Part shown: one piece after another, positions 1-64,000 of the stretch | How positions within the stretch are numbered: the stretch's first letter is position 1 | Layout: every line of letters begins with the position of its first letter | NCBI GenBank assembly: GCA_049514435.1 | Contig: JBEKVB010000003.1 | Location: 153,848 to 217,847 of the forward strand | DNA from: Smithellaceae bacterium | GTDB taxonomy: Bacteria; Desulfobacterota; Syntrophia; Syntrophales; Smithellaceae | DNA length: 64,000 bases | Reading direction: 5' to 3' | The notes under the pieces: model-generated | The model's input: only the letters and a program-made list of their open reading frames with translations | What the model was told of the DNA's origin: nothing | The model's database searches: none | Program-made: the position numbers and the translations under genes

Positions 1-105
1 TTTCCAACTTGTCAGTGTGTGTTGATTCCGCAAATTGTTTTCCGTGCCGATAATACTTAATCCAATATGTCTTTCCTCGCCTCTAAATACATCCCATTTT
101 TTCAC
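1..105 (-). CDS. 5' end of an ORF that runs off the left edge of the window (product unknown; next gene of the mobile-element module)
   Basis: GTG at 103-105 overlaps the TGA of the upstream HTH gene (GTGA coupling). The frame stays open to position 1 (VKKWDVFRGEERHIGLSIIGTENNLRNQHTLTSWK...). No family recognised. Confidence 0.2.
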   Translation of the reverse strand, partial: MKKWDVFRGEERHIGLSIIGTENNLRNQHTLTSWK

Positions 106-347
106 CGTCCTTTCTTGGAGGGCTTGCGTTTAACAAATTCGATATCGTAGCCAAGGTAGTCAGCAATTACTGTCAACTTATCTAACGAATAATTCGCCTT
201 TTCATTTAGAACTTTTGACAGATGACCTTTATCTAACTCCAGGTCTTTGCTTATCCTGTACGCCGATATCTTTTCCCTCTTCATGATGTCTTTAAGGCGA
301 TTCCCCATCATGGGGATATTTATACCACAGAGTTGCACGTTATTCAA
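102..347 (-). CDS. XRE/Cro-C1-type helix-turn-helix regulator (81 aa; true start may be the internal MMGNRL)
   Basis: ORF track. ISAYRISKDLELDKGHLSKVLNEKANYSLDKLTVIADYLG is a typical XRE HTH. Only a 3-nt gap to the upstream gene. Confidence 0.6.
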   Translation of the reverse strand: MNNVQLCGINIPMMGNRLKDIMKREKISAYRISKDLELDKGHLSKVLNEKANYSLDKLTVIADYLGYDIEFVKRKPSKKGR

Positions 348-350
348 CCT

Positions 351-596
351 CTAATTATAAACAACTTTGTTTTTTTCAATGAATGCCTCCAGATCGTTTA
401 TGTCCAAATACATTTTCCGGCACCCGTGTTGTTTTACGACCGGAATCACCTGCGACCAGATCAATTCTCTTATTCCCCACACAGGCCGACCCAGGTATTC
501 AGATGCTTCTTTGAGCGTAAAAAGCCGCTTCCGCACTGGATTGTATATCCCTTGTGCCCTTTTAAGTTCAGTGTTTGTCAGTGTTTTTTTAACCAT
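351..596 (-). CDS. excisionase/AlpA-like (MerR-superfamily) small DNA-binding protein
   Basis: ORF track. LFTLKEASEYLGRPVWGIRELIWSQVIPVVKQHGCRKMYLDINDLEAFI fits the excisionase-family HTH pattern. Small size and mobile-element context. Confidence 0.55.
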   Translation of the reverse strand: MVKKTLTNTELKRAQGIYNPVRKRLFTLKEASEYLGRPVWGIRELIWSQVIPVVKQHGCRKMYLDINDLEAFIEKNKVVYN

Positions 597-832
597 GTAA
601 CTACTTTGTAACCATAAATTAACTTACTTTTTCAAACTCTGCATATAGGAACTAAACATTTTTTATCTTTAGAATTATAATATCTTATCGATCTTGTTCC
701 ATTATTATTCAGCTTTATTAATAACATTTTCATATTTTCAGTCTCTTTAAAAAAGACAATAGGTATGGCTATCTTATTTATTCTTCACTAAAGTGAAAGG
801 GTGCTGGTAAAAGCAAGGTTGCATTGAAATAT

Positions 833-1438
833 TTACTCCCATACAGTAGCAGCAGAGGATTGACGGCTTTCCATTGTCCGTTCTTCAGCTTCACTTTTGT
901 GAAGACGGTTATTGTCCTGTTTTGTCTTCTCAGCTTCACTTTTGTGAAGTTGTCCACTTCGCTTCTGTGAAGTTACTTTTAATTTCTGCCTTTTCATATT
1001 TTCTCTTATGTAAAATTGTTCTCGTAATACTTTGTGCTTTTCAACCATTACAAATTCAGGCGTGTCATATTTACGCCAACGTTCTGAGAATTTATAAACA
1101 GAGTAGTCTTTTTCTCTCTCATGTTTCTGATACCAGCCGCCCTGATGAACTAAATCAAGGAAACCCATCTCAACCAGCTTTCTGATATTTTTCCAGAACT
1201 GCGTTGTGCCGATCTTCAAGAAGGCGGCCTCGGAATAAGGGAAGATAAACCCATCATTGGAATAAACAATCTTCTTTTTCCCGTGAATCTTCACTTGATC
1301 CCACTTTCGTTTTTGAAGGCATCTAAGCAGGGTTCTAAGAACCGAAGCAGACAATCCGATGAAGGCCTCGGAATAGAACATATCGGGCTCTATAAAGATC
1401 TTGTTCCTGATCTTGAAGTACTGCTTTTCAGTTACCAT
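833..1438 (-). CDS. hypothetical mobile-element protein, winged-helix-like (possible replication/initiator-type); C-terminus has a 15-aa tandem repeat LHKSEAE...
   Basis: ORF track, 201 aa. No confident family. Sits between HTH genes in the element backbone. Carries palindromic DNA repeats at its 3' end. Confidence 0.45.
   Translation of the reverse strand: MVTEKQYFKIRNKIFIEPDMFYSEAFIGLSASVLRTLLRCLQKRKWDQVKIHGKKKIVYSNDGFIFPYSEAAFLKIGTTQFWKNIRKLVEMGFLDLVHQGGWYQKHEREKDYSVYKFSERWRKYDTPEFVMVEKHKVLREQFYIRENMKRQKLKVTSQKRSGQLHKSEAEKTKQDNNRLHKSEAEERTMESRQSSAATVWE
886..972. repeat. palindromic motif CTTCAC-N4-GTGAAG, two exact 19-bp copies (886-904, 931-949; 45-bp period) plus an imperfect third (957-972)
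   Basis: Read directly: cagcttcacttttgtgaag occurs twice. cttcgcttctgtgaag follows. Confidence 0.7.
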
Positions 1439-1499
1439 GATTTACGCTACCCTTTTTCGGCATTTAATATATTACCTCTTTTAAAATGTTTAGATCGCT

Positions 1500-1703
1500 T
1501 TATAAGTTTTTTGTGTTCGGGAAAATATTTTTAACCTTTTCATGAAGTATTTTTGATAATCGAATCTGTTCGCTCTTTGTGAAAGATAAATCCCCGATTA
1601 GCTTTTTTGAAAAAATAACAGGATCAATCTTCATTACTTGAGCGATAAATTTCTGCTTCAAGCCCTTTCTGAGAATCGCTTCTTTCAAATAAATGTTCAT
1701 CAT
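1500..1703 (-). CDS. small putative HTH DNA-binding protein (67 aa)
   Basis: ORF track. LKQKFIAQVMKIDPVIFSKKLIGDLSFTKSEQIRLSKIL resembles a short Cro/XRE-like HTH. Confidence 0.4.
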   Translation of the reverse strand: MMNIYLKEAILRKGLKQKFIAQVMKIDPVIFSKKLIGDLSFTKSEQIRLSKILHEKVKNIFPNTKNL

Positions 1704-1752
1704 AACACCTCCTTTGTAGCTCGTCTGACGTGCTACTGATTGTTAAAAAAAT

Positions 1753-2310
1753 TTACCCGCTTATCCTTTGAGCGATCAACTTTGCCAGCGAATCAACCAT
1801 AGTCTTGATGTTAATGGAACGGCAAGGCACCGCTGAAATAGCTGATCTTCTCCCAAAGTATCCCAACTCATATTTTTCTTGCCACAGGTCCGGTTCTTTT
1901 ATTTTTTTAAGTTCAAATATTATTTTTGAATTGTAAAAAAATCTGCCATCATTCCCAACACCAATATCGATAGGTAAATCCAAACACGGAAAGTCAGTTT
2001 CAACAACATATCCTCCGCTCGATTTTGATTTTCGAAAGTTAACCCATCTTGAAATTTCCCATTCCTTCTCCTTTAACCACTTTCCTACATCATTCAAAAT
2101 TTGCCTGGCTTCAATTAAAGTGAATTTCAAATCTCGAACGAGATATCCCCCCAAGAAAATCCGTACAGCCTGCTCAAAATTATATTCTCTCGATATTCCC
2201 GAGTGCTGCCCATAATCCTGATCAGGTTCCAAAAAAGCTACAGCCCAGCGCTTTATTTGGGGATGCGTGAAGCCGGTTGCTTTTGCTAAAATCCGATTCG
2301 TAATAATCAT
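1753..2310 (-). CDS. hypothetical protein (185 aa), N-terminal HTH-like segment
   Basis: ORF track. ILAKATGFTHPQIKRWA looks like an HTH. No family recognised. Confidence 0.45.
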   Translation of the reverse strand: MIITNRILAKATGFTHPQIKRWAVAFLEPDQDYGQHSGISREYNFEQAVRIFLGGYLVRDLKFTLIEARQILNDVGKWLKEKEWEISRWVNFRKSKSSGGYVVETDFPCLDLPIDIGVGNDGRFFYNSKIIFELKKIKEPDLWQEKYELGYFGRRSAISAVPCRSINIKTMVDSLAKLIAQRISG

Positions 2311-2427
2311 AAAATCTTCACCTTTAAGTAGCGCTTAACACGTTCTACGTATTCTTGCAAGAACTATTTTTCTGTTTTTTTAGGATACTAAATCAGGAAA
2401 GGTTATTTTATAGATCAGACCATAGAG

Positions 2428-2482
2428 GTAGGGTTCCTAGCAAACCGAAAGATGGCAATTTATATTTTTGTTTATGACACCT
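2428..2482 (+). repeat. dispersed repeat family X, copy 1 (GTAGGGTTCCTAGCAAACCGAAAGATGGCAATTTATATTTTTGTTTATGACACCT)
   Basis: About 75-80% identical by hand alignment to 5466-5519. Lies 60 nt downstream of the stop of the 2542-3174 gene. Confidence 0.65.
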
Positions 2483-2541
2483 TGGTTGAGTGCAACGTTA
2501 ACAAGAAAAGTAACGATTACGTATAAAGGTATTCACGGTTA

Positions 2542-3174
2542 CTAAAATAATTTAATCCATAAAACTATAATAGCCAGGATTACGAGAATGATGGTAATAA
2601 ATAATTGAACAAACTCTAACCATTCACAAAGTGGAATTCTATCTCTCTTTTCTTTACGCTTCTCTATTCCATCTATTACTTTAGGGGGAAACTCTATATC
2701 CAGAATCTTCATTATTTCCTCCTCAAAAAAGAACTCCTTGTCACGATCGATTCTATGTGCTCGACCAATTCCATGCATAAATACGGCATGTAGCGCTACC
2801 ACCGAACTTCCGGCTAGAATAGCGAATACTATAAAAGTTCCAAATGATAAAGGTTGGCTAATACAAATACGACCTGTTAAAACGACCCCAATGAATGCAG
2901 CCAATGCAGTCCATATGCCCATTCCCATTTTCCATCCGTAAATTCTTCGATTATTAAAGTTTTCCCATGCCCCATTTCTTAATTTCTCTAAGGCATCTAA
3001 TGTTGTCTTAATATCGATACCGCTACTGTCAACTTTCCATCCGTAAATTCTTCGATTATTAAAGTTTTCCCATGCCCCATTTCTTAATTTCTCTAAGGCA
3101 TCTAATGTTGTCTTAATATCAATACCGCTAATTATCGAACCGATAATAATTCTGCATCGTTTCCACCATTTCAT
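2542..3174 (-). CDS. hypothetical membrane protein (210 aa) containing a near-perfect internal 35-aa tandem duplication
   Basis: ORF track. GIDIKTTLDALEKLRNGAWENFNNRRIYGWK occurs twice. Hydrophobic helices follow (IWTALAAFIGVVL, FGTFIVFAILAGSSVVAL, FITIILVILAIIVLWI). Confidence 0.55.
   Translation of the reverse strand: MKWWKRCRIIIGSIISGIDIKTTLDALEKLRNGAWENFNNRRIYGWKVDSSGIDIKTTLDALEKLRNGAWENFNNRRIYGWKMGMGIWTALAAFIGVVLTGRICISQPLSFGTFIVFAILAGSSVVALHAVFMHGIGRAHRIDRDKEFFFEEEIMKILDIEFPPKVIDGIEKRKEKRDRIPLCEWLEFVQLFITIILVILAIIVLWIKLF
2931..3131. repeat. in-frame tandem duplication, ~95 bp repeated with 105-bp period, one mismatch seen
   Basis: tccatccgtaaattcttcgattattaaagttttcccatgccccatttcttaatttctctaaggcatctaatgttgtcttaatatc[g/a]ataccgct starts at 2931 and again at 3036. 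Confidence 0.85.
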
Positions 3175-3312
3175 ACCCTTTCCCCTCCTTAAGGCTATGA
3201 GTAAATGACGTTGTTATCTCCGAAATAAAGCCACGTTTGTTTTCTACTAACAATTCAGACGGGACTTCATTTTATGGCAGGTGCCGTGCCTAACCAATAG
3301 ATGGCAAACAAT

Positions 3313-4785
3313 CTACCAATCAATCCTCTTTTTTCTTAAAAGGTTCTGAGCCGTTTGATCGCCTAATCTTGCCGCTATTTTCAGATCATTAGTAAACTGA
3401 TTGTCGTTACCGAGTCTCGCGTAAACAAACCCCCGGCTGAAGTAGGCATCGGCATCATCCGGTTTGAGGCGTATGGCTTCATTATAGTCCTCGATGGCAC
3501 GCTGATATTGGCCAAAGCTATTATAAACAGCCCCCCGGATGTTGTAGGCATTGGCATAATCAGGCTTCAGGCGGATGGCTTGATTGAAGTCCTCGATGGC
3601 ACGTTGATGTTGGCCAAGGTTTTTGTAAGAAATCCCCCGGTTATTGTAGGCATCGGCATCATCCGGTTTTAGGCGGATGGCTTCGTTATAGTCCTCGATG
3701 GCGCGCTGATACTGGCCGAGTTTATCGTAAACATTCCCCCGGTTGATGTAGGCATTGGCATAATTTGGCTTCAGGCGGATTGCCTCGTTATAGTCCTCGA
3801 TGGCGCGCTGATACTGGCCAAGGTAATAGTAAGCATTCCCCCGGTTGTAGTAGGCAGACGCCTCTTGTGGGTTCAGTTCGATAGTTTTACTGAATGCGTC
3901 AACGGCAAAGGTGTAATTACCTGAAGTTCTAGCCTCAATGCCTTTTTTATTCCAGTTAGCAGCATTGTGCATTTCTACTATTTTATTGACGCCCGCGTCC
4001 TTCTGCTGGATATTTACGTATGTTGGGGCTGTGTTTGAAGAATCTTGCGTTTTTTCCGTTGTTTTTTTGTCTATGGAGTTTGATACGACTCTCCAACGTA
4101 CAGCTGCCAACTCTTCATCCCGTTGTTTTTCAAGTGCACGATATGCGGTTGATTGCTGTCGCTTCTTTTCAAAATAGTCCCGCAAATAATACCCGGTAAT
4201 TCCACCGCCTATTATCGAAAAAAAAATTATTGTGGGCTCATTAGAAGATTTAGGAAAAAAGATTGCTAACAAAATTAAAATAAGAACCCCGCAACCTAAC
4301 CAGTAATTCCAGAATGGGCGGGGTCGGAATCTTGCTTCAATTTGACGCTGAAATTTTTCACGAATTGCTGATTCTTCATTACGTAATTGATCTTCGGTAT
4401 CCTTCTCTGCCTTTTCACGTGCGAGTCTGGCTTCTTGCTCCTTGATCTTTTGCTGGTGTAAGGCTTCGGCCTTATCTCTCTCGGCACGTGGGTAGTTTTC
4501 GATGATAGCACGTGATCCCGCAACTTGTTTGATTGCAACTACTGCCTCTTCGGCTGTACATCTAAACCACTCCTTTGCCTCACGTTTTGAAGAAAGCATC
4601 TGGTGTGTTTTTTGCTCGATTTGATAAGGATCTTCTATCAACATCTCATACTCGATGAGAAAAGGATAAGGAGAACCCGTGTGGTGGAGTTTTTTAGCTC
4701 GAAACTCCGGGTCTTTGGTTGAATGACCAACTTTGACTAAACCGGGCATGGCTTTATTGCTGATTACGTAAACCCATCCCTTCAT
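3313..4785 (-). CDS. T5orf172/MUG113 (GIY-YIG-like) domain protein fused to a charged coiled region, two TM helices and 5-6 TPR repeats (490 aa)
   Basis: N-terminus KGWVYVISNKAMPGLVKVGHSTKDPEFRAKKL...REAKEWFRCTAEEAV fits the T5orf172 pattern. Hydrophobic WNYWLGCGVLILILLAIFF and IIFFSIIGGGITGYY. C-terminal 34-aa repeats (YQRAIEDYNEAIRLKPDDADAYNNRG). Confidence 0.7.
   Translation of the reverse strand: MKGWVYVISNKAMPGLVKVGHSTKDPEFRAKKLHHTGSPYPFLIEYEMLIEDPYQIEQKTHQMLSSKREAKEWFRCTAEEAVVAIKQVAGSRAIIENYPRAERDKAEALHQQKIKEQEARLAREKAEKDTEDQLRNEESAIREKFQRQIEARFRPRPFWNYWLGCGVLILILLAIFFPKSSNEPTIIFFSIIGGGITGYYLRDYFEKKRQQSTAYRALEKQRDEELAAVRWRVVSNSIDKKTTEKTQDSSNTAPTYVNIQQKDAGVNKIVEMHNAANWNKKGIEARTSGNYTFAVDAFSKTIELNPQEASAYYNRGNAYYYLGQYQRAIEDYNEAIRLKPNYANAYINRGNVYDKLGQYQRAIEDYNEAIRLKPDDADAYNNRGISYKNLGQHQRAIEDFNQAIRLKPDYANAYNIRGAVYNSFGQYQRAIEDYNEAIRLKPDDADAYFSRGFVYARLGNDNQFTNDLKIAARLGDQTAQNLLRKKRIDW
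3440..3880. repeat. 102-bp-period tandem DNA repeats encoding near-identical TPR units
   Basis: The motif ta/gaagtcctcgatggc recurs at 3483, 3585, 3687 and 3789 (exact 102-bp spacing). Flanking sequence is highly similar. Confidence 0.8.
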
Positions 4786-5199
4786 ACGATTTCATCCTAA
4801 GGAACAAAGATTTAGTTACAATAGATTTATGCCTCTGATTTCATCATCGATCCCTGAGCTCTCTTCACTCTTCCAATAATTTTTGCCTGGAAATTATTCC
4901 ATTTTTATAAACAGCTTAATCAATTCTTCTGATAGAACCACTTCAGACTTTCCGAATATTTTCCTCGGAAAGCACAAAACCCCATTTCCTCTGATAGGTA
5001 GATGGGGTATGTGAATCAATCCGTTCATGACAGCCTCTTTGACCGCGCCGAATGGTTTATGGTTTTACCTGTTCTATAAACTGCAAAATGAACTTTGCTC
5101 TCCGTAATCGTAAGTGTCGCCATTTATAAATCTTTTGTTGTCAATAGTCAACAGAATCTCCCTCTCGCTTCTGTTAAGTTGCTTTCGTAGGAGGCGAAC

Positions 5200-5427
5200 T
5201 TGACGATCGAAGAGGCATTTGGGGAAGTAATCAGGGAACTCAGGAAGGCAAATCAAATCTCTCAAGAGAAACTTGCCGAGGTAAGCAAACTCGATCGGAG
5301 CTTCATTTCACTTTTGGAATGCGGGCGTAAACAACCTTCATTGATCATGATTTTTCAACTTGCAAAAGCCCTCAATCTTTCCGCATCAAAAATCCTGTCG
5401 CTTGTTGAAAAAAAAATCAAAAAATAG
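5200..5427 (+). CDS. XRE-family HTH transcriptional regulator (75 aa, TTG start)
   Basis: FGEVIRELRKANQISQEKLAEVSKLDRSFISLLECGRKQPSLIMIFQLAKAL is a canonical XRE HTH. AGGAGG sits 5 nt upstream of the TTG. Divergent from the T5orf172 gene. Confidence 0.7.
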   Translation: MTIEEAFGEVIRELRKANQISQEKLAEVSKLDRSFISLLECGRKQPSLIMIFQLAKALNLSASKILSLVEKKIKK

Positions 5428-5465
5428 ACGGGAACCAAGAATAATTCGAGACTATACAAAGGGCA

Positions 5466-5519
5466 GTAGGGTTGCCAGCAAACCGAAAATGACGATATAC
5501 TTTTTTGTTTGTTACACCT
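5466..5519 (+). repeat. dispersed repeat family X, copy 2
   Basis: GTAGGGTTGCCAGCAAACCGAAAATGACGATATACTTTTTTGTTTGTTACACCT. Lies 150 nt downstream of the stop of the 5672-8269 gene. A weaker third relative (cctaaccaatagatggcaaac) is at about 3285-3306, just after the stop of the 3313-4785 gene. Confidence 0.6.
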
Positions 5520-5671
5520 ATAAGTCAACAAACATGATAAATAAAAAATTTTGAGGATTTGCGTTTGAAATGTTTGATCTAACATGACCATCAGCGGACC
5601 TGCATGCCGGGTGCTGTGGGGGCCGGGGGGAAAAACCCTCGGCTACCCGATTGACATTGGTTATGCAATCA

Positions 5672-8269
5672 CTACATGAAATTCTGACGTGAGAAACTGT
5701 CGCTAACAGAACTGAACAATGGCCAGAACTTGGCACGACCACATGCTTCGCACATCATCCCGAGTTGAATGCGAGCATCGGTCACTTCATATATGAGCAT
5801 GAAGCCTGACTTTGGCCAATCGCCGCCGATCTCGAAGTTCCAGCGATATTCGACAGCACTGCCAAGAGTGCGACGTGCTGGCTGCGGATTCCAAGTCATC
5901 CTCTGCGGGTGTGCCGCACTCATTTGCTGGAGCAAGAAGAGTCCATATTCCTTTGTGGTTTTCTTCAGGTCATCAGCGCAAGACGTATAGTAAAGGGTAA
6001 TAGACGCATCACTTGGAGTCTTTGTAGTTTCGTCCCAAACCACTTGAGATGAGAATATGGCTATAAATAATGTTTCCAGCCCTGTGGTTCCCGTTACCCC
6101 TTCACGATCTATCTTCCAGTCTGAAGGCAGTACAATCGTTAGATTCGCGGGTACAACTCGGTAGGTAAGAAAGTTTTCGAACCGCTTCTCCCTGACTTCT
6201 GCAAGCCTACCAGCATGATCCCAGTAATGCAGATCGGAGGCAGTTTCAGCAAGGCTTTTTCTGAGCTTCTTGTCAGATGAGAGTGGCGCAGTATTGCTCA
6301 ATTCCACGCACCGAGCAAACCATTTTTTCGTTTCAGTAATGTCACCCTGATCCATATACCCACGACATTTCTCCCGAGACAGCAAGTAATCAAAGATCGC
6401 GGATTCCATATCACGTGGTCCAGCTACTTCCGCCTTGCTGATAAAGCTCAAAGCGCGGGAGCTGTCTCCCGTCTGCAGGCATGCTGTAGCACAATTGAGG
6501 AACGCTTCACCATATTCGGGTAGCAAATTTGCGGCAATCTCCTCGTGCCTTATCGCGTCATGCTCCCTATGCGTTTGCCGTAAGAGGTACGACGAGTATT
6601 CGTGATGGACGACTGCACGTAATATGGTGGTGTCCAAGGACACTGTCGATGGTTTTTCATACCCCAGTTCTTTCAAGTCTTTCTTCATGATATCTTTAAA
6701 CTTTTTCAAGTCTTTTTCGGTGATGTCTTTCCAGACAATCTCTGGAGAGGAAGTAGCCGCAAATCCATATCCATCAGGCCCGCTATCGGGTACTTCGATA
6801 TCGGCAAGCGCTGCGCACAGGCGAAATTCGTGTTCGAGCATTTGGTGCGCATTCCAGTTGCGATTCTCATGAATTTTCATCCTCTGATAGAGTTTAGCAA
6901 GGAGTAGATGGGCTCGAATTTCAATCCATTTCCCAGAATAGACCGCCCGTGGGTCGGGGTGACGAAAGACTCTATAAAGAGCGAGTATAGCTCGCAGATT
7001 GTGTTCTCTTTTCGCGTGTGCTACCGCCAAGAAGTACGCGAAAAAGCGGTCGCGTGGATACCATTTCGCCAGCCATTTCATTAGATGTATATTATCTACC
7101 TGTGGTGGCATATTCTGAAGGTGAGTCCCAAGGGATTTCATCTTATCTTGATAAGCATATCTACTGCGCCGCCGGCGATGCGCTACGGATGTTGCCGCAC
7201 GGATAACGATATTTGCGGTATCGGGACGCCGATCAGGTGGACCGAATTGTCCATCATATACTCTTGACTGCTCATCGAGCATCGGCCACATGCTGGCGAG
7301 AATGAGCTCGATATCACTTCTCGAAGTGCTCATGCCTTGGACTCTCGCAAGTGCACTTAAGTAGTCCAAATGGGGAGGGAGTCCAAAATCCCTCAAGAGT
7401 TTAACTTGACCGTGAAACCACTTCTGTTCGGCCGAAAGGCGCTTCCTGAAAATGTCCCAAGCCATACGCTGCGAGGTCGAGAATCGACTTACGTCGTCAT
7501 CAGTTACTCTGCTGCCAGAATTGAACGTCTGAAGAAACGTTGCAACAGTGTCAAAGCGTCCATCGCATGCAGCGATAAGACTTGCCTTGGTACTTGAAGG
7601 GAGGTGAATCCCGAGTAAGTCGGCAACGACCTCTGCAAAGCGACCATATTCGTCTGGTGTCGCTGGCGGGATCATAAAGGTGTGGCCGTCTGGGAATACA
7701 TCTCGACAGGTGGTTATCGTCAACGGCATCCGATGGGTGTTCACGGTCACGAACATCCCATGAACGTCACAACGGGTTGAGATACTGGTATACAATTTCC
7801 GGATTTGAACAGCAGCTTCGACATACGCAGCCTGACGCTCTAGGAAGGATGAAGATGCCGCAGAAGGAAACCCCCAATCATAGTCATCTATCAAGACGAT
7901 GACACGTCTGACATATTCGCCAATTGGAAGCGAGACTCCCGGACGGACATATCCACGTGCCAGGTAGATTGTCGAAGCTCCTGTCATCTCTGAGAGCTTG
8001 ATTGCTAGATCCGCAGCCTGTCGTGTTTTGCCGACGCCGGAACTACCCAGAAGAACGGTCAGTCCGCTGGATGGGGAGATCTGCAATTCTCTCTGAATAA
8101 TAGGTGGTGTGGAGCGAAGAGGAGATGAGAGCTTAGAGAAGATTTCTTCCACTGGAACCACAGTGAACGGGGATTTCTGATCCGCCCGTAGTCCTCGTAC
8201 GTGATCGCCTATCGCAAATACCGATGCGCATGTTTCTAGGGCTATAATGATGAGGTTGGACCATTCCAT
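5672..8269 (-). CDS. large P-loop NTPase (STAND/AAA-like) with a long helical/TPR-like region and an unassigned ~190-aa C-terminal domain (865 aa)
   Basis: Walker A LLGSSGVGKTRQA. Walker B-like VIVLIDDYDW. A long alpha-helical middle part. Visibly higher G+C than neighbouring DNA. Confidence 0.7.
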   Translation of the reverse strand: MEWSNLIIIALETCASVFAIGDHVRGLRADQKSPFTVVPVEEIFSKLSSPLRSTPPIIQRELQISPSSGLTVLLGSSGVGKTRQAADLAIKLSEMTGASTIYLARGYVRPGVSLPIGEYVRRVIVLIDDYDWGFPSAASSSFLERQAAYVEAAVQIRKLYTSISTRCDVHGMFVTVNTHRMPLTITTCRDVFPDGHTFMIPPATPDEYGRFAEVVADLLGIHLPSSTKASLIAACDGRFDTVATFLQTFNSGSRVTDDDVSRFSTSQRMAWDIFRKRLSAEQKWFHGQVKLLRDFGLPPHLDYLSALARVQGMSTSRSDIELILASMWPMLDEQSRVYDGQFGPPDRRPDTANIVIRAATSVAHRRRRSRYAYQDKMKSLGTHLQNMPPQVDNIHLMKWLAKWYPRDRFFAYFLAVAHAKREHNLRAILALYRVFRHPDPRAVYSGKWIEIRAHLLLAKLYQRMKIHENRNWNAHQMLEHEFRLCAALADIEVPDSGPDGYGFAATSSPEIVWKDITEKDLKKFKDIMKKDLKELGYEKPSTVSLDTTILRAVVHHEYSSYLLRQTHREHDAIRHEEIAANLLPEYGEAFLNCATACLQTGDSSRALSFISKAEVAGPRDMESAIFDYLLSREKCRGYMDQGDITETKKWFARCVELSNTAPLSSDKKLRKSLAETASDLHYWDHAGRLAEVREKRFENFLTYRVVPANLTIVLPSDWKIDREGVTGTTGLETLFIAIFSSQVVWDETTKTPSDASITLYYTSCADDLKKTTKEYGLFLLQQMSAAHPQRMTWNPQPARRTLGSAVEYRWNFEIGGDWPKSGFMLIYEVTDARIQLGMMCEACGRAKFWPLFSSVSDSFSRQNFM

Positions 8270-8318
8270 AGGTTTAGGAATAAAACTCGGTACAAATCGA
8301 TGTATTTAAAATGCAAAC

Positions 8319-8348
8319 AGCGGCGCTGATCGCCAAAGCAGCGCCGCT
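8319..8348 (-). terminator. 10-bp perfect GC-rich hairpin (AGCGGCGCTG / CAGCGCCGCT) followed on the minus strand by GTTTGCATTTT
   Basis: Read directly. Lies 50 nt upstream of the NTPase start, so it would insulate that gene from read-through coming from the right. Confidence 0.4.
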
Positions 8349-8443
8349 TGTTATCAGCCCTTATGAATTTATCACCTCTTATATTAAAAATATACTATGA
8401 AAAGATGAGTTATATAAGCATGATTTTTAGCAAAAAAGCCGTC

Positions 8444-8469
8444 TTTTTTTTCTGAGCCTGTAATGCGCA
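8444..8469 (+). repeat. T-run + CCTGTAATGCGCA motif (family c, copy 1)
   Basis: Related to 8747-8784 and 23091-23124. Confidence 0.45.
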
Positions 8470-8746
8470 AGCAAATATACCCCAATTTCGACCATTTCTG
8501 TAAAAACCAATATTCATATATGTATTAAATATCATTATGCATTATCTAACATATGGTAAAATAAACCTACTCCCACTATTTCTTATAACCGTTGTTTTTT
8601 TATGTCATTTTTTGAGCATTAAACTAGGTAAAATTAACCATTTCTGCGGTAAATTTGCCATCTATTCGCCATACAAATGTATTTATCTATTTGATTTTAC
8701 AAGTGATATAAGAAGTTTTAATACCACCAAAAAATGGCATACCTAA

Positions 8747-8784
8747 TTTTTTTTCAGAAAAAATTTTCGGTCTGCCAATGCGCA
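8747..8784 (+). repeat. family c, copy 2: TTTTCAGAAAAAATTTTCGGTCTGCCAATGCGCA
   Basis: About 28/34 identical by hand to 23091-23124. The reverse complement reads ATGCGCATTGGCAG..., -35-like. Confidence 0.6.
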
Positions 8785-8810
8785 TACGATGTAGGTACAG
8801 ATGGGACTCA

Positions 8811-8866
8811 TACCCTTTGGATAATTATCTTACCCATATCCGTTATAATGATTTGATTATTGACAA
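8811..8866 (+). repeat. family F3, copy 1 (TACCCTTTGGATAATTATCTTACCCATATCCGTT...TTGACA)
   Basis: A second copy lies 132 bp downstream at 8943-8997. Both end in TTGACA. Confidence 0.65.
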
Positions 8867-8942
8867 AACCAAAAGATAATACCATTAATGACTGACCGGT
8901 TAATGAATTAGCTTTAATATTGAGAAATTAAGAAAAGATTCC

Positions 8943-8997
8943 TACCCTTTGAGGAATTATCTTACCATATCCGTTCATATGTCGTAATAAGTTGACA
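8943..8997 (+). repeat. family F3, copy 2 (TACCCTTTGAGGAATTATCTTACCATATCCGTT...TTGACA)
   Basis: See 8811-8866. Confidence 0.65.
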
Positions 8998-9110
8998 TAT
9001 CTTGAGGATAAGTACTTTAATCCCTGTCAGGATGACTTGTTTATATCCGGAAGAAGGGCTTGCTGACTTCACCTACAAACAAACAGATTTATATAGCAAG
9101 AAAAACTGAA

Positions 9111-9135
9111 GATTACCAATTGAAAGAGAGTAACG
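9111..9135 (+). repeat. family F2, copy 1 (GATTACCAATTGAAAGAGAGTAACG)
   Basis: 22/25 identical to 18242-18266. Weaker similarity continues for about 25 nt (cgcc..ggt.gaac). Confidence 0.65.
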
Positions 9136-9180
9136 TTCCGCATTAGACGTTGTGAGCGCCGGTGGAACTGGAGCCATGTT

Positions 9181-9212
9181 TACGAGCAAGTTGTATCGTA
9201 GCATATAAAAAC
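9181..9212 (+). repeat. family F1, partial copy (tacgagcaagttgtatcgtagcatataaaaac), abutting the porin stop codon
   Basis: Aligns with the aacgattacaggttgtaatctagcatataattac part of the 17152-17214 copy. Confidence 0.5.
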
Positions 9213-9221
9213 TGCATCAAA

Positions 9222-10571
9222 TCAAAAACTCAGTCGTACACGAATGGAATACACCGCAACCGGACCACGGTCATTATTGTACCCGGGATTTTGGATGAAT
9301 TGATAGTCCGGACTAATCTGTACATATGAACCAAGCTGGATACGGTAGTAGACTTCCAATATCTGTTCCCAGCCATACTTCAAATGGCCGTCGCCCAACA
9401 TAAAACCGTTGCCACCCGCTTCTAGATAATCTTTGTGCTGGGTCGACAATCCATCGACCAAATAGGCAACCCCTACACGGTCTTCCTTACGGCCCCAATG
9501 AATCCCGCTCACCTGTATTCCTGCACTCAGATGTTGATCCGCTTCAGTATACATGAAATCTTCATTTGACCCATCATTCCAACCTAACCTAGCAAAAAGA
9601 CCTGTTTCACCATCATCCATTAAAGGTTGTTCCAAATTGATTCCAAACCCACACTTGGTGCGTCCTTCTTTATCATCGGCCCTGACATCCGGTATGGCAC
9701 CTGTGAGTTGTCCTAAACTAATTGATTCATTATAATTTCCCATTCTTCCACGATTATAATATGTAAGGAATCTTAGTACCGTCCCCTTCTCATTTGGTTT
9801 TACAGTCAGCTCTAGATTATAGCCGCCAGCCTCAAAGATGTTGTTGTCTAAATCATTGCCATTGGCCACGATCGGCATCTGGTAGTAGCCCAAAGCCAGT
9901 TTCCATTGGGGCATGACCAATGCAATAAGGACACCATTACTGTAGCCCCTGGTGTCTGCTGCAAAATCCCAGGCAGTATTGTTGATAAACCCCCAGTTGA
10001 GGAACTGGGTGCGTGTATTGTTGGCATAGCGGTTTACGTCGAAATCGTCCGTTGCCGCAAGCCTCCCTGCTTTTATCTCGATCCGGCTTACGTATTCTAC
10101 ACCTGGGAGTTGATCCATAGCCCTTTCCACTTTTTCCGTTTTCCCGGATAGTGGATAGACATACCGGGCATAGAAACGGGCGATATATGGTCCATCCCCC
10201 AGATCAGCTGATCCCTCCCGAATTACATCTCCATTAGTATAAGCACCAAGACCCACAGCATTGCTGATCCCATATCCCCTAGCCATTTCGACATCAAGAT
10301 ATAACTGTAGGAATTGGGTAATCTGAGAACCGATATAGAGACCATAAATCTGTGTCGATCCGTGTCCCTCGTTATTATTGGTCGTCAAGCTGTTTGGTCC
10401 TTGGTAGGGACTGTGAAAGTCGGGCATGTTCTGGTAAATTTCATTGTATTGCATTCCCAACACTTTAGGCACCCACTCAGGCATTTTGAAATCATCAGCA
10501 TATGCAAGGCAGGCAAACACATTCAGTATCGCTGCAATCAGGATTATCCGATAAAACTTTGACATTTTCAT
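9222..10571 (-). CDS. outer-membrane beta-barrel porin, OprB (carbohydrate-selective porin)-like
   Basis: Signal peptide MKMSKFYRIILIAAILNVFACLAYA. FHSPYQGPNSL motif typical of the OprB family. Alternating beta-strand pattern. C-terminal ...RVRLSF with terminal Phe. Confidence 0.65.
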   Translation of the reverse strand: MKMSKFYRIILIAAILNVFACLAYADDFKMPEWVPKVLGMQYNEIYQNMPDFHSPYQGPNSLTTNNNEGHGSTQIYGLYIGSQITQFLQLYLDVEMARGYGISNAVGLGAYTNGDVIREGSADLGDGPYIARFYARYVYPLSGKTEKVERAMDQLPGVEYVSRIEIKAGRLAATDDFDVNRYANNTRTQFLNWGFINNTAWDFAADTRGYSNGVLIALVMPQWKLALGYYQMPIVANGNDLDNNIFEAGGYNLELTVKPNEKGTVLRFLTYYNRGRMGNYNESISLGQLTGAIPDVRADDKEGRTKCGFGINLEQPLMDDGETGLFARLGWNDGSNEDFMYTEADQHLSAGIQVSGIHWGRKEDRVGVAYLVDGLSTQHKDYLEAGGNGFMLGDGHLKYGWEQILEVYYRIQLGSYVQISPDYQFIQNPGYNNDRGPVAVYSIRVRLSF

Positions 10572-10684
10572 AATAAAACCTCAGGAATCGAAACTCTTTT
10601 CAGTATTCTCAAACCAGGTCGTATGTAAATTCCTGATTGCTTCCGCGCTCAGCACTTACAAAATGAAATGGTTAATTCAGTGAT

Positions 10685-10798
10685 TTATGAAAAAGTCTTT
10701 ATAAATTTCACAAGAAGTAGCCCTATAAGAAATATCATGTAAAATCTCAAGAATAATAGCGCAATTCTAGTCGTTTTGGTCATCTTGATACGTGCCAT
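10685..10798 (-). CDS. small ORF, 37-aa single-TM peptide (MARIKMTKTTRIALLFLRFYMIFLIGLLLVKFIKTFS), not in the ORF track
   Basis: ATG preceded by GAAGGAGG (6-nt spacing), starting 12 nt after the stop of the MgtE-N/CBS gene. Basic N-terminus plus one hydrophobic helix. Confidence 0.35.
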   Translation of the reverse strand: MARIKMTKTTRIALLFLRFYMIFLIGLLLVKFIKTFS

Positions 10799-10810
10799 AT
10801 TTCCTCCTTC

Positions 10811-12109
10811 TTATATCTTTATACGTGTGGCCATGGTTTTCATGACGTCATTATAGAGAATGACACCCAGGATATTATCCGCACTATCGACCACAGGAAC
10901 CATCCGATAATGATATTTGGCAAACAATTCAGCCAAATCATCGGGATTATCATCTTGTTCCGCCGTGACCACAGGCGCCATCATTATCTCGGCAAGCATT
11001 TTGTTTTGATCAGCAACTATAAGCTCGCGTACATCAACGACTCCCAAGAGTTTGTGACCGTCGTCATCAACAACATAGAGATAGGAAATGTTATGGTATT
11101 CGAGGCCGGAATGCTGAACCCTGTTCAGGGCATCACCGACACGGACATCTTTCTTTATGGCCAGAAACGCTGAGGAGACCAGCCTTCTGGCAGTCGTCTC
11201 TCGCTCCGCTAGAATGGCGCGAACCCGTTCAGCCTGTTCTTTATCCAATAAATTTATAAACTGAGATACCTGATCGTAGGGCAGAACGGAAAAAAGAGCT
11301 GCCAACTGCGGGACTGACATTTCGCTGAAGATCATCCGGGCCCTTTCCTGTCGAATATTAGCGATTATCTGCCGCTGGGCGCGAGGTTCCGCTTCTGCGA
11401 GTGCCTCGGCGGCTTTTTCCGAATCAAGTCCTAAGAGGAGCGCCTGCTGTTCTTCCTCAGGGAGTTCCTCCAGTATATCGGCTAGATCCTCGGAGGGAAG
11501 TTTGGTGAGCTGATTTTTTGTTACCGACAGGGAAACCTTACCCGTTGCAACCACATCTTCGACTGACAAGGGCTGAACAAATTTCCAGGAGATGAGATCT
11601 TCTTTTATCCATTTTAGTTTGCCCAATCCCCAACGTTTCAGGTGACCAGCAAAAGAAATATCGACGTGCACCAGGAAAAGCTTCTCCTTTGACATCAACA
11701 GGTGAATATCGTTGACAACTTCGACGCGCCGATCGTCCATATCCACCACGGTCCTTCCCATCAGATGTTTATCCAGAAGAATCCAGCCAGCCTGGTCAAT
11801 AAAGGGTGGGTAAGTTGCATTATCAGGAGGCCGGACGATAATGGAGTCCTCTTTCAGGTGGCTGACCTTTTCCCACGGGATGAAGGTACTCGGCTTTCCC
11901 CAGCCGTGCTCCATATATATCCCGACAGCTTCCGGATAGGGCTCCGTGAGAGAAAACACCAGATCGGTTAATTTTCCAATCCGGTTTTCAAGTTTCTCTA
12001 CACAGATCGGCCGTTTGATGAGCTCTGACAAATAATAGAATTGGTAGCTGTTCTGCGGTTCGGACTCCTTCATGCCATTCTTTTTCACTATCATTGCGCG
12101 ATCCTCCAT
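10811..12109 (-). CDS. soluble MgtE-like regulatory protein: PRC-barrel-like N-terminus + MgtE N-domain + CBS pair, no MgtE membrane domain
   Basis: LPSEDLADILEELPEEEQQALLLGLDSEKAAEALAEAEP is the MgtE_N signature. C-terminal tandem CBS-like segments. The ATG lies 2 nt after the NRAMP stop (TAAGGATG). Confidence 0.75.
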   Translation of the reverse strand: MEDRAMIVKKNGMKESEPQNSYQFYYLSELIKRPICVEKLENRIGKLTDLVFSLTEPYPEAVGIYMEHGWGKPSTFIPWEKVSHLKEDSIIVRPPDNATYPPFIDQAGWILLDKHLMGRTVVDMDDRRVEVVNDIHLLMSKEKLFLVHVDISFAGHLKRWGLGKLKWIKEDLISWKFVQPLSVEDVVATGKVSLSVTKNQLTKLPSEDLADILEELPEEEQQALLLGLDSEKAAEALAEAEPRAQRQIIANIRQERARMIFSEMSVPQLAALFSVLPYDQVSQFINLLDKEQAERVRAILAERETTARRLVSSAFLAIKKDVRVGDALNRVQHSGLEYHNISYLYVVDDDGHKLLGVVDVRELIVADQNKMLAEIMMAPVVTAEQDDNPDDLAELFAKYHYRMVPVVDSADNILGVILYNDVMKTMATRIKI

Positions 12110-12111
12110 CC

Positions 12112-13419
12112 TTACTTAAATAGTTCAGGGAAAAGGGTACTGATGCCCAACAGTGTCGAAACTAAAACGACAACTATGACAATCGACCAATTCATAATAT
12201 TTTCCCATCTTGTATTGACATGCTTACCCATGAGGGGTTCGTCATTCAGCAACAAAAGCAAAAACACCAGTGCCGGCGGAAGCAGCGTAACGGCCACGAC
12301 CTGTACGAACATGGTGATTGTTATTAAGGGTGCTCCCGGGATCAGGACCACAGCGCCTGAAGTCAGCAGCATGAAAAGATAGACGAAATAAAACCAGGGG
12401 GCATCTTTGACTTTCTTGTTCAGGGAATGAGCCCAGCCGAAGATCTCCCCCACAGCCCAGGATGTGGACAGCGAAATACAGAGCGCTCCCAGGAACCCTG
12501 CATCGAAAAGACCAATGGCAAAAAGTCTGCGGGCCATTTCCCCTTTCCCATGCGACAGGAAAGGAACAATGGCCTCCGCCGTTTGCCGGGCGTCTTCTAT
12601 TTCGATAGGGGGTTTATGATAATAGAAAATTGCAGCTGTCGTAATTATAATAAATACAGCTACAACACACGTGGATATAGATCCAAGGAAGGTCTCCAGT
12701 TTGCCGAATTTGATGTCATGAATATCGAGTTTTTTATCAACTACAGCGCTTTGCTGGAAAAAGAGCATCCAGGGTGCGATGGTTGTTCCGATATTGGCCA
12801 TAATAATAAAAATCAGATCAGATGTCATGCCGCCCATTTGAAAAGTGTAAAACCCCTTGAACGCTTCGTTCCACGAGGGGGAAGACGGCATATCCATTGC
12901 CCAGATGGCAGCTGGTATATAGACAAGATTAAACAAACAGAAGAATAATGTTATTTTCTCGAAGGTCCAGTATTTACCGGTGATAACGATGGCAAAGAGA
13001 ATTGCCGTTACCACAAGGAAAGTGATCCAGGCGGGTACGCCAAAAAGGCTCATTGCCGCGGTCATCCCTATATATTCTGTAATCAGTGTTAACCAATTTG
13101 TAATCGCAAGGTCTGTGAGCGAAAACCAGCCCCAGAAAGGACCGAAAGCGTCAAAGATGGCTTCCGCATGTCCCCGCTTGGTAACAGCGCCCAAACGAAC
13201 TGTCATTTCCTGGACGTAATAAGCCATAAATATTAATAATATAAACATCCAGAGCAGGGAGAACCCGAATTTGGATCCGGTTACGGCATAGGTGGAAATG
13301 CCGCCGGCATCATTATCAGCCACCATCACGATTATTCCGGGTCCCAGCACAGCCAGAAAAACAATTAGCTGCCGGCGGAAGCGATTCAATAAATGAAGAC
13401 TCTTAGAGATCAAATACAT
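12112..13419 (-). CDS. NRAMP/SLC11-family transporter of the NRAMP-related Mg2+ transporter (NRMT) type
   Basis: 11-12 TM NRAMP architecture. The TM1 motif reads DNDAGG (canonical DPGN). The TM6 motif reads GTTIAPWMLFF (canonical GAT-V-MPHNLYLH), so the metal-binding Met and Asn are replaced. Preceded by an M-box riboswitch. Confidence 0.8.
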   Translation of the reverse strand: MYLISKSLHLLNRFRRQLIVFLAVLGPGIIVMVADNDAGGISTYAVTGSKFGFSLLWMFILLIFMAYYVQEMTVRLGAVTKRGHAEAIFDAFGPFWGWFSLTDLAITNWLTLITEYIGMTAAMSLFGVPAWITFLVVTAILFAIVITGKYWTFEKITLFFCLFNLVYIPAAIWAMDMPSSPSWNEAFKGFYTFQMGGMTSDLIFIIMANIGTTIAPWMLFFQQSAVVDKKLDIHDIKFGKLETFLGSISTCVVAVFIIITTAAIFYYHKPPIEIEDARQTAEAIVPFLSHGKGEMARRLFAIGLFDAGFLGALCISLSTSWAVGEIFGWAHSLNKKVKDAPWFYFVYLFMLLTSGAVVLIPGAPLITITMFVQVVAVTLLPPALVFLLLLLNDEPLMGKHVNTRWENIMNWSIVIVVVLVSTLLGISTLFPELFK

Positions 13420-13705
13420 TAGAAACCTCCTGTTACGTAGCCAATCCTAAGGAAAAGACTTCCTTTCGTCTAGTGCTGCTGGACAAATTTACAGGGAAAA
13501 TTTTGAAGACTTAGATAATCCCTGCTCCTAGTTGTCTCCCGCTCAACAGGTCGGAAGATCAGCTAAAGCAAGGGAAAAGATGAAGGGGCTCAGAGCTGAT
13601 TACCTCGTAGAGAACGGGCAAATTATAAAATATCCGTTATGAGTACTATTACTGCCATCGCCATCCATGTATGAAACCACCACCTTTCTGATTCATAATT
13701 TGGGC

Positions 13706-13734
13706 ATAAAAAAAGCCATGGGGATACCCATGGC
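13706..13734 (-). terminator. intrinsic terminator (expression platform of the M-box): GCCATGGG-TATC-CCCATGGC + U7
   Basis: Perfect 8-bp stem read directly, followed by TTTTTTT on the minus strand. Lies immediately 3' of the riboswitch aptamer. Confidence 0.65.
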
Positions 13735-13760
13735 CGATATGTACATAATGCCTCGAATCC

Positions 13761-13917
13761 CCTCTCGTTGATTTTCGGCAGTGCACAACGTAGATCCTTT
13801 GTGACCAGCTACTTCGGGTAAAGCCTTAAGCCGGCAATACCTGGTCTACCCATTGGCGTCTTTCGACATTTCCGGGCAGCAGCCTGTGTTTGTGCAAACG
13901 CCTCATGCTAACGAGGA
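13761..13917 (-). promoter_or_regulatory. M-box (ykoK leader) Mg2+-sensing riboswitch
   Basis: The minus-strand RNA reads CCUCGUUAGCAUGAGGC...GCUGCUGCCCGGAAAUGUCGAAAGACGCCAAUGGGUAGACC...CUUAAGGC...GUAGCUGG...CACUGCCGAAAAUCAACGAGAGG. These blocks match the conserved M-box cores as I recall them from the B. subtilis mgtE leader (GUUAGGUGAGGC, GCUGCUGCCC-AAAAUGUCCAAAGACGCUAAUGGGU, UAAGG, GCAGCUGG, GUGCUAAAGCUCUACGA). Confidence 0.8.
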
Positions 13918-13926
13918 ATGACAGCG

Positions 13927-13955
13927 TCTTTACAGAAAAGTATTCACCTTGTCAA
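13927..13955 (-). promoter_or_regulatory. sigma70-type promoter for the M-box/NRMT operon (TTGACA-17 nt-TAAAGA)
   Basis: TTGACA at 13955-13950 and TAAAGA at 13932-13927 on the minus strand. Just upstream of the riboswitch P1. Confidence 0.4.
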
Positions 13956-14060
13956 GAAAAAAAATAAAAAAACTATTAATAAATTGTTCGTCTCACTTTT
14001 CATTACAAAACTACGAAAATTAAATTCTTTAATTTGATTTGATAGGGCTCGAGAATTAGT

Positions 14061-14120
14061 GGATGAAATGTAGCATCCCTATCATGGTTGAAATATTATT
14101 GACTTCAGGAAGAAGTTCCT
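14061..14120 (+). repeat. family F1, divergent copy A (..gtagcat..ttgacttcaggaagaagt)
   Basis: Shares the GTAGCAT and TTCAGGAAGA blocks with the other copies. Ends 12-17 nt from the stop of the 14132-17128 gene. Confidence 0.45.
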
Positions 14121-14131
14121 GCTAATTGCAA

Positions 14132-17128
14132 CTACTCCTGCGTGGCAATTCGAGCGACAGCTTCGATAGCAATTGCAGCCACTGCCGAACCATAATCCAA
14201 GTCAATGTTTTCCATCGTGTCGTGTGTATCATGATAGCCAGTCCGGTTAATATCATAATTTTCCATGAATAATACAACAGGCACGCCTATGTCGGAAAAA
14301 ATCTGGCCATCGGTGTTAAAGAGCGAACTGGCCGGATCATCTATAGTCCGAACCTCGCCGTCCAGACATGGATGAAGCGCAATGTTCGGCAGCGTATGAC
14401 CATCTTTACAGCGTTGGCCTTGTCCCTTACCGCGACGCTCCGGAGTTTCATTCCATTCGCTCGTTTTGGCATTCCAAATCATGTTCGCTATGTGTGCCTG
14501 GTAAGCGATGCCAAGCGACTCGCGGCTTTCGCCAGGTGAGATCTGAAACACATTCTGATCTTTGTCCCGGTTATGCGCTATCATGTCCAACACGTACAAA
14601 CCAACGACCTCGACTTGAGACAAGTCCATCGATTGATTCTCTTCCAGCCGCAACCTGAGCGTCTTTTCGACCAACGCCTGAGAAAAATTGCGCGCTCCCA
14701 TGCAATCCGAAGGAAACTCTTCGCCAGTGAGGTGCAACAGCCAAATGTCACGTTCGAGCCGTTCTTCCTTTGCTAGTTGGAGAAAGATCGGCGCAGCCAG
14801 CAAAAGCGTGGTTGTCGCCGAATGGTTGTCGTCTGCTCCGGCAGCGGCTAACCGAGCGCCAGAGCCCCCGCGTGAAGGATCATAGATGTCTTCCATATAA
14901 GCCGTATCATAGTGATCGGCCATGACCACCGCCTGAGTGCGGTCCTTGCCCGGAATCACAACAAGGATATTTCGTTCATAGGCGTGTCCTTCTTGATTGT
15001 TCTTCCACCCGCCAAAAAGTGAAAAGTCGAAATCCGTTTTCCATTGAAACGGTAACTCTTCGCACACGGCTTTACCATCCATGCCTGCCTCGGCTATGGA
15101 CTTGCGATGACGAGTGATAAGATAATCGCCCAAGTGTTCCAGATCGCGATGATGATGGCTTAGCTTGCTTTGTGTGGTCTGATCCTGCACGCAATCGGCA
15201 TTGTCCTTGTTAACAAAGTGGCCATGCGACAGAGTCAGTATATCGTGCCAGAATGCTTCCTCAAAAGTGCGCGTTGCAGTCTTGTTGTAGGTCAAGGGCT
15301 GAGGCAAATCTTTCGCTGCATTCGTCGACTCCAGAATTTTTTCCAATTCCCTCTGAATTCGGTGGCCTTCCTTGGGATCACGGGTCAGTTTCGGCAACGA
15401 GGCCAGCCATTCATCAAGTGTTTCATGCTTGGCGATTCTGAGCAGATGGTGAGCAAAACTGCGCCGTAAGGGCTGCTTGTTCCCGAGTTGCCAGCTATCA
15501 AGAAGCGAAAGAATATTGAGCGGAGTCTGATGAATATAGTGATCGTGAAGCGGGTCAAAGTTCTGCAAGGCCGACAGATATAAGTCACGTCTGAGCAAGC
15601 GTGGCCAAAGCTCGATGGGTTGTGTAAGATCAAGTAAATCCGTTCGATAGGCAGTCAGGTATCCGAGAGGTGCGTTTGGAAGTAACTCCGCCTGTTTCGA
15701 TTTCGGCGACCAGTAAGCTGCCAGTGGCCGATGCCAATAAACCTCGTGCAAACCGACTCGCATCGCCGGAAAGAGAAATCTATATCCAAAAAGTCCACCT
15801 TCAACTAAACTTGTTTCTGCTTTCCGAAGTTCTGTCGGTGTAGCATTCGGGCCATTTAGAACCAGATCGAACTCCTTGGTCCATATTTGACTGTTCCTAG
15901 CCAGGGGTTTGTCGTAGAGGTTGATGGAATCAAGCGCTGTACTGAAAAGCACTTTGGCAACTTTGTCCAAACGAGGATTCAACGCGAGCGCATCATCATA
16001 GCGATGAACTCGGTTCCAACGGTTCGTGCGCCGATAGGTATCCAGCACAAGCTCTTGCTGTACCTGCGATACCTTGAGGCTAGGATGTGGCTCACTCAGC
16101 CAACCTGATTGCGGAATGCGAATTCCCGTCGGCCCGTCATGGCGGACCACCCATCTCTGCGAAGCAATTTGGATAGCCATCGGTAATTCTTGTTGCAGGC
16201 GCAGATACGTTGGCATTCCCCAGGGGACAAGACTCCCCGGAAACGGCAGAAGGTTCAGCTTGCCAAGTAGGTACCGTTCTCGTACCTGATAAGGAAGGCG
16301 GCTGAATGGTCTGAAAGTTAACAAGTATCGGACATCTTCAACCGGGGTGCGATCGTTTATAAGATAAGGTTGAGTCCACGCGGGAAGAGGGTCTTTATCC
16401 CAATAAGGAAACTTTAAATTATGCTCTGAAGGCAAAATACGAAATCCAAGACGGAATAATTGCGCCGCATCTTCGGCGCTTTCTCCATAAACAGAGGACA
16501 ATAATTGCAGAATAAATGCCAGCGATGTTTGCTCGGACAACTCTTGACCAGGAGCTAAATAAAAACTTTTCCAGAAACCACGTTCGGGTCCTTGTTCGCT
16601 GCTGCCAAAAAATGTCCAACGCACTCGGCCCATGTCATCCTGCGTTCGGGAAAGAGCCAAAGGTAAAAGAACGACATAGCGCTCATGAGCAAGATGGCCA
16701 GAGCGAGCGGCCAATTCGGGCGGCCAATAAGGATTTCCCAAGAGATTCATTCCCTTGTGACCGGATATGTGATAGGCTGGCTGGTCTTCACCTAACTTGA
16801 CAAGAAGCTCAATGATCTGTCGGGCAATATTCTCCAACCCTGGTTTAATTTCGTACTCTTCCTCGATTTCAGAGACATGCCAACCGTATGGGTCATCTTC
16901 CGAGAATAACAACAGATCGATGGCACCGTATGGTGTGCGACCCAGTCTCGGTGGCGGCATGAATTCCGAGTATGCGGGTAGGGGATATTGCCCCTTACCC
17001 AAAAACCATGGATAACCATCTAGCAGTTGCAGCCATCCAAGCCGATTTTTGTTGATATTCAAAGATGAAGACTTTGTATCAGATCCCTTCGGATAGATAG
17101 TCATTGCTTCCGCCTCTTGGCTGGACAA
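14132..17128 (-). CDS. large fusion protein: ~700-aa unassigned N-terminal region + C-terminal M28-family metallopeptidase domain (likely real start is ATG at 17104)
   Basis: C-terminal M28 motifs: ADHYDTAY, GADDNHSATTTLL, LTGEEFPSDCMGARNF, GYHDTHDT. AAGAGG lies 9 nt upstream of the ATG at 17104. G+C is higher than the core genome. Confidence 0.7.
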   Translation of the reverse strand: MSSQEAEAMTIYPKGSDTKSSSLNINKNRLGWLQLLDGYPWFLGKGQYPLPAYSEFMPPPRLGRTPYGAIDLLLFSEDDPYGWHVSEIEEEYEIKPGLENIARQIIELLVKLGEDQPAYHISGHKGMNLLGNPYWPPELAARSGHLAHERYVVLLPLALSRTQDDMGRVRWTFFGSSEQGPERGFWKSFYLAPGQELSEQTSLAFILQLLSSVYGESAEDAAQLFRLGFRILPSEHNLKFPYWDKDPLPAWTQPYLINDRTPVEDVRYLLTFRPFSRLPYQVRERYLLGKLNLLPFPGSLVPWGMPTYLRLQQELPMAIQIASQRWVVRHDGPTGIRIPQSGWLSEPHPSLKVSQVQQELVLDTYRRTNRWNRVHRYDDALALNPRLDKVAKVLFSTALDSINLYDKPLARNSQIWTKEFDLVLNGPNATPTELRKAETSLVEGGLFGYRFLFPAMRVGLHEVYWHRPLAAYWSPKSKQAELLPNAPLGYLTAYRTDLLDLTQPIELWPRLLRRDLYLSALQNFDPLHDHYIHQTPLNILSLLDSWQLGNKQPLRRSFAHHLLRIAKHETLDEWLASLPKLTRDPKEGHRIQRELEKILESTNAAKDLPQPLTYNKTATRTFEEAFWHDILTLSHGHFVNKDNADCVQDQTTQSKLSHHHRDLEHLGDYLITRHRKSIAEAGMDGKAVCEELPFQWKTDFDFSLFGGWKNNQEGHAYERNILVVIPGKDRTQAVVMADHYDTAYMEDIYDPSRGGSGARLAAAGADDNHSATTTLLLAAPIFLQLAKEERLERDIWLLHLTGEEFPSDCMGARNFSQALVEKTLRLRLEENQSMDLSQVEVVGLYVLDMIAHNRDKDQNVFQISPGESRESLGIAYQAHIANMIWNAKTSEWNETPERRGKGQGQRCKDGHTLPNIALHPCLDGEVRTIDDPASSLFNTDGQIFSDIGVPVVLFMENYDINRTGYHDTHDTMENIDLDYGSAVAAIAIEAVARIATQE

Positions 17129-17151
17129 ATTTTTATTAAGAAGGATTGTTT

Positions 17152-17214
17152 AACGATTACAGGTTGTAATCTAGCATATAATTACAATTTTGGAAATTGA
17201 GGATTACAGGAAGT
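17152..17214 (+). repeat. family F1, copy B (AACGATTACAGGTTGTAATCTAGCATATAATTACAATTTTGGAAATTGAGGATTACAGGAAGT)
   Basis: Ungapped hand alignment to copy D gives 46/63 identities. Contains the inverted repeat TTGTAAT/ATTACAA flanked by two direct ATTACAGG. Fills most of the 102-bp gap between two genes. Confidence 0.7.
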
Positions 17215-17230
17215 AAGATGCAGCCGTTTT

Positions 17231-18088
17231 TCAGACGCTCTGCTTGAACATCTCATCTGCTATTATACCATCACATATCTTCATTACTGGGCCTGTCATG
17301 GTGGCAAAGAAGCCTTTACTGAAATTAATCTGAATATCTCCGCCCTGCATGTGAACAGTAATATCTGTATCACAAAGCCCAAGTCTGCGAGCAACCGCGG
17401 CAGCAGCAGTGCTGCTGCTTCCTGAAGCGAGAGTATATCCGGCTCCACGTTCCCAAATCTCGATCTGTATATTGTTACGATCCACAACCCTCATGAACTG
17501 TACATTTGTCCGATTAGGAAAACGAGGATCGACCTCCAGCAGAGGACCTAAGCGGCGTGCGTCTTCAGGCGTTGGGGAGTCCGAGAGAACAACGCAGTGC
17601 GGGTTGCCGATAGTGGCCGCGCAGAACGTCAAGATTTGATCGTCAACCTCTATGGTCTCTTTCAAGACTTCACGATGGTCGCCGACAACAGGGATCTTCG
17701 AACTATCAAAACTAACTTCACCCATTTCGACCTTCACACTTCTACCATCATCACTGACCACACATGACACAGGACCTCCAATGGTTTCTATAGTGAAGCA
17801 CCCATTATCAACGAGATGCTCATCCCAAAGGAAACGTGCGAAGATTCGAAGTCCGTTCCCGCTTTTTTCCGCCTCACTACCGTCGGGATTGAGAATCCTA
17901 AGTCCGAATTCACATGACTCACTGTCCAAAGGGCCAATAAGAATCCCGTCCGATCCAACACCATAGTTTCTATGGCAGATCAGGCGGATGGCATCAGGAT
18001 CAAGTTCACCCTTTACATCGGCCGGACGAATCACAATGTAATCGTTACCGATGGCATGATATTTTGTATATTTCATTTTTGATTCCAA
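17231..18088 (-). CDS. diaminopimelate-epimerase (DapF)-fold protein with both catalytic Cys replaced by Ser (start probably ATG at 18076)
   Basis: HAIGNDYIVI, NPDGSEAEKSGNGLRIF and ERGAGYTLASGSSSTAA align to E. coli DapF HGLGNDFMVV, NADGSEVAQCGNGARCF and ERGAGETQACGSGACAA. Confidence 0.75.
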   Translation of the reverse strand: MESKMKYTKYHAIGNDYIVIRPADVKGELDPDAIRLICHRNYGVGSDGILIGPLDSESCEFGLRILNPDGSEAEKSGNGLRIFARFLWDEHLVDNGCFTIETIGGPVSCVVSDDGRSVKVEMGEVSFDSSKIPVVGDHREVLKETIEVDDQILTFCAATIGNPHCVVLSDSPTPEDARRLGPLLEVDPRFPNRTNVQFMRVVDRNNIQIEIWERGAGYTLASGSSSTAAAAVARRLGLCDTDITVHMQGGDIQINFSKGFFATMTGPVMKICDGIIADEMFKQSV

Positions 18089-18120
18089 ATCCGTTTACAT
18101 GGATCAGTTTTTATATTTTT

Positions 18121-18190
18121 AACGCTGAGGATTTCAGGTTGAAACCTACCATAAAATGCCCAAATATAAAATTGAGACTTACAGGAAGAA
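18121..18190 (+). repeat. family F1, copy C (AACGCTGAGGATTTCAGGTTGAAACCTACCATAAAATGCCCAAATATAAAATTGAGACTTACAGGAAGA)
   Basis: Shares both ends (AACG..., AAATTGAG-CTTACAGGAAG) with copies B and D. Confidence 0.55.
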
Positions 18191-18241
18191 GTGCTTGTTG
18201 AAAACACAACTGTTCAGAAGTGGGCAGTTATAATAAGCGTG

Positions 18242-18266
18242 GATTATGAATTGAAAGAGGGTAACG
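18242..18266 (+). repeat. family F2, copy 2 (GATTATGAATTGAAAGAGGGTAACG)
   Basis: 22/25 identical to 9111-9135. Confidence 0.65.
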
Positions 18267-18372
18267 GCTATGTCGCCTGCGGTTGAAACCAAAAATTATC
18301 TTAATAAATTGTCTTTAAACATAGCGTTTATTATCATTTTGAATAGGTGATGTCAATAATTTTAGCTTATTT

Positions 18373-18388
18373 AGGGACAGCTGTCCCT
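18373..18388. terminator. perfect 16-bp palindrome AGGGACAGCTGTCCCT just downstream of the PAS-like gene (hairpin or operator)
   Basis: Read directly. Lies 29 nt after the stop at 18417. On the minus strand a TTGACA-17-TAATAA promoter-like element follows. No strong U-run. Confidence 0.3.
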
Positions 18389-18416
18389 GTTTACACCATG
18401 ATTGATAAACTGAGGC

Positions 18417-18815
18417 CTATTTTGAGATGGAAGATGGAAACAACTCCGGCTTTGCGTATTGAGTAATATCTATATTGAAATGTATATAGATGTCTTTTTC
18501 GCCAGAAACCGGAATCCAGTATGTATCAAGCACCTGCTTGAATGGTTCAAAATAGGCCACTGAGCGCTTGGTGATCCCTTCTGCCAATGCCGCATTTGCC
18601 AGGCATGTTTTATGGGATTCATTCAAGCCTGTCAATTCATAGCATTTCATTCCGGGTTGGATGCCCAGGTCGCGTGCCAGCTTGTTGACTGCGATGATGG
18701 AACGATCCTTCTTAAGCAGCATAACCACGAAAGGGAAAGCATCCCACATCATATGAAACGCTTTTATTAGATCCAGATTGGCATCGGGGTCTGATTTATT
18801 TGATGTGTTCTGCAT
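18417..18815 (-). CDS. small PAS-like domain protein (132 aa)
   Basis: ORF track. FPFVVMLLKKDRSIIAVNKLARDLGIQPG...DTYWIPVSGEKDIYIHF resembles a stand-alone PAS fold. Family assignment is tentative. Confidence 0.45.
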   Translation of the reverse strand: MQNTSNKSDPDANLDLIKAFHMMWDAFPFVVMLLKKDRSIIAVNKLARDLGIQPGMKCYELTGLNESHKTCLANAALAEGITKRSVAYFEPFKQVLDTYWIPVSGEKDIYIHFNIDITQYAKPELFPSSISK

Positions 18816-19071
18816 CGATTTTCCCCTTGATAGTTCACGTTCATGGTCTAGCGTATAAGAAACGCGGCCTTGAATGTCAAGGAAATCTTGACCTCAAAAT
18901 GTAATGTACCGTGCCGATGTATATCGTCGAGAGTGAATTGTGTTTATTACGGATTGAAGTCCTGCATACTCGACAAGGATGAGGATCTGTTTCTTTCAGG
19001 AAGTATGATTTACAATCCATCTTTACACCTGCTGTCAAGATAACTTCGTCCTACAGTACATTGGGCGGCGA

Positions 19072-19932
19072 CTAAGCGTCGATCCCTTGTTCTTGCAAGG
19101 CAGCTCTCAACTCATTTACGAGTCGATGCTCCACGATCCAGTCGACCAGTGCATCGAGGTGCATAAATTTCACCAGTCTCCCTTGCTTTTCACGCTGTGC
19201 CTGAAACCAGGCATCCATGACCGGCTCGACGTATGGATTCGCATGTCCATTGGTTACAAGTACACCTTCGATATAGTCTGGAACTACAGGCAGTTGAAAC
19301 GTAGTTAGTGGAACCAAGAAGATCTCCTCCAACTCGTCTTTACTCTCTCGCCATTTGTTTTTGTCTATGTCTCCACACTTGACTTGATAGTGACGCAGGA
19401 CGACAACCCCATCGATATGAAGTAGTGCAGCAATGTCCTTGCCGTACTCAATAGGCCCATGACGAACCTGCGCGTAAAGGGGTAGCCCAGCTTGCAGCAC
19501 ACGCAGCAATACCGTCCTAAGTACCGATTCCTTTGTTATGCCCTCGAACGCACGGTGCATCCATGTCCGAACGGGCCCGAGCATGGCAGTAAGAGCGCTC
19601 TTTCCGATCTCCGGACGCATAGCCTCGGTGACGTCCGGACCTATGATGGGGATCTTAGCAAGCATATCAAGGGCAAGAGCAAGTCGATTTCGGGTTAGCT
19701 CGCTGGCCGGATCGCTTTCGAAACCTCTGAAGGCACCTGCTGCTTCAGAGATGAACGTCAGCGCTAGACGATCATATTCGGTCTCTACGGACATACGGAT
19801 CTCGACTTGATATTCGCGACGCGCATCTTCGGGGCTGAATGTTTGTGGATCCGAGACGAGTTTTGACAAAACGTTCACGAGCACACGAAACCGTGCCACT
19901 TCGCCGCTGTGCCACCCCGACTCCGTACCCAC
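19072..19932 (-). CDS. hypothetical protein with a C-terminal Mrr/PD-(D/E)xK-like nuclease motif. In frame with, and probably the continuation of, the 20050-20841 ORF.
   Basis: YGKDIAALLHIDGVVVLRHYQVKCGDI resembles the G-x-D...D...Q/E-x-K core of Mrr-type restriction endonuclease domains. GTG start with no convincing RBS. Confidence 0.5.
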   Translation of the reverse strand: MGTESGWHSGEVARFRVLVNVLSKLVSDPQTFSPEDARREYQVEIRMSVETEYDRLALTFISEAAGAFRGFESDPASELTRNRLALALDMLAKIPIIGPDVTEAMRPEIGKSALTAMLGPVRTWMHRAFEGITKESVLRTVLLRVLQAGLPLYAQVRHGPIEYGKDIAALLHIDGVVVLRHYQVKCGDIDKNKWRESKDELEEIFLVPLTTFQLPVVPDYIEGVLVTNGHANPYVEPVMDAWFQAQREKQGRLVKFMHLDALVDWIVEHRLVNELRAALQEQGIDA

Positions 19933-20049
19933 TAGGGATTCTGCTGCCTTAGCAAGAAGCTCTTTTGCCTTCGCTGGAGTTCGGATCGATTCGGCCAGTC
20001 GAGCTCTGGCACGAAAGTATTTTGCCCACAGTTGCTGATTGATACCCGA

Positions 20050-20841
20050 CTAATGTCCGCCCTTCTCTTCTAAGGCAACTGGAAGGGTATCAGCAGCGAA
20101 AGCGTCTGCTGCTTTGTCGAACCAAGCTACTGCCTTGGCTTTCTCCACATGGGCCAGCGTGACTGCCAGCCAGCCCTTCAGGCCAGGCGTAGTGAAATCG
20201 ATAGCATGCTCCAGCACAATTTTGTGCGCCCCTTGCCAGTCGCCATCGAAAGTAAAAAGGTGGAAAGCGGAAGGAATGTTTAAGATCAATTCCTGCCCAC
20301 GCTGCTCGACGTCCATCGGAACTTCATAAGCAGGGAATTGCACATCCCATTTTCCGTCAAGGTCAGTGACAATGACGATTCCCCGCACGAGATAATTGCT
20401 CGCATGTTCAGAGTTTCCAAAGTGCTTCAATAAGCGCTGGGCGAGCTCGGAGTTTATCTCGCGAATCCGCGTTTGAATTGCCTCGCAGTCGACCTTGAAT
20501 AGCCACAAAGAACGAGCTAATAATTGTTTTAGTTTATAGAGCGCAGCAAGAGATACTGGGGAGTCAGGAGATTGTTCTGAAATAACCTGCTCGAAATCGA
20601 GCAACCCGGCATGCTGTGCCTTGAGCATATGATCAGGGTTTCCCCAAGCAGCATCTATGGCACATGACATTGCTACGCCCGCGCTAAAGTGTTGGCCGTC
20701 TCTACGCCAGAGTTCCGCAGCTTGGTATAACTTCTCGTAGGCGACTTCATTACCCGGAGGCGCCAGTGTCCGACTGACTTCTAGGAATAGATCACGTGCA
20801 GCACTCATAAAACTCCAGATGTTTGCTTCGCTGCCCAACAA
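20050..20841 (-). CDS. hypothetical all-helical protein (263 aa), terminated by a TAG that is in frame with the downstream ORF
   Basis: ORF track. 39 stop-free, start-free codons (SGINQQLWAKYFRARARLAESIRTPAKAKELLAKAAESL) link its TAG (20050-20052) to the GTG at 19932. Confidence 0.55.
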   Translation of the reverse strand: MLGSEANIWSFMSAARDLFLEVSRTLAPPGNEVAYEKLYQAAELWRRDGQHFSAGVAMSCAIDAAWGNPDHMLKAQHAGLLDFEQVISEQSPDSPVSLAALYKLKQLLARSLWLFKVDCEAIQTRIREINSELAQRLLKHFGNSEHASNYLVRGIVIVTDLDGKWDVQFPAYEVPMDVEQRGQELILNIPSAFHLFTFDGDWQGAHKIVLEHAIDFTTPGLKGWLAVTLAHVEKAKAVAWFDKAADAFAADTLPVALEEKGGH

Positions 20842-20916
20842 TGTTTATATATCTTGTATAATAAACTAAACACCGTGAATTTTGCAGTATAATACTCTTC
20901 AAACGGATCATATAAC

Positions 20917-20979
20917 AACAATTACGATTTGTAATGTAGCATAAAACAATAAAATGGAGAAATAAGAATTACAGGAAGT
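20917..20979 (+). repeat. family F1, copy D (AACAATTACGATTTGTAATGTAGCATAAAACAATAAAATGGAGAAATAAGAATTACAGGAAGT)
   Basis: 46/63 identical to copy B over the same length. A further partial relative (tttcaggaagtatgatttacaatcc) is at about 18990-19015. Confidence 0.7.
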
Positions 20980-21047
20980 TATCAGTACTGGCTATTCTTC
21001 TACCATATGCAACTTCCAGCATGGGAATATATTTATTTTGGGAATTG

Positions 21048-22087
21048 TTCACCTGACAAAGCATGGTTCCGAATTCCCTTTTAGTAAGTTTTTCAACATT
21101 AATCTCTCGCCTTCCATTCCCTTGACCGCTTCTTCCGCTCTTTCACCATCAGTCACTTTCCGGTTATCCCACCGGAAAGAAAACTCATTGCAATATCTTC
21201 CTAAATGCTTCTTAGAAATATGATGGAAAGTGCTATTGACACCACGCTTTACTAATGCGAAAAACGATTCCGCTGTGTTAGTAGAAATATCACCATTAAC
21301 ATATTGACCTAATCCGTGATTGACTACTCCGTGTCCACCTTTAAAATCTTTGCCTATTCCTATATAACTTCTAAATTCATCAGTTATTATTTTCGATTCG
21401 CTGTCCACTGCTTCTCTAATCGCTGACTTCAATGTCTTGGCTGTCACGTTCTTAACCGGCTTGGTAATTATTCTTCCGCCTCGTTCCACCATTGCCATTA
21501 CTGGAGCCTTCTTAGTTCCTCTGCCTCTTTTTCCACTCCCTTTTCTTGGCTTTCCGCCTATGTAAGTTTCGTCAACTTCAACAGTGCCTTTTAAAGCGGC
21601 AGCCAAAGCACCTTCTTTCATGGCGAGTCTTATTCTGTGAGCAAGATGCCACGCGGATTTATAAGAACCAAGACCTAAGTTTCTTTGAAGCTGAAGGGCA
21701 GAAATTCCCTTTTTGTGAGAACTCATGGAATGAAAAGCCTGAACCCATTGCCTTAAAGTAATATGAGAATCTTCCATTACCGTGCCGATCATAACAGTAA
21801 ATTGTTTACGGCAAGCATTACATTGAATCAAGCCGTCTCTGACCTTTTCAGATTTGCTATTAAGTCTTGTCACATTATCACTTCCGCAATGAGCGCATTT
21901 TACACCTTCCGGCCAGCGGATATGCTCAAGGATTGCCCTTGCTTCATCTTCAGTTAATCGGCAAATGTCTATTGCCGACATCTCCGCAAATCTCTCAAAT
22001 TTAGGTGGTATATATTTCATGGTTTTAACTCCTTTCTCTCTTTTGTTACCCATAATATATACCCGTTTATCTGCTTTGTCAAGTGGA
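21048..22087 (-). mobile_element. IS1595-family (ISXO2-like) insertion sequence, ~1.04 kb
   Basis: Terminal inverted repeats TTCACCTGACAAAGCA (21048-21063) and TGCTTTGTCAAGTGGA (22072-22087), 14/16 complementary. One transposase gene. No clear target-site duplication seen. Confidence 0.65.
21049..22020 (-). CDS. IS1595-family DDE transposase with N-terminal zinc ribbon
   Basis: CAHCGSDNV...CNACRKQFTV zinc ribbon. HKKGISALQLQRNLGLGSYKSAWHLAHRIR HTH. VEVDETYIGGK DDE region. AAGGAG RBS before the MKYIPPKF start. Confidence 0.8.
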   Translation of the reverse strand: MKYIPPKFERFAEMSAIDICRLTEDEARAILEHIRWPEGVKCAHCGSDNVTRLNSKSEKVRDGLIQCNACRKQFTVMIGTVMEDSHITLRQWVQAFHSMSSHKKGISALQLQRNLGLGSYKSAWHLAHRIRLAMKEGALAAALKGTVEVDETYIGGKPRKGSGKRGRGTKKAPVMAMVERGGRIITKPVKNVTAKTLKSAIREAVDSESKIITDEFRSYIGIGKDFKGGHGVVNHGLGQYVNGDISTNTAESFFALVKRGVNSTFHHISKKHLGRYCNEFSFRWDNRKVTDGERAEEAVKGMEGERLMLKNLLKGNSEPCFVR

Positions 22088-22292
22088 TAGTTAAAATATA
22101 TTACCTAATAATATCGACCTGTTACTACAAGAGATAGGAGTAGAACATAATAATGCTTATCACTGAAATAGATAACCAGATTAAACCCTCCATAATAAAT
22201 CGAGAGACAGTCTGGGGAGGGAAAAACACTAGTAAAGTAAGAAAAAAAATGCTAATTACAGCGCCAATAAAACCTATTCCACTTAAAAACAA

Positions 22293-23015
22293 ATGATACT
22301 TTTTGAGCGTTGGAAGAAAACCGCAATTCACAATAAGGCTTTGGTATTGACCGGATTCCTTGTAGCCTTCGGAACTCTGTTCTATGCCGGTGCGGCTGTT
22401 TTCCAATACTGTTTGATGAAAGACACCGCAAAAGCTGCTGCTGAACAAACAAAAATTTTGATAGGAGAAATGCAGAACCAAACTAAAGCTATGCAAGACG
22501 CTGCTAATGCTACTATGAATACTGTTAAAGTAGCTGAACGGAATATCAAATCCACACAAGAGCAATTTAGATTGGATCAAAGGGCTTGGATTAGTATAAC
22601 AAAGGCAAACTTCAGGGAACCGCTTGATGCGAAGAAAAAAGCCGTCATAGATTTTGTAGTCAAAAACAGTGGCAAAACCCCAGCTCTGCATCTTCGGGGG
22701 AGTTATGAAACATGGTATCAACATTTGGGAACAGCTTCTCTGAAAGTCGGGAAAACTATTAGCGGTGAAATCGCTTACGGTCCCGGAGATGAAAAAGTAA
22801 CCTTTATCGGATGGGACGAACCTCTTCTTCAAGCTCAAATTGACCTTATGCAATCGGGGCAGGAAATCCTTTTTATTGAAATCAAATTTATATATTTTGA
22901 CATATATAACAGCAAAATACCGCATCACACTTGCACATGTTTTTTCTATGACTCCAAAGCTGCTATCAATGGGGCTTTGTCGCTCTGTGAAACTGGGTGT
23001 AGTTATATGGATTAG
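22293..23015 (+). CDS. hypothetical membrane-anchored protein (240 aa): one N-terminal TM helix + coiled segment + beta-rich domain
   Basis: Protein-like sequence (AVIDFVVKNSGKTPALHL...). Strong purine-first / A,T-third codon periodicity in this frame. Fully overlapped by an antisense ORF (see findings). Confidence 0.5.
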   Translation: MILFERWKKTAIHNKALVLTGFLVAFGTLFYAGAAVFQYCLMKDTAKAAAEQTKILIGEMQNQTKAMQDAANATMNTVKVAERNIKSTQEQFRLDQRAWISITKANFREPLDAKKKAVIDFVVKNSGKTPALHLRGSYETWYQHLGTASLKVGKTISGEIAYGPGDEKVTFIGWDEPLLQAQIDLMQSGQEILFIEIKFIYFDIYNSKIPHHTCTCFFYDSKAAINGALSLCETGCSYMD

Positions 23016-23090
23016 CAAAATAATTATCCCAAATAACCATTTATTTTTCATTGTTCAGCTCCTGCTTTGTGAAGTGAACAATTCCCTTTA

Positions 23091-23124
23091 TTTTTCTAAA
23101 AAATTTTCAGCCTGTCAATGCGCA
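23091..23124 (+). repeat. family c, copy 3: TTTTCTAAAAAATTTTCAGCCTGTCAATGCGCA
   Basis: See 8747-8784. The reverse complement contains TTGACA. Confidence 0.6.
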
Positions 23125-23360
23125 TGAAGGAGGGATACCTCACAAACGGGGCGACCCTATCTCTTAAAAAAGGGGGTATCCGGGGGGTAAAGGGAAGCAT
23201 TCTTTTTGGGTGTGCGATCTGCTACGGAAGGTGTAACTAAATTGTAACCGTCTTAACCGAAAATAAACAAACATAAACAAACATAATCCAACTTGCTCAT
23301 GGTAACATGTCAATATATAAAGGCTTAATTATGATGGGAAATCGCCTTTATGTTAGTTAC

Positions 23361-23427
23361 GACTTCAAATCCAGTGTGGGGCGCTAGAACCGTCCCGGGT
23401 GGGTTCGATTCCCATGCGCTTCCGCCA
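23361..23427 (+). pseudogene. selC: 3' half of tRNA-Sec (selC): anticodon loop CU-UCA-AA, long variable arm, T-arm, 8-nt acceptor strand, G73, CCA. The 5' half is missing (att-type remnant).
   Basis: GACTTCAAATCCAGTGTGGGGCGCTAGAACCGTCCCGGGTGGGTTCGATTCCCATGCGCTTCCGCCA closely parallels the 3' half of E. coli selC as I recall it (GGACTTCAAATCCAGTTGGGGCCGCCAGCGGTCCCGGGCAGGTTCGACTCCTGTGATCTTCCGCCA). Upstream sequence cannot pair with GCGCTTCC or TCCAG. Confidence 0.7.
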
Positions 23428-23488
23428 TGCATAAATTTAATGCAGATGTGGTGCAATAACTGCCGGAATTAATTAAATAGATACAGAC

Positions 23489-23517
23489 TTGACAGAAATA
23501 TTAATTGAACCTATAAT
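23489..23517 (+). promoter_or_regulatory. consensus sigma70 promoter TTGACA-17 nt-TATAAT upstream of the dsbC-like gene
   Basis: TTGACA at 23489-23494 and TATAAT at 23512-23517, read directly. Confidence 0.6.
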
Positions 23518-23546
23518 TAACCATATTCTTAAGGAGGTATAAATTA

Positions 23547-24245
23547 ATGAAAAAATTAGTTTTAATTGTTTTATGTCTTCTTCTCATTATTCCTGTTTGT
23601 GCCGGCGCAAAAAATCTCAGCTCCGAAGATAAGTTTAAGAAGAGTTTCCCAAAAAACAATTTTGAAAGCATAAAACCTACTTCCATTAAAGGAGTATACG
23701 AAATTTACGACGGCAATCAGATTTACTACTTTATGCCGGAAGCAGAGGTTATTATTTACGGCAATATAATTTCCAAAAACGGGGTAAATATCACCCGGGA
23801 AAGCAATTTAAAAAAGATTGCAGCAAAAATGGCCAATCTGCCTTTGGATAGCGCTTTGAAAATCGGCAATGGAAAAACTCCTGTGATAGAATTTATGGAT
23901 CCCGACTGTTCTTACTGTCGTCAAGCTTACAATTTTTTCTCTCAACGCCAGGATGTAACCATTTATGTTTTCTTCTCTCCCTCATTTCAAAACTCGGAAA
24001 AAAAGATCAGGCATATCTTATGCGCCCCGGATAAATTAAAGATGTATGAAGAAGTCCTTACGGGGAAATTTGATAATAATGCCCCGCTTAATATTTGCAC
24101 AGATAAAAAAGTTGATGAGACTGTCAAAACACATATACGGCTTTCTTCTCAAATAGGAATCAGATCAATACCCTTATTTTTTATCAAAGGACAGGTGATT
24201 GTCGGTTTCGAAAAAGCTATTATTGAAAATATTTTGAAAGACTAG
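23547..24245 (+). CDS. periplasmic thiol:disulfide interchange protein, DsbC/DsbG-like
   Basis: Signal peptide. Thioredoxin-fold CxxC (DPDCSYCRQ). AAGGAGG RBS. Confidence 0.7.
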   Translation: MKKLVLIVLCLLLIIPVCAGAKNLSSEDKFKKSFPKNNFESIKPTSIKGVYEIYDGNQIYYFMPEAEVIIYGNIISKNGVNITRESNLKKIAAKMANLPLDSALKIGNGKTPVIEFMDPDCSYCRQAYNFFSQRQDVTIYVFFSPSFQNSEKKIRHILCAPDKLKMYEEVLTGKFDNNAPLNICTDKKVDETVKTHIRLSSQIGIRSIPLFFIKGQVIVGFEKAIIENILKD

Positions 24246-24255
24246 GGAGGTATTT

Positions 24256-24516
24256 ATGAAAATGTTTTTTGTTGTTTTGATTAGTGGTGTTTTTTTACTA
24301 TTGCCCGCAACTACCCCTCTTTTTGCTCAACCGGCAGCCAAAAGTTTGGTAGACAAGGAATGCTCCAAATGTCATAATACAAAAAGAATTTATAGTGCCA
24401 ATAAAAAAGCAGGCGAATGGGAAAAAACGGTTGACCGAATGATTAAAAAAGGAGCCAAAATTAAACCGGAAGAAAAAGACGCAGTTATGAAATATCTTAA
24501 TACTCTAAATAAGTAA
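24256..24516 (+). CDS. small secreted monoheme c-type cytochrome-like protein
   Basis: Signal peptide plus a single CxxCH (CSKCH). GGGAGG RBS. Confidence 0.55.
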   Translation: MKMFFVVLISGVFLLLPATTPLFAQPAAKSLVDKECSKCHNTKRIYSANKKAGEWEKTVDRMIKKGAKIKPEEKDAVMKYLNTLNK

Positions 24517-24564
24517 TTTTAGGCAGTTATAGTTTTCTTTATCTAAAAAAAATTGCTCTCGAAT

Positions 24565-26463
24565 TTAACGAATTTTTGCACCCGCTTGCGCTTCGCGGTC
24601 AAATGTGAGAATGGTAAGTCCTTTGTCCGTATCGGTAGCCAAAATCATACCACACGATTCTATTCCCATTAATTGCATGGGCTTCAAATTGGCAATCATC
24701 ACTATTTTTTTGCCAACTAATTCTTCGGGAGAATAATCTTTGCCAATACCGGCAACAATAGTCCTTTCTTCGCCGATATCAACTTTCAGCTTCAAAAGCT
24801 TATTGGATTTAGGAACGATCTCCGCCTCCAAGATTTTAGCAACGCGCAAGTCGATCCTGGCAAATTGCTCGTAATCAATCTCCTGTCCTAAATCGGCAAG
24901 AGATTCTCGTTTTGTGGTTTTGTGACTTTCTTTTTCTTTATCGATGCGCGGAAATAATAATTCGCCGCGAATTAAAGCACTGCCCGCAGTTAAAGCATTC
25001 TCTTTACGAATACTGGCCAAATCCAGCCGGTGAGATTCATCCACGCCAATTTGCTGTAAAATTTTCCCCGAGGCTTGCGGCATAAAAGGAGATATCAGAA
25101 TAGCTATCGCCCGCAAGGCCGCAAGCAAATCATACATTATCGCTGTTAATTTTCTCTTGTTTTCCTGATTTTTACCCAAAATCCATGGCTCTTTTTCTGC
25201 AATGTATTTGTTGGTAACATTGATAAATTCCCAAATGGCAATCAAAGCTTTATGCAGGGACATGTCGTTAAAACAAACTTCTACTTCGGAGAGTGTTTTG
25301 AGAGCAGCTCCGTACAGCAGGGAATCTTTCTTTTTATGGCTTGTTTCCGGCACTTTACCATCACAGTACTTGATAGCCATCGTGATGACGCGACTAACCA
25401 GATTGCCTAAATCATTAGCCAGGTCTGAGTTTAATCTTTTTACAAAAGCTTCCTCGGAAAAATTGGAATCCAGTCCAAACACCATATCACGCAAAAGGAA
25501 ATAGCGAAAAGCATCCAACCCGTATTTATCTTTCAAATCAATCGGTCGAACTACATTACCCAGGCTTTTGGACATTTTGCTTTGATCTGAATTCCAATAA
25601 CCGTGAACATTCAAGTGCTGATAAGGTTCAATGCCCGCCGCTTTGAGCATTGTCGGCCAGTAAATTCCATGCGGTTTTAAAATATCTTTGGCAATCAGAT
25701 GCTGAGCGGCCGGCCAGAATTTTTTAAATTTATCGCCGTAGGGATAATCCAGTGCAGTAATATAATTAATTAAAGCGTCAAACCAGACATAGGTCACATA
25801 GTTTTCATCGAACGGCAAAGTAATACCCCATTGCAGGCGTGTCTTGGGGCGGGAAATGCAAAGATCATCCAGGGGATCGCGTAAAAAGGCCAATACCTCA
25901 TTTTTATATCTTTCCGGGCGGATAAAATCCGGATACTTTTTGATGTAACTAATAAGCCAATCCTGATACTTGCTCATCCGGAAGAAATAATTGTTCTCTT
26001 CACGGTATTCAGGCTTAGTTTGATGATCAGGACATTTACCATCTACCAATTCTTTTTCCACGTAAAATCGTTCACAGCCAACACAATAATAACCCCTGTA
26101 TTGACCAAAATAAATTTCGCCGGAATTATAAACCTTCTGCAAAATATAACGTACAGTATCAATGTGATTGCTATCCGTTGTTCTGATGAAATAATCGTTT
26201 GTTATAGACAGTTCCGGCCACAAGCTACGAAATTGCGCGCTTATTTTGTCCGCATATTCTTTGGGAGTAACCCCGGCTTTTTGCGCCGCTTCGGCAATTT
26301 TATCCCCGTGTTCATCAGTCCCGGTAACAAAAAACGTTTCCGCGCCGGCCATGCGGTGATACCTAGCCAAAACATCTGCTACAATGGTCGTGTAAGCATG
26401 ACCGATGTGCGGCGAAGCATTAACATAATAAATTGGTGTTGTGATATAAAACAATTTCGGCAT
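24565..26463 (-). CDS. metG: methionine--tRNA ligase with C-terminal tRNA-binding (Trbp111/EMAP-like) domain
   Basis: HIGH-type motif NASPHIGHAYT. KMSKS (SKMSKS). C-terminal OB-fold LRVAKILEAE...LKLKVDIG. Confidence 0.95.
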   Translation of the reverse strand: MPKLFYITTPIYYVNASPHIGHAYTTIVADVLARYHRMAGAETFFVTGTDEHGDKIAEAAQKAGVTPKEYADKISAQFRSLWPELSITNDYFIRTTDSNHIDTVRYILQKVYNSGEIYFGQYRGYYCVGCERFYVEKELVDGKCPDHQTKPEYREENNYFFRMSKYQDWLISYIKKYPDFIRPERYKNEVLAFLRDPLDDLCISRPKTRLQWGITLPFDENYVTYVWFDALINYITALDYPYGDKFKKFWPAAQHLIAKDILKPHGIYWPTMLKAAGIEPYQHLNVHGYWNSDQSKMSKSLGNVVRPIDLKDKYGLDAFRYFLLRDMVFGLDSNFSEEAFVKRLNSDLANDLGNLVSRVITMAIKYCDGKVPETSHKKKDSLLYGAALKTLSEVEVCFNDMSLHKALIAIWEFINVTNKYIAEKEPWILGKNQENKRKLTAIMYDLLAALRAIAILISPFMPQASGKILQQIGVDESHRLDLASIRKENALTAGSALIRGELLFPRIDKEKESHKTTKRESLADLGQEIDYEQFARIDLRVAKILEAEIVPKSNKLLKLKVDIGEERTIVAGIGKDYSPEELVGKKIVMIANLKPMQLMGIESCGMILATDTDKGLTILTFDREAQAGAKIR

Positions 26464-26483
26464 ATAAAGACCCTTCCGTCAAC

Positions 26484-27260
26484 TCATGATAAAAAATCGC
26501 CGTCTTCATCCAGTTTTTCCAAATCATCGGTATTTTTATCTTCCGGTAAAAGCTTATCGGAATTATCCAGCGCTGTGTTTCCGTCATGGATAGCAGTTTT
26601 TGCACATTTTTTTGATCCGGTGCATTCTTCATGTTCGAAAGCGAGACAGCACATCAGCCGGCCGCATAAACCAGAAATCTTTTCCGGATTAAGCGACATA
26701 CTCTGTTCTTTAGCCATTTTGACGGTAACTCTCTCCAAATTCTGCAAAATTCCTGCGCAACAAACCATCCGGCCGCAAATGGCGATACCTTTAGTAATAC
26801 GCGCTTCTTGGCGGGCGCCGATTTGTTTTAGTTCTATTCGTGTTTTGAATCTTTGAACAAGGTCTTTAACCAGTTCGCGGAAATCCACTCGGTTTTCAGC
26901 GGTAAAATAAAAAATGATTTTACTTTTGTCGAATAGGCAATCCACATCGATCACTTTCATGGATAACCCTCTTTCCTGAATTTTTTCCAAACAAAATTTC
27001 CGGGCTTCTTCTTCCAGCTTGTCATTTTCAGCTTTAACCCGAATATCTTCGGATATCACTTTGCGTACGACCTTTTTCAAATTTCCCGGCAGTGCCGATG
27101 GCGGGCACCTGTTAACATCAGTGACAACAATACCCATCGAAAGACCGTTATCGGTATTGACGATAACCCTATCATCTTTGTGAAGAATAAGATCGGCAGC
27201 GTTGAAACTATATATCCTGCCTTCTTTTTTAAACTTAACACCGACTATGTTAGTAAGCAA
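26484..27260 (-). CDS. PSP1 domain protein (RicT/YaaT-like)
   Basis: PSP1 C-terminal domain pattern with Cys-rich GRMVCC...GRLMCCLAFE. Conserved tmk-holB-ricT neighbourhood. Confidence 0.85.
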   Translation of the reverse strand: MLTNIVGVKFKKEGRIYSFNAADLILHKDDRVIVNTDNGLSMGIVVTDVNRCPPSALPGNLKKVVRKVISEDIRVKAENDKLEEEARKFCLEKIQERGLSMKVIDVDCLFDKSKIIFYFTAENRVDFRELVKDLVQRFKTRIELKQIGARQEARITKGIAICGRMVCCAGILQNLERVTVKMAKEQSMSLNPEKISGLCGRLMCCLAFEHEECTGSKKCAKTAIHDGNTALDNSDKLLPEDKNTDDLEKLDEDGDFLS

Positions 27261-27279
27261 TCTTCATCCTACCAAAATT

Positions 27280-28266
27280 TTAATAATTTAACTTAAATGC
27301 CATTGTTTCCAATGTCAATGATTTGTTGCCATTATGTTCGATCGTCTCTCCTGCCTTCTCTATCAATTTAATATTCTGAAGAATTTGTTCGCCGGATAAA
27401 CGAGCAGCCATGACGGCAATAAAAGAAAATTTATCCTGATTTATCAGTATTTGGGCTTTACGGGTTTCTTTAAAGACCAATGCATCTCGAAAACAACTGC
27501 TAAGAATATCCAATCCCATTTTGATTCCCTTTTTATCTTGAGCCAAAAAGGACGCGAAGGTAATCAAGCTGAAGGGTTCACTATTTCGCGTACCGGCAAG
27601 CAATTCAAAAGTTCCCATGCGATAGGCGATTACATCTTCATTATTTAACTCCAGCGCTCGGCCAATGGACCCGCCGGATAGACCGGCTAATAACAAGGCT
27701 TTTTGCTCTTCCATGCCCATTCGGTCAATAAGAAATTGCACAATAATATTATTACTCAACGGATTAAAACGTATATGTCTGCAGCGCGAAATGATCGTCG
27801 CCGGCAAAGAATATGGCCTACTTGTAATCAATATCAGTACATTCACCGGAGACGGTTCTTCCAGTGTTTTCAATAGAGCATTGGCCGCTTGATCATTCAT
27901 TTTGTCCGCATTGTCGATAATAAACACCCGGTACTTTGCTTCCAGCGGTTTAAACTTCATTTGTTCCTGAATTTGACGGACGGCATTAATGCGAATGAAT
28001 TGACCCTCAGCTTCTATGCAAAAAAAATCGGGATGGCTGCCACGCTCGATTTTCCGGCAGGAAAAACATTTACCACAAGAATCCTGGCGTGCATCCTCAC
28101 CCTGACAATTGAAAGCTTTGGCAAACTCTCGAGCTAAAGTTTTTTTGCCGACGGCAGGGATGCCGCTAAAAAGGTAAGCATGCCCTATTCGTCTTTGAGA
28201 TAGGGTTTTTCGGAAAATTTCTATTTGTTTTTCATGACCCAAAACATCGCGAAAAGACATAATCAC
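27280..28266 (-). CDS. holB: DNA polymerase III subunit delta prime
   Basis: GHAYLFSGIPAVGKKTLA, Cys cluster CGKCFSCRKI, IIDNADKM. Synteny with tmk. Confidence 0.9.
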   Translation of the reverse strand: MIMSFRDVLGHEKQIEIFRKTLSQRRIGHAYLFSGIPAVGKKTLAREFAKAFNCQGEDARQDSCGKCFSCRKIERGSHPDFFCIEAEGQFIRINAVRQIQEQMKFKPLEAKYRVFIIDNADKMNDQAANALLKTLEEPSPVNVLILITSRPYSLPATIISRCRHIRFNPLSNNIIVQFLIDRMGMEEQKALLLAGLSGGSIGRALELNNEDVIAYRMGTFELLAGTRNSEPFSLITFASFLAQDKKGIKMGLDILSSCFRDALVFKETRKAQILINQDKFSFIAVMAARLSGEQILQNIKLIEKAGETIEHNGNKSLTLETMAFKLNY

Positions 28267-28301
28267 ATTATACTATAATTTTAAGGAAAGCATTCCGAAT
28301 A

Positions 28302-28949
28302 CTAATTTAGCGAGTTTATAAAATCCACTATATGCCGACGCACCTCTTCTTGAATTGTATCGACATCGCGCGTTGCGTCAATTAAACGGAAGCGTTCCGG
28401 CTCTTTTTTATAAATATTAAGATAGCCTTCACGAACTCGTTTGTGAAAATCCATGTTTTCTCTTTCAAACCTATCGGAAAACGCGGATTCTTTAAGCAGA
28501 TTGTTCCTTTCTGTTGCTCTCTGTAGTCCGATTTCGACCGGCAAATCAAAAAGAAAAGTCAAATTTGGTTTCAAAAGCATTGACGAATAATCATTAATAA
28601 TCTTGATAAATTCAAGGTTCAATCCGCGAGCTATACCCTGATAAGCAAAAGTTGCGTCAGAAAAACGGTCACACAACACCACCCTGTCTTGTTTTAATGC
28701 GGGTATAATCATCTCCCGGACATGTTGTGCCCGGGCCGCGCAAAATAGAAACGCTTCCGTTTCGGCACACATATAGTGATGGCCCCTGTTAAATAAGATG
28801 CCGCCGATTTTCCTGCCAATGTCGGTCCCGGAAGGTTCCTGAGTAATTAAAAGTGGGACATGCTTCTCAATTAAATACTGAGCCACAAGTCTCATTTGAG
28901 TTGACTTTCCCGAACCTTCAATACCTTCAAAGGTAATTAAACTTTTCAT
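28302..28949 (-). CDS. tmk: thymidylate kinase
   Basis: FITFEGIEGSGKSTQ P-loop and DRF motif (CDRFSDATFAYQG). Confidence 0.95.
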   Translation of the reverse strand: MKSLITFEGIEGSGKSTQMRLVAQYLIEKHVPLLITQEPSGTDIGRKIGGILFNRGHHYMCAETEAFLFCAARAQHVREMIIPALKQDRVVLCDRFSDATFAYQGIARGLNLEFIKIINDYSSMLLKPNLTFLFDLPVEIGLQRATERNNLLKESAFSDRFERENMDFHKRVREGYLNIYKKEPERFRLIDATRDVDTIQEEVRRHIVDFINSLN

Positions 28950-29147
28950 CGGTTGAGCCCCCTTCCCCTACCAAAGCCACGGGAAATTACTTTATATAGT
29001 CTACAATACCCGGCTCGATATACGTTAAAAATAATAATACATACTTCTTGGTAGCTAAAAACAGTCTGTAATTAAGAAGAAGGCTTGGGAATAAATCTGC
29101 CTGAAGCAAACAGATTAATCCATAGCTGCAAATTTGCCATAAATTAA

Positions 29148-29327
29148 TTATTTTTCCTCCCCGGGTACAATCGCTTCCACCGGACATTGATCCGCACAAG
29201 TTCCGCAATCAGTACAAAGCTTAGCATCGATAACGTATTTGTCTTCGCCTTCGGAAATTGCTTCCACAGGGCATTCGCCTTCACAAGAGCCGCAAGCGAT
29301 GCATTCATCAGTAATTACATACGCCAT
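29148..29327 (-). CDS. 2x[4Fe-4S] ferredoxin, 59 aa (below the ORF-track size cutoff)
   Basis: My translation: MAYVITDECIACGSCEGECPVEAISEGEDKYVIDAKLCTDCGTCADQCPVEAIVPGEEK, with two CxxCxxCxxxCP motifs. Confidence 0.85.
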   Translation of the reverse strand: MAYVITDECIACGSCEGECPVEAISEGEDKYVIDAKLCTDCGTCADQCPVEAIVPGEEK

Positions 29328-29510
29328 GATTATTTATTCTCCTTTTATTAATAGTTTATTAATAGTTATCTCCATCAAATTTAAATCCGGCCGGCAGGTT
29401 AATCGCCGGAAATAATTGCTAATTAACACCCATTATGTTCGGCAATCAATGTAATAATGCCGTTTAAATTACAGTAGATTCGCAGTCTGCCTTCGCGATG
29501 CAAAAAACTG

Positions 29511-29732
29511 TTAAACGGCAATAACTTCTTTAATATCCGGAAGTTGATTTTTGATAATTTTTTCTATCCCCATCTTTAAAGTCATTTGGGACATGGGACA
29601 ACCCTGGCAAGCGCCGGTCAGTTTCACTTTTACTATACCATCGGCGCTAACATCTATAAGTTCTACATCTCCGCCATCTGCCTGCAGCCCGGGCCTGATA
29701 AGATCAATAGCTTTTTGTACCTTTTCTTTCAT
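29511..29732 (-). CDS. NifU C-terminal-domain-like Fe-S cluster assembly/scaffold protein
   Basis: IRPGLQADGGDVELIDV...GACQGCPMSQMTLK is the Nfu/NifU_C signature. Confidence 0.85.
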   Translation of the reverse strand: MKEKVQKAIDLIRPGLQADGGDVELIDVSADGIVKVKLTGACQGCPMSQMTLKMGIEKIIKNQLPDIKEVIAV

Positions 29733-29783
29733 CTAATTTCTCCCTAATTAGGTTAAGATTTATCTTTTTCGCCCGCTTATAAT

Positions 29784-30374
29784 TTAATGCGGCATCTCTT
29801 TAACCATATCATGCGCTACATCTCGGGCAACTTTAGACAAATCCGGCTTACTCAGCATATAACTTTCCGTTATATTGTGGCCGGCTTTCCACATCCTTTT
29901 GCCGGTGGAAGCTTCATAGAATTTCATAGTCAAACTAACCTTGGCCACTCTTTTATCCTTTTCGACGGCATAATTCCATTCATCAACGGACACTAGCAAG
30001 AACGCGTCAATTTTGGCTAACTCGCCAATTTTCCTACTCAAGTCGGGATCAGAAAAATCAAGTGTATTCAATTTGGCAAGATATTCCCTGATTGTTTTGC
30101 GCAATTCTTCATTAGCCGTAATCTGGCGATTGAGATTCTCGGTATCGGTTACATCGGCAAACCACTTCTTTTCTATAAGAACACCAGCAACAATTTTTTC
30201 AACAACTCCCCTAGCTTCCTCATAATTGCCAACATCTACCGGGAATACAGCCACTTTTTGCGGATGAAAATCTTTTGCCTCCGGTGCTAATTGAGAAAAG
30301 CGTAAGCTTCCACAGCCAATAGCTGATAAAATGCAAATAACTAAACCACATATCACGAATAATTTTCTTATCAT
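29784..30374 (-). CDS. putative lipoprotein (start moved to MIRKLFV; lipobox SAIGC)
   Basis: AGGAGG RBS before the ATG at 30374. Signal peptide with a lipobox Cys. No family assigned. Confidence 0.6.
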   Translation of the reverse strand: MIRKLFVICGLVICILSAIGCGSLRFSQLAPEAKDFHPQKVAVFPVDVGNYEEARGVVEKIVAGVLIEKKWFADVTDTENLNRQITANEELRKTIREYLAKLNTLDFSDPDLSRKIGELAKIDAFLLVSVDEWNYAVEKDKRVAKVSLTMKFYEASTGKRMWKAGHNITESYMLSKPDLSKVARDVAHDMVKEMPH

Positions 30375-30412
30375 GATACAAAAACCTCCTGGTTTCCTTA
30401 AGAACCTTTCTT

Positions 30413-32140
30413 TCAGAGAAAAGACCAAAGGAAAACACTTAAACCCGCAATAATATAGATTGTTTCCAGTATACCTTCCATAACCGCCCCGGAAAGCCCG
30501 GACGTTCTATCACAAAGATGGAAACAAATCCATATATATAATAAGCAGGCAAGCAGGAAAAAACTTAAAGAAGAAGTCCATCCTGCTGCATAAGAAAAAA
30601 GAAGAATAGCGAATAAAATCAAGGAGATAATTTTGAGGACATTTTTTGTGTTAGCTTTACCAAACAGCACAGGAATCGTTTCCCGTCCGATTAATTTATC
30701 ACTTTGAAATTCCAAAATGTCCGACATCGCCGAACGAATAAAAACAATTCCAAAGGCAAAGCCAAAGGCAACGATCATTTGTGCATTTAAAAAATTATTT
30801 ATGTTTAATGCCGGTAAAATCGCCGTTACCGTTCCCCATGCTGTAGCCATAAATATATTTTTCGAGCCGGGCAAATCTTTTAACCTTTGGAAACGCCATC
30901 CTTTTGGCATAATTTTCATGTTGTAAAGTAAACCGGCAAGAGAAATAAAAAACAAAAACGTAAAGGGAAGAGCACCATTAATAAACGCCAACACAAGAGC
31001 AATCACAATAGAAAATACGGCGGCGTAAAGATAGAATTTTCCGTGTTTACGGTAAGTCTCTTCCCGAAATGAACCAATGAAACCAGCGGGCTTGCGGCTA
31101 ATCAAGCGATTTAACACATGCATACCGTATACAAAAAAAGAGGCTATGGCAACATACGATATGTTTACGTTTATTTCCTGCAATAACATGCACGCCACAC
31201 AAAGACATCCGGCACCAATAGCGGAATACACATCGGTTCTAATCGCCAATAGCCAAAGATTTAATAGAAATCCTACAGTTTTCAATTTACGGCTTTGTCC
31301 GTCCGCAATTTTATCCATCACACGGTCGATAATCCAATTGGGGGTGGAAGCTCCTGCTGAAACCCCAATGCGATCGTAAAGAGCAAAATTTACATTTTCC
31401 ATTTCCGTGGCAGTCTCAATATGGAAGGTAGGCGTTTGCTGCTTTCGAGCAAGATCGGCCAGTCTTCTGGTATTGGCGCTATTTTTTCCGCCGACAATAA
31501 ATATGGCGTCCATTTCTCCCGCCAGGGATATAATTTCAGCTTGTCTTTGCTGCGTTGAAGAGCAAATTGTATTAAATACAATAGCTTGGGGATAAATCTT
31601 TTTTATTTTATTGATTATCTTTTCGTAATTATCTGAAGTTTGTGTAGTTTGAGCAACAACACAAACTTTCCCTAAAGAGGGCAATTTATCTACATCTTCG
31701 GTCGTAATTACAGTGATGCCTCGTCCGCCGGTATAACCTAAAAGAGCGTTAACTTCAGGATGTTCTTTATCACCAACAATTACTACTGTATAATCAAGCG
31801 CCGTATGTTTTTTGATAATAGCCTGTACATAACCGACTTTAGGACAGGTGGCATCAATTATTCTTATGCCGCTTTCTTTAATTTTTTTCCTTTCAACGGG
31901 AGCTATGCCATGTGCCCTAATAATAAGAACTGCGTTTTGCCTGTCTCTAACCTCTTCAATATTTTCTACCGGGTTAACTCCGCGGGTCTTGAGCAACTCA
32001 ATAGTTTGCGGATTATGGATTAACGGGCCGTAAGTATAAATACTGCGTCCGGTTTCATGTTGCGCGATCTCCAGCACAATATCTACTGCCCTTCGTACGC
32101 CCATGCAAAAACCAGCCGTCTTGGCAAGTTTAATTTCCAT
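30413..32140 (-). CDS. ispH: 4-hydroxy-3-methylbut-2-enyl diphosphate reductase (IspH/LytB) fused to a ~290-aa polytopic UbiA-prenyltransferase-like membrane domain
   Basis: N-terminal 283 aa carry the three IspH Cys motifs (GFCMGV, ATCPKV, NTICSST). The C-terminus has about 8 TM helices with LKDLPGSKN and DILEFQSDKLIGRETIPV, resembling the UbiA-family Asp-rich motif. Confidence 0.8.
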   Translation of the reverse strand: MEIKLAKTAGFCMGVRRAVDIVLEIAQHETGRSIYTYGPLIHNPQTIELLKTRGVNPVENIEEVRDRQNAVLIIRAHGIAPVERKKIKESGIRIIDATCPKVGYVQAIIKKHTALDYTVVIVGDKEHPEVNALLGYTGGRGITVITTEDVDKLPSLGKVCVVAQTTQTSDNYEKIINKIKKIYPQAIVFNTICSSTQQRQAEIISLAGEMDAIFIVGGKNSANTRRLADLARKQQTPTFHIETATEMENVNFALYDRIGVSAGASTPNWIIDRVMDKIADGQSRKLKTVGFLLNLWLLAIRTDVYSAIGAGCLCVACMLLQEINVNISYVAIASFFVYGMHVLNRLISRKPAGFIGSFREETYRKHGKFYLYAAVFSIVIALVLAFINGALPFTFLFFISLAGLLYNMKIMPKGWRFQRLKDLPGSKNIFMATAWGTVTAILPALNINNFLNAQMIVAFGFAFGIVFIRSAMSDILEFQSDKLIGRETIPVLFGKANTKNVLKIISLILFAILLFSYAAGWTSSLSFFLLACLLYIWICFHLCDRTSGLSGAVMEGILETIYIIAGLSVFLWSFL

Positions 32141-32884
32141 TTAATTATTTTTCCTCGCCAGAATAAAGAATTCCTTATTGCCCACCGGACCCAATAGAGG
32201 TGAAGAACAAGTCCCCTCGACTTGCAGATTCAATTTTTGGCAAAAATCAGTTATTTCCAGGACTACACGTTCCTGAACTGCGGAATTTTTTACCAAACCT
32301 TTTTTGCCTATTTCCTCTCTTTCTGCTTCAAATTGAGGTTTGATTAGCGCCAGTATTCGCGCATCATCTTTGAGTAAGCGCAAAATTGCGGGAAGGACAA
32401 CTTTGAGCGAAATAAAGGAGACATCAACTGTGGCCAAGTCCGGCCTCTCCTCAATATCTGCGCCATCGTAGTGGCGGATATTTGTTCGCTCGATAACAAC
32501 CACACGTTTATCCTGACGAAGCTTCCAGGCCAGTTGGCCGTAGTTGACATCCAGAGCGTAAACTTTGGCAGCGCCTGCCTGTAAGAGACAATCGGTAAAA
32601 CCACCGGTAGAAGCCCCCACATCAAAAGCAACCAAACCCTCAACGTCCAATCCAAATAATTCCAGAGCACCTTTTAACTTGAGGCCACCACGGCTGACAT
32701 AAGGATTATCCTCTCCCTTTACATGAACTTGCGCATCACTAGGGACAAGTGTGTCGGCTTTATCCACATGGATTTCATTAATTTTTACAGCTTTGGCTAA
32801 AATCAAAGCGCGGGCTTTTTCCCGCGTCATAGCAATTCCGCGTTCGACCAGCAACTTATCCAAACGAATTTTTTCAGAAGCCAT
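32141..32884 (-). CDS. tlyA: TlyA-family rRNA 2'-O-methyltransferase (S4 + FtsJ domains)
   Basis: RLDKLLVERG S4 motif. DVGASTGGFTD SAM motif. Confidence 0.9.
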   Translation of the reverse strand: MASEKIRLDKLLVERGIAMTREKARALILAKAVKINEIHVDKADTLVPSDAQVHVKGEDNPYVSRGGLKLKGALELFGLDVEGLVAFDVGASTGGFTDCLLQAGAAKVYALDVNYGQLAWKLRQDKRVVVIERTNIRHYDGADIEERPDLATVDVSFISLKVVLPAILRLLKDDARILALIKPQFEAEREEIGKKGLVKNSAVQERVVLEITDFCQKLNLQVEGTCSSPLLGPVGNKEFFILARKNN

Positions 32885-32902
32885 ATTAATTTAATTCACC
32901 AA

Positions 32903-34819
32903 TTATTGGATACCGGAACCTTTAACCAGCATTTGTTTTATCGCCCGGATAATGCCTTCTTCATCAATGCCGTATATATGGCGTAACTGTTTCTGCGTGG
33001 CATGGTCAACAAATTCGTCGGGAATGCCCAGTCTTTTTACCTGAACGCCGCTTATACCTTTCTCAGCAAGCAATTCCAAAACGGCACTGCCAAAACCACC
33101 TTGGAGCACGTTTTCTTCGACCGTGATTATTTTTTTAATAGTTGCCGTCACATTCAACAAAAGGTCTCGGTCGATGGGTTTAATGAAACGGGCATTGATG
33201 ACTTTAACATTTAGTCCTTCTGCGCAGAGTTTCTCTGCTGCAGCGAGGGCCGGATATACCGTCGAGCCAATAGCGACAACAGCCAAATCCGAACCTTCCC
33301 GAAGCACTTCGCCCTTGCCTATTTCCAAAGCTTTCAGTTCACTGTCCAACCTTGCGCCTGTTCCTTTACCTCGCGGATAACGCAGCGAAACCGGGCAACC
33401 GCAGCTAACGGCTGTCTTGAGCATATGCTGTAGTTCGTTTTCATCTTTAGGCGCCATTACAATTATATTGGGAATGGAACGCAGATAGGAATAATCAAAA
33501 AGCCCTTGATGGGTCGCGCCATCTTCACCGACCAAGCCGGCACGGTCTATGGCAAAAACAACGGGCAGCTTTTGCAGACAAACGTCGTGGAGAATTTGAT
33601 CGTAAGCTCGCTGAAGAAAAGTCGAATAGATGGCAACTACCGGAATGAAACCTTCGATTGCCAAACCGGCAGCAAAGGTCACTCCATGCTGTTCCGCAAT
33701 ACCCACATCATATAACCGGTCGGGCAATTCCTGACGGAACTGATCCAACCCTGTACCCTCGCACATTGCCGCGGTAATGGCAACAATGCGCGAATCATTT
33801 CGCGCAAGTTCTACCAAGGTTTTCCCGAATATTTCTGTGTAAGTAGGAATGCCGGACGATGAGGCAAGCTTTTGCCCCGTCTCAACGTTAAAAGGTGATA
33901 TACCATGATAATTAAGCGGTTTTTCTTCGGCAAATTTATAACCTTTGCCTTTTTTTGTGATGACATGAACAAGCACAGGACCTTTTAACTCCTTTATATT
34001 TTCAAAATTTCTAATCAGGTAATCTAACCGGTGACCTTCCAGCGGCCCGACATATGTAAAGCCCAGTTCCTCAAAGAACGCCCCGGGAACTACAAATGTT
34101 TTTAATGATTCTTCTATTTGCTGAGACAATTTGACCATCTGATCGCCGATGCCGGGAATGCTTTTAAGGAAGCTTTTAATATCCGTTTTTAGCCTAGTTA
34201 CAGTATGACCGGTCATCACACGGTTCAAATAAGAAGATAGAGCGCCGACGTTGGGAGAAATGGACATTTCATTGTCATTGAGAACGATAATAATGTCTTT
34301 TTTACAATCGCCGGTCCAATTCAAAGCTTCAAAAGCCATTCCTGTGGTCATGGAACCATCGCCAATAACAGCAATTATTTTATCGCGATCACCCTTCAAA
34401 CACTGGGCTTGGGCAAATCCGGCGGCAGCGGAAATAGAAGTCCCGCTATGTCCAACATTAAAGACATCATAGATACTCTCTTCTCTTCTGGGAAATCCAC
34501 TTATGCCGTCCTTTTTACGCAAAGTGGCGAATTTGTCTTTGCGTCCGGTGATAATTTTATGCGCATAAGACTGATGACCGACATCCCAGATAACCTTGTC
34601 CTGCGGTGTACTAAAAACGAAATGGAGAGCCAAAGTTAATTCCACCGTGCCTAAAGATGAAGCCAAATGACCACCCGAAGACGCAACCGTATTAATAATC
34701 AAACCTCTAATTTCCTGGGCCAAAGTATTTAGTTCAGCTATGTTGAGTTTGCGGATGTCCTCAGGAAATTTCACCTTTTCTAAAATACTGTAATTCACTC
34801 TTTCCTGTTGCTTTACCAA
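32903..34819 (-). CDS. dxs: 1-deoxy-D-xylulose-5-phosphate synthase
   Basis: GGHLASSLGTVELT and GDGSMTTGMAFEALN (ThDP motif). Typical length of 638 aa. Confidence 0.95.
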   Translation of the reverse strand: MVKQQERVNYSILEKVKFPEDIRKLNIAELNTLAQEIRGLIINTVASSGGHLASSLGTVELTLALHFVFSTPQDKVIWDVGHQSYAHKIITGRKDKFATLRKKDGISGFPRREESIYDVFNVGHSGTSISAAAGFAQAQCLKGDRDKIIAVIGDGSMTTGMAFEALNWTGDCKKDIIIVLNDNEMSISPNVGALSSYLNRVMTGHTVTRLKTDIKSFLKSIPGIGDQMVKLSQQIEESLKTFVVPGAFFEELGFTYVGPLEGHRLDYLIRNFENIKELKGPVLVHVITKKGKGYKFAEEKPLNYHGISPFNVETGQKLASSSGIPTYTEIFGKTLVELARNDSRIVAITAAMCEGTGLDQFRQELPDRLYDVGIAEQHGVTFAAGLAIEGFIPVVAIYSTFLQRAYDQILHDVCLQKLPVVFAIDRAGLVGEDGATHQGLFDYSYLRSIPNIIVMAPKDENELQHMLKTAVSCGCPVSLRYPRGKGTGARLDSELKALEIGKGEVLREGSDLAVVAIGSTVYPALAAAEKLCAEGLNVKVINARFIKPIDRDLLLNVTATIKKIITVEENVLQGGFGSAVLELLAEKGISGVQVKRLGIPDEFVDHATQKQLRHIYGIDEEGIIRAIKQMLVKGSGIQ

Positions 34820-34848
34820 AATTAACGCCTTTCTAATGCTAAATTAGC

Positions 34849-35754
34849 TTATGATTTTCTTTCTTTTATATAGAGTGCAATGATACGCAGAGGCCGTGCC
34901 CGTTCGTCGAAATTAGAGAGGCTCTCCATCGCGGTATCTACACATTTAGTTAATTTTTCTTTGGCAGCACCTACACCCATCAAAGACGGATAGGTAAGTT
35001 TGCCATGGACTGCGTCGCTGCCTGTTTCTTTACCCATCAACTCACGATCTCCTTCCACATTCAAAATGTCATCCGCTATCTGAAAAGCTAATCCTACATT
35101 TATTCCATATTGGGATAACGCTTGAATTTTATCTTTTCGGGCATTGGAAATGATAGCACCGGACTTTACTGCGGCGACAATCAATGATCCGGTCTTACGC
35201 CGGTGAATCTCATAAAGAATGTCTTCAGTGGACATGGATTTTTCTGACAACACATCAAGAGTTTGACCGCCGACCATACCGGAAATCCCTGCCGCCCGGG
35301 CAATTTCCTGAATTACGGCCAGACGTCTTTCGGCAGGCAGCCGCACTTTTTCTGCACGTGACAAAAGAGCAAACGCCTCAGTGAGAAGAGCATCTCCTGC
35401 TAAAATCGCGATAGCTTCTCCAAAAACTTTGTGATTGGTCAGCTTGCCGCGCCGGAAATCATCGTTATCCATTGCCGGCAAATCATCATGAATAAGGGAA
35501 TAGGTATGAATGAGTTCCAAAGCGCAGGCAATCGGCATAGCGGGCGCCAAATTGCCGCCGACTGCTTCCACCGCGGCCAAGCAAAGAACCGGCCTAAGCC
35601 TCTTTCCTCCGGCAAAAACACTATAGCGCACAGCTTTATATATCTGGGCTGGAATATCATCTCTCGGCGCGAGATAGCGTTGCAGAGCTTCTTCCACGAT
35701 GTTTCTCCTATCTTGCAAATAGGCTTCTAGGAATATATTATCTTCTTCAATCAC
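34849..35754 (-). CDS. ispA: (E)-farnesyl/geranylgeranyl diphosphate synthase
   Basis: FARM LIHDDLPAMDNDDFRRG and SARM FQIADDILN. Confidence 0.9.
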   Translation of the reverse strand: MIEEDNIFLEAYLQDRRNIVEEALQRYLAPRDDIPAQIYKAVRYSVFAGGKRLRPVLCLAAVEAVGGNLAPAMPIACALELIHTYSLIHDDLPAMDNDDFRRGKLTNHKVFGEAIAILAGDALLTEAFALLSRAEKVRLPAERRLAVIQEIARAAGISGMVGGQTLDVLSEKSMSTEDILYEIHRRKTGSLIVAAVKSGAIISNARKDKIQALSQYGINVGLAFQIADDILNVEGDRELMGKETGSDAVHGKLTYPSLMGVGAAKEKLTKCVDTAMESLSNFDERARPLRIIALYIKERKS

Positions 35755-35977
35755 TGTCTTCTTCCTGAAAACGTTTTAACTGCAGGGAATCTTCTTTTCC
35801 CAAAAGCATTTCCACACGCCTTTCTATTTCTTCGAGTTTGGCAGAACAAAAACGAATAAGTTTTATCCCTTCTTCAAAAGACCTCATAGCTTCATCCAGC
35901 GGTATTCCACCAGCTTCCATTCTTTTTACTATATCTTCGAGCTTCTCCAAAGCATCTTCAAATTTCTCTTTTGCCAT
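35747..35977 (-). CDS. xseB: exodeoxyribonuclease VII small subunit (start set at MAKEKFEDA)
   Basis: FEDALEKLEDIVKRMEAGGIPLDEAMRSFEEGIKL is the XseB signature. Follows xseA. Confidence 0.85.
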   Translation of the reverse strand: MAKEKFEDALEKLEDIVKRMEAGGIPLDEAMRSFEEGIKLIRFCSAKLEEIERRVEMLLGKEDSLQLKRFQEEDSD

Positions 35978-35981
35978 ACCA

Positions 35982-37319
35982 TTACTCCCCAGATATTTTC
36001 TGTACTCTAGCGTGGACATTACCTCTTGCCAATTGTATATTAACATTCTCCCCTATACTTAGGGCATCTGCCTGCCGGACAATCAATCCGCTCGCCAGGC
36101 TGCGCGTAATACTGTAACCCCGCTGCAAAACTCTTAAAGGGCTTAAAGATTCCAGAACAGCCGAGTTTTTCCAAAGGTTCTCTTTAAGCGCCGTTAAGCG
36201 GTTGAAAAAATGACCATATATATCTTTTTGAATATTTTTTAATAACATCTTTTTTTCTTCGATTTGTCTTGTCGGACTTTGATGAGAAAGACGCAATTCC
36301 ATTTGCCGGAGATTATTATATAGACCTTGTTTTTCATGATGAAAAGTCACTCTAAGCCGCTCCTTCAATTCATCCAAATGAATCTGCAAATCGATTAAAA
36401 GGCGGCGCGGATCTTTGAATCTTTCTTGTAATCTGGCAAGCTGATTTCGCTTGTCTGCCGGATAACGGCAATAGCCGGCAAACAGCCTCTGCTTAAGGTT
36501 ATTAAGCCTTGTCAATAATTCAAGTCGTTCCGGTAAAACAAGTTCTGCCGCTGCAGAGGGCGTGGGTGCGCGCAGGTCCGCCACGAAATCGCAAATAGTA
36601 AAATCCGTTTCATGACCTACTGCCGACACTATGGGAATCAATGAACGGAAAATTTCACGGGCCAAAGCCTCATCATTAAAGGGCGCCATATCCTCCAAGG
36701 AACCGCCTCCGCGGGCAATAATGATCACATCAACATCACCGTAAGCGTGGAAATTGCGCAGAGCCTGAATTATTTCGGCTGCTGCTTCAACACCTTGCAC
36801 CCTCACCGGCGCGATTAATATATTGACAGAAGGGAAACGCCTTTTAGCGATATTTAGAATATCTTTAATCACGGCGCCGGTGGGAGAGGTAATTATCCCG
36901 ATTTTTTTGGGTAAAACAGGGATGCTCTTTTTATATTGCTCATCGAATAGCCCTTCCGCCGCAAGCTTGGATTTGAGTTGCTCAAATAATTTTTGCAGGG
37001 CACCTATGCCCCTCGGCTCCATAGATTCTACGATAAGTTGATATTCGCCGCGCGGCTGATAAACACTCAACCTAGCGCGGCACAACACTCTTAAGCCTTC
37101 TTCCAATTCAAAACCAATACCTTTTTTGAACCGCCCGAATTGACGGAAATACACCGCCCGGATTTGACTCTTTTCATCCTTCAGCGTAAAATAAATATGT
37201 CCGGATTGTGGTCGGCGCAAGTTGGACACCTCTCCTTCCACCCAAACAAAGCCGAATGTTTCCTCCAAAAGGAATTTAATATTATCATTTAGTTGTGAAA
37301 CTGTGATTATTTCTTTCAT
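35982..37319 (-). CDS. xseA: exodeoxyribonuclease VII large subunit (start set at MKEIITVSQL)
   Basis: OB-fold N-terminus VWVEGEVSNLRRPQSGHIYFTLKD. RGGGSLEDM motif. Confidence 0.9.
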   Translation of the reverse strand: MKEIITVSQLNDNIKFLLEETFGFVWVEGEVSNLRRPQSGHIYFTLKDEKSQIRAVYFRQFGRFKKGIGFELEEGLRVLCRARLSVYQPRGEYQLIVESMEPRGIGALQKLFEQLKSKLAAEGLFDEQYKKSIPVLPKKIGIITSPTGAVIKDILNIAKRRFPSVNILIAPVRVQGVEAAAEIIQALRNFHAYGDVDVIIIARGGGSLEDMAPFNDEALAREIFRSLIPIVSAVGHETDFTICDFVADLRAPTPSAAAELVLPERLELLTRLNNLKQRLFAGYCRYPADKRNQLARLQERFKDPRRLLIDLQIHLDELKERLRVTFHHEKQGLYNNLRQMELRLSHQSPTRQIEEKKMLLKNIQKDIYGHFFNRLTALKENLWKNSAVLESLSPLRVLQRGYSITRSLASGLIVRQADALSIGENVNIQLARGNVHARVQKISGE

Positions 37320-37564
37320 CAGTATAATCCCGCGTTGTGGACTACCAGATATCGAAGGGTAAAACAAGATTGAATTTAAGCTCCCGAAATCAAATAAATA
37401 TGCAGGAATTAGTGCCACGCAAAGGGTCTGAAGTACCTTGCGGATGTAAACAGATGAACATGCTACAGGGAATTGTAATATACAGATTAACTACTATAGA
37501 TTGACTTTTACCCGCCCATGTTTTAATAAGTTCTGTATGGAATATTTTAGGGAGTAATTATTTA

Positions 37565-38590
37565 ATGAAGAAGAATGATCTATTAAGTCAGAAAGTGGAA
37601 CATATCGACATTAAGTCCATCAACGCAGTGGCTATTATCAAAGCCATGAAAAAGATGTCTTTTTCCGCTCGTGATTTAGCGACAGCTGCCGATATTTACG
37701 ACCGGATGCTCAAAGAAAAAAACTGTGTAATTATCTTAACACTGGCTGGTTCTACTTCCGCCGCGGGGTGCATGCAAGTTTATGTTGATTTGGTGAAAAA
37801 TAACATGGTGGATGCCATAGTGGCCACTGGCGCTTCGATTGTCGATATGGATTTTTTTGAAGCTTTAGGATTCAAGCATTATCGGGGGACACCCTTTGTT
37901 GATGATAAATTGTTGCGTAAACTTTATATCGACCGGATATACGATACTTTCATAGATGAAGAACAACTCCAGGTTTGTGACCGCACGATTAAGAAAATAG
38001 CGGATGCTCTTCCTCCACGTTCTTATTCTTCGCGTGAATTTATTGGTGAAATGGGCAAATATTTACAGAAGCACGCCAAAAAGAAGGCTTCCCTGGTACA
38101 GACAGCTTACGAGCATGATGTTCCTATTTTTTGTCCGGCTTTTTCAGATAGCTCGGCCGGTTTCGGCCTTGTGCTCCATCAGCACAAACGCCCGGAGAAT
38201 CACATTTCCATCGATTCTGTAAAAGATTTCCGGGAATTAACGCTGATTAAAATCAAAGCGGGTACCAGCGGCTTATTGATAATTGGCGGCGGTGTTCCCA
38301 AAAATTTTGCCCAGGATACGGTTGTGTGTGCGGAAATATTGGGCAAGAAAGTACCGATGCATAAATACGCTATTCAAATAACCGTGGCTGACGTTCGTGA
38401 CGGCGCCTGCTCCAGTTCCACTCTCAAGGAAGCAAATTCCTGGGGTAAAGTGAATTCATCTTGCGAGCAAATGGTTTACGCTGAAGCCACCACAGTGTTA
38501 CCTCTGATGGCCAGCTACGCTTACCACAAAGGAAGCTGGAAGAAGCGCAAAATATGGCAATTAGCCGGGATTTTTAATGATAGAAAATAA
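37565..38590 (+). CDS. deoxyhypusine synthase-like protein
   Basis: DHS-family length and motifs ([27 protein letters not shown] with the catalytic-Lys region). Confidence 0.8.
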
Positions 38591-38597
38591 AGTTTTT

Positions 38598-38673
38598 TGG
38601 TGGAGATGAGGGGGATCGAACCCCTGGCCTCGGCGTTGCGAACGCCGCGCTCTCCCAGCTGAGCTACATCCCC
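38598..38673 (-). tRNA. tRNA-Ala(CGC), 76 nt with encoded CCA
   Basis: The reverse complement is GGGGATGTAGCTCAGCTGGGAGAGCGCGGCGTTCGCAACGCCGAGGCCAGGGGTTCGATCCCCCTCATCTCCACCA. Cloverleaf with G3:U70 and anticodon loop TT-CGC-AA. Confidence 0.9.
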
Positions 38674-38761
38674 AACCGTTCAGCATTTTCTAGGAAAAAC
38701 GCGGCCGAGCATATATTATTGTCTGTCTTAGTGTCAAGAAATTGTTGATTTGATTCTTGAC

Positions 38762-38791
38762 TTGACAAAATCATTGAGTTTTTTCTATACT
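38762..38791 (+). promoter_or_regulatory. sigma70-like promoter TTGACA-18 nt-TATACT upstream of pilT
   Basis: Read directly. Confidence 0.4.
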
Positions 38792-38929
38792 CAAAAAAAG
38801 TTATTTATAATAGAACACTGCTATTAATAATAACGCGGCCATAAAGAGCACGTCTGTTAAATTGTTGGATTCTTTTCCGGCAAAGAATAAAGATAGGAAA
38901 ATTATTAATTACAACAGGGAGTAAAATAC

Positions 38930-40012
38930 ATGGCAAAAATTGATGCTTTTTTTCAGATGATGCATGATCAGGGCGCTTCCGACCTTCATCTTGTTTCAGG
39001 TCAACAACCTGCTATTAGAATCCGCGGTGAAATTGTACGAATAAAATATGAAACGCTTACTAATGAAACCTTAAAAGTTCTTCTTTACGAAATCACACCG
39101 GAACATAAAATTAAGCAGTTTGAAGAAACTGGCGACGTTGACTTTGCCTATGATGTCCCTTCAATCGCACGCTATCGCGCCAATTATTTCCAGCAAAAAT
39201 ACGGGGTAGGCGCCGTTTTCCGGGAGATTCCCAACAAAATCACGACTTGTGCAGAACTTGGTCTTCCTTCAGTAGTGGCAAAATTAGCTACTCTCCCGCG
39301 TGGTCTTGTTCTGGTCACCGGCCCCACGGGTAGCGGTAAATCCACTACTCTGGCCGCGATTATTGATGAAGCTAACCGTTTACGTAAAGACCATATTATT
39401 ACAATTGAAGATCCGATTGAATTTGTTCATCAAAGCCATGGTTGTATAATTAACCAACGTGAAGTTGGAACCCACACTAGAAGTTTCGCTGCGGCATTGC
39501 GCGGAGCACTGCGCGAAGATCCCGACATTATTTTGGTTGGTGAAATGCGTGATCTTGAAACCATTTCACTGGCTGTGGAAGCCGCCTCCACTGGCCATCT
39601 TGTTTTCGCCACAGTGCACACCACCAGTGCGGCAAAAACGGTCGACAGAGTAATTGAAGTTTTCCCTGCTTCCGAACAATTGCAAATCCGCTCCACGCTC
39701 GCTGATGGTTTGCGCGCGGTCATTTCGCAAATTTTGTTCAAAAGAATCGACATCAAAGCCCGCGGTGTTGCTTTGGAAATTTTAATTGCTACCTCAGCAG
39801 TTCGCAATTTAATCCGCGAATCCAAAACCTACCAAATTCCTTCCATGATGCAGACAGGCAAGAAATACGGAATGCAGCTTATGGATGACGGGATCATGGA
39901 TCTTTATACCCGCGGCTGGATCAGCAGCGATGATGCTTACATTAAAGCGAACGATAAAGCTAGATTCCGTCCGTTGTTGAAATATCCGCCCACAGACTTT
40001 ACTGAAGCATAA
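38930..40012 (+). CDS. pilT: type IV pilus retraction ATPase PilT
   Basis: Walker A GPTGSGKSTT. AIRGALREDPDIILVGEMRD. His box GHLVFATVHT. Confidence 0.9.
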   Translation: MAKIDAFFQMMHDQGASDLHLVSGQQPAIRIRGEIVRIKYETLTNETLKVLLYEITPEHKIKQFEETGDVDFAYDVPSIARYRANYFQQKYGVGAVFREIPNKITTCAELGLPSVVAKLATLPRGLVLVTGPTGSGKSTTLAAIIDEANRLRKDHIITIEDPIEFVHQSHGCIINQREVGTHTRSFAAALRGALREDPDIILVGEMRDLETISLAVEAASTGHLVFATVHTTSAAKTVDRVIEVFPASEQLQIRSTLADGLRAVISQILFKRIDIKARGVALEILIATSAVRNLIRESKTYQIPSMMQTGKKYGMQLMDDGIMDLYTRGWISSDDAYIKANDKARFRPLLKYPPTDFTEA

Positions 40013-40036
40013 ATTATTATTGTGCGAGGATAGCTT

Positions 40037-41224
40037 ATGAGAAAACCGGAAATAGACCATATTCTGACAAAAATGCTGGAATCCAATGCTAACATTTCTG
40101 ATGTTGTCTTGACCGTGGATAAACCTTTTCAAGTCGAAGCAGCAGGCCGATTGGTGGGCGTAGATTTAGAGCCCCCCTTTGAAAAACTGACCCCGTTTCA
40201 AACAGAAATTTTCGCTCTAAACTTGATTAATCAGGATCAGCGGCTGATTGAAATGCTAATTAAAGAAGGTTCCTGCGATTTATCTTATGAATTGCCGGGA
40301 ATTGCCCGTTTCCGTGTAAATATATTTTCACAACTTGGCCACTACTCTATCGTTTTAAGAAAACTCGAAACAAAAATTCCTTCTTGTGCCAAGCTAGGAT
40401 TACCCGACGCCTATTATCGCGTTGTCGCTGAAAAAAACGGGATTGTTCTTATAACAGGCGCAACGGGTACCGGCAAAACAACATCGCTTGCCGCCGTCAT
40501 CAATGAAATCAACGAACATAATTCCGTGCATATAATCACATTGGAAGACCCGGTGGAATATACACACTCGCAAAAAGAGGCCACTATTAACCAGCGTGAA
40601 CTAGGCAAAGATTTCGATACTTTTGCCAACGGCTTACGCGCGGCTCTGCGACAAGCTCCAAAGGTAATCCTTGTCGGCGAAATGCGCGACCGTGAATCCG
40701 TCGAAATCGCTTTGAATGCCGCGGAAACCGGTCATCTTGTCTTGAGCACTTTGCATACAATTGATGCCGGCCAAACAATTAACCGTATTCTGGGCATGTT
40801 CTCTACAGAAGAAGAAAATCAAATACGTACGCGTCTGGCCGATTCGCTGCGCTGGATCATTTGTCAGCGTTTGATGCCGAAAATAGGCGGCGGCCGCGTT
40901 GCCGCCTTTGAGGCGCTGGGTACCAGCTTGCGCGTCAGAGACATCATTCTGCACGGCGAATCAGAAGGTAAAACTTTTTCTGATATTATCCAGCAAGGCA
41001 AAGCCTTTGGCATGATCACTTTTGACGATTGCATTGTCGATCTCTATGAAAAAGATTTAATTACCGAAGATACGGCTAGAGCTTATGCCTCGAACAAATC
41101 TAATGTAGGTCGGGGAATTGATGTGATAAAAAGTACCCGCGGCGAAAAAACAACCGATCTGGACAAGCTGGAGGTCGATCTCTCATACGGCAAGATAAAA
41201 ACCGATACGTGGAAAGTAAAATAA
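40037..41224 (+). CDS. PilT/PilU-family type IV pilus ATPase paralogue
   Basis: GATGTGKTTS, GLRAALRQAPKVILVGEMRD, GHLVLSTLHT. Confidence 0.85.
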   Translation: MRKPEIDHILTKMLESNANISDVVLTVDKPFQVEAAGRLVGVDLEPPFEKLTPFQTEIFALNLINQDQRLIEMLIKEGSCDLSYELPGIARFRVNIFSQLGHYSIVLRKLETKIPSCAKLGLPDAYYRVVAEKNGIVLITGATGTGKTTSLAAVINEINEHNSVHIITLEDPVEYTHSQKEATINQRELGKDFDTFANGLRAALRQAPKVILVGEMRDRESVEIALNAAETGHLVLSTLHTIDAGQTINRILGMFSTEEENQIRTRLADSLRWIICQRLMPKIGGGRVAAFEALGTSLRVRDIILHGESEGKTFSDIIQQGKAFGMITFDDCIVDLYEKDLITEDTARAYASNKSNVGRGIDVIKSTRGEKTTDLDKLEVDLSYGKIKTDTWKVK

Positions 41225-41269
41225 TAAAAATTTAGTTGCGCCCTGAGGGATTACAACAAGGAGATTAAG

Positions 41270-41785
41270 ATGAGTGAAGAAAAATCGACATTGGATGCAA
41301 CGAGGTCAGGAGGAATAGATTATTCGGGAAGGCCTTTCGGATACCTTAACCCGGATAGTGAAACAGCCATGATTTGTGAAAAAGATCCCGCAATCAGAGA
41401 TGAAATCAGCAAAGCACTCAAAGCACTCAATATAGATGTAGTTGAACCGACGTCATTTAAAGAAGCCCTGAGATATTTACGTTTTCATATCTTTAATGTA
41501 ATTGTCGTTGACGAAAATTTCGACACCAGTGTTGGGGAAGTCAATTATGTTCTCCATTATACAGAAAACTTAATTATGCCTATCCGCCGGCAGACTTTTG
41601 TAGTTCTAATCAGTGAAACTTATCCGACTATGGATAACATGCGCGCCTACAATAAAAGTGTTAACTTAATTATTAATAAAAAAGAAATTGCCGAAGCAGC
41701 CCTGATTTTGAAAAAAGAAATTGCGGAAGATTCTGACTTTTATTACCTATTTAAGGAAAATCTCAATAAGTCTGGGAAAATTTAA
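41270..41785 (+). CDS. hypothetical protein with a degenerate receiver (REC)-like fold
   Basis: beta-alpha pattern AMICEKDP...NVIVVDENFD...FVVLIS...NLIINKK. Same strand, directly after the pilT paralogues. Confidence 0.4.
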   Translation: MSEEKSTLDATRSGGIDYSGRPFGYLNPDSETAMICEKDPAIRDEISKALKALNIDVVEPTSFKEALRYLRFHIFNVIVVDENFDTSVGEVNYVLHYTENLIMPIRRQTFVVLISETYPTMDNMRAYNKSVNLIINKKEIAEAALILKKEIAEDSDFYYLFKENLNKSGKI

Positions 41786-41787
41786 TC

Positions 41788-42765
41788 TTATCCTATTTTT
41801 TTTACTTCGCGCATAATTTCATCAGCCCGATCTTCAAGACCCATCGCCCTGTAAGCAGAAACCAACCCAAAATAGTAAGGCTTGATGTTTTCATATTGAA
41901 TTGCCTTCTCAAAGACTGCCGCCGCCTGTGAAAAATATTTTGCTTTCAGCAGGATATTGCCTAAGCGATTGCAATATGCTCCAGCGCTGTTATGACCACC
42001 ATATTGTACAGCCTTCTCATAAACCTTCAAAGCCTGCTCAATTTGCCCTAAACCAATAAGACTGTCTCCTAACGAACAGTAATAGAGTGGATTTCCCGGA
42101 CTTAAGGCAATACATTTATCAATTAATCTTATAGCTTCCTGATGATTTGCCGCCCGCTGGAACAAAACAGTTAACTTAAAGCAGTAATTGGCGGCCTGTT
42201 CCGGATCAATTTTACCGGCGCGTACATAGGCTTCTTCACTTTCTGAAAATAAGCCTGCGGCAAATAAAGCTTCCCCCCAAAGGCAATAAAAAGCAGGGTT
42301 GTCGTCTTCCTTTTCGATGATTTTTTCATATATACCGCAGGCCTCTTTAGCTTTGCCTAGCTGAAGATAGGAGTTGCCCAATTCTGCTAATAGTCCGACA
42401 TCTTCTGGTTGAGCGGTAATTGCTTTTTTGCAAATTTCCACTAATTTGTAGAAATTTTTTTCCTGTTTATAAATACGCACAAGTTCATCAAAAGCAAAGC
42501 CCGTAAAAATTTTCCTCTGCAGTTCTCTTTCCAACAGCACATTTAAACATTCTACAGCTTTTTGGGCAGCTCCGCTGTCATAATAGGCCCAGGCTAACAT
42601 TAATAAAAGGGATTCTTCTTCCGGATGCGTTTTGTGAAGTTCTTCAAATATTTTAATTGCTTTGTCATACTGACGTTGCTGTAGGAGCTTTTCCGCATTT
42701 TTAATTTTATTCAGCTTTTTATCTTTCTCGACCATAGTCCCCCAAAAATCACGGGCATGAACCAC
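41788..42765 (-). CDS. TPR-repeat protein
   Basis: Multiple 34-aa TPR units (e.g. AFYCLWGEALFAAGLFSESEEAYVRAGKIDPEQA). Confidence 0.8.
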   Translation of the reverse strand: MVHARDFWGTMVEKDKKLNKIKNAEKLLQQRQYDKAIKIFEELHKTHPEEESLLLMLAWAYYDSGAAQKAVECLNVLLERELQRKIFTGFAFDELVRIYKQEKNFYKLVEICKKAITAQPEDVGLLAELGNSYLQLGKAKEACGIYEKIIEKEDDNPAFYCLWGEALFAAGLFSESEEAYVRAGKIDPEQAANYCFKLTVLFQRAANHQEAIRLIDKCIALSPGNPLYYCSLGDSLIGLGQIEQALKVYEKAVQYGGHNSAGAYCNRLGNILLKAKYFSQAAAVFEKAIQYENIKPYYFGLVSAYRAMGLEDRADEIMREVKKIG

Positions 42766-42887
42766 AAAGCAAGCTTGGGTCTCATTACCCTCTGCTTTGC
42801 GGGACCAATTTCCCTAGACTTCATTATGAAAATTGGAGTTTCATGAATAAAAGAAGGGGAGAAAATTCTCCCCCCAAGTTCTAAATG

Positions 42888-43205
42888 CTAGCAACTGCAA
42901 GACGAGCCGCAACCTCCGCTATCAGCCGGAGCAAGGCTGGAAGTTAATTTAAATCCAGATCCTCGCGGCGTACTCACAAAATCAACATTAATCGGCTTTG
43001 CTTGATTATAAATATCTTTATCAATAATATACTTTGTGCCCTTTTCTTCAAACACTTCATCTTCCTTCTTAGGCTCATCCAGAGCCATGCCCAAAGAGGG
43101 GCCAGATCAGCCCAAAGACAAAATTATTCGAACAGCGGAATCTGTATTCTTATCTTTGAGAAAATCTTTGATTACCTCCGCTGCCTTATCCGTTACTGTA
43201 AACAT
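42888..43205 (-). CDS. HesB/IscA-like selenoprotein, 105 codons with in-frame UGA (Sec) at 43107-43109
   Basis: AAGGAGG RBS + ATG at 43205. My translation: MFTVTDKAAEVIKDFLKDKNTDSAVRIILSLG-U-SGPSLGMALDEPKKEDEVFEEKGTKYIIDKD...GGCGSSCSC. The UGA falls at the Cys of the IscA/HesB G-C-S-G motif. The ORF track shows only the part after the UGA. Confidence 0.7.
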
Positions 43206-43420
43206 CACATATCCTCCTTCCGGTGATGGATATTTTTCCATCGATATTTTATTTAAATTAGCCATATTTGATGAGTTGTCAATTACATTTTTTCTAAACC
43301 TTCGTAATGCATTGTCTTTTCACGCATTTGAACTATGAAATTTGTTTCCATTGACATAAAATAGCGATCCCGCTTATCATCCCCAATACAGCAACCAATA
43401 ATACAACCGGGGTAATTTAT

Positions 43421-45118
43421 ATGAAGAAATTATTAAAGACTATATTTCTCTTTGCCCTCGTCGTGACTGTATCCCCATCTTTTGCGGAAAATTTTACAGT
43501 TAAAGGAGACATGGCCTCGACACTGCATTATGAACTCCAGCATCAGATAACAGCCGGGGATGCCATGAAAAAACTAACTTTAAGCTTTGTAATTCCCCAG
43601 ACCTTCGAATCACCGACATATAAACAACAAATAACCAATTTTAAAATAAACTTTTCTCCAGAGGCGCAGGAAAGAACAGCCGCTACTGATGCGCGCGGGA
43701 ATAAGACAATTCTTGCTGTATGGACAAATGTACCCGATAAAATTGATGTTGTAGTTTCCTTTGATGCCAAAAACATTACCGAATTAAAACTTATTGAAAC
43801 TCAGGCGCCTTTTCCTCTCAGCGGCGTTCCTGAAGAGATGAAGGTCTATCTACAAGCCACAGCCCAGGTGCAGACAAACGATTCGGAAATTCGTGAACTT
43901 GCTCTCCGGTTGACAAAAGATGTAAAAATCCAGTTTGATGCCGTGCAGCGGGTTATTTCCTGGGTAGTGGATAATGTTCGTTACGTTAATCCTCCGGCCC
44001 AATATGATGCTCTTTACGCACTGCATTCGGGCAAGGGGAACTGCCAAAATTTTTCCCATCTTTCGGCTGCTCTTTTACGCAGCGTGGGAATACCCGTGCG
44101 TATCGTCAATGGCGCTACCATGAATCAACCTTTTGATGTTGGCTGGGAAAAAGGTGTCCTTACTTTCAAGATGGGGCAAGGAAGACATTCCTGGATTGAA
44201 GTATGGTTTCCTGATCAGGGATGGGTTCCCTATGATCCGCAAAACATGCAGTTTTTCGTTTCCAATCGTTTTGTCCGCATTGAAGTCGGAATGGATAATA
44301 ACGAAACAAAGAATGATGGGTTGGTCCGCTGGCTTCAAAGCTCCGATGCCCGCACTAACCCTAAACTACAAGAAACAATCGGTGCAAATTTTCTTTCTGA
44401 TTCCGTCAATGTCCGGGGAACTCGTCAGGCTTACGGTCCGAAAAATCTTCTTTTAGGCCCAAATGTCCAGACTGAATTCAAAAAAATTGAAATAGTTCCC
44501 CCGCCGCCGCCTATCGTCATCCCTGAAAAGGAAAAGAAAGAGTTACGCTATAATGTTCCTTTTATCTACGGCAATCTGGAATTTCCGGAAAATATCGATT
44601 TTGCTTTTCCCCGCGTGACAACTGCCACCGGCAGCAATGCTTATGAAATGTCGCGTAACTTTCTTGTGGAAACTGCCAAATACGTAACGACCAAGGCAAC
44701 ACAGTATGCCCAGGTTTTTGTTTTAAAGAAACCGGTGAAAGTGCAAAAAGGCGGTTTGGCTCTGCATAAATTTGGCGATGTAGGCTGGCTGTGGATTGAT
44801 ATTTTTGAAGATAACCAGGGAAAACCCGGCGTTCCTTTATATACATCTGAAATGATAACTTTGGCGCAGCTTTCGCTAAAACCCGGTTACCGCTGGCTGG
44901 ACTTTGCCTTTACCGGAGAACAACCTCTACTAATGCCCGGTTCTTATTGGATCGCGCTTGGTTTTTCCGACACTCCTGTCATTAATTGGTTTTATACTTA
45001 CGGCAAGCCGGTTGGTCCCGTCTATAGCACACGCTATAAAGGAGTTTTTCAAAGTGATTGGAGCGGTGCATTGAATTATGAATTTAATTACCGGATAAAA
45101 GGGCTTACCGCAAAATAA
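43421..45118 (+). CDS. secreted transglutaminase-like (cysteine protease fold) domain protein
   Basis: Signal peptide. Transglutaminase core GKGNCQNFSHLSAALLRSVGIPVR...HSWIEVW...WVPYDP (Cys-His-Asp). Confidence 0.8.
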   Translation: MKKLLKTIFLFALVVTVSPSFAENFTVKGDMASTLHYELQHQITAGDAMKKLTLSFVIPQTFESPTYKQQITNFKINFSPEAQERTAATDARGNKTILAVWTNVPDKIDVVVSFDAKNITELKLIETQAPFPLSGVPEEMKVYLQATAQVQTNDSEIRELALRLTKDVKIQFDAVQRVISWVVDNVRYVNPPAQYDALYALHSGKGNCQNFSHLSAALLRSVGIPVRIVNGATMNQPFDVGWEKGVLTFKMGQGRHSWIEVWFPDQGWVPYDPQNMQFFVSNRFVRIEVGMDNNETKNDGLVRWLQSSDARTNPKLQETIGANFLSDSVNVRGTRQAYGPKNLLLGPNVQTEFKKIEIVPPPPPIVIPEKEKKELRYNVPFIYGNLEFPENIDFAFPRVTTATGSNAYEMSRNFLVETAKYVTTKATQYAQVFVLKKPVKVQKGGLALHKFGDVGWLWIDIFEDNQGKPGVPLYTSEMITLAQLSLKPGYRWLDFAFTGEQPLLMPGSYWIALGFSDTPVINWFYTYGKPVGPVYSTRYKGVFQSDWSGALNYEFNYRIKGLTAK

Positions 45119-45167
45119 ATGATTTTTACCGAGAAAAAAATTACGGTATTAAGGCCAAACTAACCTC

Positions 45168-46004
45168 ATGCCGCTTTTTGCTTTTCTATTAGTTATTCTG
45201 GCAGCCACTCTTCATGCTCTGTGGAATTTTGCCGCAAAAAAAGCATCCGGCAATCTTAGTGTTATTTGGGTTGGCTTAGTAATCGCTACAGCTGCACTCA
45301 TTCCTTTCCTGTTTCTTCTTTCACCCGAACAGATATTCGTATCGAAAGCATGGCCTTTTGTTCTGGCAACGGGAATAATTCACGCTGTTTATTTTTTCGC
45401 TCTCGCCAAAGCTTACGAGCATGGGGATATTTCTGTCGTCTATCCCATTTCCAGAGGAAGCGGCATAGCCGGTACAGCTATAATAGCGTGTTTATTACTT
45501 CAAGAAGAAATATCATCTGTCGGGACAGTGGGCATTTTATTAATCAGCCTGGGCACACTTTTGCTTGGGCTTACTAATATTCATCAAAAACGCGGCATAT
45601 TCTTTTCTCTATTAGTTGCCATAATGATCATCGGCTACTCGATTGTCGACAAACAGGGAGTCGGCATCATACATCCCCTAGGTTACATATTCGGACTGGT
45701 ATTATTGACAACAATTTTTTTGGCACCTTACATACTGATAAATAAACAGCAAGAATTATTATCGGCCATGAAGAACATGAAAAAATATTCCTTGATCATA
45801 GGACTGGGTTCCGGGGGAACTTACCTCATTATCCTTTTCGTCTTTCAAATGGCCCCGGTCAGTTATGTTGTAGCGGCGAGAGAAGTAGCGGTTGCCTTTG
45901 GAACTTTATTAGGCATCTTATTTCTTAAAGAACAAAGTACAGCTCAAAAAATAATTTGCATCACCGGTATTGTGATAGGTATGCTTTTAATTAAGCTGGC
46001 ATAA
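45168..46004 (+). CDS. EamA/DMT-superfamily transporter
   Basis: About 10 TM helices in two EamA-like halves, 278 aa. Confidence 0.7.
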   Translation: MPLFAFLLVILAATLHALWNFAAKKASGNLSVIWVGLVIATAALIPFLFLLSPEQIFVSKAWPFVLATGIIHAVYFFALAKAYEHGDISVVYPISRGSGIAGTAIIACLLLQEEISSVGTVGILLISLGTLLLGLTNIHQKRGIFFSLLVAIMIIGYSIVDKQGVGIIHPLGYIFGLVLLTTIFLAPYILINKQQELLSAMKNMKKYSLIIGLGSGGTYLIILFVFQMAPVSYVVAAREVAVAFGTLLGILFLKEQSTAQKIICITGIVIGMLLIKLA

Positions 46005-46064
46005 ATTTTATTGCTTATATTATGGAAAACTCAAGTTTTTCAATGAAACATTCCTCATTTTTAA

Positions 46065-46643
46065 TTATACTTTCAGGGATTTAACTAAAAAGCGCCATAG
46101 AGCCTCTCTATGTTCATCTTTCGCGTAGTTTATGCCGATTCTGGGAGTAGTTAAAATTGATTTTGCAGGAATTTTTTTATAATTTTCGACCCATAATTTA
46201 CTGCCCAACGTCAAATCCCAACCATTTAAAGATTTGTCAATGTTTAAGGCCTGACATATTTTTGCCGGTCCATTGGTGAGCTCGGAACCTTTTCGCTTCC
46301 GACGGGCTTCCATTTCCTTTACTCCCATAACAGGCACTATAGCGCGCACAAGTACAGCGCAGGGATTTCCCTCAGCTTCCGTTACCAAATTAAGCATATA
46401 GTGTATCCCATAAGTAAAATACACATAGGCCTGACCAGGCTTACCGAACATAACGACATTGCGCGGTGTTTTACCGCGGTGGGCGTGACAGGCGCTATCG
46501 GTTTCACCGCAGTAAGCTTCGGTTTCCACGATCATCCCGGAAAGCTCAAGACGATTTATTTGGCGCACTAATTTTTTCCCTAAAAGCGCCTTCGCTACTT
46601 CCAGCGTACCGCGCTCATAAAACTTTCTATTCAATATGCTCAT
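46065..46643 (-). CDS. DNA-3-methyladenine glycosylase (Mpg/AAG family)
   Basis: GMIVETEAYCGETDSACHAHRGKTPRN..MFGKPGQAYVYFTYGIHYMLN is the family signature. Confidence 0.9.
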   Translation of the reverse strand: MSILNRKFYERGTLEVAKALLGKKLVRQINRLELSGMIVETEAYCGETDSACHAHRGKTPRNVVMFGKPGQAYVYFTYGIHYMLNLVTEAEGNPCAVLVRAIVPVMGVKEMEARRKRKGSELTNGPAKICQALNIDKSLNGWDLTLGSKLWVENYKKIPAKSILTTPRIGINYAKDEHREALWRFLVKSLKV

Positions 46644-46829
46644 GATTAGTTAAATGGTCGCAAATATTTTCTTGATTGTAAAGACTGAGTCACGGATATG
46701 AACCCCAAAGCAAGCTGCGGTGTATTATATTATAATACCCCCCCCGCTTCGCAGGATTGTTCACCTTACCAATTCCGACGTGTAACCTTTAGGTTATACG
46801 CTTCGCTTTCGGAATTGGAGATTCACGAA

Positions 46830-46876
46830 GAAAAATTAATTTTAAAGCCGCGGCCTTTTTTATTTCGGGCCGCAGC
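46830..46876 (-). terminator. intrinsic terminator downstream of asd
   Basis: Minus strand: GCTGCGGCC - 13-nt loop - GGCCGCGGC followed by TTTAAAATTAATTTTT. Confidence 0.5.
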
Positions 46877-46897
46877 TCTGGTTTTTAACTAATAACT

Positions 46898-47977
46898 TTA
46901 AATCAGCTTGAGATAATTCTTTACGAGATATTCCGCCGTTTGCAGAGCACCCTTAGCCGCACCAAGTTTGGTGTTGTGGGCCAGGCAAACATATTTAATT
47001 CCGTTTTCCATAACCGGATCTTTGCGGATACGTCCGACCGTTACAGTCATGCCACCGCCATTGTCTCTATCCATGCGCGGTTGCGGACGGAAAGGATCGT
47101 CGGTAACATCGATAAGATGAGCCGGTGAGCTGGGCAAGGCGAGTTCGACAAAATCCTTGCCGTAATTCATCATCGCTTTTTTTACTTGCTCCGGCGAACA
47201 AGGTTTTACAGTTTGCACAAAAGCGCAAACCATATGACCGTCGAGCACGGGTACTCGGGTGCAAGTGGCCGTAATACCGAAAGACGCAGGCTGAATGGTT
47301 TCTCCGGTAAACTTACCCAGAATTTTTTGCGGTTCGGTTTCCACTTTCGGTTCTTCACCGACTATATAGGGTACGACGTTCTCGGTCATATCCATAACGG
47401 ATAAACCGGGTGTTCTTCCTGCGCCGGACATGGCCTGCAATGAAGTCATAATTACCTGCTTTACGCCAAACAAGTCTTGTATCGGCTTTAGTGAAACGAC
47501 AAGACCGGCGATGGTGCAATTAGGCTTGGGAGACACAAATCCCTTCCAGCCGCGTTTTTTTTGCTGAACGGCAAGTAAGGCCGCATGCTCCATATTCACA
47601 CCGCCGACGAGTATGGGCGTATCAGATTCATAACGAAACGCCGATGCTGTACTAATAACCGGTGTAAACTTAGCATATTTTGGCTCCAACTCTTTTGCCG
47701 CGGATGCATCCATAGTAGAAAAAATAATATCCACCGAAGCCGGATCAAAATCAGCGGCATCTTCCACGGGAAGTTCGCCTATTTCCCGCGGCAGTTCTTC
47801 CGTACACCACCAGCGCGAAGAACCGTTAGCGTCTTTTAAGGCTTCCCGATAATTTTTCCCGGCAGAACGTTCGGATGCCGCCAGTTTAGTAATCCGGAAC
47901 CAGGGATGACCGGTCAAACTGACTATCGCTTGCTGACCAACAATACCGGTTGCGCCAATAATGGCAATTCTTAACAT
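46898..47977 (-). CDS. asd: aspartate-semialdehyde dehydrogenase
   Basis: IGATGIVGQ Rossmann motif. Active-site NCTIAG. SGAG motif. 359 aa. Confidence 0.9.
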   Translation of the reverse strand: MLRIAIIGATGIVGQQAIVSLTGHPWFRITKLAASERSAGKNYREALKDANGSSRWWCTEELPREIGELPVEDAADFDPASVDIIFSTMDASAAKELEPKYAKFTPVISTASAFRYESDTPILVGGVNMEHAALLAVQQKKRGWKGFVSPKPNCTIAGLVVSLKPIQDLFGVKQVIMTSLQAMSGAGRTPGLSVMDMTENVVPYIVGEEPKVETEPQKILGKFTGETIQPASFGITATCTRVPVLDGHMVCAFVQTVKPCSPEQVKKAMMNYGKDFVELALPSSPAHLIDVTDDPFRPQPRMDRDNGGGMTVTVGRIRKDPVMENGIKYVCLAHNTKLGAAKGALQTAEYLVKNYLKLI

Positions 47978-48006
47978 TATTTGATAACCTCCATATTATT
48001 TTACAT

Positions 48007-48966
48007 TCATTTTTTATCCATGCTTGTTGCCAGGATTTTTCTTATTTTCTTCACATCCGCAGCTATTTGTTTCTTCAACTTTTCGGGACTATCAAATTTT
48101 ATAATATCCCTCAACTTCTCCACAAAATGAATATCTAGTCTTTTCCCTCTCAGGTCACCGGAAAAATCAAGCAAATGAGCCTCAAAAGTAAAAGTATAAT
48201 CGGCAAAAGTCGGCTTCTCACCGATGTTTAAAGCCGACATATAGCTTTTCCCTTCCACATCGGCAAAAGCGGCATATATGCCCGGTGGCGGAAGCAACTC
48301 CTTTTCTGGTTTTAGATTAGCCGTAGGAAAGCCAAGCTCAACACCGCGGCCATGGCCCGTCACCACAATACCGGCGACATTATACCATCTTCCCAGTAAA
48401 TTGGTCACCGTTTTAAAATCACCTTTAATAATAAAATTCCTGATGAGAGTACTGCTAACCACATTTTCTCCCACCTTAAAAGCGTCAATTACCTCAACCG
48501 CAAAACCCAGTTCGCGACCGGCGTTAATCAAATAATCACTGTTGCCTTTTTTCCCCTGACCGAAGGTGTAATCATGGCCGACAATAATCTTTTTTATTGC
48601 CAGCTTTTTATAGAGAAAACCCCGGACAAATTCCTCGGCAGTCATCTGGGAATAATCCCTAGAGAATGGAACTACCAGGATACCGTCAATTCCGCACTTT
48701 TCCAGAATTTCTAGCCTCTCTTCCAGAGTAGTTATAAGATAAAAGGGCCGAATTCCCGGATGGAGTACCATTTTGGGATGCGGATCAAAGGTAATTACCA
48801 GCGATTTTGCCCCAGCATTTCTGGCCTCAGCCGCAAGTTTGCGGCAAATGAACTGGTGGCTTAAATGAACGCCGTCAAAGTTGCCGATAGTGACAAAAGA
48901 GCCGCGAAAGTCATCGGTTATTTTTTCTATTCCATTAAATACAATCATTTTTTTCTTACCACTCAT
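48007..48966 (-). CDS. ribF: bifunctional riboflavin kinase / FMN adenylyltransferase
   Basis: IGNFDGVHLSHQ. GHGRGVELGFPTANL. C-terminal kinase domain. Confidence 0.92.
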   Translation of the reverse strand: MSGKKKMIVFNGIEKITDDFRGSFVTIGNFDGVHLSHQFICRKLAAEARNAGAKSLVITFDPHPKMVLHPGIRPFYLITTLEERLEILEKCGIDGILVVPFSRDYSQMTAEEFVRGFLYKKLAIKKIIVGHDYTFGQGKKGNSDYLINAGRELGFAVEVIDAFKVGENVVSSTLIRNFIIKGDFKTVTNLLGRWYNVAGIVVTGHGRGVELGFPTANLKPEKELLPPPGIYAAFADVEGKSYMSALNIGEKPTFADYTFTFEAHLLDFSGDLRGKRLDIHFVEKLRDIIKFDSPEKLKKQIAADVKKIRKILATSMDKK

Positions 48967-49023
48967 TACTATAATTAGCGCGGTAACATAGCATTTTGGG
49001 AATTAATTTCAAGTCATTTTATC

Positions 49024-49051
49024 TTGACAAGAATGTGTTGATCGGTATAGT
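49024..49051 (+). promoter_or_regulatory. sigma70-type promoter TTGACA-16 nt-TATAGT for tRNA-Leu
   Basis: Read directly. Lies 14 nt upstream of the tRNA 5' end. Confidence 0.5.
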
Positions 49052-49064
49052 GCACTTTTCGCGT

Positions 49065-49151
49065 GCCGAAGTGGCGGAATTGGTAGACGCGCTAGGTTCA
49101 GGGTCTAGTGGGTGTACGCCTGTCCGGGTTCAAATCCCGGCTTCGGCACCA
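49065..49151 (+). tRNA. tRNA-Leu(CAG), 87 nt, long variable arm, encoded CCA
   Basis: GCCGAAGTGGCGGAATTGGTAGACGCGCTAGGTTCAGGGTCTAGTGGGTGTACGCCTGTCCGGGTTCAAATCCCGGCTTCGGCACCA. Acceptor GCCGAAG/CTTCGGC. Anticodon loop TT-CAG-GG. Confidence 0.9.
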
Positions 49152-49257
49152 ATTTTTCTAATATCCCCTATGCCATCAATACATGAGAATTTAACTTGAC
49201 GCTTAAGAACATTTTCCTTATCTTATCCTTACAAAAAAATTACTTCTCCGGAATAAA

Positions 49258-49968
49258 ATGATTGAAAACCTGATTAACAATTTGACATTATATATGCAAG
49301 AATCGGTTCTGTTAGCGTTTCTTGCGGCATATATCGGCGGAGTTCTGATAAGTTTTACGCCTTGCACCTATCCGCTTATTCCAGTAACAGTTGGGTTTAT
49401 CGGAGCACAAGGTTCAACATCCAAACTCCACGGTTTTATTCTTTCGGTTTTTTATGTTGGCGGGCTTGCGCTGACCTATTCCCTTTTAGGAGCTCTGGCC
49501 GCTTTATCCGGTAAACTTTTCGGGCAAATACAGACCACCACCTGGACATATTTCATCATGGCTAACCTTTGCCTTTTTATGGGCTTGGCTATGCTGGATG
49601 TTTTTACAATTTCTTTGCCTATCCCGCAAAAACTCACCAAGTTTTCAGGTAACAAAAAAAACTTCTTCAGCAGTTTTTTAATTGGCGCCATATCCGGTGT
49701 TGTCATTGGCCCCTGCACAGCGCCGGTTTTAGCTGTTTTATTAGGCTATGTCGCCATGCGCAGCAATCTTATACTGGGCATGAGTCTGCTTTTTGTTTTT
49801 GCCTTCGGCATGGGAACGCTGCTGATTATCGCCGGAACATTTGCCGGCCTGATTGCCGCCCTGCCCCGTTCGGGAACTTGGATGACAAAAATAAGTCATG
49901 TCTTCGGTTGGATATTAATTGGCGCAGCCGAATATTTCCTATATACTGCGGGAGCTTTGTCCTTTTAA
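49258..49968 (+). CDS. ccdA: cytochrome c biogenesis / thiol-disulfide electron transporter CcdA (DsbD-core family)
   Basis: Six TM helices. Conserved Cys in FTPCTYPLIP and GPCTAPVL. Confidence 0.85.
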   Translation: MIENLINNLTLYMQESVLLAFLAAYIGGVLISFTPCTYPLIPVTVGFIGAQGSTSKLHGFILSVFYVGGLALTYSLLGALAALSGKLFGQIQTTTWTYFIMANLCLFMGLAMLDVFTISLPIPQKLTKFSGNKKNFFSSFLIGAISGVVIGPCTAPVLAVLLGYVAMRSNLILGMSLLFVFAFGMGTLLIIAGTFAGLIAALPRSGTWMTKISHVFGWILIGAAEYFLYTAGALSF

Positions 49969-49980
49969 AATTACGAGGAT

Positions 49981-50496
49981 TTGATGAATAAAAAAATAAT
50001 TGCATTTTTGATAACTCCACTGGTGCTGATATTCAGCATGGTCACGTTGTCTTTCGGGCAGTTTATTCCTAATGCCCCTTTTAAATCCGAAGAGGTAATT
50101 GCTCCGGATTTTTCTTTAAAAGACCTGCAAGGCAAAACATTCAAATTGAGCAAATATTCCGGCAAACCGGTTTTGTTGTTTTTTGGCGCTACTTGGTGCC
50201 CTTCCTGCCGCGCCGAAATACCTGCCTATAAAAATATCTATGCAACCTATTCGAAAAGCGGGCTGGAAGTCATCTATATAGATATAATGGAACCGGCGGA
50301 GAAAGTGGCGCGTTTTGCCAAGACCAATTCACTCACCTACAAAGTGTTGCTTGATGAAGACGGAAATGTTGCCGATAATTACGGCATTATCGGCGTGCCG
50401 ACATTGATTCTCATCGATAAGCAAGGATATGTCGTTAAAATTAGCCATCGCACAGCGGACTTGCCGCTGAGCAATCTCTTCCCGGCTAAAAAATAG
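49981..50496 (+). CDS. TlpA/ResA-like periplasmic thioredoxin-fold thiol-disulfide oxidoreductase
   Basis: Membrane anchor plus the WCPSC active site. Adjacent to ccdA. Confidence 0.85.
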   Translation: MMNKKIIAFLITPLVLIFSMVTLSFGQFIPNAPFKSEEVIAPDFSLKDLQGKTFKLSKYSGKPVLLFFGATWCPSCRAEIPAYKNIYATYSKSGLEVIYIDIMEPAEKVARFAKTNSLTYKVLLDEDGNVADNYGIIGVPTLILIDKQGYVVKISHRTADLPLSNLFPAKK

Positions 50497-50533
50497 ACTA
50501 TATATCTCTCATTAAAAAAGCAGAGAAGAAAAA

Positions 50534-50746
50534 ATGGCCGATAAAAACTGGCTGCAAAATCTCACTAAATCGGAAAAAGACTCTTGGATCGGCGGTGTTT
50601 GCGGCGGTTTAGGTGAACACACTTCCATCCCTTCCTGGACATGGCGTATACTGTTTTCGCTGCTTTTTATTTTTTACGGTACTGGTTTACTAATTTATAT
50701 TCTGCTTTGGATTTTTGTTCCGCCTCAACCAAAATCGAAGGATTAA
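50534..50746 (+). CDS. PspC-domain membrane protein
   Basis: SWIGGVCGGLGEHTSIPSWTWRILF followed by a TM helix. Confidence 0.75.
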   Translation: MADKNWLQNLTKSEKDSWIGGVCGGLGEHTSIPSWTWRILFSLLFIFYGTGLLIYILLWIFVPPQPKSKD

Positions 50747-50748
50747 CA

Positions 50749-51414
50749 ATGAAGTTAAAGGATGAAATTTATGTCTATGAATGGACAAACAATTTTGATA
50801 ACAACTGCAACAGCTACTATATAGGCGGTAAAGTGCAAGCATTAATTGATCCGGGATTGACCAGTTACCTACCTGACTTACTCAATCAGCTGTCCGCTGA
50901 CGGCATTAAGAAAGAAAATATTCGTTACATTATCAACACTCATTCGCACCCCGACCATCTTCAGGGATCTGAGCTTTTTGATTCGGATACAGTCAAAATC
51001 ACTCTGCACCAGAAAGAACTAGAATTTTTAAAAGGAGTCGGCGGTGAGCTATATGGCCTTTTTGGAATTACCGTTCCCCAGATGCAGATCAATTTCCCGC
51101 TGGAGGAAGGCGATGTAATTTTAGGAGACCAAACATTTAAAATAATACTCGCCCCCGGCCACTCCCCGGGCTCTATCGGCCTTTACTGGCCGGCGCAAAA
51201 AGCTTTATTTTGCGGCGATGTAATTTTCGCGCAAAATGTCGGGCGCACCGATTTTCCCGGAGGCAATGGTTCGCTTTTAAAAAAGAGCATTATTTCTTTT
51301 TCCCAACTCGATCTGGAGTTGCTTTTTCCGGGACACATGGGTATTGTTGAGGGCAGGGAAAAGGTTCAGGACAATTTTAATATCGTTATCCAAAATATTT
51401 TCCCCTATATATGA
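50749..51414 (+). CDS. MBL-fold metallo-hydrolase (start set at MKLKDEIY)
   Basis: HSHPDH motif, later GHSPGS and D...H. The ORF-track N-terminal extension overlaps pspC. Confidence 0.8.
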   Translation: MKLKDEIYVYEWTNNFDNNCNSYYIGGKVQALIDPGLTSYLPDLLNQLSADGIKKENIRYIINTHSHPDHLQGSELFDSDTVKITLHQKELEFLKGVGGELYGLFGITVPQMQINFPLEEGDVILGDQTFKIILAPGHSPGSIGLYWPAQKALFCGDVIFAQNVGRTDFPGGNGSLLKKSIISFSQLDLELLFPGHMGIVEGREKVQDNFNIVIQNIFPYI

Positions 51415-51441
51415 AGCTATTCTTTTATCAGGATAAAAAAA

Positions 51442-53127
51442 ATGGCCAATGAAGTAAATAAAGTAATTTACTCCATGATCGGCGTAAGTAAAATCTATGA
51501 TAAGAAACCGGTGCTGAAAGACATTTATTTGTCTTATTTTTACGGAGCTAAAATCGGCGTTATCGGCTTGAACGGTTCGGGCAAAAGTTCTCTCCTCAAA
51601 ATATTAGCCGGAGTAGATCAGGATTTTCTCGGAAAAACAATTCTTTCCGCAGGTTATACTGTGGGCTATCTGGAACAGGAACCGCGTCTGGATGAAACAA
51701 AAACTGTGCGGCAAATCGTGGAGCAAGGTGTGCAAAGCACCATGGACTTGATCCACGAATATAATAAAATAAATGAACAGTTTGCCGAGCCGATGTCGGA
51801 CGAGGAAATGGCCAAATTATGCGACAGGCAGGCCGCCGTGCAGGAAAAACTCGACGCGCTTGATGCCTGGGATATAGATTCGCGGCTGGAAATGGCCATG
51901 GACGCCCTGCGTTGTCCGCCTGGTGATACGCCTGTTAAAGTCCTTTCCGGAGGAGAAAAGCGCCGGGTTGCTCTTTGCCGGCTTTTACTGCAGAAACCAA
52001 GCATATTGCTTTTGGATGAACCGACCAACCATTTAGATGCCGAATCCGTAGCCTGGCTGGAACAACATTTACAAAAGTACGAGGGGACGGTAATTGCCGT
52101 CACCCATGACCGCTATTTTCTGGATAATGTCGCCGGGTGGATTTTGGAGTTGGACCGCGGACAAGGCATTCCCTGGCAAGGCAACTATTCTTCCTGGCTG
52201 GAACAAAAACAAAACCGGCTGAAGAGTGAAGAAAAGACAGAAGGGGAAAAAATTAAAACTCTAGAACGTGAACTGGAATGGATCAGGATGTCGCCCAAAG
52301 GACGCCATGCCAAATCCAAAGCGCGCATTAACGCTTATGAGGAGTTATTGGGACAAAACCAGGAAAAAGAATCAAAAACGCGAGAAATTTTTATCGCGCC
52401 TGGTCCGCGTTTGGGCGATCTCGTCATTGAGGCGCAAAATGTCAATAAAGCTTACGGCAATAAACTGCTTATGGAAGGCATGACTTTTTCACTGCCCCCG
52501 GGCGGTATTGTCGGGATTATCGGCCCCAACGGTGCCGGCAAAACGACCCTTTTCAAGATGATTACCGAGCAGGAAAAACCAGACGCGGGCAATATCCGAA
52601 TCGGCGATACGGTAAAGCTTGCTTATGTCGACCAGAGCCGCGACGCTCTTGATTCGGATAAAACCATCTGGGAGATGATTTCTGACGGACAAGATATCGT
52701 GGCTATCGGAACCAGACAGGTAAATTCCCGCGCTTATGTTTCGCGATTTAATTTTTCCGGCACCGATCAGCAAAAGAAAGTGGAAACGCTCTCCGGCGGA
52801 GAACGCAACCGCGTCCATCTGGCGCGAATGCTCAAAGAAGGAGCCAACGTGCTTCTGCTTGATGAACCGACCAATGATCTTGACGTTAATACTTTGCGGG
52901 CGTTGGAAGACGCGCTCGAGAATTTTGCCGGCTGTGTTGTGGTCATCAGCCACGACCGCTGGTTTTTAGACAGAATTTGCACGCATATTTTAGCTTTTGA
53001 AGGGGAGAGTAAAACGATCTGGTTTGATGGCAACTATTCCGAATACGAAGTTGACCGCAAAAACCGACTGGGAGCGGCAGCCAATCAACCGCATCGTATA
53101 AAATATCGTCAACTAACCCGCAGATAA
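51442..53127 (+). CDS. ettA: ABC-F translational throttle ATPase EttA
   Basis: Two ABC cassettes (GLNGSGKSS / LSGGEKRRVAL; GPNGAGKTT / LSGGERNRVHL). EttA-like length and N-terminus. Confidence 0.9.
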   Translation: MANEVNKVIYSMIGVSKIYDKKPVLKDIYLSYFYGAKIGVIGLNGSGKSSLLKILAGVDQDFLGKTILSAGYTVGYLEQEPRLDETKTVRQIVEQGVQSTMDLIHEYNKINEQFAEPMSDEEMAKLCDRQAAVQEKLDALDAWDIDSRLEMAMDALRCPPGDTPVKVLSGGEKRRVALCRLLLQKPSILLLDEPTNHLDAESVAWLEQHLQKYEGTVIAVTHDRYFLDNVAGWILELDRGQGIPWQGNYSSWLEQKQNRLKSEEKTEGEKIKTLERELEWIRMSPKGRHAKSKARINAYEELLGQNQEKESKTREIFIAPGPRLGDLVIEAQNVNKAYGNKLLMEGMTFSLPPGGIVGIIGPNGAGKTTLFKMITEQEKPDAGNIRIGDTVKLAYVDQSRDALDSDKTIWEMISDGQDIVAIGTRQVNSRAYVSRFNFSGTDQQKKVETLSGGERNRVHLARMLKEGANVLLLDEPTNDLDVNTLRALEDALENFAGCVVVISHDRWFLDRICTHILAFEGESKTIWFDGNYSEYEVDRKNRLGAAANQPHRIKYRQLTRR

Positions 53128-53179
53128 AAAAGTAAGCGCGAAAGCTTCCAGACAACAGCCCGATGAACCGAATTAAAAT

Positions 53180-53476
53180 CTAATCTGCCGGGATTTTTAT
53201 TTTTCTCAATTCCGGCTGCGGATGTGGCCGGTAGAAGATGGCAATGTTGCCGATAGTTCCGACTAACTCGCTTTTAGTGAACTGAGCGATTTCCGCGGAT
53301 ATTTCTTTTTTGGCTTCTTTGAACTCGCCGAATTTTACTTTAATCAACTCGTGATCATTTAAGGCAACTTCTGTGGAGGCAATCAATTGGCTGTTAATTC
53401 CGTTTTCCCCCACTATCACCAGCGGCTTTAAATGATGCGCTAGAGAGCGTAAATATTTTCTTGTTGAGCCTTTCAT
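53180..53476 (-). CDS. YhbY/CRS1-type RNA-binding protein (start set at MKGSTRKYL)
   Basis: LRSLAHHLKPLVIVGENGINSQLIASTEVALNDHELIKVKF is the CRM-domain signature. Confidence 0.85.
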   Translation of the reverse strand: MKGSTRKYLRSLAHHLKPLVIVGENGINSQLIASTEVALNDHELIKVKFGEFKEAKKEISAEIAQFTKSELVGTIGNIAIFYRPHPQPELRKIKIPAD

Positions 53477-53721
53477 TTTCCAAATTACCTTCTTTGAATT
53501 GCCTTCCTTCTTGAACATGTACTATCACAACCAAACCGGGCAATAAACATTTATCACAAAATACCAATGTAATATTTCTTGATTTCGCTATCTTATTTTG
53601 TTTATAACAATACAGCACACATTACAATCAAGTCTGAACTGCCAAGTATTTAACAAATTCAGTCAGTTGTATGTCACGTGAAAAAAAAGATGGAAAGGGT
53701 AAATGAAAAGAAGGTGCACCA

Positions 53722-55923
53722 ATGGAGGAAGTTGGCTTAGTTAATAAAGACGTCAAAGCGAAAATCATATCCCTGACAGAGGCTCAATCAAAAAAATTAT
53801 TAAAAAGTTACGGCGTGCCGGTTGTGGAAGAAACTGTTGCCCTGACTATAGAAGAAGCAGTTTCCCAGGCCAGCATTATCGGCTTTCCTGTTGTCGTAAA
53901 GGGTCTGGGACCGAAACTGACTCACAAGACGGAAAGAGGCCTGGTGAAGTTGAATCTGCACTTAGCCGAGGAAGTGGCGAGCGCCTGTTTGGAAATTCAG
54001 AAATCAGCGGGAGAGGATTTAGAAGGATTCTTATTACAGCCGTTAATTGAAGGAAAAAGGGAATTTGTGGCTGGTCTGTTTCGTGATGGACAGTTCGGAC
54101 CGGTGGTGATGTTTGGATTGGGAGGTGTATTTACCGAGGCGTTAGAAGATGTTGTTTTCCGAATAGCTCCTTTTGGCGAGATTCAAGCCAAAGGCATGAT
54201 GGATGAGCTTTTATCACGGAAATTGCTGGGCGATTTTCGTGGCGAGCATGCCGCCGATGAGCAGCAATTAATCAATGTATTGATGGGATTATCGCGCTTG
54301 GGAATGGAACGTCCCGAAGTGAAAGAAGTCGATATTAATCCTTTATTGATTGCTCCTGATGGCCGTGTGACCGCCGTCGATGCTCTTGTGGTTCTTAATC
54401 AGGAGAATGCTTCGGTTGATAGCAATTTAGAGGAAGAAAGGACGCCCCAGGAAATCAAAGCCATCAATGCCACCCTCGACGCGATGATTCACGCGAAAAG
54501 CATTGCTGTCATCGGCGCGGTGAGACCCCGCACCAGAGGTTTCCGCGGCATGTTCGGCTGCATTAAGGATTTTGGTTTCCCGGGAACACTCTATCCGATA
54601 AATCCGAAGGCCGAAGAAATAGACGGTATCAAGACATATCCCTCTCTTGTTTCATTGCCTAAACCGGTTGATCTGGTTGTTATTGCCGTTCCGGCGCCAT
54701 TTGTGCCCGACGCTCTTAGGGATTGCGTCGCTTCCGGAAGTAAAAATGTCCACATTTTTTCTTCCGGTTTCAAGGAAACGGGCGAAGAAGCAGGTACGAA
54801 GCTCCAGGCAGAAATTGAAAAAATCGCCCAAGAAGGAAAGCTCAATGTCATCGGTCCTAACTGCATGGGATTATATGTCCCCAAATCGCGTATCCTGACC
54901 TGGATTGGAGCTCCCGAAAAAAGCGGTCCTGTTTCTTTTGTCAGTCAAAGCGGAGGACATGCGCAGGATTTTACCAATTACGCCAACGTGCATTTCGGCA
55001 TTTATTTTAATAAGGTCATCAGTTACGGCAATGCCCTGACGCTGGATAGCACCGATTTCCTCGAATATCTGGCCAATGATGACGAGACTAAAATTATTAC
55101 AATGTATCTAGAGGGAGTAAAAAACGGGCGAAAGCTTCTGGAGCTGATTACTAAAATCAATCGAAAAAAACCGGTCATCATTTTGAAAGGCGGTTTGACG
55201 GAATCGGGCGCGAGGGCGGTATCATCCCATACCGGTTCCATGGCCGGAGGCGAGAAGATATGGAATGCCTTTTTCCAACAGAGCGGCGCGGTAAGAGTAA
55301 GTTCGTTGGAGGAAATGGCCGAAGTCACAGAGGCCTTTCTTCATTTAGGTAAGGCTCACGGCCGCCGGGTGGCTGTTATCGGAACCGGCGGAGGCATCGG
55401 TGTTGCCGCGGCGGATAGCTGTGCCCAAGCGGGGTTGGACCTCCCCGTATTGCCGCAGGAAGTCACCCAAAAACTTCGGGAATTCATACCTCCCGCCGGA
55501 AATATGATTCGCAATCCCATTGATGCACACATACTGTTTCTCGATCTGGAGATGCTAGGAAAAACTTTAGCACTACTTTCTTCTAAATACATTGATATGT
55601 TCGTTATTTCCCTCCATCTCGAATGGCTGTATAATTTTGACAACGGTGCCCAAATAAAAAACATTGCTACATACATGGCTCAATCGGCGCGCAAGCATGC
55701 CAACGGAAAGCCGCTTGTGGTTGTCTGGCGGCAATATCAGCCCGATCCGAAATACGCGAAAAAGCGTATGATGCTGGAAAAAATTCTACAGGAAGCAGGC
55801 ATCCCCGTCTATGAAGGCTTACAACGGGCAGTATTTGCATTGGCTAAACTGGCTGAATACCATGAATTTCAAAGAAAGCAGACTGACGATAAGAAAAAAA
55901 GTTGTGCCGAAAAAAAATGTTAG
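53722..55923 (+). CDS. ADP-forming acetyl-CoA synthetase / NDP-forming acyl-CoA synthetase, single polypeptide (ATP-grasp part first, then CoA-binding/ligase part)
   Basis: N-terminal ATP-grasp (LLKSYGVPV...FPVVVKG). Then SIAVIGA...YPINPK...CMGL...SQSGG typical of the alpha subunit. Confidence 0.8.
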   Translation: MEEVGLVNKDVKAKIISLTEAQSKKLLKSYGVPVVEETVALTIEEAVSQASIIGFPVVVKGLGPKLTHKTERGLVKLNLHLAEEVASACLEIQKSAGEDLEGFLLQPLIEGKREFVAGLFRDGQFGPVVMFGLGGVFTEALEDVVFRIAPFGEIQAKGMMDELLSRKLLGDFRGEHAADEQQLINVLMGLSRLGMERPEVKEVDINPLLIAPDGRVTAVDALVVLNQENASVDSNLEEERTPQEIKAINATLDAMIHAKSIAVIGAVRPRTRGFRGMFGCIKDFGFPGTLYPINPKAEEIDGIKTYPSLVSLPKPVDLVVIAVPAPFVPDALRDCVASGSKNVHIFSSGFKETGEEAGTKLQAEIEKIAQEGKLNVIGPNCMGLYVPKSRILTWIGAPEKSGPVSFVSQSGGHAQDFTNYANVHFGIYFNKVISYGNALTLDSTDFLEYLANDDETKIITMYLEGVKNGRKLLELITKINRKKPVIILKGGLTESGARAVSSHTGSMAGGEKIWNAFFQQSGAVRVSSLEEMAEVTEAFLHLGKAHGRRVAVIGTGGGIGVAAADSCAQAGLDLPVLPQEVTQKLREFIPPAGNMIRNPIDAHILFLDLEMLGKTLALLSSKYIDMFVISLHLEWLYNFDNGAQIKNIATYMAQSARKHANGKPLVVVWRQYQPDPKYAKKRMMLEKILQEAGIPVYEGLQRAVFALAKLAEYHEFQRKQTDDKKKSCAEKKC

Positions 55924-55959
55924 TTTCTGTTCGGAGCGAACAAGGGTAGGCCATCTAAT

Positions 55960-57198
55960 CTATGCCTCGGCATTTTTTAGCGCCGCTGCCAGATAAATAG
56001 AAAATGTCGTTCCGGAATTGACGATGGATTCCACGGTAATCAAGCCATTGTGGTTTTTGATAATGGAATCGCTGATCGCCAGCCCCAGACCGATTCCTCC
56101 CCGTTCCTTCTTCTCTTTGGTTGTAAAATAGGGATCGAATATCCGGGAAAGGTTTTCTCTGGGTATGCCAATGCCAGTGTCTTTAATAATAATCCGGATA
56201 TAGTTGCCTTGTCCCAGCGTCCGAATATTTGTTACGGTCGTTGTATTTTCGGCAATAAGCTCCACGGTGCCACCGTTAGTCATGCCTTCCTTGGCGTTAA
56301 TTAAAATATTTTCTATCACTTGCCTGATTTGTACAGCATCGATTTCAGAAGGCCACAGGTCTTTTGCTATAGAAATGTTACAAATGACACCGGAATCATT
56401 AAAGACATTTTCCGCTGCTTCTCTTAACAGCGGTTCTAATTTTTCCACTTTGTGGACAGGATAACCTCCCTGCGCGAATGTAGTCAGCCGGTGAGCTAAT
56501 TCTTTTGCCTGCAGGCCGGCGCGTTCTACTACGGCCAAACCATCCTCCATAATTTTGTCCTCATCCGTAGCGGATATTTTGGCCAGAAAGACGTTTCTCA
56601 GAATAGCGGTAAGCAGGCTGTCAAAATCTTTGGCCACACCGTCGGCAAACGTGCCCAGTGATTCCACCTTGCTTCTACGAAGCAGCTCTTCTTCCGCCAT
56701 TTTTTGTTCGGTAATGTCTTCGAGCGTTTCCATCACGCCGAATATATTGTCGTTTGGATCTCTGATGGCCGCGGAAGTTATACGAAACCATTTCCCCTTT
56801 TCGCCCAGATCGGGAAAATAATCCGTAACCTCGTAAGCTTCCTCCAGCAAATTTGATTTCGCCCAGTTTCCAGAGTAAAAATTGGTAATCTGTTCGACCT
56901 TGTTATCCAGAATCAAATCTGCCATGCACGGACGCTGTGTTTTATAAAATACCCGCCAGTGCTGATTGGTGCCGACAATTTCACGAGGGCTGATTTTACT
57001 CAGCGCCTGCAAGGCTTTGTTCCAGTAAATTACTTTGTGCTCTTTGGATATTACGAACGCGGGAATGGGAGAGCCGCGGATAATACTGATTAATTTTAGC
57101 TCATCCCGGCGGCCGCGCCACATCACATAGGCAAAGCTGACAATGACTGTCATCGCCAGACTCAAAATAAAAATTAGGAAATTAATATTCATGTCCAA
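55960..57198 (-). CDS. membrane-anchored PAS sensor kinase-like protein with an intact HATPase domain but Lys in place of the phospho-acceptor His
   Basis: N-terminal TM helix. PAS (FVISKEHKVIYWNKAL...). DHp motif reads GVAKDFDSLL where this family has GIAHDFNNLL. N, G1, F and G2 boxes are present (NILINAKEGM, DTGIGI, IFDPYFTTK, GIGLGL). Confidence 0.75.
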   Translation of the reverse strand: MDMNINFLIFILSLAMTVIVSFAYVMWRGRRDELKLISIIRGSPIPAFVISKEHKVIYWNKALQALSKISPREIVGTNQHWRVFYKTQRPCMADLILDNKVEQITNFYSGNWAKSNLLEEAYEVTDYFPDLGEKGKWFRITSAAIRDPNDNIFGVMETLEDITEQKMAEEELLRRSKVESLGTFADGVAKDFDSLLTAILRNVFLAKISATDEDKIMEDGLAVVERAGLQAKELAHRLTTFAQGGYPVHKVEKLEPLLREAAENVFNDSGVICNISIAKDLWPSEIDAVQIRQVIENILINAKEGMTNGGTVELIAENTTTVTNIRTLGQGNYIRIIIKDTGIGIPRENLSRIFDPYFTTKEKKERGGIGLGLAISDSIIKNHNGLITVESIVNSGTTFSIYLAAALKNAEA

Positions 57199-57381
57199 CT
57201 TGCTCTTCGAAAATAATTCAGGCTGAAAATAAATTCCTATTCTAAGATATTTTCAGAATAAAAATATTATCTCCGGCTAATGCATTTTAAAATAAGCCAG
57301 TTTGCAGGCAATTCGATAGCAAGATTGGAGGAAAAAAGCAAGTGTGAGGATAGAAAATACAGACAGCGCAGGAAAGCTGGT

Positions 57382-57645
57382 TCATACTCCTGATTTCTTG
57401 TAAATTTCCCGCCTGTGGCCAATTCTAAGAATGAGAACGTCGTTATCAATGATGGTGAATATTACCCTGTAATCTCCCACTCGCATTTTTCTTAATCCGG
57501 CAAATTCACCTTTGAGAACCGGATATGATTCAGCACGTGCAGAGATATCCTTTTCGATTTTGCCAAGAATCCGGCGTGCCTCCTTTTTATCGAGACGGCT
57601 GAGGTCTCTTTCAATGGATTTCTTGTATTTGATATTAAAGGCCAA
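57382..57645 (-). CDS. RelE/ParE-family type II toxin
   Basis: 87 aa. LKGEFAGLRKMRVGDYRVIFTIIDNDVLILRIGHRREIY is the family signature. Overlaps the upstream antitoxin by 11 nt. Confidence 0.85.
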   Translation of the reverse strand: MAFNIKYKKSIERDLSRLDKKEARRILGKIEKDISARAESYPVLKGEFAGLRKMRVGDYRVIFTIIDNDVLILRIGHRREIYKKSGV

Positions 57646-57853
57646 GAGTTTTCCTCAACCCTTTTCCTGAAATAATAACATCCTTCGGATTTCTCAAACG
57701 GTCAATGGCGATCCGCAAATCAGCAAAATCTTCAATATATGCTTCCAATGCCTTTTGGATATGAAAAGAACGCGGCCTTTCCGTTTCTTTCGCAATATCG
57801 TCAAGATGCTTTGTTAACTCGTCGGGAAGACGAATAGACACTGTAGCTCTCAT
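57635..57853 (-). CDS. ribbon-helix-helix (CopG/RelB-like) antitoxin
   Basis: MRATVSIRLPDELTKHLDDIAKETERPRSFHIQKALEAYI is an RHH fold pattern. Confidence 0.8.
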   Translation of the reverse strand: MRATVSIRLPDELTKHLDDIAKETERPRSFHIQKALEAYIEDFADLRIAIDRLRNPKDVIISGKGLRKTLGL

Positions 57854-57975
57854 AATATACCCCTTTTAGATTACTTGTGATGTATTGTATACGATTTATT
57901 ACATGTATGCAAGAATTATATTTTCAGATCACATGATCACCGGCGGATTAATTAAGAAACACCTTTTGATAAGTT

Positions 57976-58007
57976 CCAAAAAGTTACCGGATTGTTGAGC
58001 TAGTACC
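57976..58007 (+). repeat. direct repeat DR1 (CCAAAAAGTTACCGGATTGTTGAGCTAGTACC)
   Basis: About 26/32 identical by hand to 58605-58636. The pair brackets the 58054-58554 gene. Confidence 0.7.
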
Positions 58008-58053
58008 TCTGTGCTATTTATCGGCGTTTCCTTTTACCGTTACCATTACTCAG

Positions 58054-58554
58054 TTATTTAACCGCAACTTTAAAGTAATCAATTGCTATAAATGTGAGAT
58101 TCAAAACAATACTAAAAATAAGACCGGAAGCGATACAACCGAGAATTGCGGTTCTAAATTCAACTTCTTTTCTTTCTGACTTGAAAGCTAAAGGCATTAT
58201 TTCTATAATTATAAAAACAATTATTGCTACGGCAAGAATGGAGATGATCATATAAAATTTACCTAATTTTTCAAAGTACTGGTAAATTGTTTGTGATATA
58301 AAAAAAACAAATGAAGCAATAATGCCCAAAATTATATTTTTCAGATAATATTTTGTGTCAACTTTTTTTGTAAATAGAGGAAAAATGAAAATAAATATTA
58401 AAAGAAGAATTGTTCCAACTGTTATTCCGGTAGCAAGCTGTATAAAAAAGACATTACTCTGATCCATGCTTATATAATATAGCGCAAACAAAATGGCGCT
58501 TAAAATTATTGCCTTAAAAATAAGTCTCGAAATAAAGCTTGCGGCTCTTTTCAT
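58054..58554 (-). CDS. hypothetical polytopic membrane protein (166 aa, very AT-rich)
   Basis: ORF track. Four or five hydrophobic helices. No family recognised. Confidence 0.55.
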   Translation of the reverse strand: MKRAASFISRLIFKAIILSAILFALYYISMDQSNVFFIQLATGITVGTILLLIFIFIFPLFTKKVDTKYYLKNIILGIIASFVFFISQTIYQYFEKLGKFYMIISILAVAIIVFIIIEIMPLAFKSERKEVEFRTAILGCIASGLIFSIVLNLTFIAIDYFKVAVK

Positions 58555-58604
58555 TAAATTATCTCCTTAAAATTACTTTGATCAGAACTATCTTTAGGGG
58601 ACTT

Positions 58605-58636
58605 ACCAAAAAGTTACCGAATTAGTGAGCTAGTTC
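58605..58636 (+). repeat. direct repeat DR2 (CCAAAAAGTTACCGAATTAGTGAGCTAGTTCA)
   Basis: See 57976-58007. Confidence 0.7.
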
Positions 58637-58743
58637 AACCGTCCCCCATTATTTCCTTGGCGCGAGATTTCAATATATTCCGGTTATAAACCTGCAGGTG
58701 GGACAGTAATTTTAATCATCGTCATGTCCTCGCAATGATGTCA

Positions 58744-59625
58744 TTAACCCAGAACTTTCTGCATCCACTTCCAGATCGCCCCGAAGGTCTCGTCCCTGTT
58801 CACTTCGTTGAAGTTCTCATGATAGTTCTTTTCATGGACGATTAATGTCAGGAGCTTTAATGGAATCGAATACAAGGCGTTCTTGCTGCCCTGGATGTCG
58901 GCAAGTTGATCTTCGCCGGCCAGGACGGCAAACACCGGGAAACGTTCCCACGTCTTCATGTTTTTAATCACCCACGCCTGGGTCTTTTCGCTCTCCACGC
59001 CCAATTTTGCAGAAGCCGTTGTCCCCCTCAAGCCGATCGCCTCGTCATAATGGTGACGGACGGTAATCTTCTCGTCATGGGTTAGCACATCCGTAAGGGC
59101 CGGGGGTTTGACGGCGAAGGTTGGATGTATCCTCGCTATTAACTTGGCGATCTTTTTCATGATGGCCGGGATCTTGACCCTGTTTTCCAGCCAGGGAGAA
59201 GAAACGATGAAGCCCTTGATATCGGTCTTTTTCGCCAAGGTCAGGGCGTACTTCAGGGCGATGAGTGCACCATTGGAATGACAAATGATAAAGATCGGGG
59301 CTTGGGGATGGCGCTCTTTCACCCAAGAATAGAATTTGTGTATATCATCGACATATTCGTCGTAGGAATTGATATGGAAAAAAACCTTCCCCTTCTCATT
59401 GTATTTCGGATAGGTTCCATGCCATCGCAGATCCGGGGCATAGGTGGCAACACCCTTCTCCTTGAAATACATGGCCGGCGTCACCCAATCACCGCCATGA
59501 GCCATACCGCCATGGATACCAATCATCACAGCCTTGACCTCCTGGTCTGGCAACCATTCATAGACGAGGAGTTTTGTCTTTGCATCAGCTTGAAATAATT
59601 CTGTCTTTGTTTCTGAAAAATTCAC
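58744..59625 (-). CDS. alpha/beta-fold hydrolase (lysophospholipase / monoacylglycerol-lipase-like)
   Basis: HGGMAHGGDW oxyanion region. Nucleophile elbow ICHSNGA. C-terminal H in NYHENFNE. G+C is higher than its neighbours. Confidence 0.75.
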   Translation of the reverse strand: MNFSETKTELFQADAKTKLLVYEWLPDQEVKAVMIGIHGGMAHGGDWVTPAMYFKEKGVATYAPDLRWHGTYPKYNEKGKVFFHINSYDEYVDDIHKFYSWVKERHPQAPIFIICHSNGALIALKYALTLAKKTDIKGFIVSSPWLENRVKIPAIMKKIAKLIARIHPTFAVKPPALTDVLTHDEKITVRHHYDEAIGLRGTTASAKLGVESEKTQAWVIKNMKTWERFPVFAVLAGEDQLADIQGSKNALYSIPLKLLTLIVHEKNYHENFNEVNRDETFGAIWKWMQKVLG

Positions 59626-60026
59626 AAATCATCCTTTATGTCTTTTTCGATCATCAGTATTTTGTAATCTAGTGTTCAGATATGCGAAAGTGATTAATAT
59701 GTCAATATCCGATTGTTTTTTGTCAAATTATCGCACGTCCGGGAATAATTTGGGACGTCCCGATATTTCCTAGATTAAAACCACCAGAAAGTTAGAACCA
59801 TACCCTTTGTCATTCCGGGCAAGTAAAATGCGACCCGGCTTGTGCCCTGTAGGGTTAATCCGGTATTTTATAAAAAAGTATAAAAGCTAGGACTGGTGAG
59901 GGTTTGCGTTGTTCTTTAGTGGCTATTGTCAAGAAAAAAAATTTGACCCCAGTTTCTCCAGTCATTTTAGTAAAGGGGATTTATACTGCGTGAAAACGCA
60001 GCTATGTTTTTATTACCCCTTTAGTA

Positions 60027-60788
60027 TCATGGATTGACCAGTAATGGAAACTCGGATGAATCAAGTGCGACGTTGCCCCGCTTTAGGTACTCGAAATATC
60101 TGTTCATGATGACCCAAGAACGGCGAGTTACTTCTGTTGTAACTGTTCCCGGCGTATGCCCTGGCCTTCCATGCCGTGGATTTGCGGAGTAATCGGTAAT
60201 GTATTTCAGATACGCCTCATCAATTTGAAGCGCCTGTTGAAGCTGTTGCCACGCCTGTTTGTCATTCGTTCCAGGTGTGGCGACAAGATGCTTTAGACGG
60301 TCCATGGCGCGTGCGCAGTCCACAAGGGAAACGTGAGGCAAGGATATCGCCGCGACGAGATCACGTAATGCCATGAAAAGCGGGACACTTTGAATGACTT
60401 TTGCACATAGTTCACCAAAGCCCTGATCCAGCGAGAATGCAGTGCATAGCGCAGCAAGACCCTCGTCTTTTTGGAATATCGGAGAGGCTATCCCGTTTGA
60501 GTCGATGAATGTTTCCAAAACTACTGTTAGCCCCCAACCCATCTTGAATGCGATCAAATCCACTTGCGCGCGACATATATCAAGTGCACGCCTGTAGAAC
60601 TCACCAAGGTGCTCAGACCTGTATTTTTCAGTTCGACATTCGATATCGATCTTCGAGTTTTCAATGTGGCATGTGAATTCCATGGCAAGACCGATATCGG
60701 CCTCTTCCCACTTGATGCTTTGATTGAAAGAGACCGTTACTCGCGCGGGCGGAGGGAGGACTCTTCCGAGAAAGTGGATCGATTGCAT
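60027..60788 (-). CDS. hypothetical protein (253 aa), no recognisable family
   Basis: ORF track. Protein-like composition. GC-richer than flanking AT-rich spacers. Confidence 0.55.
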   Translation of the reverse strand: MQSIHFLGRVLPPPARVTVSFNQSIKWEEADIGLAMEFTCHIENSKIDIECRTEKYRSEHLGEFYRRALDICRAQVDLIAFKMGWGLTVVLETFIDSNGIASPIFQKDEGLAALCTAFSLDQGFGELCAKVIQSVPLFMALRDLVAAISLPHVSLVDCARAMDRLKHLVATPGTNDKQAWQQLQQALQIDEAYLKYITDYSANPRHGRPGHTPGTVTTEVTRRSWVIMNRYFEYLKRGNVALDSSEFPLLVNP

Positions 60789-61085
60789 TTAGTATCCTAC
60801 TGGCGCAACTCAGACGCCCAACGTATTAATATCCGAACTTCACTTTTTCCGATGATTTACATATCATTTTAACACTTCCAAATTATTTATCAAAAAGAAA
60901 GAGTAAAAATAACGATCGATGGGTTTACGACATCTTTAGGCCAAACCTCAATCAACGGCAGAGTCCCTTACTTTTAGCATATTCTAACAGTAAGATTATA
61001 GTTCATTTTAAGTGTATTTTCAATTTTTAAAGCCATTAATTTAGACTTTACAAAAGCCCCTGATCCTGATTAAAGTAAGGACGAA

Positions 61086-62069
61086 ATGTCTAGGGAGATA
61101 TTTTCTGTGAGCAAAGCAAAATTGCCCCAATACGATTATGATACGGTTATTATCGGCGGCGGGCCGGCAGGTTATACTGCGGGCATTTACACCGCACGCG
61201 CCGGGCTTAAAACGCTGCTGGTGGAAGGCGCAGCAACGGTAAGCCAAATAACCATTACCGATCTAATCGAAAATTATCCGGGAATTCCCGACGGCATTAA
61301 CGGTTTTGATCTGATGCAGTTATTTAAAAATCAGGCTCTTAAATTCGGTTTGGAAACACTGGCTAAAGATGTATCTGCAATCAAAAATAATACGTCTTCC
61401 CCTGTTATCTGGAATGTTACAGTGGGAGATAAATCCTTCAAAACTTTAAGTATGATTGCCGCAACCGGCGCGCAGTGGCGCAAACTGGGTGTCCCGGGTG
61501 AGGAAGAATTAGCCGGAAAAGGAGTTTCCTACTGCGCTACCTGTGACGGCCCGTTTTATAAAAATAAAGATGTGGTGGTTGTGGGCGGCGGTGATACGGC
61601 GATTCAGGAAGCTCTCTTTTTAACTCATTTCGCCAAAAAAGTTATCGTAGTCCATCGCCGTGATAGGCTGCGCGCCGCGGGAATTTTACAAAAAAGAGCA
61701 TTTGCCGAAAAGAAAATCGAGTTTGCCTGGAAGGCAAATCTGGTTGAGGTTATCGGCAAAGATTTTGTCACCGGGATTAAGATAGCCAATGTCCAATCCG
61801 GAAAAGTAAGTATTATTTCTGCGGAAGGAGTTTTTATCTTTGTCGGCAGGATTCCCAACACCAGCTTGGTTCAAAATGTTTTAAAATTAGATGCAAACGG
61901 CTATATACTAACGGATGATAATATGAATACTTCCGCCGCCGGTATTTTTGCTGCCGGAGACTGCCGGGCCAAACTTTTCCGGCAAGTAGTAACAGCCGCA
62001 GGCGATGGGGCTAACGCAGCGTTCAGCGCGGAGCTTTATGTAGGAAATATGAAAGGTGAAGCGTATTAA
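61086..62069 (+). CDS. trxB: thioredoxin-disulfide reductase
   Basis: IIGGGPAGYTA, redox CATCDG, GGGDTAIQEA, AAGDC. Confidence 0.92.
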   Translation: MSREIFSVSKAKLPQYDYDTVIIGGGPAGYTAGIYTARAGLKTLLVEGAATVSQITITDLIENYPGIPDGINGFDLMQLFKNQALKFGLETLAKDVSAIKNNTSSPVIWNVTVGDKSFKTLSMIAATGAQWRKLGVPGEEELAGKGVSYCATCDGPFYKNKDVVVVGGGDTAIQEALFLTHFAKKVIVVHRRDRLRAAGILQKRAFAEKKIEFAWKANLVEVIGKDFVTGIKIANVQSGKVSIISAEGVFIFVGRIPNTSLVQNVLKLDANGYILTDDNMNTSAAGIFAAGDCRAKLFRQVVTAAGDGANAAFSAELYVGNMKGEAY

Positions 62070-62124
62070 AACGCCATGCCGCTTTAATGCAACATGGCAT
62101 AACTTAGCGTAAGGAAATTAAATT

Positions 62125-62970
62125 ATGGAATCTTTAATCAAAGCCTGGCAACAAATACCTGCGCAAATAAACCCAGCTATCTTCAGTATCGGTTCTTTTC
62201 AACTGCGCTATTATAGTTTGATGTACATAGTTGCTTTCGTTATCGTTTATTTTCTTGTCCTTTACCGAATAAAGCACGAAAAGTATAAATACACAGCCGA
62301 AAATATTCAGGACTATCTGGTCTGGGCAATGATTGGATTGCTCATCGGCGGCAGGCTCGGTTATGCCTTATTTTACAATTTCGGCTATTACTTCCAGCAT
62401 CCGCTCGAAATAATTTTGCCTTTTGATTTTTCCAACGGCATCAGATTTATCGGCATCAGCGGCATGTCTTATCATGGCGGCCTTATCGGCGTTATTGTTA
62501 TGACCATATTATTTTGCCGCAAACGCAAGATCAAATTTTGGCAGTTTGCCGACCTCCTTTGCCCGGCTATTCCACTGGGCTACACCTTTGGCCGGATCGG
62601 CAATTTTATTAACGGCGAACTCTTCGGCCGGGTAACTACCGTGCCCTGGGGAATGTATTTTCCGCTTGATCCCTCACATAGCCTGCGTCACCCTTCCCAG
62701 CTTTATGAAGCACTGTTCGAAGGAATTGTTTTGTTCATCTTGCTGTGGCTGATTAGAAAAAAGAAAATGTTTGACGGATTCTTTATCGGAATTTACATTT
62801 GTGGCTATGGTTTTGTGCGCTTTTTCATCGAATTCTTCCGTGAACCCGACTCTCAGCTTGGTTTTGTTTTAGGCCCGCTGAGCATGGGACAGGTTCTGTG
62901 TATATTGATGATGATGGCGGGTATCGCCATTATCATCTGGCGCAAGCAAGCATCCTCTTCCCCTAAATAA
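62125..62970 (+). CDS. lgt: prolipoprotein diacylglyceryl transferase
   Basis: LRYYSLMYIVAF, GGRLGYALFYN, GRIGNFINGELFG, HPSQLYE. Confidence 0.92.
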   Translation: MESLIKAWQQIPAQINPAIFSIGSFQLRYYSLMYIVAFVIVYFLVLYRIKHEKYKYTAENIQDYLVWAMIGLLIGGRLGYALFYNFGYYFQHPLEIILPFDFSNGIRFIGISGMSYHGGLIGVIVMTILFCRKRKIKFWQFADLLCPAIPLGYTFGRIGNFINGELFGRVTTVPWGMYFPLDPSHSLRHPSQLYEALFEGIVLFILLWLIRKKKMFDGFFIGIYICGYGFVRFFIEFFREPDSQLGFVLGPLSMGQVLCILMMMAGIAIIIWRKQASSSPK

Positions 62971-62983
62971 CGCAGGAGGTTTT

Positions 62984-64000
62984 ATGGGAAAGAATCTGGT
63001 CATTGTCGGCGGCGGCGCAGGCGGGGCATCAACCGCCGCCGAGGCTAAGCGCAATGATCCTTCATTAAATATAACTATCCTGGAGGGAGGAAAGTTTGTT
63101 TCTTACGCCTCCTGCCCCACACCCTATTACATCGGTAATGTAATAAAAGACGAAAATAACTTGATCGCGCGGACGCCGGAGCGGTTTCGCGAAACGGGTA
63201 TTGACGTTCAATTAAATACCCCAGTGGTAAATATCATCAATAAAGAGAAAATAGTTAAACTCAAAGACGGCAGAAAATTACCTTTTGACATTTTAGCTTT
63301 AGCAACGGGCTCCAAATCGTTGATTCCCGATATTCCCGGTGTTGATAAACCCGGAATTTTTACTTTAAAAAATCTGGAAGATGCGATTAAAATCAAGACC
63401 TACCTGCGCGAAAATAAATGCCGCAAAGCGGTCATTATAGGCGCCGGTTTCATTGCCATGGAAATGAGCGAGGGCCTGCACACAGCCGGTGTCAAAACGG
63501 TAGTAATCCACAGGGGATCCCTGCCGGTCAATCGCTGGGATGCCAGGCTCTCCTCGTTCATGCTGGAAGAGCTGAAAAATAATGGTGTGGAGTTTGTGCC
63601 CCATGCGGAAACGGCGGCTATCGAAACGGGAACCGAGGGGCCGCTCTGTGTTGTTACCAATCAAGGCAAATGGGATGCGGATATGATTTTACTTGCTATT
63701 GGTATAAAACCGGATATCCGTCTGGCGCAGGAGTTGGAGCTCACAATTGGCAAAACGGGCGCTGTCGCTGTAAACCATTTTCAGCAAACTTCTCAAAAAA
63801 ATGTTTACGCCGCGGGTGATTGCAGTGAATCATGGCATCGCGTGAGCCGCCGCTGGGTAAACATTCCCTTGGGTGACATCGCCAACAAGCAGGGACGTGT
63901 GGCCGGCCGCAATATCGGCGGCAAACCGTTTAAATTCGCGGGAATTGTCGGGGCGCAGTCTTTTCGGCTTTTTAGTCTGGAAGCGGCGGCGACCGGCATT
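62984..64000 (+). CDS. pyridine nucleotide-disulfide oxidoreductase of the CoA-disulfide reductase / NADH oxidase type, 3'-truncated by the window edge (not in the ORF track)
   Basis: AGGAGG RBS + ATG at 62984. The frame is open for 339 codons to position 64000. VIVGGGAGG, single redox Cys in SYASCPTPYY, IIGAGFIAMEM, AAGDC. Confidence 0.8.
   Translation, partial: MGKNLVIVGGGAGGASTAAEAKRNDPSLNITILEGGKFVSYASCPTPYYIGNVIKDENNLIARTPERFRETGIDVQLNTPVVNIINKEKIVKLKDGRKLPFDILALATGSKSLIPDIPGVDKPGIFTLKNLEDAIKIKTYLRENKCRKAVIIGAGFIAMEMSEGLHTAGVKTVVIHRGSLPVNRWDARLSSFMLEELKNNGVEFVPHAETAAIETGTEGPLCVVTNQGKWDADMILLAIGIKPDIRLAQELELTIGKTGAVAVNHFQQTSQKNVYAAGDCSESWHRVSRRWVNIPLGDIANKQGRVAGRNIGGKPFKFAGIVGAQSFRLFSLEAAATGI

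What the first reader, a model, noticed from the sequence alone, without database searches (positions are those of the whole stretch)
14061..20979. A 63-70-bp repeat family (F1) recurs just after successive cargo genes, giving a cassette-like array with no recognisable recombinase
**Copies**
- A 14061-14120 (divergent), B 17152-17214, C 18121-18190, D 20917-20979.
- Partial copies at about 18990-19015 and 9181-9212.

**Similarity and structure**
- B and D are the same length and align ungapped at 46/63 positions by hand.
- Conserved blocks are AAC-ATTAC, TTGTAAT-TAGCATA and ATTACAGGAAGT.
- Copy B has an inverted repeat TTGTAAT/ATTACAA flanked by two direct ATTACAGG.

**Position**
- On the coding (minus) strand the ACTTCCTGTAA end starts about 10-75 nt after the stop codon of the M28 fusion (A), the DapF-like gene (B), the 286-aa ORF (partial copy) and the IS (D).
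- The repeat therefore fills the short gaps between otherwise unrelated genes.
- I did not see the motif in the 23.5-64 kb housekeeping part.

**Possible readings**
- Recombination sites bounding gene cassettes, conceptually like attC sites or Xer-dependent dif modules.
- A shared terminator/promoter-operator module.
- MITE remnants.
- The first would be a new cassette system.
Basis: seen in the sequence. Interest (0 to 1): 0.65.

Follow-up and report, generated by a model that had tools for sequence, protein, structure and literature searches.

The report
Portable promoter repeat heading shuffled genes
The repeat is real, but it is a roughly 65-base promoter-like module attached to the start of the next gene, found in tens of copies per genome in uncultured Smithellaceae, and its edges are where gene order breaks between related strains.

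Summary
The repeat family is real. A profile search finds five full-length copies in the window, all on the minus strand: B, C, D, then E and A. A 21-nt fragment sits near 9.2 kb. There are none in the other ~52 kb.

It is not local. The same element occurs 145 times in 629 kb sampled from about 25 Smithella/Smithellaceae/Syntrophaceae MAGs, clustered in co-oriented arrays.

It belongs to gene starts, not gene ends:
- The downstream gene is co-oriented in 83 of 94 cases.
- 23 copies lie between divergent genes.
- Orthologues of dapF and the M28 gene keep "their" upstream copy while the upstream neighbour changes.

There is no conserved hairpin, so it is not like attC, dif, REP or a terminator. 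A sigma-70 matrix gives one sharp peak at a fixed position: TGnTAnnTT extended -10, 17-nt spacer, weak -35. Two copies of a TTWC-N5-GTAA dyad flank that promoter.

The cassette idea survives as a pattern. Homology blocks between genomes run from the invariant CTTCCTGTAA of one copy to that of the next, and 31% of homology end points fall in 1.7% of bases. No recombinase was seen.

Best reading: a portable promoter module whose conserved blocks are recombination hot spots.

The parts
17149..17216 (-). F1 copy B (main type), 48 nt upstream of the ATG (17103) of the 990-aa M28-domain gene. C1 of CTTCCTGTAA is at 17213.
   Evidence: nhmmer E = 1e-17. An orthologous copy is kept upstream of the M28 gene in L073 although the upstream neighbour differs.
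17204..17216 (-). Dyad O1 of copy B, TTAC-TTCCT-GTAA, containing the invariant 10-mer CTTCCTGTAA. This is the right-hand break point of the 98% identical dapF block shared with L078.
17168..17196 (-). Predicted promoter of copy B: -35 TTTCCA (17196-17191), 17-nt spacer, TG (17176-17175), -10 TAGATT (17173-17168). The inferred transcription start is near 17161.
   Evidence: Sigma-70 matrix score 8.4, the best in the whole intergenic region. The family-wide peak is at the same position. No transcription start has been mapped.
17157..17169 (-). Dyad O2 of copy B, TTAC-AACCT-GTAA, overlapping the end of the -10 and the inferred start site.
18125..18191 (-). F1 copy C, 50 nt upstream of the dapF ATG (18076). 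C1 is at 18188. Predicted -10 is TAGGTT, ending at 18143. It is followed by a 45-nt extension module (here called D2; 18126-18080) shared with 8 other copies.
   Evidence: nhmmer E = 7e-14. An orthologous copy lies upstream of dapF in L068. The left break point of the block shared with L078 is at 18128, the 3' end of the core. D2 alignment.
20917..20980 (-). F1 copy D, upstream of the 252/262-aa hypothetical gene (start 20808 or 20838) and 60 nt downstream of the IS1595 end. C1 is at 20978. Predicted -35 TTCTCC, TG, and -10 TACATT ending at 20933.
   Evidence: nhmmer E = 2e-13; sigma-70 matrix score 8.1
18940..19005 (-). F1 copy E (divergent, of the second subfamily here called sub2), upstream of the 132-aa gene (ATG 18815). 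Its own -10 is degenerate. A canonical TTGACA-17-TATACG promoter lies downstream, with the -10 ending near 18852.
   Evidence: nhmmer E = 2e-6. blastn to sub2 copies in L042 and L067. Matrix scores.
14050..14116 (-). F1 copy A (decayed, sub2-like), starting 19 nt after the M28 stop and about 115 nt upstream of the TTGACA-17-TAAAGA promoter of the M-box/Nramp operon.
   Evidence: nhmmer E = 7e-5. The orthologous position in L073 carries a cleaner copy.
9188..9208 (-). Fragment F: only the TATGCTA..TACAA block, directly after the OprB stop. Not significant on its own.
   Evidence: nhmmer E = 1.8; the repeat finder family D2

Best explanation
**What it is**
F1 is a lineage-specific family of dispersed promoter-region modules in Smithellaceae and relatives. 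The core is about 63-70 nt, and some subfamilies carry 30-50 nt extensions.

**Anatomy, read on the coding strand**
- An invariant CTTCCTGTAA, which is the right part of a dyad TTWC-TTCCT-GTAA (O1).
- A weak -35 (TTTTCA) 7 nt further on.
- A 17-nt A/T-rich spacer ending in TGC.
- A -10 of the form TAnnTT.
- A second dyad, TTWC-AANNN-GTAA (O2), overlapping the -10 and the start site.

**Proposed mechanism**
- The housekeeping RNA polymerase holoenzyme starts transcription about 7 nt after the -10, from an extended -10 promoter, and transcribes the gene immediately downstream.
- The two dyads are binding sites for an unidentified dimeric regulator.

**Why it forms arrays**
- Each module is attached to one gene or short operon. 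Regions made of single-gene units therefore look like arrays of 'gene - repeat - gene - repeat'.
- The conserved blocks, above all the 10-mer at the 5' edge, are the only sequence shared by otherwise unrelated units. They act as preferred cross-over points in rearrangements, so [F1 + gene] units are reshuffled between strains.

**Shown versus inferred**
- Shown: family membership; link to gene starts; lack of structure; position-specific promoter-like signal; break-point enrichment.
- Inferred: promoter activity; regulator binding; the recombination being homology- or microhomology-driven.
For: **A real, lineage-wide family**
- 63 loci hold exact matches to the pattern. About 58 are in Smithella/Smithellaceae/Syntrophaceae/Syntrophales MAGs.
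- A profile finds 109-145 copies in 0.45-0.63 Mb.
- The window's organism is a Smithellaceae MAG.

**Tied to gene starts**
- 106 of 109 copies are intergenic.
- The downstream gene is co-oriented in 83 cases against 11 opposite.
- 23 copies lie between divergent genes, against 7 between convergent genes.
- Divergent element pairs occur.
- dapF in L068 (82% aa identity) keeps copy C, and M28 in L073 (92% aa identity) keeps copy B plus the 5'UTR. In both, the upstream neighbours differ.
- More distant M28 homologues (L074, L076) have no F1. They have a canonical TTGACA-17-TATACT promoter in the same slot, and L074 also shares the 5'UTR end with the window.

**Promoter signal**
- TG is present at positions 38-39 in 93 of 104 copies; T41 in 85, A42 in 98 and T46 in 104.
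- A sigma-70 matrix scanned over -80..+170 of 100 aligned copies gives a single peak. 50% of copies score above threshold with the -10 ending at position 46, against 0.8% per position in shuffles.
- In several copies (L045, L033, L010, L015, L048) the Shine-Dalgarno sequence and start codon follow the core within 13-45 nt, leaving no room for another promoter.

**Unrelated cargo**
- The 71 downstream proteins hit 89 Pfam families. The most frequent, PilZ, occurs only 4 times.

**Dyads**
- O1 and O2 share TTWC-N5-GTAA.
- That pattern occurs 6 times in the window against 1.55 expected, always in F1 or in the second repeat family.

**Break points**
- The window and L078 share only a 925-nt block at 98% identity. 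It runs from the 3' end of core C to the 10-mer of B.
- Over all loci, 40 of 129 homology end points fall in 1.7% of the bases, and 15 lie exactly at the start of the 10-mer.

**Precedent**
- Families of homologous promoters upstream of unrelated genes ('putative mobile promoters') have been described, with the largest family (93 copies) in Desulfurivibrio (PMC3488235).
Against: - No transcription start data exist, so promoter activity is inferred from sequence only.
- The -35 is weak. Only half of the copies pass the matrix threshold.
- In one subtype (core beginning CTTCCTGTAAGTGAGC, 'GTGAGC') and some sub2 copies the -10 lacks the A at -11, and a canonical TTGACA promoter lies about 50-100 nt downstream. 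What is conserved across all subfamilies is therefore O1, ATGC and O2 rather than a complete promoter.
- TATGCT (positions 36-41) with a CA start at 48-49 is an alternative -10 reading that cannot be excluded.
- Sigma-70 does not explain the strict invariance of CTTCCTGTAA and of CAA (48-50). The regulator is hypothetical.
- Cross-overs within a 10-13-nt identity are too short for ordinary RecA recombination (established knowledge). The sharp 5' break point is therefore not fully explained by passive homology.
- The loci were chosen because they contain the element, so densities are biased upward.
Confidence: 0.6

Rival explanations
1. F1 is the recombination site of a dedicated cassette system. 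A site-specific recombinase, encoded elsewhere in the genome, would cut and rejoin within the invariant CTTCCTGTAA / TTWC-N5-GTAA dyad, excising and inserting [F1 + gene] units. The promoter would be carried along so that each cassette is self-expressing.
For: - Shared blocks between genomes start exactly at C1 of the 10-mer (15 end points) or end at its last base.
- A strain with 98% identical dapF DNA has unrelated flanks for 7-10 kb on both sides, with break points at the element edges.
- Copies are clustered in co-oriented arrays of single genes: window, L078, L066, L005 and L067.
- The 10-13-nt identity is too short for ordinary RecA-dependent exchange (established knowledge).
- O1 and O2 are dyads, the usual form of a recombinase core site.
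Against: - The only transposase or recombinase domain among the 17 ORFs scanned with Pfam (833-24245) is the IS1595 DDE transposase; 26-64 kb was not scanned. L078 carries a 67-aa resolvase fragment.
- The dyad arms are only 4 bp.
- Break points also occur at other conserved blocks (+31..44, +45..72), as expected for homology-guided exchange rather than a single cross-over point.
- The units include an essential housekeeping gene, dapF.
- Divergent pairs exist.
- No filled/empty sites or circular junctions were seen.
- The arrangement is stable in at least 24 assemblies of the same population.
Confidence: 0.12
2. F1 is mainly an operator or upstream regulatory module of one large regulon. O1 and O2 would bind a global regulator, and the promoter proper would be supplied by neighbouring sequence. 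The similarity of whole elements would then reflect constraint from the protein footprint rather than copying.
For: - O1, ATGC and O2 are the blocks conserved in all subfamilies, whereas the -35 and spacer differ.
- Sub2 and GTGAGC-type copies have canonical TTGACA promoters 50-100 nt downstream.
- An O2-like dyad also occurs in a different repeat family.
Against: - Subfamilies share long stretches of spacer sequence with no obvious function. Copies reach 80-100% identity over 65 nt within one genome, which indicates common descent.
- The distance from the core to the downstream promoter or start codon varies from about 10 to more than 200 nt, which is unusual for an operator.
- In copies such as L045 and L010 there is no room for a separate promoter.
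Confidence: 0.15
3. F1 is a selfish or neutral dispersed repeat (MITE, REP or CREE-like) that accumulates in intergenic DNA. The promoter-like signal would be incidental.
For: - Tens of copies per genome, with subfamilies and mosaic flanks made of recurring upstream modules (labelled U1, U5, U6 in the full report), downstream extensions (D1, D2) and a second repeat family.
- Association with synteny breaks, as reported for Neisseria Correia elements (my own knowledge, not checked here).
Against: - No terminal inverted repeats and no conserved palindrome.
- No insertion polymorphism.
- Strong orientation bias toward the downstream gene, 83:11.
- Orthologous copies are retained with their gene at 80-92% identity.
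- Invariant blocks are conserved far above the rest of the element.
Confidence: 0.08
4. F1 is a transcription terminator or 3'-end element of the upstream gene. This is the positional reading implied by the first reader.
For: In the window the element begins 17-70 nt after four stop codons. About 18% of copies with a co-oriented upstream gene are preceded by a terminator-like hairpin.
Against: - No stable or conserved hairpin in the element: z-scores -1.1 to +0.6.
- 30 copies have an oppositely oriented upstream gene.
- Orthology follows the downstream gene.
- The hairpins lie outside the element and are barely above control, 18% against 9%.
Confidence: 0.02

Closest known systems
Putative mobile promoters (PMPs; Matus-Garcia, Nijveen & van Passel 2012, PMC3488235)
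   Same: - Homologous 50-100-nt sequences lie within about 150 nt upstream of unrelated genes, and the neighbouring coding sequences are not homologous.
- Families can be large (93 copies in Desulfurivibrio alkaliphilus) and shared between genera.
- F1 meets these criteria in several MAGs.
   Different: - PMPs are defined purely by similarity; no anatomy or mechanism is given.
- F1 has a defined architecture: an extended -10 between two dyads. It forms clustered, co-oriented arrays, and its edges coincide with synteny break points.
- The window's own copies are only 71-73% identical, below the 80% PMP cut-off.
Integron attC sites and cassette arrays
   Same: - Co-oriented arrays of unrelated single genes are separated by a 60-70-nt repeat.
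- Gene content varies between strains.
- Junctions lie in a short conserved core.
   Different: - attC folds into an imperfect hairpin, belongs to the gene upstream and sits next to intI/attI/Pc; the cassettes are mostly promoterless.
- F1 has no hairpin, belongs to the gene downstream and carries a promoter-like signal.
- F1 also occurs in divergent pairs, on many contigs, and no integrase was seen among the ORFs scanned.
Neisseria Correia elements (CREE) and intergenic mosaic elements (NIME). From my own knowledge, not checked in the literature tools.
   Same: Abundant intergenic repeats that can supply promoters, form mosaics with other small repeats, and mark sites of genome rearrangement.
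   Different: - Correia elements have 26-nt terminal inverted repeats, a TA target duplication and an IHF site, and insert in either orientation.
- F1 has none of these and is strongly oriented with the downstream gene.
Extended -10 (TGn) sigma-70 promoters flanked by repressor operators, as in phage or lac/gal-type dual-operator control. Established knowledge.
   Same: TGnTAnnnT with a weak -35. One dyad lies upstream of the -35 and one overlaps the -10 and the start site.
   Different: - No regulator is known and there is no experimental start site.
- The centre-to-centre spacing of about 47 bp is roughly 4.5 helical turns by my own arithmetic, assuming about 10.5 bp per turn.
- The whole unit is copied tens of times in front of unrelated genes.
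- No copy was found in viral contigs.

Membership tests
Integron attC (59-base element) | Imperfect inverted repeats (R''/L'' ... L'/R') that fold the single strand into a hairpin | tested here: not met
   The inverted repeat of copy B is not conserved. There is no covariation between positions 25-32 and 45-52 in 104 copies. RNA folds of six copies give z = -1.1 to +0.6.
Integron attC (59-base element) | The site belongs to the cassette of the upstream gene, with the junction at the 3' core GTTRRRY | tested here: not met
   Homology blocks between genomes are [F1 + downstream gene]. 15 end points lie at the 5' edge. GTTAAAC occurs at the 3' end only in one subfamily, with no inverse core at the 5' end (read).
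Integron attC (59-base element) | The array is adjacent to an intI integrase with attI and Pc | tested here: inconclusive
   No integrase domain in the 17 ORFs scanned with Pfam between 833 and 24245. 26-64 kb and the rest of the genome were not scanned.
Xer/dif-type site | About 28 bp: two 11-bp recombinase arms in inverted orientation around a 6-bp spacer | tested here: not met
   The only conserved dyads have 4-bp arms around 5 bp, TTWC-N5-GTAA. There is no longer symmetry in the consensus.
Putative mobile promoter family (PMC3488235) | Lies within about 150 nt upstream of the start codon of a transcription unit | tested here: met
   B lies 48 nt, C 50 nt, D 78-108 nt and E 124 nt from the start codon. 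In other loci the median is about 90 nt.
Putative mobile promoter family (PMC3488235) | At least 50 nt aligned at 80% identity or more between copies of one genome | tested here: inconclusive
   Window copies reach at most 72%. Other MAGs meet the criterion: 44 pairs in MAG MFD02138.bin.2.50 (accession prefix CAVQCU), and 10, 9 and 8 pairs in MAGs with prefixes CAVQAL, CAWETF and JBEKRZ.
Putative mobile promoter family (PMC3488235) | Upstream and downstream coding sequences are not homologous between copies | tested here: met
   71 downstream proteins hit 89 Pfam families with none dominant, and their mean pairwise identity is about 15%.
MITE / Correia-like element | Terminal inverted repeats, target-site duplication, and presence/absence polymorphism at otherwise identical sites | tested here: not met
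   The 5' end (CTTCCTGTAAT) and the 3' end (..GTAATCGTT) are direct, not inverted. No filled/empty pairs exist among 70 loci.
REP/BIME | 20-40-nt palindromic units, typically at 3' ends of genes or within operons, in either orientation | tested here: not met
   There is no conserved palindrome. Orientation follows the downstream gene, 83:11.
Sigma-70 extended -10 promoter | TGn directly upstream of a TAnnnT hexamer at a fixed position, with a -35-like hexamer 16-18 nt upstream | tested here: met
   TG in 93 of 104 copies, T41 in 85, A42 in 98 and T46 in 104. The matrix scan gives a single peak, 50% against 0.8%. B scores 8.4 and D 8.1.
Sigma-70 extended -10 promoter | Transcription starts 6-8 nt downstream of the -10 | not testable with these tools
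   No transcript 5'-end data are available.
Intrinsic terminator | G+C-rich stem-loop followed by a run of T | tested here: not met
   None lies inside the element. Hairpins upstream of the element occur in 18% of copies against 9% in the control.
Known RNA family (Rfam) | Match to a curated covariance model | tested here: not met
   There is no hit on any copy at the gathering threshold or at E up to 5.

The most novel reading that the evidence does not exclude
[F1 + gene] units are true mobile cassettes of a so far undescribed system. A recombinase would act on the 13-bp dyad that contains the invariant CTTCCTGTAA, moving self-expressing, promoter-led genes (including housekeeping genes such as dapF) between positions and genomes. 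In effect this would be an 'inverted integron', in which the recombination site sits in front of the gene and brings its own promoter.
Probability: 0.1. Interest if true: 0.85.

Novelty: new member of a known kind. Interest (0 to 1): 0.45.

Why it matters
- **Origin of promoters for new genes.** The result shows how an uncultured syntroph lineage equips unrelated, partly horizontally acquired genes with one standard promoter module. It gives a concrete, anatomically defined example of 'promoter propagation'.
- **A testable handle on regulation.** The module offers a predicted promoter and two candidate operator sites for an organism that cannot yet be grown.
- **Genome plasticity.** The module's edges are strong hot spots for gene-order change between near-identical strains. 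This is relevant to genome plasticity and to metagenome assembly and binning. It also leaves open a small chance of a new cassette mechanism.

Tried and rejected
- **Hairpin, attC or terminator.** Covariation counts and folds show no structure.
- **Known RNA.** Rfam gives nothing on the copies at the gathering threshold or at relaxed E-values.
- **Sigma-54 (TGGCAC-N5-TTGCW).** There is no GG 12 nt upstream of the conserved GC (read).
- **ECF-type -35/-10 spacing from TGTAAT.** Nothing is conserved at the expected distance.
- **Six-codon mini-ORF ATG(37)..TAA(55), e.g. MLGYKQ*.** It is in frame in most copies but was rejected. There is no Shine-Dalgarno sequence. The variable positions (43-44) are first and second codon positions, while the third (45) is invariant. 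The G of the ATG is A in 10 copies.
- **Terminator as a general upstream part.** Found in only 18% of copies against 9% in the control.
- **MITE-like insertion.** No filled/empty sites.
- **Phage origin.** 0 matches in 2.9 million viral contigs.
- **tblastn of the window's proteins against the 63 loci.** No hits, so synteny had to be tested through homologue look-ups.
- **Chance hits.** L012 (Lachnospiraceae) and L019 (Nitrosopumilaceae) match the pattern inside coding sequence and show none of the family's flanking conserved blocks, so I treated them as chance and left them out of the profile. L034 (a 'Methanobacterium' bin) and L037 (a 'Cloacimonas' bin) carry genuine copies on short contigs. 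L037 is identical to L046 from Smithella over the 151 nt compared, so this is most likely mis-binning.
- **Literature.** Searches for a described Smithella promoter or repeat found nothing relevant.

Full report

Yes. The repeat finder returns one family of three 63-nt copies at 17152-17214, 18127-18189 and 20917-20979, with 71-73% identity. The block TTACAGGAAGT, allowing one mismatch, occurs four times in 64 kb against 0.86 expected; no shuffle reached four.

A profile built from copies in other genomes detects five full-length copies in the window, all on the minus strand:

| Copy | Coordinates | E-value |
|---|---|---|
| B | 17216-17149 | 1e-17 |
| C | 18191-18125 | 7e-14 |
| D | 20980-20917 | 2e-13 |
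| E | 19005-18940 | 2e-6 |
| A | 14115-14052 | 7e-5 |

It matches copies of a second subfamily (sub2) in L042 and L067 by blastn.
- The 9.2-kb piece is a 21-nt fragment that is not significant alone.
- Nothing else in the window scores below E = 1.

All genes from 5.6 to 22 kb are on the minus strand, so from here on I read the element on that strand.

**2. The element is lineage-wide, not local.**

The window occurs in peat metagenome assemblies. Its DapF cluster is named 'Smithellaceae bacterium'.

A scan of one genome per species with CTTCCTGTAA-N24-26-TATGNTANNTTNCAA gave 63 loci.
- About 58 are in Smithella, Smithellaceae, Syntrophaceae, Syntrophales or Thermodesulfobacteriota MAGs from bogs, fens and Danish soils.
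- There are up to 17 hits per MAG, on different contigs.
- Positions the pattern left free are also strongly conserved.

nhmmer then found 109 copies in 450 kb, and 145 copies in 629 kb after more loci were added.

Copies are clustered and co-oriented:
- Window: 5 copies in 7 kb and none in the other 52 kb.
- L078: 5 copies in 9 kb.
- L066: 5 copies. L005 and L067: 4 copies each.

Pattern hits per long contig suggest tens of copies per genome, not hundreds.

**3. It goes with gene starts, not gene ends.**

I used crude ORF calls for the context.
- 106 of 109 copies are intergenic.
- The gene downstream is co-oriented in 83 cases and opposite in 11.
- The gene upstream is co-oriented in 63 and opposite in 30.
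- 23 copies sit between divergent genes, where nothing ends. Only 7 sit between convergent genes.
- Divergent pairs of elements occur between divergent genes: L013 1941-1996(-)/2241-2311(+) and L052 20-89(-)/641-709(+).

Orthology gives the same answer.
- dapF in L068 (82% aa identity) has an orthologous copy at the same place upstream, although its upstream neighbour is a metallo-beta-lactamase-fold gene instead of the 132-aa ORF.
- The M28 gene in L073 (92% aa identity) keeps copy B and the 5'UTR, while its upstream neighbours are a 130-aa ORF and an IS200-type transposase instead of dapF. It also keeps a cleaner version of copy A after its stop.
- More distant M28 homologues (L074 at 82%, L076 at 72%) have no F1. 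They have a canonical TTGACA-17-TATACT promoter in front, and L074 also shares the end of the 5'UTR with the window. F1 therefore occupies the promoter slot.

The 71 different proteins encoded downstream of copies hit 89 Pfam families. None is common; PilZ, with four, is the most frequent.

**4. Anatomy.**

Conservation in 42 copies that were not selected by the search pattern, and base counts in all 104 copies, show these blocks. Positions are numbered from the C of CTTCCTG.

| Positions | Feature |
|---|---|
| -2..10 | TTWC-TTCCT-GTAA; the last ten bases are practically invariant |
| 18-23 | T-rich hexamer, mostly TTTTCA; in some copies TTGACA, TTGACG or TTGGCG |
| 38-39 | TG in 93 of 104 copies |
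| 40 | C in 90 copies |
| 41-46 | T41 (85), A42 (98), two variable positions, T45 (103), T46 (104) |
| 48-50 | CAA |
| 54-58 | GTAAT |

- Positions 45-57 read TTWC-AANNN-GTAA. This is the same dyad as at the 5' end, so I call the two dyads O1 and O2.
- Six copies folded as RNA are no more stable than shuffles, with z between -1.1 and +0.6.
- Rfam finds nothing on the copies.

**5. Promoter reading.**

The string TG-n-TAnnTT at 38-46, with a hexamer 17 nt upstream, is the signature of an extended -10 sigma-70 promoter (established knowledge).

I scanned a simple sigma-70 matrix over -80..+170 of 100 aligned copies. It gave exactly one position where many copies score well: the -10 ending at position 46. 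There, 50% of copies exceed the threshold, against 0.8% per position in shuffled controls.

In the window this is the top-scoring site of the intergenic region for three copies:
- B scores 8.4.
- D scores 8.1.
- C scores 4.9.
- A is weak.
- E has lost it, but has TTGACA-17-TATACG further downstream.

The organism uses canonical promoters elsewhere, for example TTGACA-17-TAAAGA in front of the M-box and TTGACA-17-TATATT in front of the IS1595 transposase.

In several copies the ribosome-binding site and start codon follow within 13-45 nt of the core (L045, L033, L010, L015, L048). In L010 the upstream gene is divergent. In those cases the promoter must lie inside the element.

Caveats:
- No 5'-end data exist.
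- TATGCT at 36-41 with a CA start at 48-49 is an alternative reading.
- GTGAGC-type copies and some sub2 copies rely on a canonical promoter 50-100 nt downstream.
- Some subfamilies carry an extension with a second promoter-like site. The 45-nt D2 module after copy C and eight others reads TTGGAA-16-TATAAA.

The two dyads, one just upstream of the -35 and one over the -10 and start site, look like operators of a dimeric regulator. This is inference only. TTWC-N5-GTAAT occurs six times in the window against 1.55 expected, always in F1 or in a second repeat family.

**6. The cassette question.**

It does.

*Strain comparison.* L078 and L079 are two independent contigs whose DapF is 97% identical to the window's.
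- They share with the window a single 925-nt block at 98% nucleotide identity, window 18128 to 17204, and nothing else within 7-10 kb on either side.
- The left break is at the 3' end of core C. L078 has a terminator-like hairpin there and no core.
- The right break is immediately after CTTCCTGTAA of copy B. Beyond it, L078 continues with a different subtype and a PilZ gene.
- The window arrangement is the same in the four places shown and the 20 similar places not shown, out of 24 contigs read. Together with the two independent L078/L079 contigs, this argues against an assembly artefact.

*All loci.* I ran all-against-all blastn on 629 kb and kept alignments of at least 250 nt at 80% identity or more.
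- This gives 129 internal homology end points.
- 40 of them (31%) fall within the 1.7% of bases occupied by F1.
- 15 blocks with homology running downstream start at -3..+2.
- 5 blocks with homology lying upstream end at +3..+12.
- Smaller clusters lie at +31..44 and +61..72.

Blocks shared between genomes therefore run from the 10-mer of one element, through its gene, to the 10-mer (or the end) of the next element.

The pattern is cassette-like, but the unit is [F1 + downstream gene], the reverse of an integron cassette.

I found no filled/empty sites. Among the 17 ORFs scanned with Pfam, the only transposase or recombinase domain is the IS1595 DDE transposase. There were no copies in viral contigs.

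Break points occur at each conserved block rather than at one point. I therefore favour recombination guided by the short conserved blocks, filtered by selection for intact promoter-gene units, over a dedicated enzyme. The sharpness of the 5' junction within only 10-13 identical bases is still not fully explained, and I keep the dedicated-system reading at about 0.1.

**7. Mosaic flanks.**

Other short modules recur next to the core:
- **U1:** a terminator-like hairpin module, AAACAATTCTGCCGATTCAGAAATCGGAATTTTATTTCTT.
- **U5:** GGACGAAGTTATCTTGACAGCAGGT..., shared by window copy E and L062, which carry different core subtypes.
- **U6:** CAACAAGCACTT, in window C, L018 and L057.
- **D1:** the 3' extension CGTTAAACAATCCTTCTTTATTAAAA.
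- **D2:** the 45-nt extension after copy C and eight others.
- **A second repeat family** at window 9060-9135.

L056 and L057 have an almost identical 5' leader (the 48 nt downstream of the core that I could compare) but cores that differ much more, which suggests exchange of the core alone. Terminator-like hairpins upstream are not a general feature, at 18% against 9% in the control.

**8. Comparison with known systems.**

- *Putative mobile promoters.* The closest described concept is the 'putative mobile promoter': homologous 50-100-nt promoter regions upstream of unrelated genes, with the largest family (93 copies) in Desulfurivibrio alkaliphilus (PMC3488235). F1 meets the location and non-homologous-neighbour criteria. 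It meets the 80% identity criterion in several MAGs but not among the window's own copies, which reach at most 72%.
- *Other families.* F1 fails the defining tests for attC, dif, MITE/Correia, REP and terminators (see the membership table).
- *What is specific to F1.* A defined extended -10 between two dyads, clustering in co-oriented arrays, and break-point enrichment at its edges.

**9. Verdict.**

- It is a new family of a known kind of element.
- It is of moderate interest, with a small chance of hiding a new cassette mechanism.

Noticed in passing
window 13753-13922 (-), with genes 12112-13419, 10811-12109 and 9222-10571 (-): An M-box (magnesium) riboswitch: Rfam RF00380, 132 bits. It has its own TTGACA-17-TAAAGA promoter and a terminator hairpin at 13735-13714. 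Downstream are an Nramp-family transporter, a soluble PRC-barrel/MgtE_N/CBS protein and an OprB porin. This is probably a Mg-regulated uptake operon.
   Followed up: partly
window 23338-23427 (+): A tRNA-Sec-like gene with anticodon loop CUUCAAA, a long variable arm and a CCA end. It scores 35.4 bits, below Rfam's gathering score of 47, and ARAGORN does not call it because of a weak D-arm and weak acceptor pairs. It is 81% conserved in L045. It lies at the border of the variable, F1-rich region.
   Followed up: partly
window 21040-22092, and 23063-23086: An IS1595-family element: transposase at 21049-22053, with inverted repeats at 21040-21063 and 22072-22092. A third, better copy of the inverted repeat (92%) lies at 23063-23086. 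It encloses a 240-aa ORF on the plus strand (22293-23015), which the metagenome gene calls prefer over the overlapping 308-aa minus-strand ORF.
   Followed up: partly
window 8747-8785 and 23087-23125: A 39-nt direct repeat (82-85% identity), about 14.3 kb apart, that brackets exactly the region holding all F1 copies and the IS. Read on the minus strand it contains TTGACA/TTGGCA. It could be another repeated promoter or an island border.
   Followed up: no
window 9060-9135 (also 18242-18266); L053 170-245, L047 132-192, L015 1975-2037: A second dispersed repeat family, ..GTTACTCTCTTTCAATTGGTAATCTTCAGTTTT..TTTGTTTGTAG.., at 81-88% identity to copies in other MAGs. It contains an O2-like dyad (TTTC-AATTG-GTAA). 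In L047 and L015 it sits just upstream of the hairpin module (U1 in the full report) that often precedes F1.
   Followed up: partly
window 18080-18126 (-); L006, L008, L021, L027, L050, L055, L065, L066: A 45-nt extension module (D2 in the full report; ..AGCGTTTGGAATATTAGCACCGATCCATATAAACAATGTT) follows the F1 core in nine copies in front of unrelated genes. It contains a second promoter-like site, TTGGAA-16-TATAAA. In strain L078 dapF has this module without the core.
   Followed up: partly
window 14132-17104 (-): The 990-aa protein with a C-terminal M28 peptidase domain has full-length homologues at 60-68% identity in MAGs labelled Acidobacteriota, Bacteroidota, Chloroflexota, Lentisphaeria and others. 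This suggests frequent horizontal transfer.
   Followed up: partly
window 8270-9221: An unusually long (950-nt) gene-free stretch with a local 30-nt repeat (8805-8834 and 8937-8966, 83% identity) and several promoter-like sites. Its content is unexplained.
   Followed up: no
L034 (a 'Methanobacterium' bin) and L037 (a 'Cloacimonas sp. SDB' bin): Short contigs assigned to unrelated taxa carry genuine full-length F1 copies. L037 is identical to L046 from a Smithella MAG over the 151 nt compared. This is most likely mis-binning, and F1 could serve as a lineage marker.
   Followed up: no
window 3313-4785 (-) and 5672-8269 (-): A T5orf172 (GIY-YIG-like) domain fused to TPR repeats, and an 865-aa protein with a P-loop motif but no Pfam match. 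Both sit next to the variable region and may be defence-related.
   Followed up: no

Follow-up and report, generated by a model that had tools for sequence, protein, structure and literature searches.

Why does the 3′ half of a selenocysteine tRNA gene stand alone at positions 23361-23427 of this stretch of a Smithellaceae genome? The window, meaning the whole stretch of DNA that was analysed, comprises 64,000 nt of contig JBEKVB010000003.1 (GCA_049514435.1, Smithellaceae bacterium; 153,848-217,847, forward strand); negative coordinates denote positions to the left of window position 1. A preliminary description had read the segment as tRNA-Sec (selC) from the anticodon loop onward, displaced by an island that integrated into the gene. 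The segment, GACTTCAAATCCAGTGTGGGGCGCTAGAACCGTCCCGGGTGGGTTCGATTCCCATGCGCTTCCGCCA, does contain every part named there: the anticodon loop CUUCAAA with the UCA anticodon, the long variable arm, the T arm, the 8-nt 3′ acceptor strand, G73 and CCA. The fragment and the features to its right are as follows.

23361..23427, + strand: probable attR core, displaced 3′ fragment of tRNA-Sec (selC), identical at 67/67 positions to the 3′ part of the intact selC (-1094..-1028)
23489-23517, + strand: sigma-70 consensus promoter in the chromosomal right flank, TTGACA-17-TATAAT, 12/12 matches
23547-24245, + strand: DsbC-like gene in the chromosomal right flank, also found beside intact selC in two other loci (L019 and L098)

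The consensus promoter had been pointed out in the preliminary description and is real.

No tRNA was called at 23361-23427 by ARAGORN, whose only tRNAs in the window are a tRNA-Ala and a tRNA-Leu located elsewhere, and at Rfam gathering thresholds the window yielded two tRNAs and an M-box riboswitch and nothing at the fragment. With permissive thresholds the Rfam tRNA-Sec model aligned 23338-23423 (86 nt) at 35.4 bits against a gathering score of 47, with mismatches (non-canonical pairs) at 5′ acceptor, D and anticodon-stem positions. A complete cloverleaf at covariance-model score is absent from 23338-23427, which is not a functional tRNA-Sec gene. Upstream of the fragment, GAAATCGC can pair with the 3′ acceptor strand at 6/8 positions; because about 2% of the 8-mers in the window equal that, the resemblance to an acceptor strand is chance, and GGGAAATCGCC was ruled out as a relic 5′ acceptor strand on the same ground. 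The 5′ partner strands are therefore missing, as had been claimed. One detail of that claim needs correction: the 5′ acceptor strand required for pairing had been given as GGAAGCGC, and the true strand is GGAAGTGC, which includes one G-U pair. A selC gene split by the IS1595 element of this region was likewise ruled out, since the window holds no match to GGAAGCGC...CTGGACTTCA and no 5′ fragment; moreover, the end of the insertion sequence lies 274 nt from the fragment.

The intact gene was located by looking up contigs that code exactly the window's proteins, among them the 248-kb JGI contig Ga0439239_0000042, which is that of the window itself, and near-identical ones from other samples. One such locus (L004) shares 11,438 nt with the left end of the window, without a single mismatch, and runs 9.2 kb further left. 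Here, ARAGORN calls an intact 98-nt tRNA-SeC at window position -1125..-1028 (L004 12467-12564), on the same strand as the fragment, and it makes the same call in L005 and L006. The preliminary description had placed an intact selC beyond position 1 of the window's own contig, and this is where the gene stands. To its left lie moeA, mfd, two surA-like genes and uvrA. Gene and fragment are identical from 2 nt ahead of the anticodon loop up to the last A of CCA, and not a base further. The anticipated second copy of the segment is thus the same 67 nt as delimited, 100% identical, in direct orientation and 24,455 bp away; an identity of 67/67 with an intact tRNA-Sec on the same contig is far beyond chance. 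Further copies were sought in the window at ≤3 mismatches and none was found, nor did the interval between the two copies contain internal att remnants, a sign of tandem islands, at ≤3 mismatches or by word-7 blastn.

In tDNA islands, integration splits a tRNA gene and island DNA restores it, so that the island is marked at one end by the regenerated gene and at the other by the displaced fragment (Islander; Hudson, Lau and Williams 2015, PMC4383910). Both marks are present here: an intact, regenerated tRNA gene at one junction and, at the other, a fragment of the same gene in direct orientation. The limits of the island are window positions -1027 to 23427, delimiting 24.5 kb to the base. Among the findings that the preliminary description had named as contrary to its reading were a complete tRNA-Sec at the fragment and a replicon with neither a second copy nor an intact selC upstream; none of the contrary findings that it had named was obtained, as no complete gene exists at the fragment and both the intact gene and the second copy do.

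The same data bear on a simpler history, in which mutation and a small deletion removed the 5′ half of a second, once complete selC, without any island. The permissive Rfam alignment could be read in its favour, as it takes the 25 nt upstream of the fragment for a degenerate 5′ half with 6/8 acceptor pairs, 86 nt in total. However, about 2% of 8-mers pair equally well with the acceptor strand, the 3′ part is 100% identical and its identity falls to background at one precise base, an integrase stands at the other copy, and relatives carry their single intact selC at exactly the fragment's position. Such a decayed pseudogene is vanishingly improbable, and we return to integration into selC.

The left end of the island carries a putative mobility module.

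1..97, - strand: 5′ end of a predicted tyrosine integrase gene, the rest of which runs left to -1021 (PF00589, 73 bits; PHROG phrog_1 'integrase')
102..308, - strand: Cro/C1-type HTH regulator (HTH_26), 68 aa
351..596, - strand: HTH_17 protein, 81 aa, candidate excisionase or recombination directionality factor (PF12728, 28.7 bits)

An integrase had been expected beyond position 1, and the PF00589 gene indeed occupies the space between the intact selC and window position 97. Pointing towards selC, it stops 6 nt short of the CCA of the intact gene (attL core). Its Pfam domains are PF00589, PF02899 and a weak PF24624 only, the same as in a full-length homologue, and WRRAE, HDFRR, GHKT and DRY are candidates for the R...HxxR...H...Y motifs. 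Two homologues from other genomes, 85% identical (L096 and L097), likewise adjoin an intact tRNA-SeC, each with the same orientation relative to it. L097 has mfd-surA-surA-uvrA after selC and, as in the window, an HTH_17 gene ahead of the integrase; the chromosomal neighbours in L096 are different (HAD hydrolase, gatCAB), indicating that the integrase is associated with selC and not with the neighbourhood. Islander also looks for a tyrosine integrase inside the island that is not of the Xer or integron type, and PF00589, phrog_1 and the 85%-identical homologues sited at selC suggest that the predicted protein is such an enzyme. The HTH_17 protein weakly matches phrog_66, 'excisionase and transcriptional regulator', and may act as the excisionase.

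Sites without the island were sought in two ways. Assembled metagenome contigs were scanned by exact pattern for the predicted attB, in which the 5′ half of selC is followed by the core and then by the flank on the DsbC side, and one genome per species was scanned with the MetG protein. The attB scan matched contig Ga0182027_10000571 (L098), which aligns with the window strain at 98.0% identity over -1966..-1028 and at 99.2% over 23361..23955, both flanks being joined via a single core; the two flank alignments overlap by exactly the 67-nt core. The tRNA-Sec of this contig has the same sequence as the intact gene of the window strain and scores 72.8 bits with Rfam tRNA-Sec (RF01852). Flanks that are 98-99% identical and joined at the core show that L098 represents essentially the same species without the whole 24,455 bp, and that the boundary of the missing DNA is the repeat. 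Among the MetG matches, L019 (76% MetG identity) carries Tmk-HolB-PSP1-MetG-DsbC-selC-MoeA-Mfd-SurA-SurA-UvrA, which is the right flank of the window joined to its left flank, with one intact tRNA-Sec (98% identical, 76.2 bits with Rfam). An unoccupied attB with contiguous flanks in a related genome, the remaining feature by which Islander recognizes such elements, is therefore seen twice, once in a near-identical strain and once in a related species, and the empty selC site in relatives that the preliminary description had called for exists. Gene order in L019 and L098 marks the DsbC-like gene as the ancestral neighbour of selC. Look-ups via identical DsbC, dapF and cytochrome c proteins returned island-bearing contexts only, and the island was present in 24/24 long contigs for each of three look-ups with island or flank proteins.

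Taken together, the exact repeat, the intact tRNA, the position of the integrase, the empty sites and the association of this integrase lineage with selC lead us to conclude, with a probability of roughly 93%, that 23361-23427 is attR, the 3′ segment of selC displaced by tyrosine-integrase-mediated integration of an island into selC. Further points in favour are the tetranucleotide composition of both island parts, which departs from that of the flanks, the rare motifs that the island ends share beside the cores, and the selC fragment and different integrase of L007 at the same place. According to the model, the island would have brought in, on its attP, a selC segment of its own reaching from the anticodon loop through CCA, and crossover would have occurred in the 67-nt identity block, presumably at the anticodon loop, as is inferred from the att class. 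An intact selC would thereby have been regenerated at the left junction (attL, -1125..-1028), and the old 3′ piece would have been pushed 24,455 bp to the right, beside the DsbC-like gene that once followed selC. The left end would represent the mobility module of integrase, Cro-like regulator and HTH_17 excisionase candidate, followed by accessory ORFs, cargo and IS1595.

Attachment sites extending from the anticodon loop to CCA have been described as one class, and sites at the T loop as another, the junction class (PMC4383910; bioRxiv 10.1101/2020.11.02.365908). With a block running from 2 nt ahead of CUUCAAA to CCA, the window island is an Islander-type tDNA island of the anticodon-loop ('A') sublocation class, with selC as its target; the length of the att block (67 nt) follows from the long variable arm of tRNA-Sec. 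Like other Islander islands it has an intact tRNA at one end, a direct 3′ fragment at the other and an integrase inside, beside the tRNA. It differs from them in its host, an uncultured syntrophic Smithellaceae from peat, in its target tRNA-Sec, in an integrase with an early amber codon and in cargo genes such as dapF and an Nramp operon under M-box control. The mechanism is thus known and of textbook kind, and the current understanding of integration is unchanged; what is new is the amber codon 5 of the integrase, the housekeeping-like cargo (dapF, M-box/Nramp, OprB, M28) and the IS1595 element. For annotation, the fragment should be entered as attR and not as a tRNA pseudogene, and all genes that the two repeats enclose, dapF and the M-box/Nramp operon among them, belong to the accessory genome.

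The interior of the island, apart from the mobility module, contains the following features.

833..8269, - strand: accessory module, with hypothetical ORFs of 201, 67, 185 and 210 aa
3313-4785, - strand: T5orf172-TPR protein, 490 aa, with N-terminal T5orf172/MUG113 and C-terminal TPR repeats (PADLOC candidate defence family PDC-S57, 3e-23)
5200-5427, + strand: HTH_3 regulator, 'control protein'-like
5672-8269, - strand: 865-aa protein without family matches
9222..18076, - strand: cargo block (Pfam, Rfam), absent from the empty site L098
9222-10571, - strand: OprB porin
10811-12109, - strand: MgtE_N/CBS/PRC(-barrel) protein
12112-13419, - strand: Nramp
13753-13922, - strand: M-box (magnesium) riboswitch (Rfam, 132 bits)
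14132-17104, - strand: M28 peptidase, 990 aa
17231-18076, - strand: dapF
18417..20841, - strand: three ORFs without family matches (132, 286 and ~262 aa)
21040..23086, - strand: IS1595-family element, transposase at 21049-22053 (PF12762, 6e-40; PF12760)
23087..23360, + strand: right island end, presumed P arm of attP, 274 nt

The preliminary description had taken everything to the left of the fragment for accessory or mobile DNA. The whole block is indeed strain-variable, as that statement implies, but it includes dapF and the Nramp and M28 peptidase genes, to which the label applies less well. Searches with PHROGs on the ten left-end proteins returned integrase, excisionase-like and regulator matches only, and neither these nor Pfam on the remaining ORFs revealed phage structural, packaging or lysis genes; on this gene content the element would not qualify as a prophage. 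Relaxase, coupling protein and type IV secretion genes are likewise absent among the Pfam-matched island ORFs, which would not make it an integrative conjugative element. As a side observation, the T5orf172-TPR gene adjoins the HTH_3 'control protein'-like gene and the 865-aa orphan. The M-box lies upstream of the Nramp and MgtE_N/CBS/PRC-barrel genes, all of them inside the strain-variable island.

Did these 24.5 kb arrive as one unit? Under a composite history, a selC element of ~9 kb (integrase, regulators and accessory ORFs plus the 274-nt right arm) would have integrated and the 14-kb cargo, from OprB to IS1595, would have been inserted later, either mediated by IS1595 or by recombination; the fragment would still be attR. 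Compositional differences are in keeping with such a history: GC content is 42.6% in the left module and 45.9% in the cargo (core range 40-45%), and tetranucleotide correlation to the flanking core is 0.885 and 0.816, respectively, compared with 0.95-0.98 for core chunks of equal size. The island beside the 85%-identical integrase of L096 has entirely different content, dapF occurs at 96-98% nucleotide identity in two other contexts with homology that stops at 63-nt modules, and IS1595 has an extra copy of its inverted repeat at the right end of the cargo (repeats at 21040-21063 and 22072-22092, and a third, better copy at 23063-23086). On the other hand, the one near-identical empty site that was found, L098, lacks the entire 24.5 kb at once, neither an intermediate form nor an internal att remnant was found, and neither a target-site duplication nor a pair of repeats could be established around the cargo. 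We hold the composite history to be less likely than not, and speak below of a single island integrated at selC. The presence of dapF and other chromosomal-looking genes nevertheless means that its interior may have been remodelled after integration.

A 28-nt match between 8758-8785 and 23098-23125 had been considered as a repeat pair bounding the cargo and was ruled out, as it reflects a promoter-like TTGACA motif of the minus strand that is present in three copies. The motif, CTG-y-AATGCGCA after an A/T run, is found at 8452-8470, 8768-8787 and 23108-23127; read on the minus strand, these copies resemble TTGACA-type promoters and stand ahead of the 865-aa ORF and of the passenger segment of the IS. 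The third inverted-repeat copy of IS1595 encloses this 1-kb passenger, whose ORFs (308 aa, minus strand, or 240 aa, plus strand) are without family match.

The dapF gene has a distribution of its own. Its homologue ladder is smooth and vertical-looking (97, 96, 87, 84 ... % identity), and close copies were found in other surroundings: at 98% nucleotide identity in L091/L092, with MBL-fold/4HBT genes on one side and a PilZ gene on the other, and at 96% in L099, in front of a lysA-like gene. The homology covers window positions 17204-18128 for L091/L092 (L091 7019-7943) and 17127-18201 for L099 (65-1140). A 63-nt intergenic module occurs at 17152-17214, 18127-18189 and 20917-20979 of the window, ahead of the genes for M28, dapF and the 262-aa protein, and at 16911-16976 and 15040-15097 of L091; dapF homology ends at or within these modules. 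In gene sense the module reads TTCTTCCTGTAATCCTCAATTT...TTTTATGCTAGATTACAACCTGTAATC, with an extended -10-like TGCTAGATT, and it includes a hairpin, GATTAC-aacct-GTAATC, of which one copy shows paired changes (GGTTTC...GAAATC). The module may be a shared promoter or operator. Integron attC sites were considered for these repeats and are not supported, since no R''/R' box pair is present and the homology does not end where cassettes would. For the MBL protein of L091, long contigs gave no match above 95%, and hence the organisms are probably not conspecific and dapF was probably exchanged recently. A second, native dapF was sought via the MBL-4HBT-dapF locus of L091, and this returned short or non-conspecific contigs only.

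These observations allow a more far-reaching proposal, which we regard as a long shot: the island would have been fixed and domesticated, its integrase knocked out by the amber codon while it may hold the cell's only dapF, and, separately, dapF and its neighbours would be exchanged among Smithellaceae as units bounded by the 63-nt promoter-like module. Module-bounded exchange, if true, would explain why dapF is 96-98% identical in three gene contexts, and it would amount to an undescribed, cassette-like route of gene shuffling.

Is the island still mobile? The ATG of the integrase lies at 97-95 and is followed at codon 5 by an amber TAG (85-83, minus strand) that is present in 3 independent assemblies. 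The homologous integrases start with MGCIYRRGKTYWIKYYRHGK and read MGCIYRRGKTYW, with TAC (Tyr) at codon 5. Because of the stop, gene callers start the integrase at a TTG 30 codons downstream (7-5). According to Pfam, the resulting 342-aa product loses a conserved N-terminal segment and keeps the SAM-like (core-binding) and catalytic domains; the conserved segment is that between the amber codon and the next possible start codon. With an amber codon in the integrase of this population, the element probably no longer excises efficiently and would be effectively fixed. Together with the presence of the island in all long contigs, the amber codon suggests that mobility is by now low or lost. The predicted attP at the circular junction, TTAGTTAC + core + ATAAAATC, gave 0 matches in an exact-pattern scan of assembled metagenome contigs, which rarely capture circles. 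We counted this result, the codon-5 stop, the 24/24 contigs per look-up and the chromosomal-looking dapF and cargo as points against the main reading.

The difference between strains may owe nothing to excision by the integrase. L098 would then have lost the island when the 67-nt repeats recombined as homologous sequences, or would never have acquired it, the element having been immobile since inactivation of its integrase, as the amber codon in all three assemblies, the empty attP scan and the island in every long contig examined would lead one to expect. Yet the 342-aa TTG product would keep its core-binding and catalytic domains, and both 67-nt copies are still identical. We consider the chances of this reading to be even; it concerns present activity and not the origin of the fragment, which we continue to attribute to integration.

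The DNA next to the two cores contains sequences that may serve as arm-type sites. GGTGTGC precedes TTGTAAC in both arms in the same orientation, at 23209 on the right (GGTGTGC...GTGTAACTAAATTGTAACC, 23209-23250) and at -972 on the left; of the 8 occurrences of TTGTAAC in 73 kb, three are in the arms beside the cores (23242, -960 and -949). The right arm additionally has three tandem 10-nt units, ATAAACAAAC/ATAAACAAAC/ATAATCCAAC, at 23264-23293. The shared motifs and the tandem units, which were noticed post hoc, are candidate binding sites at which the integrase may engage the arms. A 17/18 inverted match between 23331-23348 and 294-311, the latter covering the first codons of the HTH_26 gene (ATGATGGG-AATCGCCTT), was rejected as a signal: with E ~0.06 and no extension it is probably chance, and may be a relic.

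Islands and phages at selC are known from Enterobacteria, including LEE and other E. coli selC-site islands (PMC6174562, PMC7545054). As in that group, selC is a hotspot for several elements in Smithellaceae, where at least two integrases use it within one family. Enterobacterial selC elements use P4-type integrases; in contrast, the window integrase has a SAM_1-type core-binding domain and lacks the P4-type Arm-DNA-bind_3 (DUF4102) by Pfam, and the two cargoes are without sequence relationship. The best MetG match in the one-genome-per-species scan was the Smithellaceae (Syntrophales) MAG 'SPRUCE 388' (91% MetG identity). In this closest reference genome (L007), a 29-nt piece of the selC 3′ end, from T stem to CCA, occupies 13045-13073, at the same spot as the fragment of the window, upstream of the DsbC promoter. 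A different tyrosine integrase (PF00589, 426 aa) at 13106-14386 ends 32 nt from this fragment. This second element belongs to the T-loop/3′-end class (Islander 'J') and, unlike the window island, has its integrase at the end with the displaced fragment and not at the intact tRNA. The earlier designation of selC as an integration hotspot is thereby borne out: two integrase types act at two selC sub-sites in this family. The contig stops before the rest of that element.

Two further contigs of related MAGs end in selC-like sequence beside DsbC (L010, 7626-7702; L021, 13106-13160). Assemblers break off in att cores that are present more than once, and selC islands may thus exist in these genomes as well; the contig ends themselves are uninformative on selC occupancy. 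The window thus contributes a strain-variable island of 24.5 kb, delimited to the base, from uncultured syntrophic Smithellaceae that are abundant in peat metagenomes. In another locus of the set, L013, an MFS gene stands between DsbC and an intact selC.

Follow-up and report, generated by a model that had tools for sequence, protein, structure and literature searches.

A short reading frame on the minus strand of a Smithellaceae contig (JBEKVB010000003.1) encodes a protein resembling HesB and IscA and is interrupted by an in-frame TGA. Is this TGA read as selenocysteine, is it read as another amino acid or does it mark a broken gene? We addressed the question in the window, that is the whole stretch of 64,000 nucleotides that was analysed, and in relatives of the locus. 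An earlier note on this DNA had proposed a HesB/IscA-like selenoprotein with the UGA encoding Sec. The NF038090 profile, the codons found in relatives and the alignment with IscA, described below, support this proposal.

The gene opens with an ATG (43205-43203), continues with 32 sense codons to the TGA (43109-43107) and then with 72 sense codons to a TAG (42890-42888). Its translation reads MFTVTDKAAEVIKDFLKDKNTDSAVRIILSLG, then TGA, then SGPSLGMALDEP...CGSSCSC. The gene and its signals are the following.

42888..43205, minus strand: HesB/IscA-like selenoprotein gene, complete coding sequence of 105 codons with Sec33 counted (from the translation, the full-length NF038090 match and the starts of homologues)
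43213..43219, minus strand: Shine-Dalgarno sequence AAGGAGG, with a 7-nt spacer to the ATG (read from the sequence)
43107..43109, minus strand: in-frame UGA, Sec codon for residue 33 in the motif G-U-S-G-P (from the codon census and the alignment to the Cys of the IscA GCSG)
42854..42875, minus strand: intrinsic-terminator-like hairpin and T-run, 12 nt past the stop codon, with a 9-bp stem GGGGGGAGA/TCTCCCCTT followed by CTTTTATT

Direct reading confirms the strong ribosome binding site and the ATG at 43205 that the note had seen opening the frame, and translation confirms the TGA-interrupted frame ending in CGSSCSC. The gene is also invisible to the stop-to-stop ORF track, as stated there. 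The list cuts it into two ORFs, 43107-43265 (52 aa, with an upstream in-frame ATG) and 42888-43094 (68 aa). A look for sigma-70-like promoters in the 60-100 nt directly upstream of the gene gave none. The nearest sigma-70 consensus match on the minus strand is located ~190 nt upstream (43425-43398, 9/12 positions). With a ribosome binding site and a terminator of its own, the hesB-like gene appears to be monocistronic. A survey of the window for TGA-interrupted coding frames gave 24 candidates; the others were rejected as junk frames or as adjacent genes in the same frame.

For profile searches, Sec33 was entered as Cys. The protein matches the NCBIfam model NF038090 “IscA_HesB_Se” with 113 bits for a cutoff of 85, residues 1-101 being aligned on profile positions 1-101 of 101. 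With Pfam PF01521 (Fe-S_biosyn), the joined protein scores 27.3 bits and passes the gathering threshold of 26.3, whereas the N-terminal and C-terminal parts taken separately score 13.1 and 12.8 bits. Thus, homology spans the TGA. The PF01521 scores of the halves and of the whole, together with the NF038090 score, argue for a joined frame far beyond chance. Alignment with Cys- and Sec-containing homologues, suggested as a check in the note, gives a match on both sides of the UGA and not on the post-UGA part alone. The 32 upstream codons were said to look like the N-terminus of the family. In agreement with this, NF038090 is matched end to end and the homologues share the start Met, with a stop codon just ahead of it in many of them.

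All 58 aligned homologues match NF038090. The window protein has the features of this family: it is ~105 aa long, carries the G-[U/C]-S-G-P motif and ends in the CGSxCSC tail. No difference was detected. From its sequence, the gene is an ordinary NF038090 member encoding a 105-residue A-type-carrier protein of the IscA/HesB/SufA fold. It remains below all cutoffs of the IscA, SufA and ErpA equivalog models in the NCBIfam profile search. The HesB-like family described by Kryukov, Zhang and Gladyshev (TIGR01911) shares with it the superfamily, the position of Sec and the UxGP motif (PMC13188914), here U-S-G-P. In contrast, the TIGR01911 model (HesB_rel_seleno) gives 51.8 bits, under its cutoff of 66.35, and the window protein has an extended Cys-rich C-terminus. 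On these two grounds, we regard its subfamily as a sister to that of TIGR01911.

A search of PDB sequences returned Aquifex AQ_1857 (1NWB), E. coli IscA (1S98/1R94) and SufA, with E values from 1e-11 to 1e-2. In E. coli IscA and AQ_1857, the residue aligned with Sec33 is the Cys of the (S/G)GCSG turn, which confirms that the TGA is located exactly at the Cys of G-C-S-G, as the note had it. C99 aligns with one Cys of the C-terminal CGC motif of IscA. Structure prediction was performed with a natural Cys-form homologue, P0004, 84% identical to the window protein. The predicted structure has a pLDDT of 85, the Cys-rich tail (residues 95-105) being of low confidence. Comparison of the model with IscA 1R94 gives TM values of 0.76/0.82, and [2Fe-2S]-IscA 1X0G and SufA 2D2A are also matched. 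Across the E. coli IscA/SufA/ErpA structures (1R94, 1S98, 1X0G, 2D2A), TM values of 0.70-0.82 for this Cys homologue predict the same fold. The window protein differs from IscA, SufA and ErpA by the Sec in place of the first ligand Cys, by a CGSSCSC tail instead of C-G-C and by the lack of an isc/suf/nif operon. The alignments support a replacement of the first conserved cluster-ligand Cys (E. coli IscA Cys35, in the G-C-S-G turn) by Sec (G-U-S-G-P).

The recognition of HesB-like proteins as a family of prokaryotic selenoproteins dates back to 2004-2006, and 11 bacterial members have been listed (PMC1794560). The family occurs in anaerobic deltaproteobacteria. Syntrophus aciditrophicus has 19 selenoproteins, one of them HesB-like (PMC1794560), and an archaeal HesB-like protein was labelled with 75Se in Methanococcus maripaludis (PMC11097638). 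The note was therefore right to call HesB-like proteins a known selenoprotein family, as borne out by this literature and by the dedicated model NF038090. Because this NCBI model is matched in full and the family has long been recognised, the hesB-like gene is a genuine selenoprotein gene of an already known kind. What is added here is the SECIS of the NF038090 subfamily, a census of its Sec and Cys forms and an explanation of a selC fragment located elsewhere in the window.

The census relied on two sets of relatives. The first comprises 80 species-representative genomes, all Smithellaceae/Syntrophaceae MAGs, taken from 552 genomes with a relative. The second consists of metagenomic loci that are more distant (n = 80). 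In the first set (78 motif loci, the window and two identical metagenome contigs), the codon aligned with UGA-33 is TGA in 71 of 80 cases, TGT in 8 and TGC in 1. In the second set, TGA is found 68 times out of 74 and TGT 6 times. When both sets are joined (n = 154), there are 139 TGA and 15 TGT/TGC codons, with no TGG and no other stop codon. The TGA is conserved across 139 related loci spanning 50-95% protein identity, and the share of Sec forms in NF038090-type relatives is ~90%.

A selC remnant at 23.4 kb had been taken as showing that the organism decodes Sec. The sequence is real, but it is neither a decayed gene nor stand-alone evidence for Sec decoding. Rfam RF01852 matches positions 23338-23423 with 35.4 bits, under its gathering score of 47. 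The fragment keeps the anticodon loop, the variable arm, the T arm, the 3’ acceptor strand, the discriminator G and the CCA; its 5’ half is unrelated. We rejected it as a functional or degenerate selC because it forms no cloverleaf, stays below the Rfam gathering score and is not called by ARAGORN. Neither an intact tRNA-Sec nor a second copy of the fragment was found inside the window. The window is part of a 248-kb contig (JGI 3300040946, Ga0439239_0000042), from which the flank to its left was read; the sequence L167 overlaps window positions 1-11438 without mismatch. The relevant features are listed below in window coordinates.

23361..23427, plus strand: exact 67-nt copy of the tRNA-Sec 3’ end, from the anticodon stem to CCA (distal att repeat by its sequence, not part of the hesB-like gene)
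-1125..-1028, adjoining moeA: intact selC (tRNA-Sec), called by ARAGORN as tRNA-SeC with anticodon tca
7 to -1021, next to selC: tyrosine integrase
351-596, by the integrase: Xis-like HTH gene

The intact selC, which the contig carries ~1 kb to the left of the window, scores 72.8 bits with RF01852 (gathering score 47). It folds into an 8/5 cloverleaf (8-bp acceptor stem, 5-bp T stem) with a long variable arm and a discriminator G. Its 3’-terminal 67 nt are exactly those of window positions 23361-23427. Thus, the “remnant” is an att repeat and not a decayed gene. Judged from this arrangement, it is the distal att repeat of a ~24.4-kb island integrated into selC. That the organism has a tRNA-Sec follows from the intact selC, not from the 23.4-kb fragment.

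UGA-33 could also be read, partly or wholly, as Cys. In this alternative, a selC* tRNA-Cys(UCA) would act with a SelB-like factor recruited by the same hairpin as the one described below for Sec. Such tRNA-Cys species occur in deltaproteobacteria, including a composite Smithella genome (Mukai et al., PMC5389517). Copies of selB* are found in Syntrophobacterales and Cys opal suppression was observed in a reporter (PMC5389517). The natural Cys forms of the census imply that Cys is functionally acceptable at residue 33. However, the tRNA on the contig, with its discriminator G73 and 8/5 structure, is a canonical tRNA-Sec and not a selC* (U73), and neither selC* nor selB* was found in the 85 kb examined. 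The genomes in question were reported to have the full Sec apparatus too, with a complete selA, selB, selC and selD set in the selC*-bearing composite Smithella genome (PMC5389517). Finally, that TGA is so strongly kept in preference to TGY speaks for selection on Sec itself. We consider decoding as Cys improbable, and keep Sec as the residue inserted at UGA-33.

Which RNA signal would direct this insertion? Downstream of the UGA, two small hairpins can be drawn. Their positions are numbered with the U of UGA as 0, in alignment A3, which contains 127 distinct Sec-form segments and no gaps.

43072..43086, minus strand: putative SECIS core, hairpin B, GGCUC / loop UGGAU / GAGCC, +23 to +37 (from pairing, covariation and synonymous constraint)
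43089..43102, minus strand: proximal hairpin A, GCCC / CUCUUU / GGGC, +7 to +20, present in the MFE fold of +3..+40

Hairpin B starts 20 nt past the UGA (20-34 nt) and encodes part of the peptide M-A-L-D-E-P. Its loop is UGGAY across relatives. Synonymous codon entropy, computed over 69 distinct Sec-form genes, falls to 0 bits at Pro+3 (CCC), Ala+8 (GCT), Leu+9 (CTG) and Glu+11 (GAG), versus 1.6-2.4 bits at equally conserved residues taken for comparison (Ala-25, Ala-9, Arg-7, Gly-1, Pro+12 and Gly+51). Standard pairs fill 99.7% of the hairpin B cells in the 127 Sec forms, versus 80% in 14 Cys forms. Compensatory double changes affect three of the five pairs in Sec forms and none of the five in Cys forms. 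Pair 23:37 goes from G-C to A-U in two Sec-form sequences (L138 and L156). Pair 24:36 shows the same change in a third one (L128), in addition to 33 G-U wobbles. Pair 25:35 goes from C-G to U-A in L099 and is U-G in L104. None of 500 shuffles equalled the Sec-form values, hairpins A and B being counted together, and controls with slid partners were at most 49% paired. Since the MALDEP peptide constrains most hairpin positions, the independent information comes only from synonymous sites and from the few covarying sequences. The locus offers an example of an RNA signal and a conserved peptide sharing the same bases.

The Cys forms behave differently. Their hairpin pairing is no better than that of shuffles (n = 14). 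Hairpin B is fully intact in 125 of the 127 Sec forms versus 4 of the 14 Cys forms (Fisher p = 1e-10, without correction for phylogeny), and it is part of the MFE fold of +3..+40 in 119 of 127 versus 4 of 14. The breaks in Cys forms include a synonymous change of GAG to GAA. In Sec forms, GAA is found once, and only alongside a compensating change of C25 to U. These observations support hairpin B, GGCUC-UGGAY-GAGCC, as the SECIS of the NF038090 subfamily, an element that would decay in Cys derivatives. HesB-like Sec-to-Cys conversions that leave remnant SECIS-like structures have been described in Desulfitobacterium hafniense, and the decay of the hairpin in the Cys forms matches these remnants.

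Bacterial SECIS elements have been defined by a loop of 3-9 nt, a stem of 4-16 bp, a UGA-loop distance of 16-37 nt and an MFE of at most -7.5 kcal/mol, with a G at loop position 1 or 2 and then a G or a U (PMC13188914). Hairpin B lies within all these limits, with a 5-nt loop starting with U-G-G, a 5-bp stem and a UGA-loop distance of 25 nt. Its dG is -7.6 kcal/mol alone and -8.8 kcal/mol in context. As in the consensus of the E. coli fdhF/Moorella fdhA type, the hairpin is located in the coding region, with a 5-bp upper stem, a 5-nt loop bearing GG at positions 2-3, the same kind of UGA-loop spacing (25 nt here) and a dG no higher than -7.5 kcal/mol. In E. coli fdhF, the hairpin follows the UGA after 11 nt, a spacing shorter than the 20 nt of hairpin B. 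The putative SECIS does not resemble the E. coli element in sequence, and its longer spacer contains a second small hairpin.

Folding of the single sequence past the UGA gave z-scores of -0.23 and -1.54, which are not significant. In free RNA including the upstream sequence, hairpin B has an ensemble probability of 0.006, a competing fold being ~1 kcal/mol better. The support for hairpin B is thus comparative and not thermodynamic. On a ribosome paused at the UGA, we infer that the upstream competing fold is unavailable.

In relatives, hairpin A adopts the register +8-11/+17-20, with three nearly invariant C-G pairs. Its closing pair is standard in 72% of the sequences and both of its sides are changed in 11. 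Cys forms keep hairpin A too, and it is therefore not specific to Sec. It is possibly a spacer or the lower part of the SECIS.

The note had drawn a different SECIS, a long stem in which CUGAUCUGG pairs with CUGGAUGAG around a GCCC/GGGC helix. The inner helix does form here, as hairpin A. The outer helix (-1..+6 with +28..+35) finds no comparative support. In the 127 Sec forms, 82.2% of its pairs are standard, a value equal to the mean of 500 shuffles, 256 of which did as well, and none of its pairs has compensatory changes. At +5, +8 and +32 the bases change freely although their partners are invariant. For this one sequence, the MFE fold of -3..+37 does come close to the long stem (-16.7 to -17.9 kcal/mol). 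Such a stem would sequester the loop residues G29 and G30 as well as the 5’ strand of the covarying hairpin B. Moreover, judging from known ribosome footprints, the ribosome would enclose part of it once the UGA has entered the A site. The long stem is thus very unlikely to be the SECIS. A stable hairpin within the SECIS window, which the note had asked for as a check, is found in hairpin B at 43072-43086, distinct from the pairing that had been drawn.

Could the gene be a pseudogene in which a TGT or TGC codon mutated to TGA? Only a 32-residue fragment, or a 66-residue product starting at the Met of MALDEP, would then be made. This has hardly any chance of being correct, given the conservation of the TGA over the loci of the census, the covarying hairpin found after the TGA in TGA forms only and the intact selC on the same contig. 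In addition, the median pairwise dN/dS against the window (24 unsaturated pairs) is 0.149 before the TGA (codons 1-32) and 0.112 after it (codons 34-91), and both sides of the TGA are thus under purifying selection. On the other side, public databases annotate just such 66-aa products from the MALDEP Met (P0055, P0056, P0060 and others). Also, a search for selA, selB and selD among the large ORFs of the window and the genes called in its two 10-kb flanks found none of them.

An alternative genetic code (table 4 or 25), with UGA read as Trp or Gly, would account for the GWSGP of many database homologues, yet it can be dismissed since TGA terminates 7 of the 35 family-supported genes of the window, consistent with their full-length domain matches, since Trp is encoded by TGG 162 times, since homologues with another codon at the site have TGT or TGC and never TGG and since the W-bearing entries do not translate as such under code 11. 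Codon census, dN/dS values, TGA stops and TGG usage for Trp together exclude both the pseudogene and the alternative code. As far as these comparisons go, UGA-33 is shown to be conserved and translated through.

The protein databases contain full-length GCSGP homologues and full-length GWSGP homologues besides the 66-aa entries. The database copy of the window protein, P0001, has a W at the Sec site and an N-terminal extension from the upstream ATG. Under code 11, its locus does not yield the database sequence. Because the codon is TGA or TGT/TGC and never TGG, the W is an artefact of gene callers using code 4 or 25. Many faulty entries of this sort exist for NF038090-type proteins in public protein databases. 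The value of the present analysis is therefore practical, as it gives the correct annotation of a gene that ORF tracks and most callers split, truncate or mistranslate with W. The SECIS definition proposed above could help automated annotation.

By analogy with the established bacterial mechanism, SelB-GTP with Sec-tRNA-Sec would bind the apical mRNA hairpin GGCUC-UGGAU-GAGCC, the loop of which is 25 nt past the UGA. Sec would then be delivered to the A site at UGA-33, in competition with release factor 2. We hold it highly probable that the gene is a functional selenoprotein gene. In the mature protein, Sec33 together with C99, C103 and C105 of the CGSSCSC tail may bind iron or an Fe-S cluster and transfer it. 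Alternatively, Sec33 and the C-terminal cysteines may take part in thiol/selenol redox chemistry. For the Fe-S carrier function specifically, the chances are perhaps even.

Two further ideas, taken jointly, have little likelihood. Residue 33 might be Sec when selenium is available and otherwise Cys, inserted by means of a SelB paralogue and a tRNA-Cys(UCA) of the selC* type. Or the selenolate ligand, in a Se-ligated Fe-S cluster, might give a distinct cluster-transfer chemistry and not merely mimic Cys. If the dual filling with Sec or Cys were true, a small Fe-S carrier would become a selenium-responsive switch.

No isc, suf or nif genes are present near the hesB-like gene. The local gene order is asd, 3-methyladenine glycosylase, EamA-type transporter, transglutaminase-like protein, hesB-like, TPR protein and two pilT genes, and this neighbourhood yields no functional clue. 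The same gene order is found in four Smithellaceae species genomes (L003-L006), with 89-92% nucleotide identity in the hesB-like region. By this synteny, the chromosomal neighbourhood of the gene in this Smithellaceae (Syntrophales) bacterium is conserved. The G+C content of the window is 43%.

The family of the window's HesB/IscA-like selenoprotein is represented in public protein databases by numerous faulty entries, as revealed by examination of homologues P0001-P0120. In some, tryptophan stands in place of the Sec TGA codon, reflecting gene callers using code 4/25. Others are truncated products that begin only at the Met of the MALDEP peptide, encoded at the SECIS hairpin, and are 66 aa long. 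Finally, the use of upstream ATGs results in N-terminal extensions.

A Cys-form variant was found in the Smithella MAG CAZWCA01, in two copies located on two contigs (loci L062 and L066). The active-site turn of this variant is G-C-C-G-P (Cys-Cys) and the hairpin is intact. The variant possibly corresponds to a recent Sec-to-Cys conversion, or else to duplication or assembly redundancy.

Several thiol-disulfide genes of the window were noted, each of them in the Cys form. Sec forms exist for some of these families in related deltaproteobacteria (PMC1794560).

23547-24245, plus strand: DsbC/DsbG-like protein, directly beside the selC att repeat
49258-50496, plus strand: DsbD_TM/CcdA and AhpC/TSA-thioredoxin-like pair, after tRNA-Leu
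61086-62069, plus strand: thioredoxin-reductase-like flavoprotein

An element about 24.4 kb long is integrated in selC. It spans window positions 1-23427 and about 1.1 kb to the left of the window (negative coordinates; 11432-12564 of the flanking locus L167).

-1125 to -1028: intact tRNA-Sec, left of the window
7 to -1021, minus strand: tyrosine integrase
351-596: Xis-like HTH gene
21049-22053: IS1595 transposase (cargo)
23361-23427: exact att repeat of 67 nt

The cargo also comprises a T5orf172-TPR protein, an 865-aa protein without family, an OprB porin, MgtE-like and Nramp transporters, an M28 peptidase of 998 aa and a dapF-like gene. An M-box (Mg2+) riboswitch and two genes downstream of it all lie within this selC island.

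13753-13922, minus strand: M-box riboswitch (RF00380, 132 bits)
12112-13419: Nramp-family transporter
10811-12109: MgtE_N/CBS/PRC-domain protein

Beyond the element, three further features were observed.

30413-32140, minus strand: 575-aa ORF, LytB/IspH and UbiA prenyltransferase
37565-38590, plus strand: bacterial deoxyhypusine synthase homologue (PF01916, E = 3e-97)
about 57382-57853 (5258-5729 of source-contig locus L165), minus strand: pair of genes for a ParE toxin and an RHH antitoxin, from the gene calls of the source contig

Within the single 575-aa ORF, a full LytB/IspH domain occupies residues 3-278 and a UbiA prenyltransferase domain residues 371-541. The ORF may be an unusual fusion of the isoprenoid pathway. 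It adjoins dxs and a polyprenyl synthetase gene.
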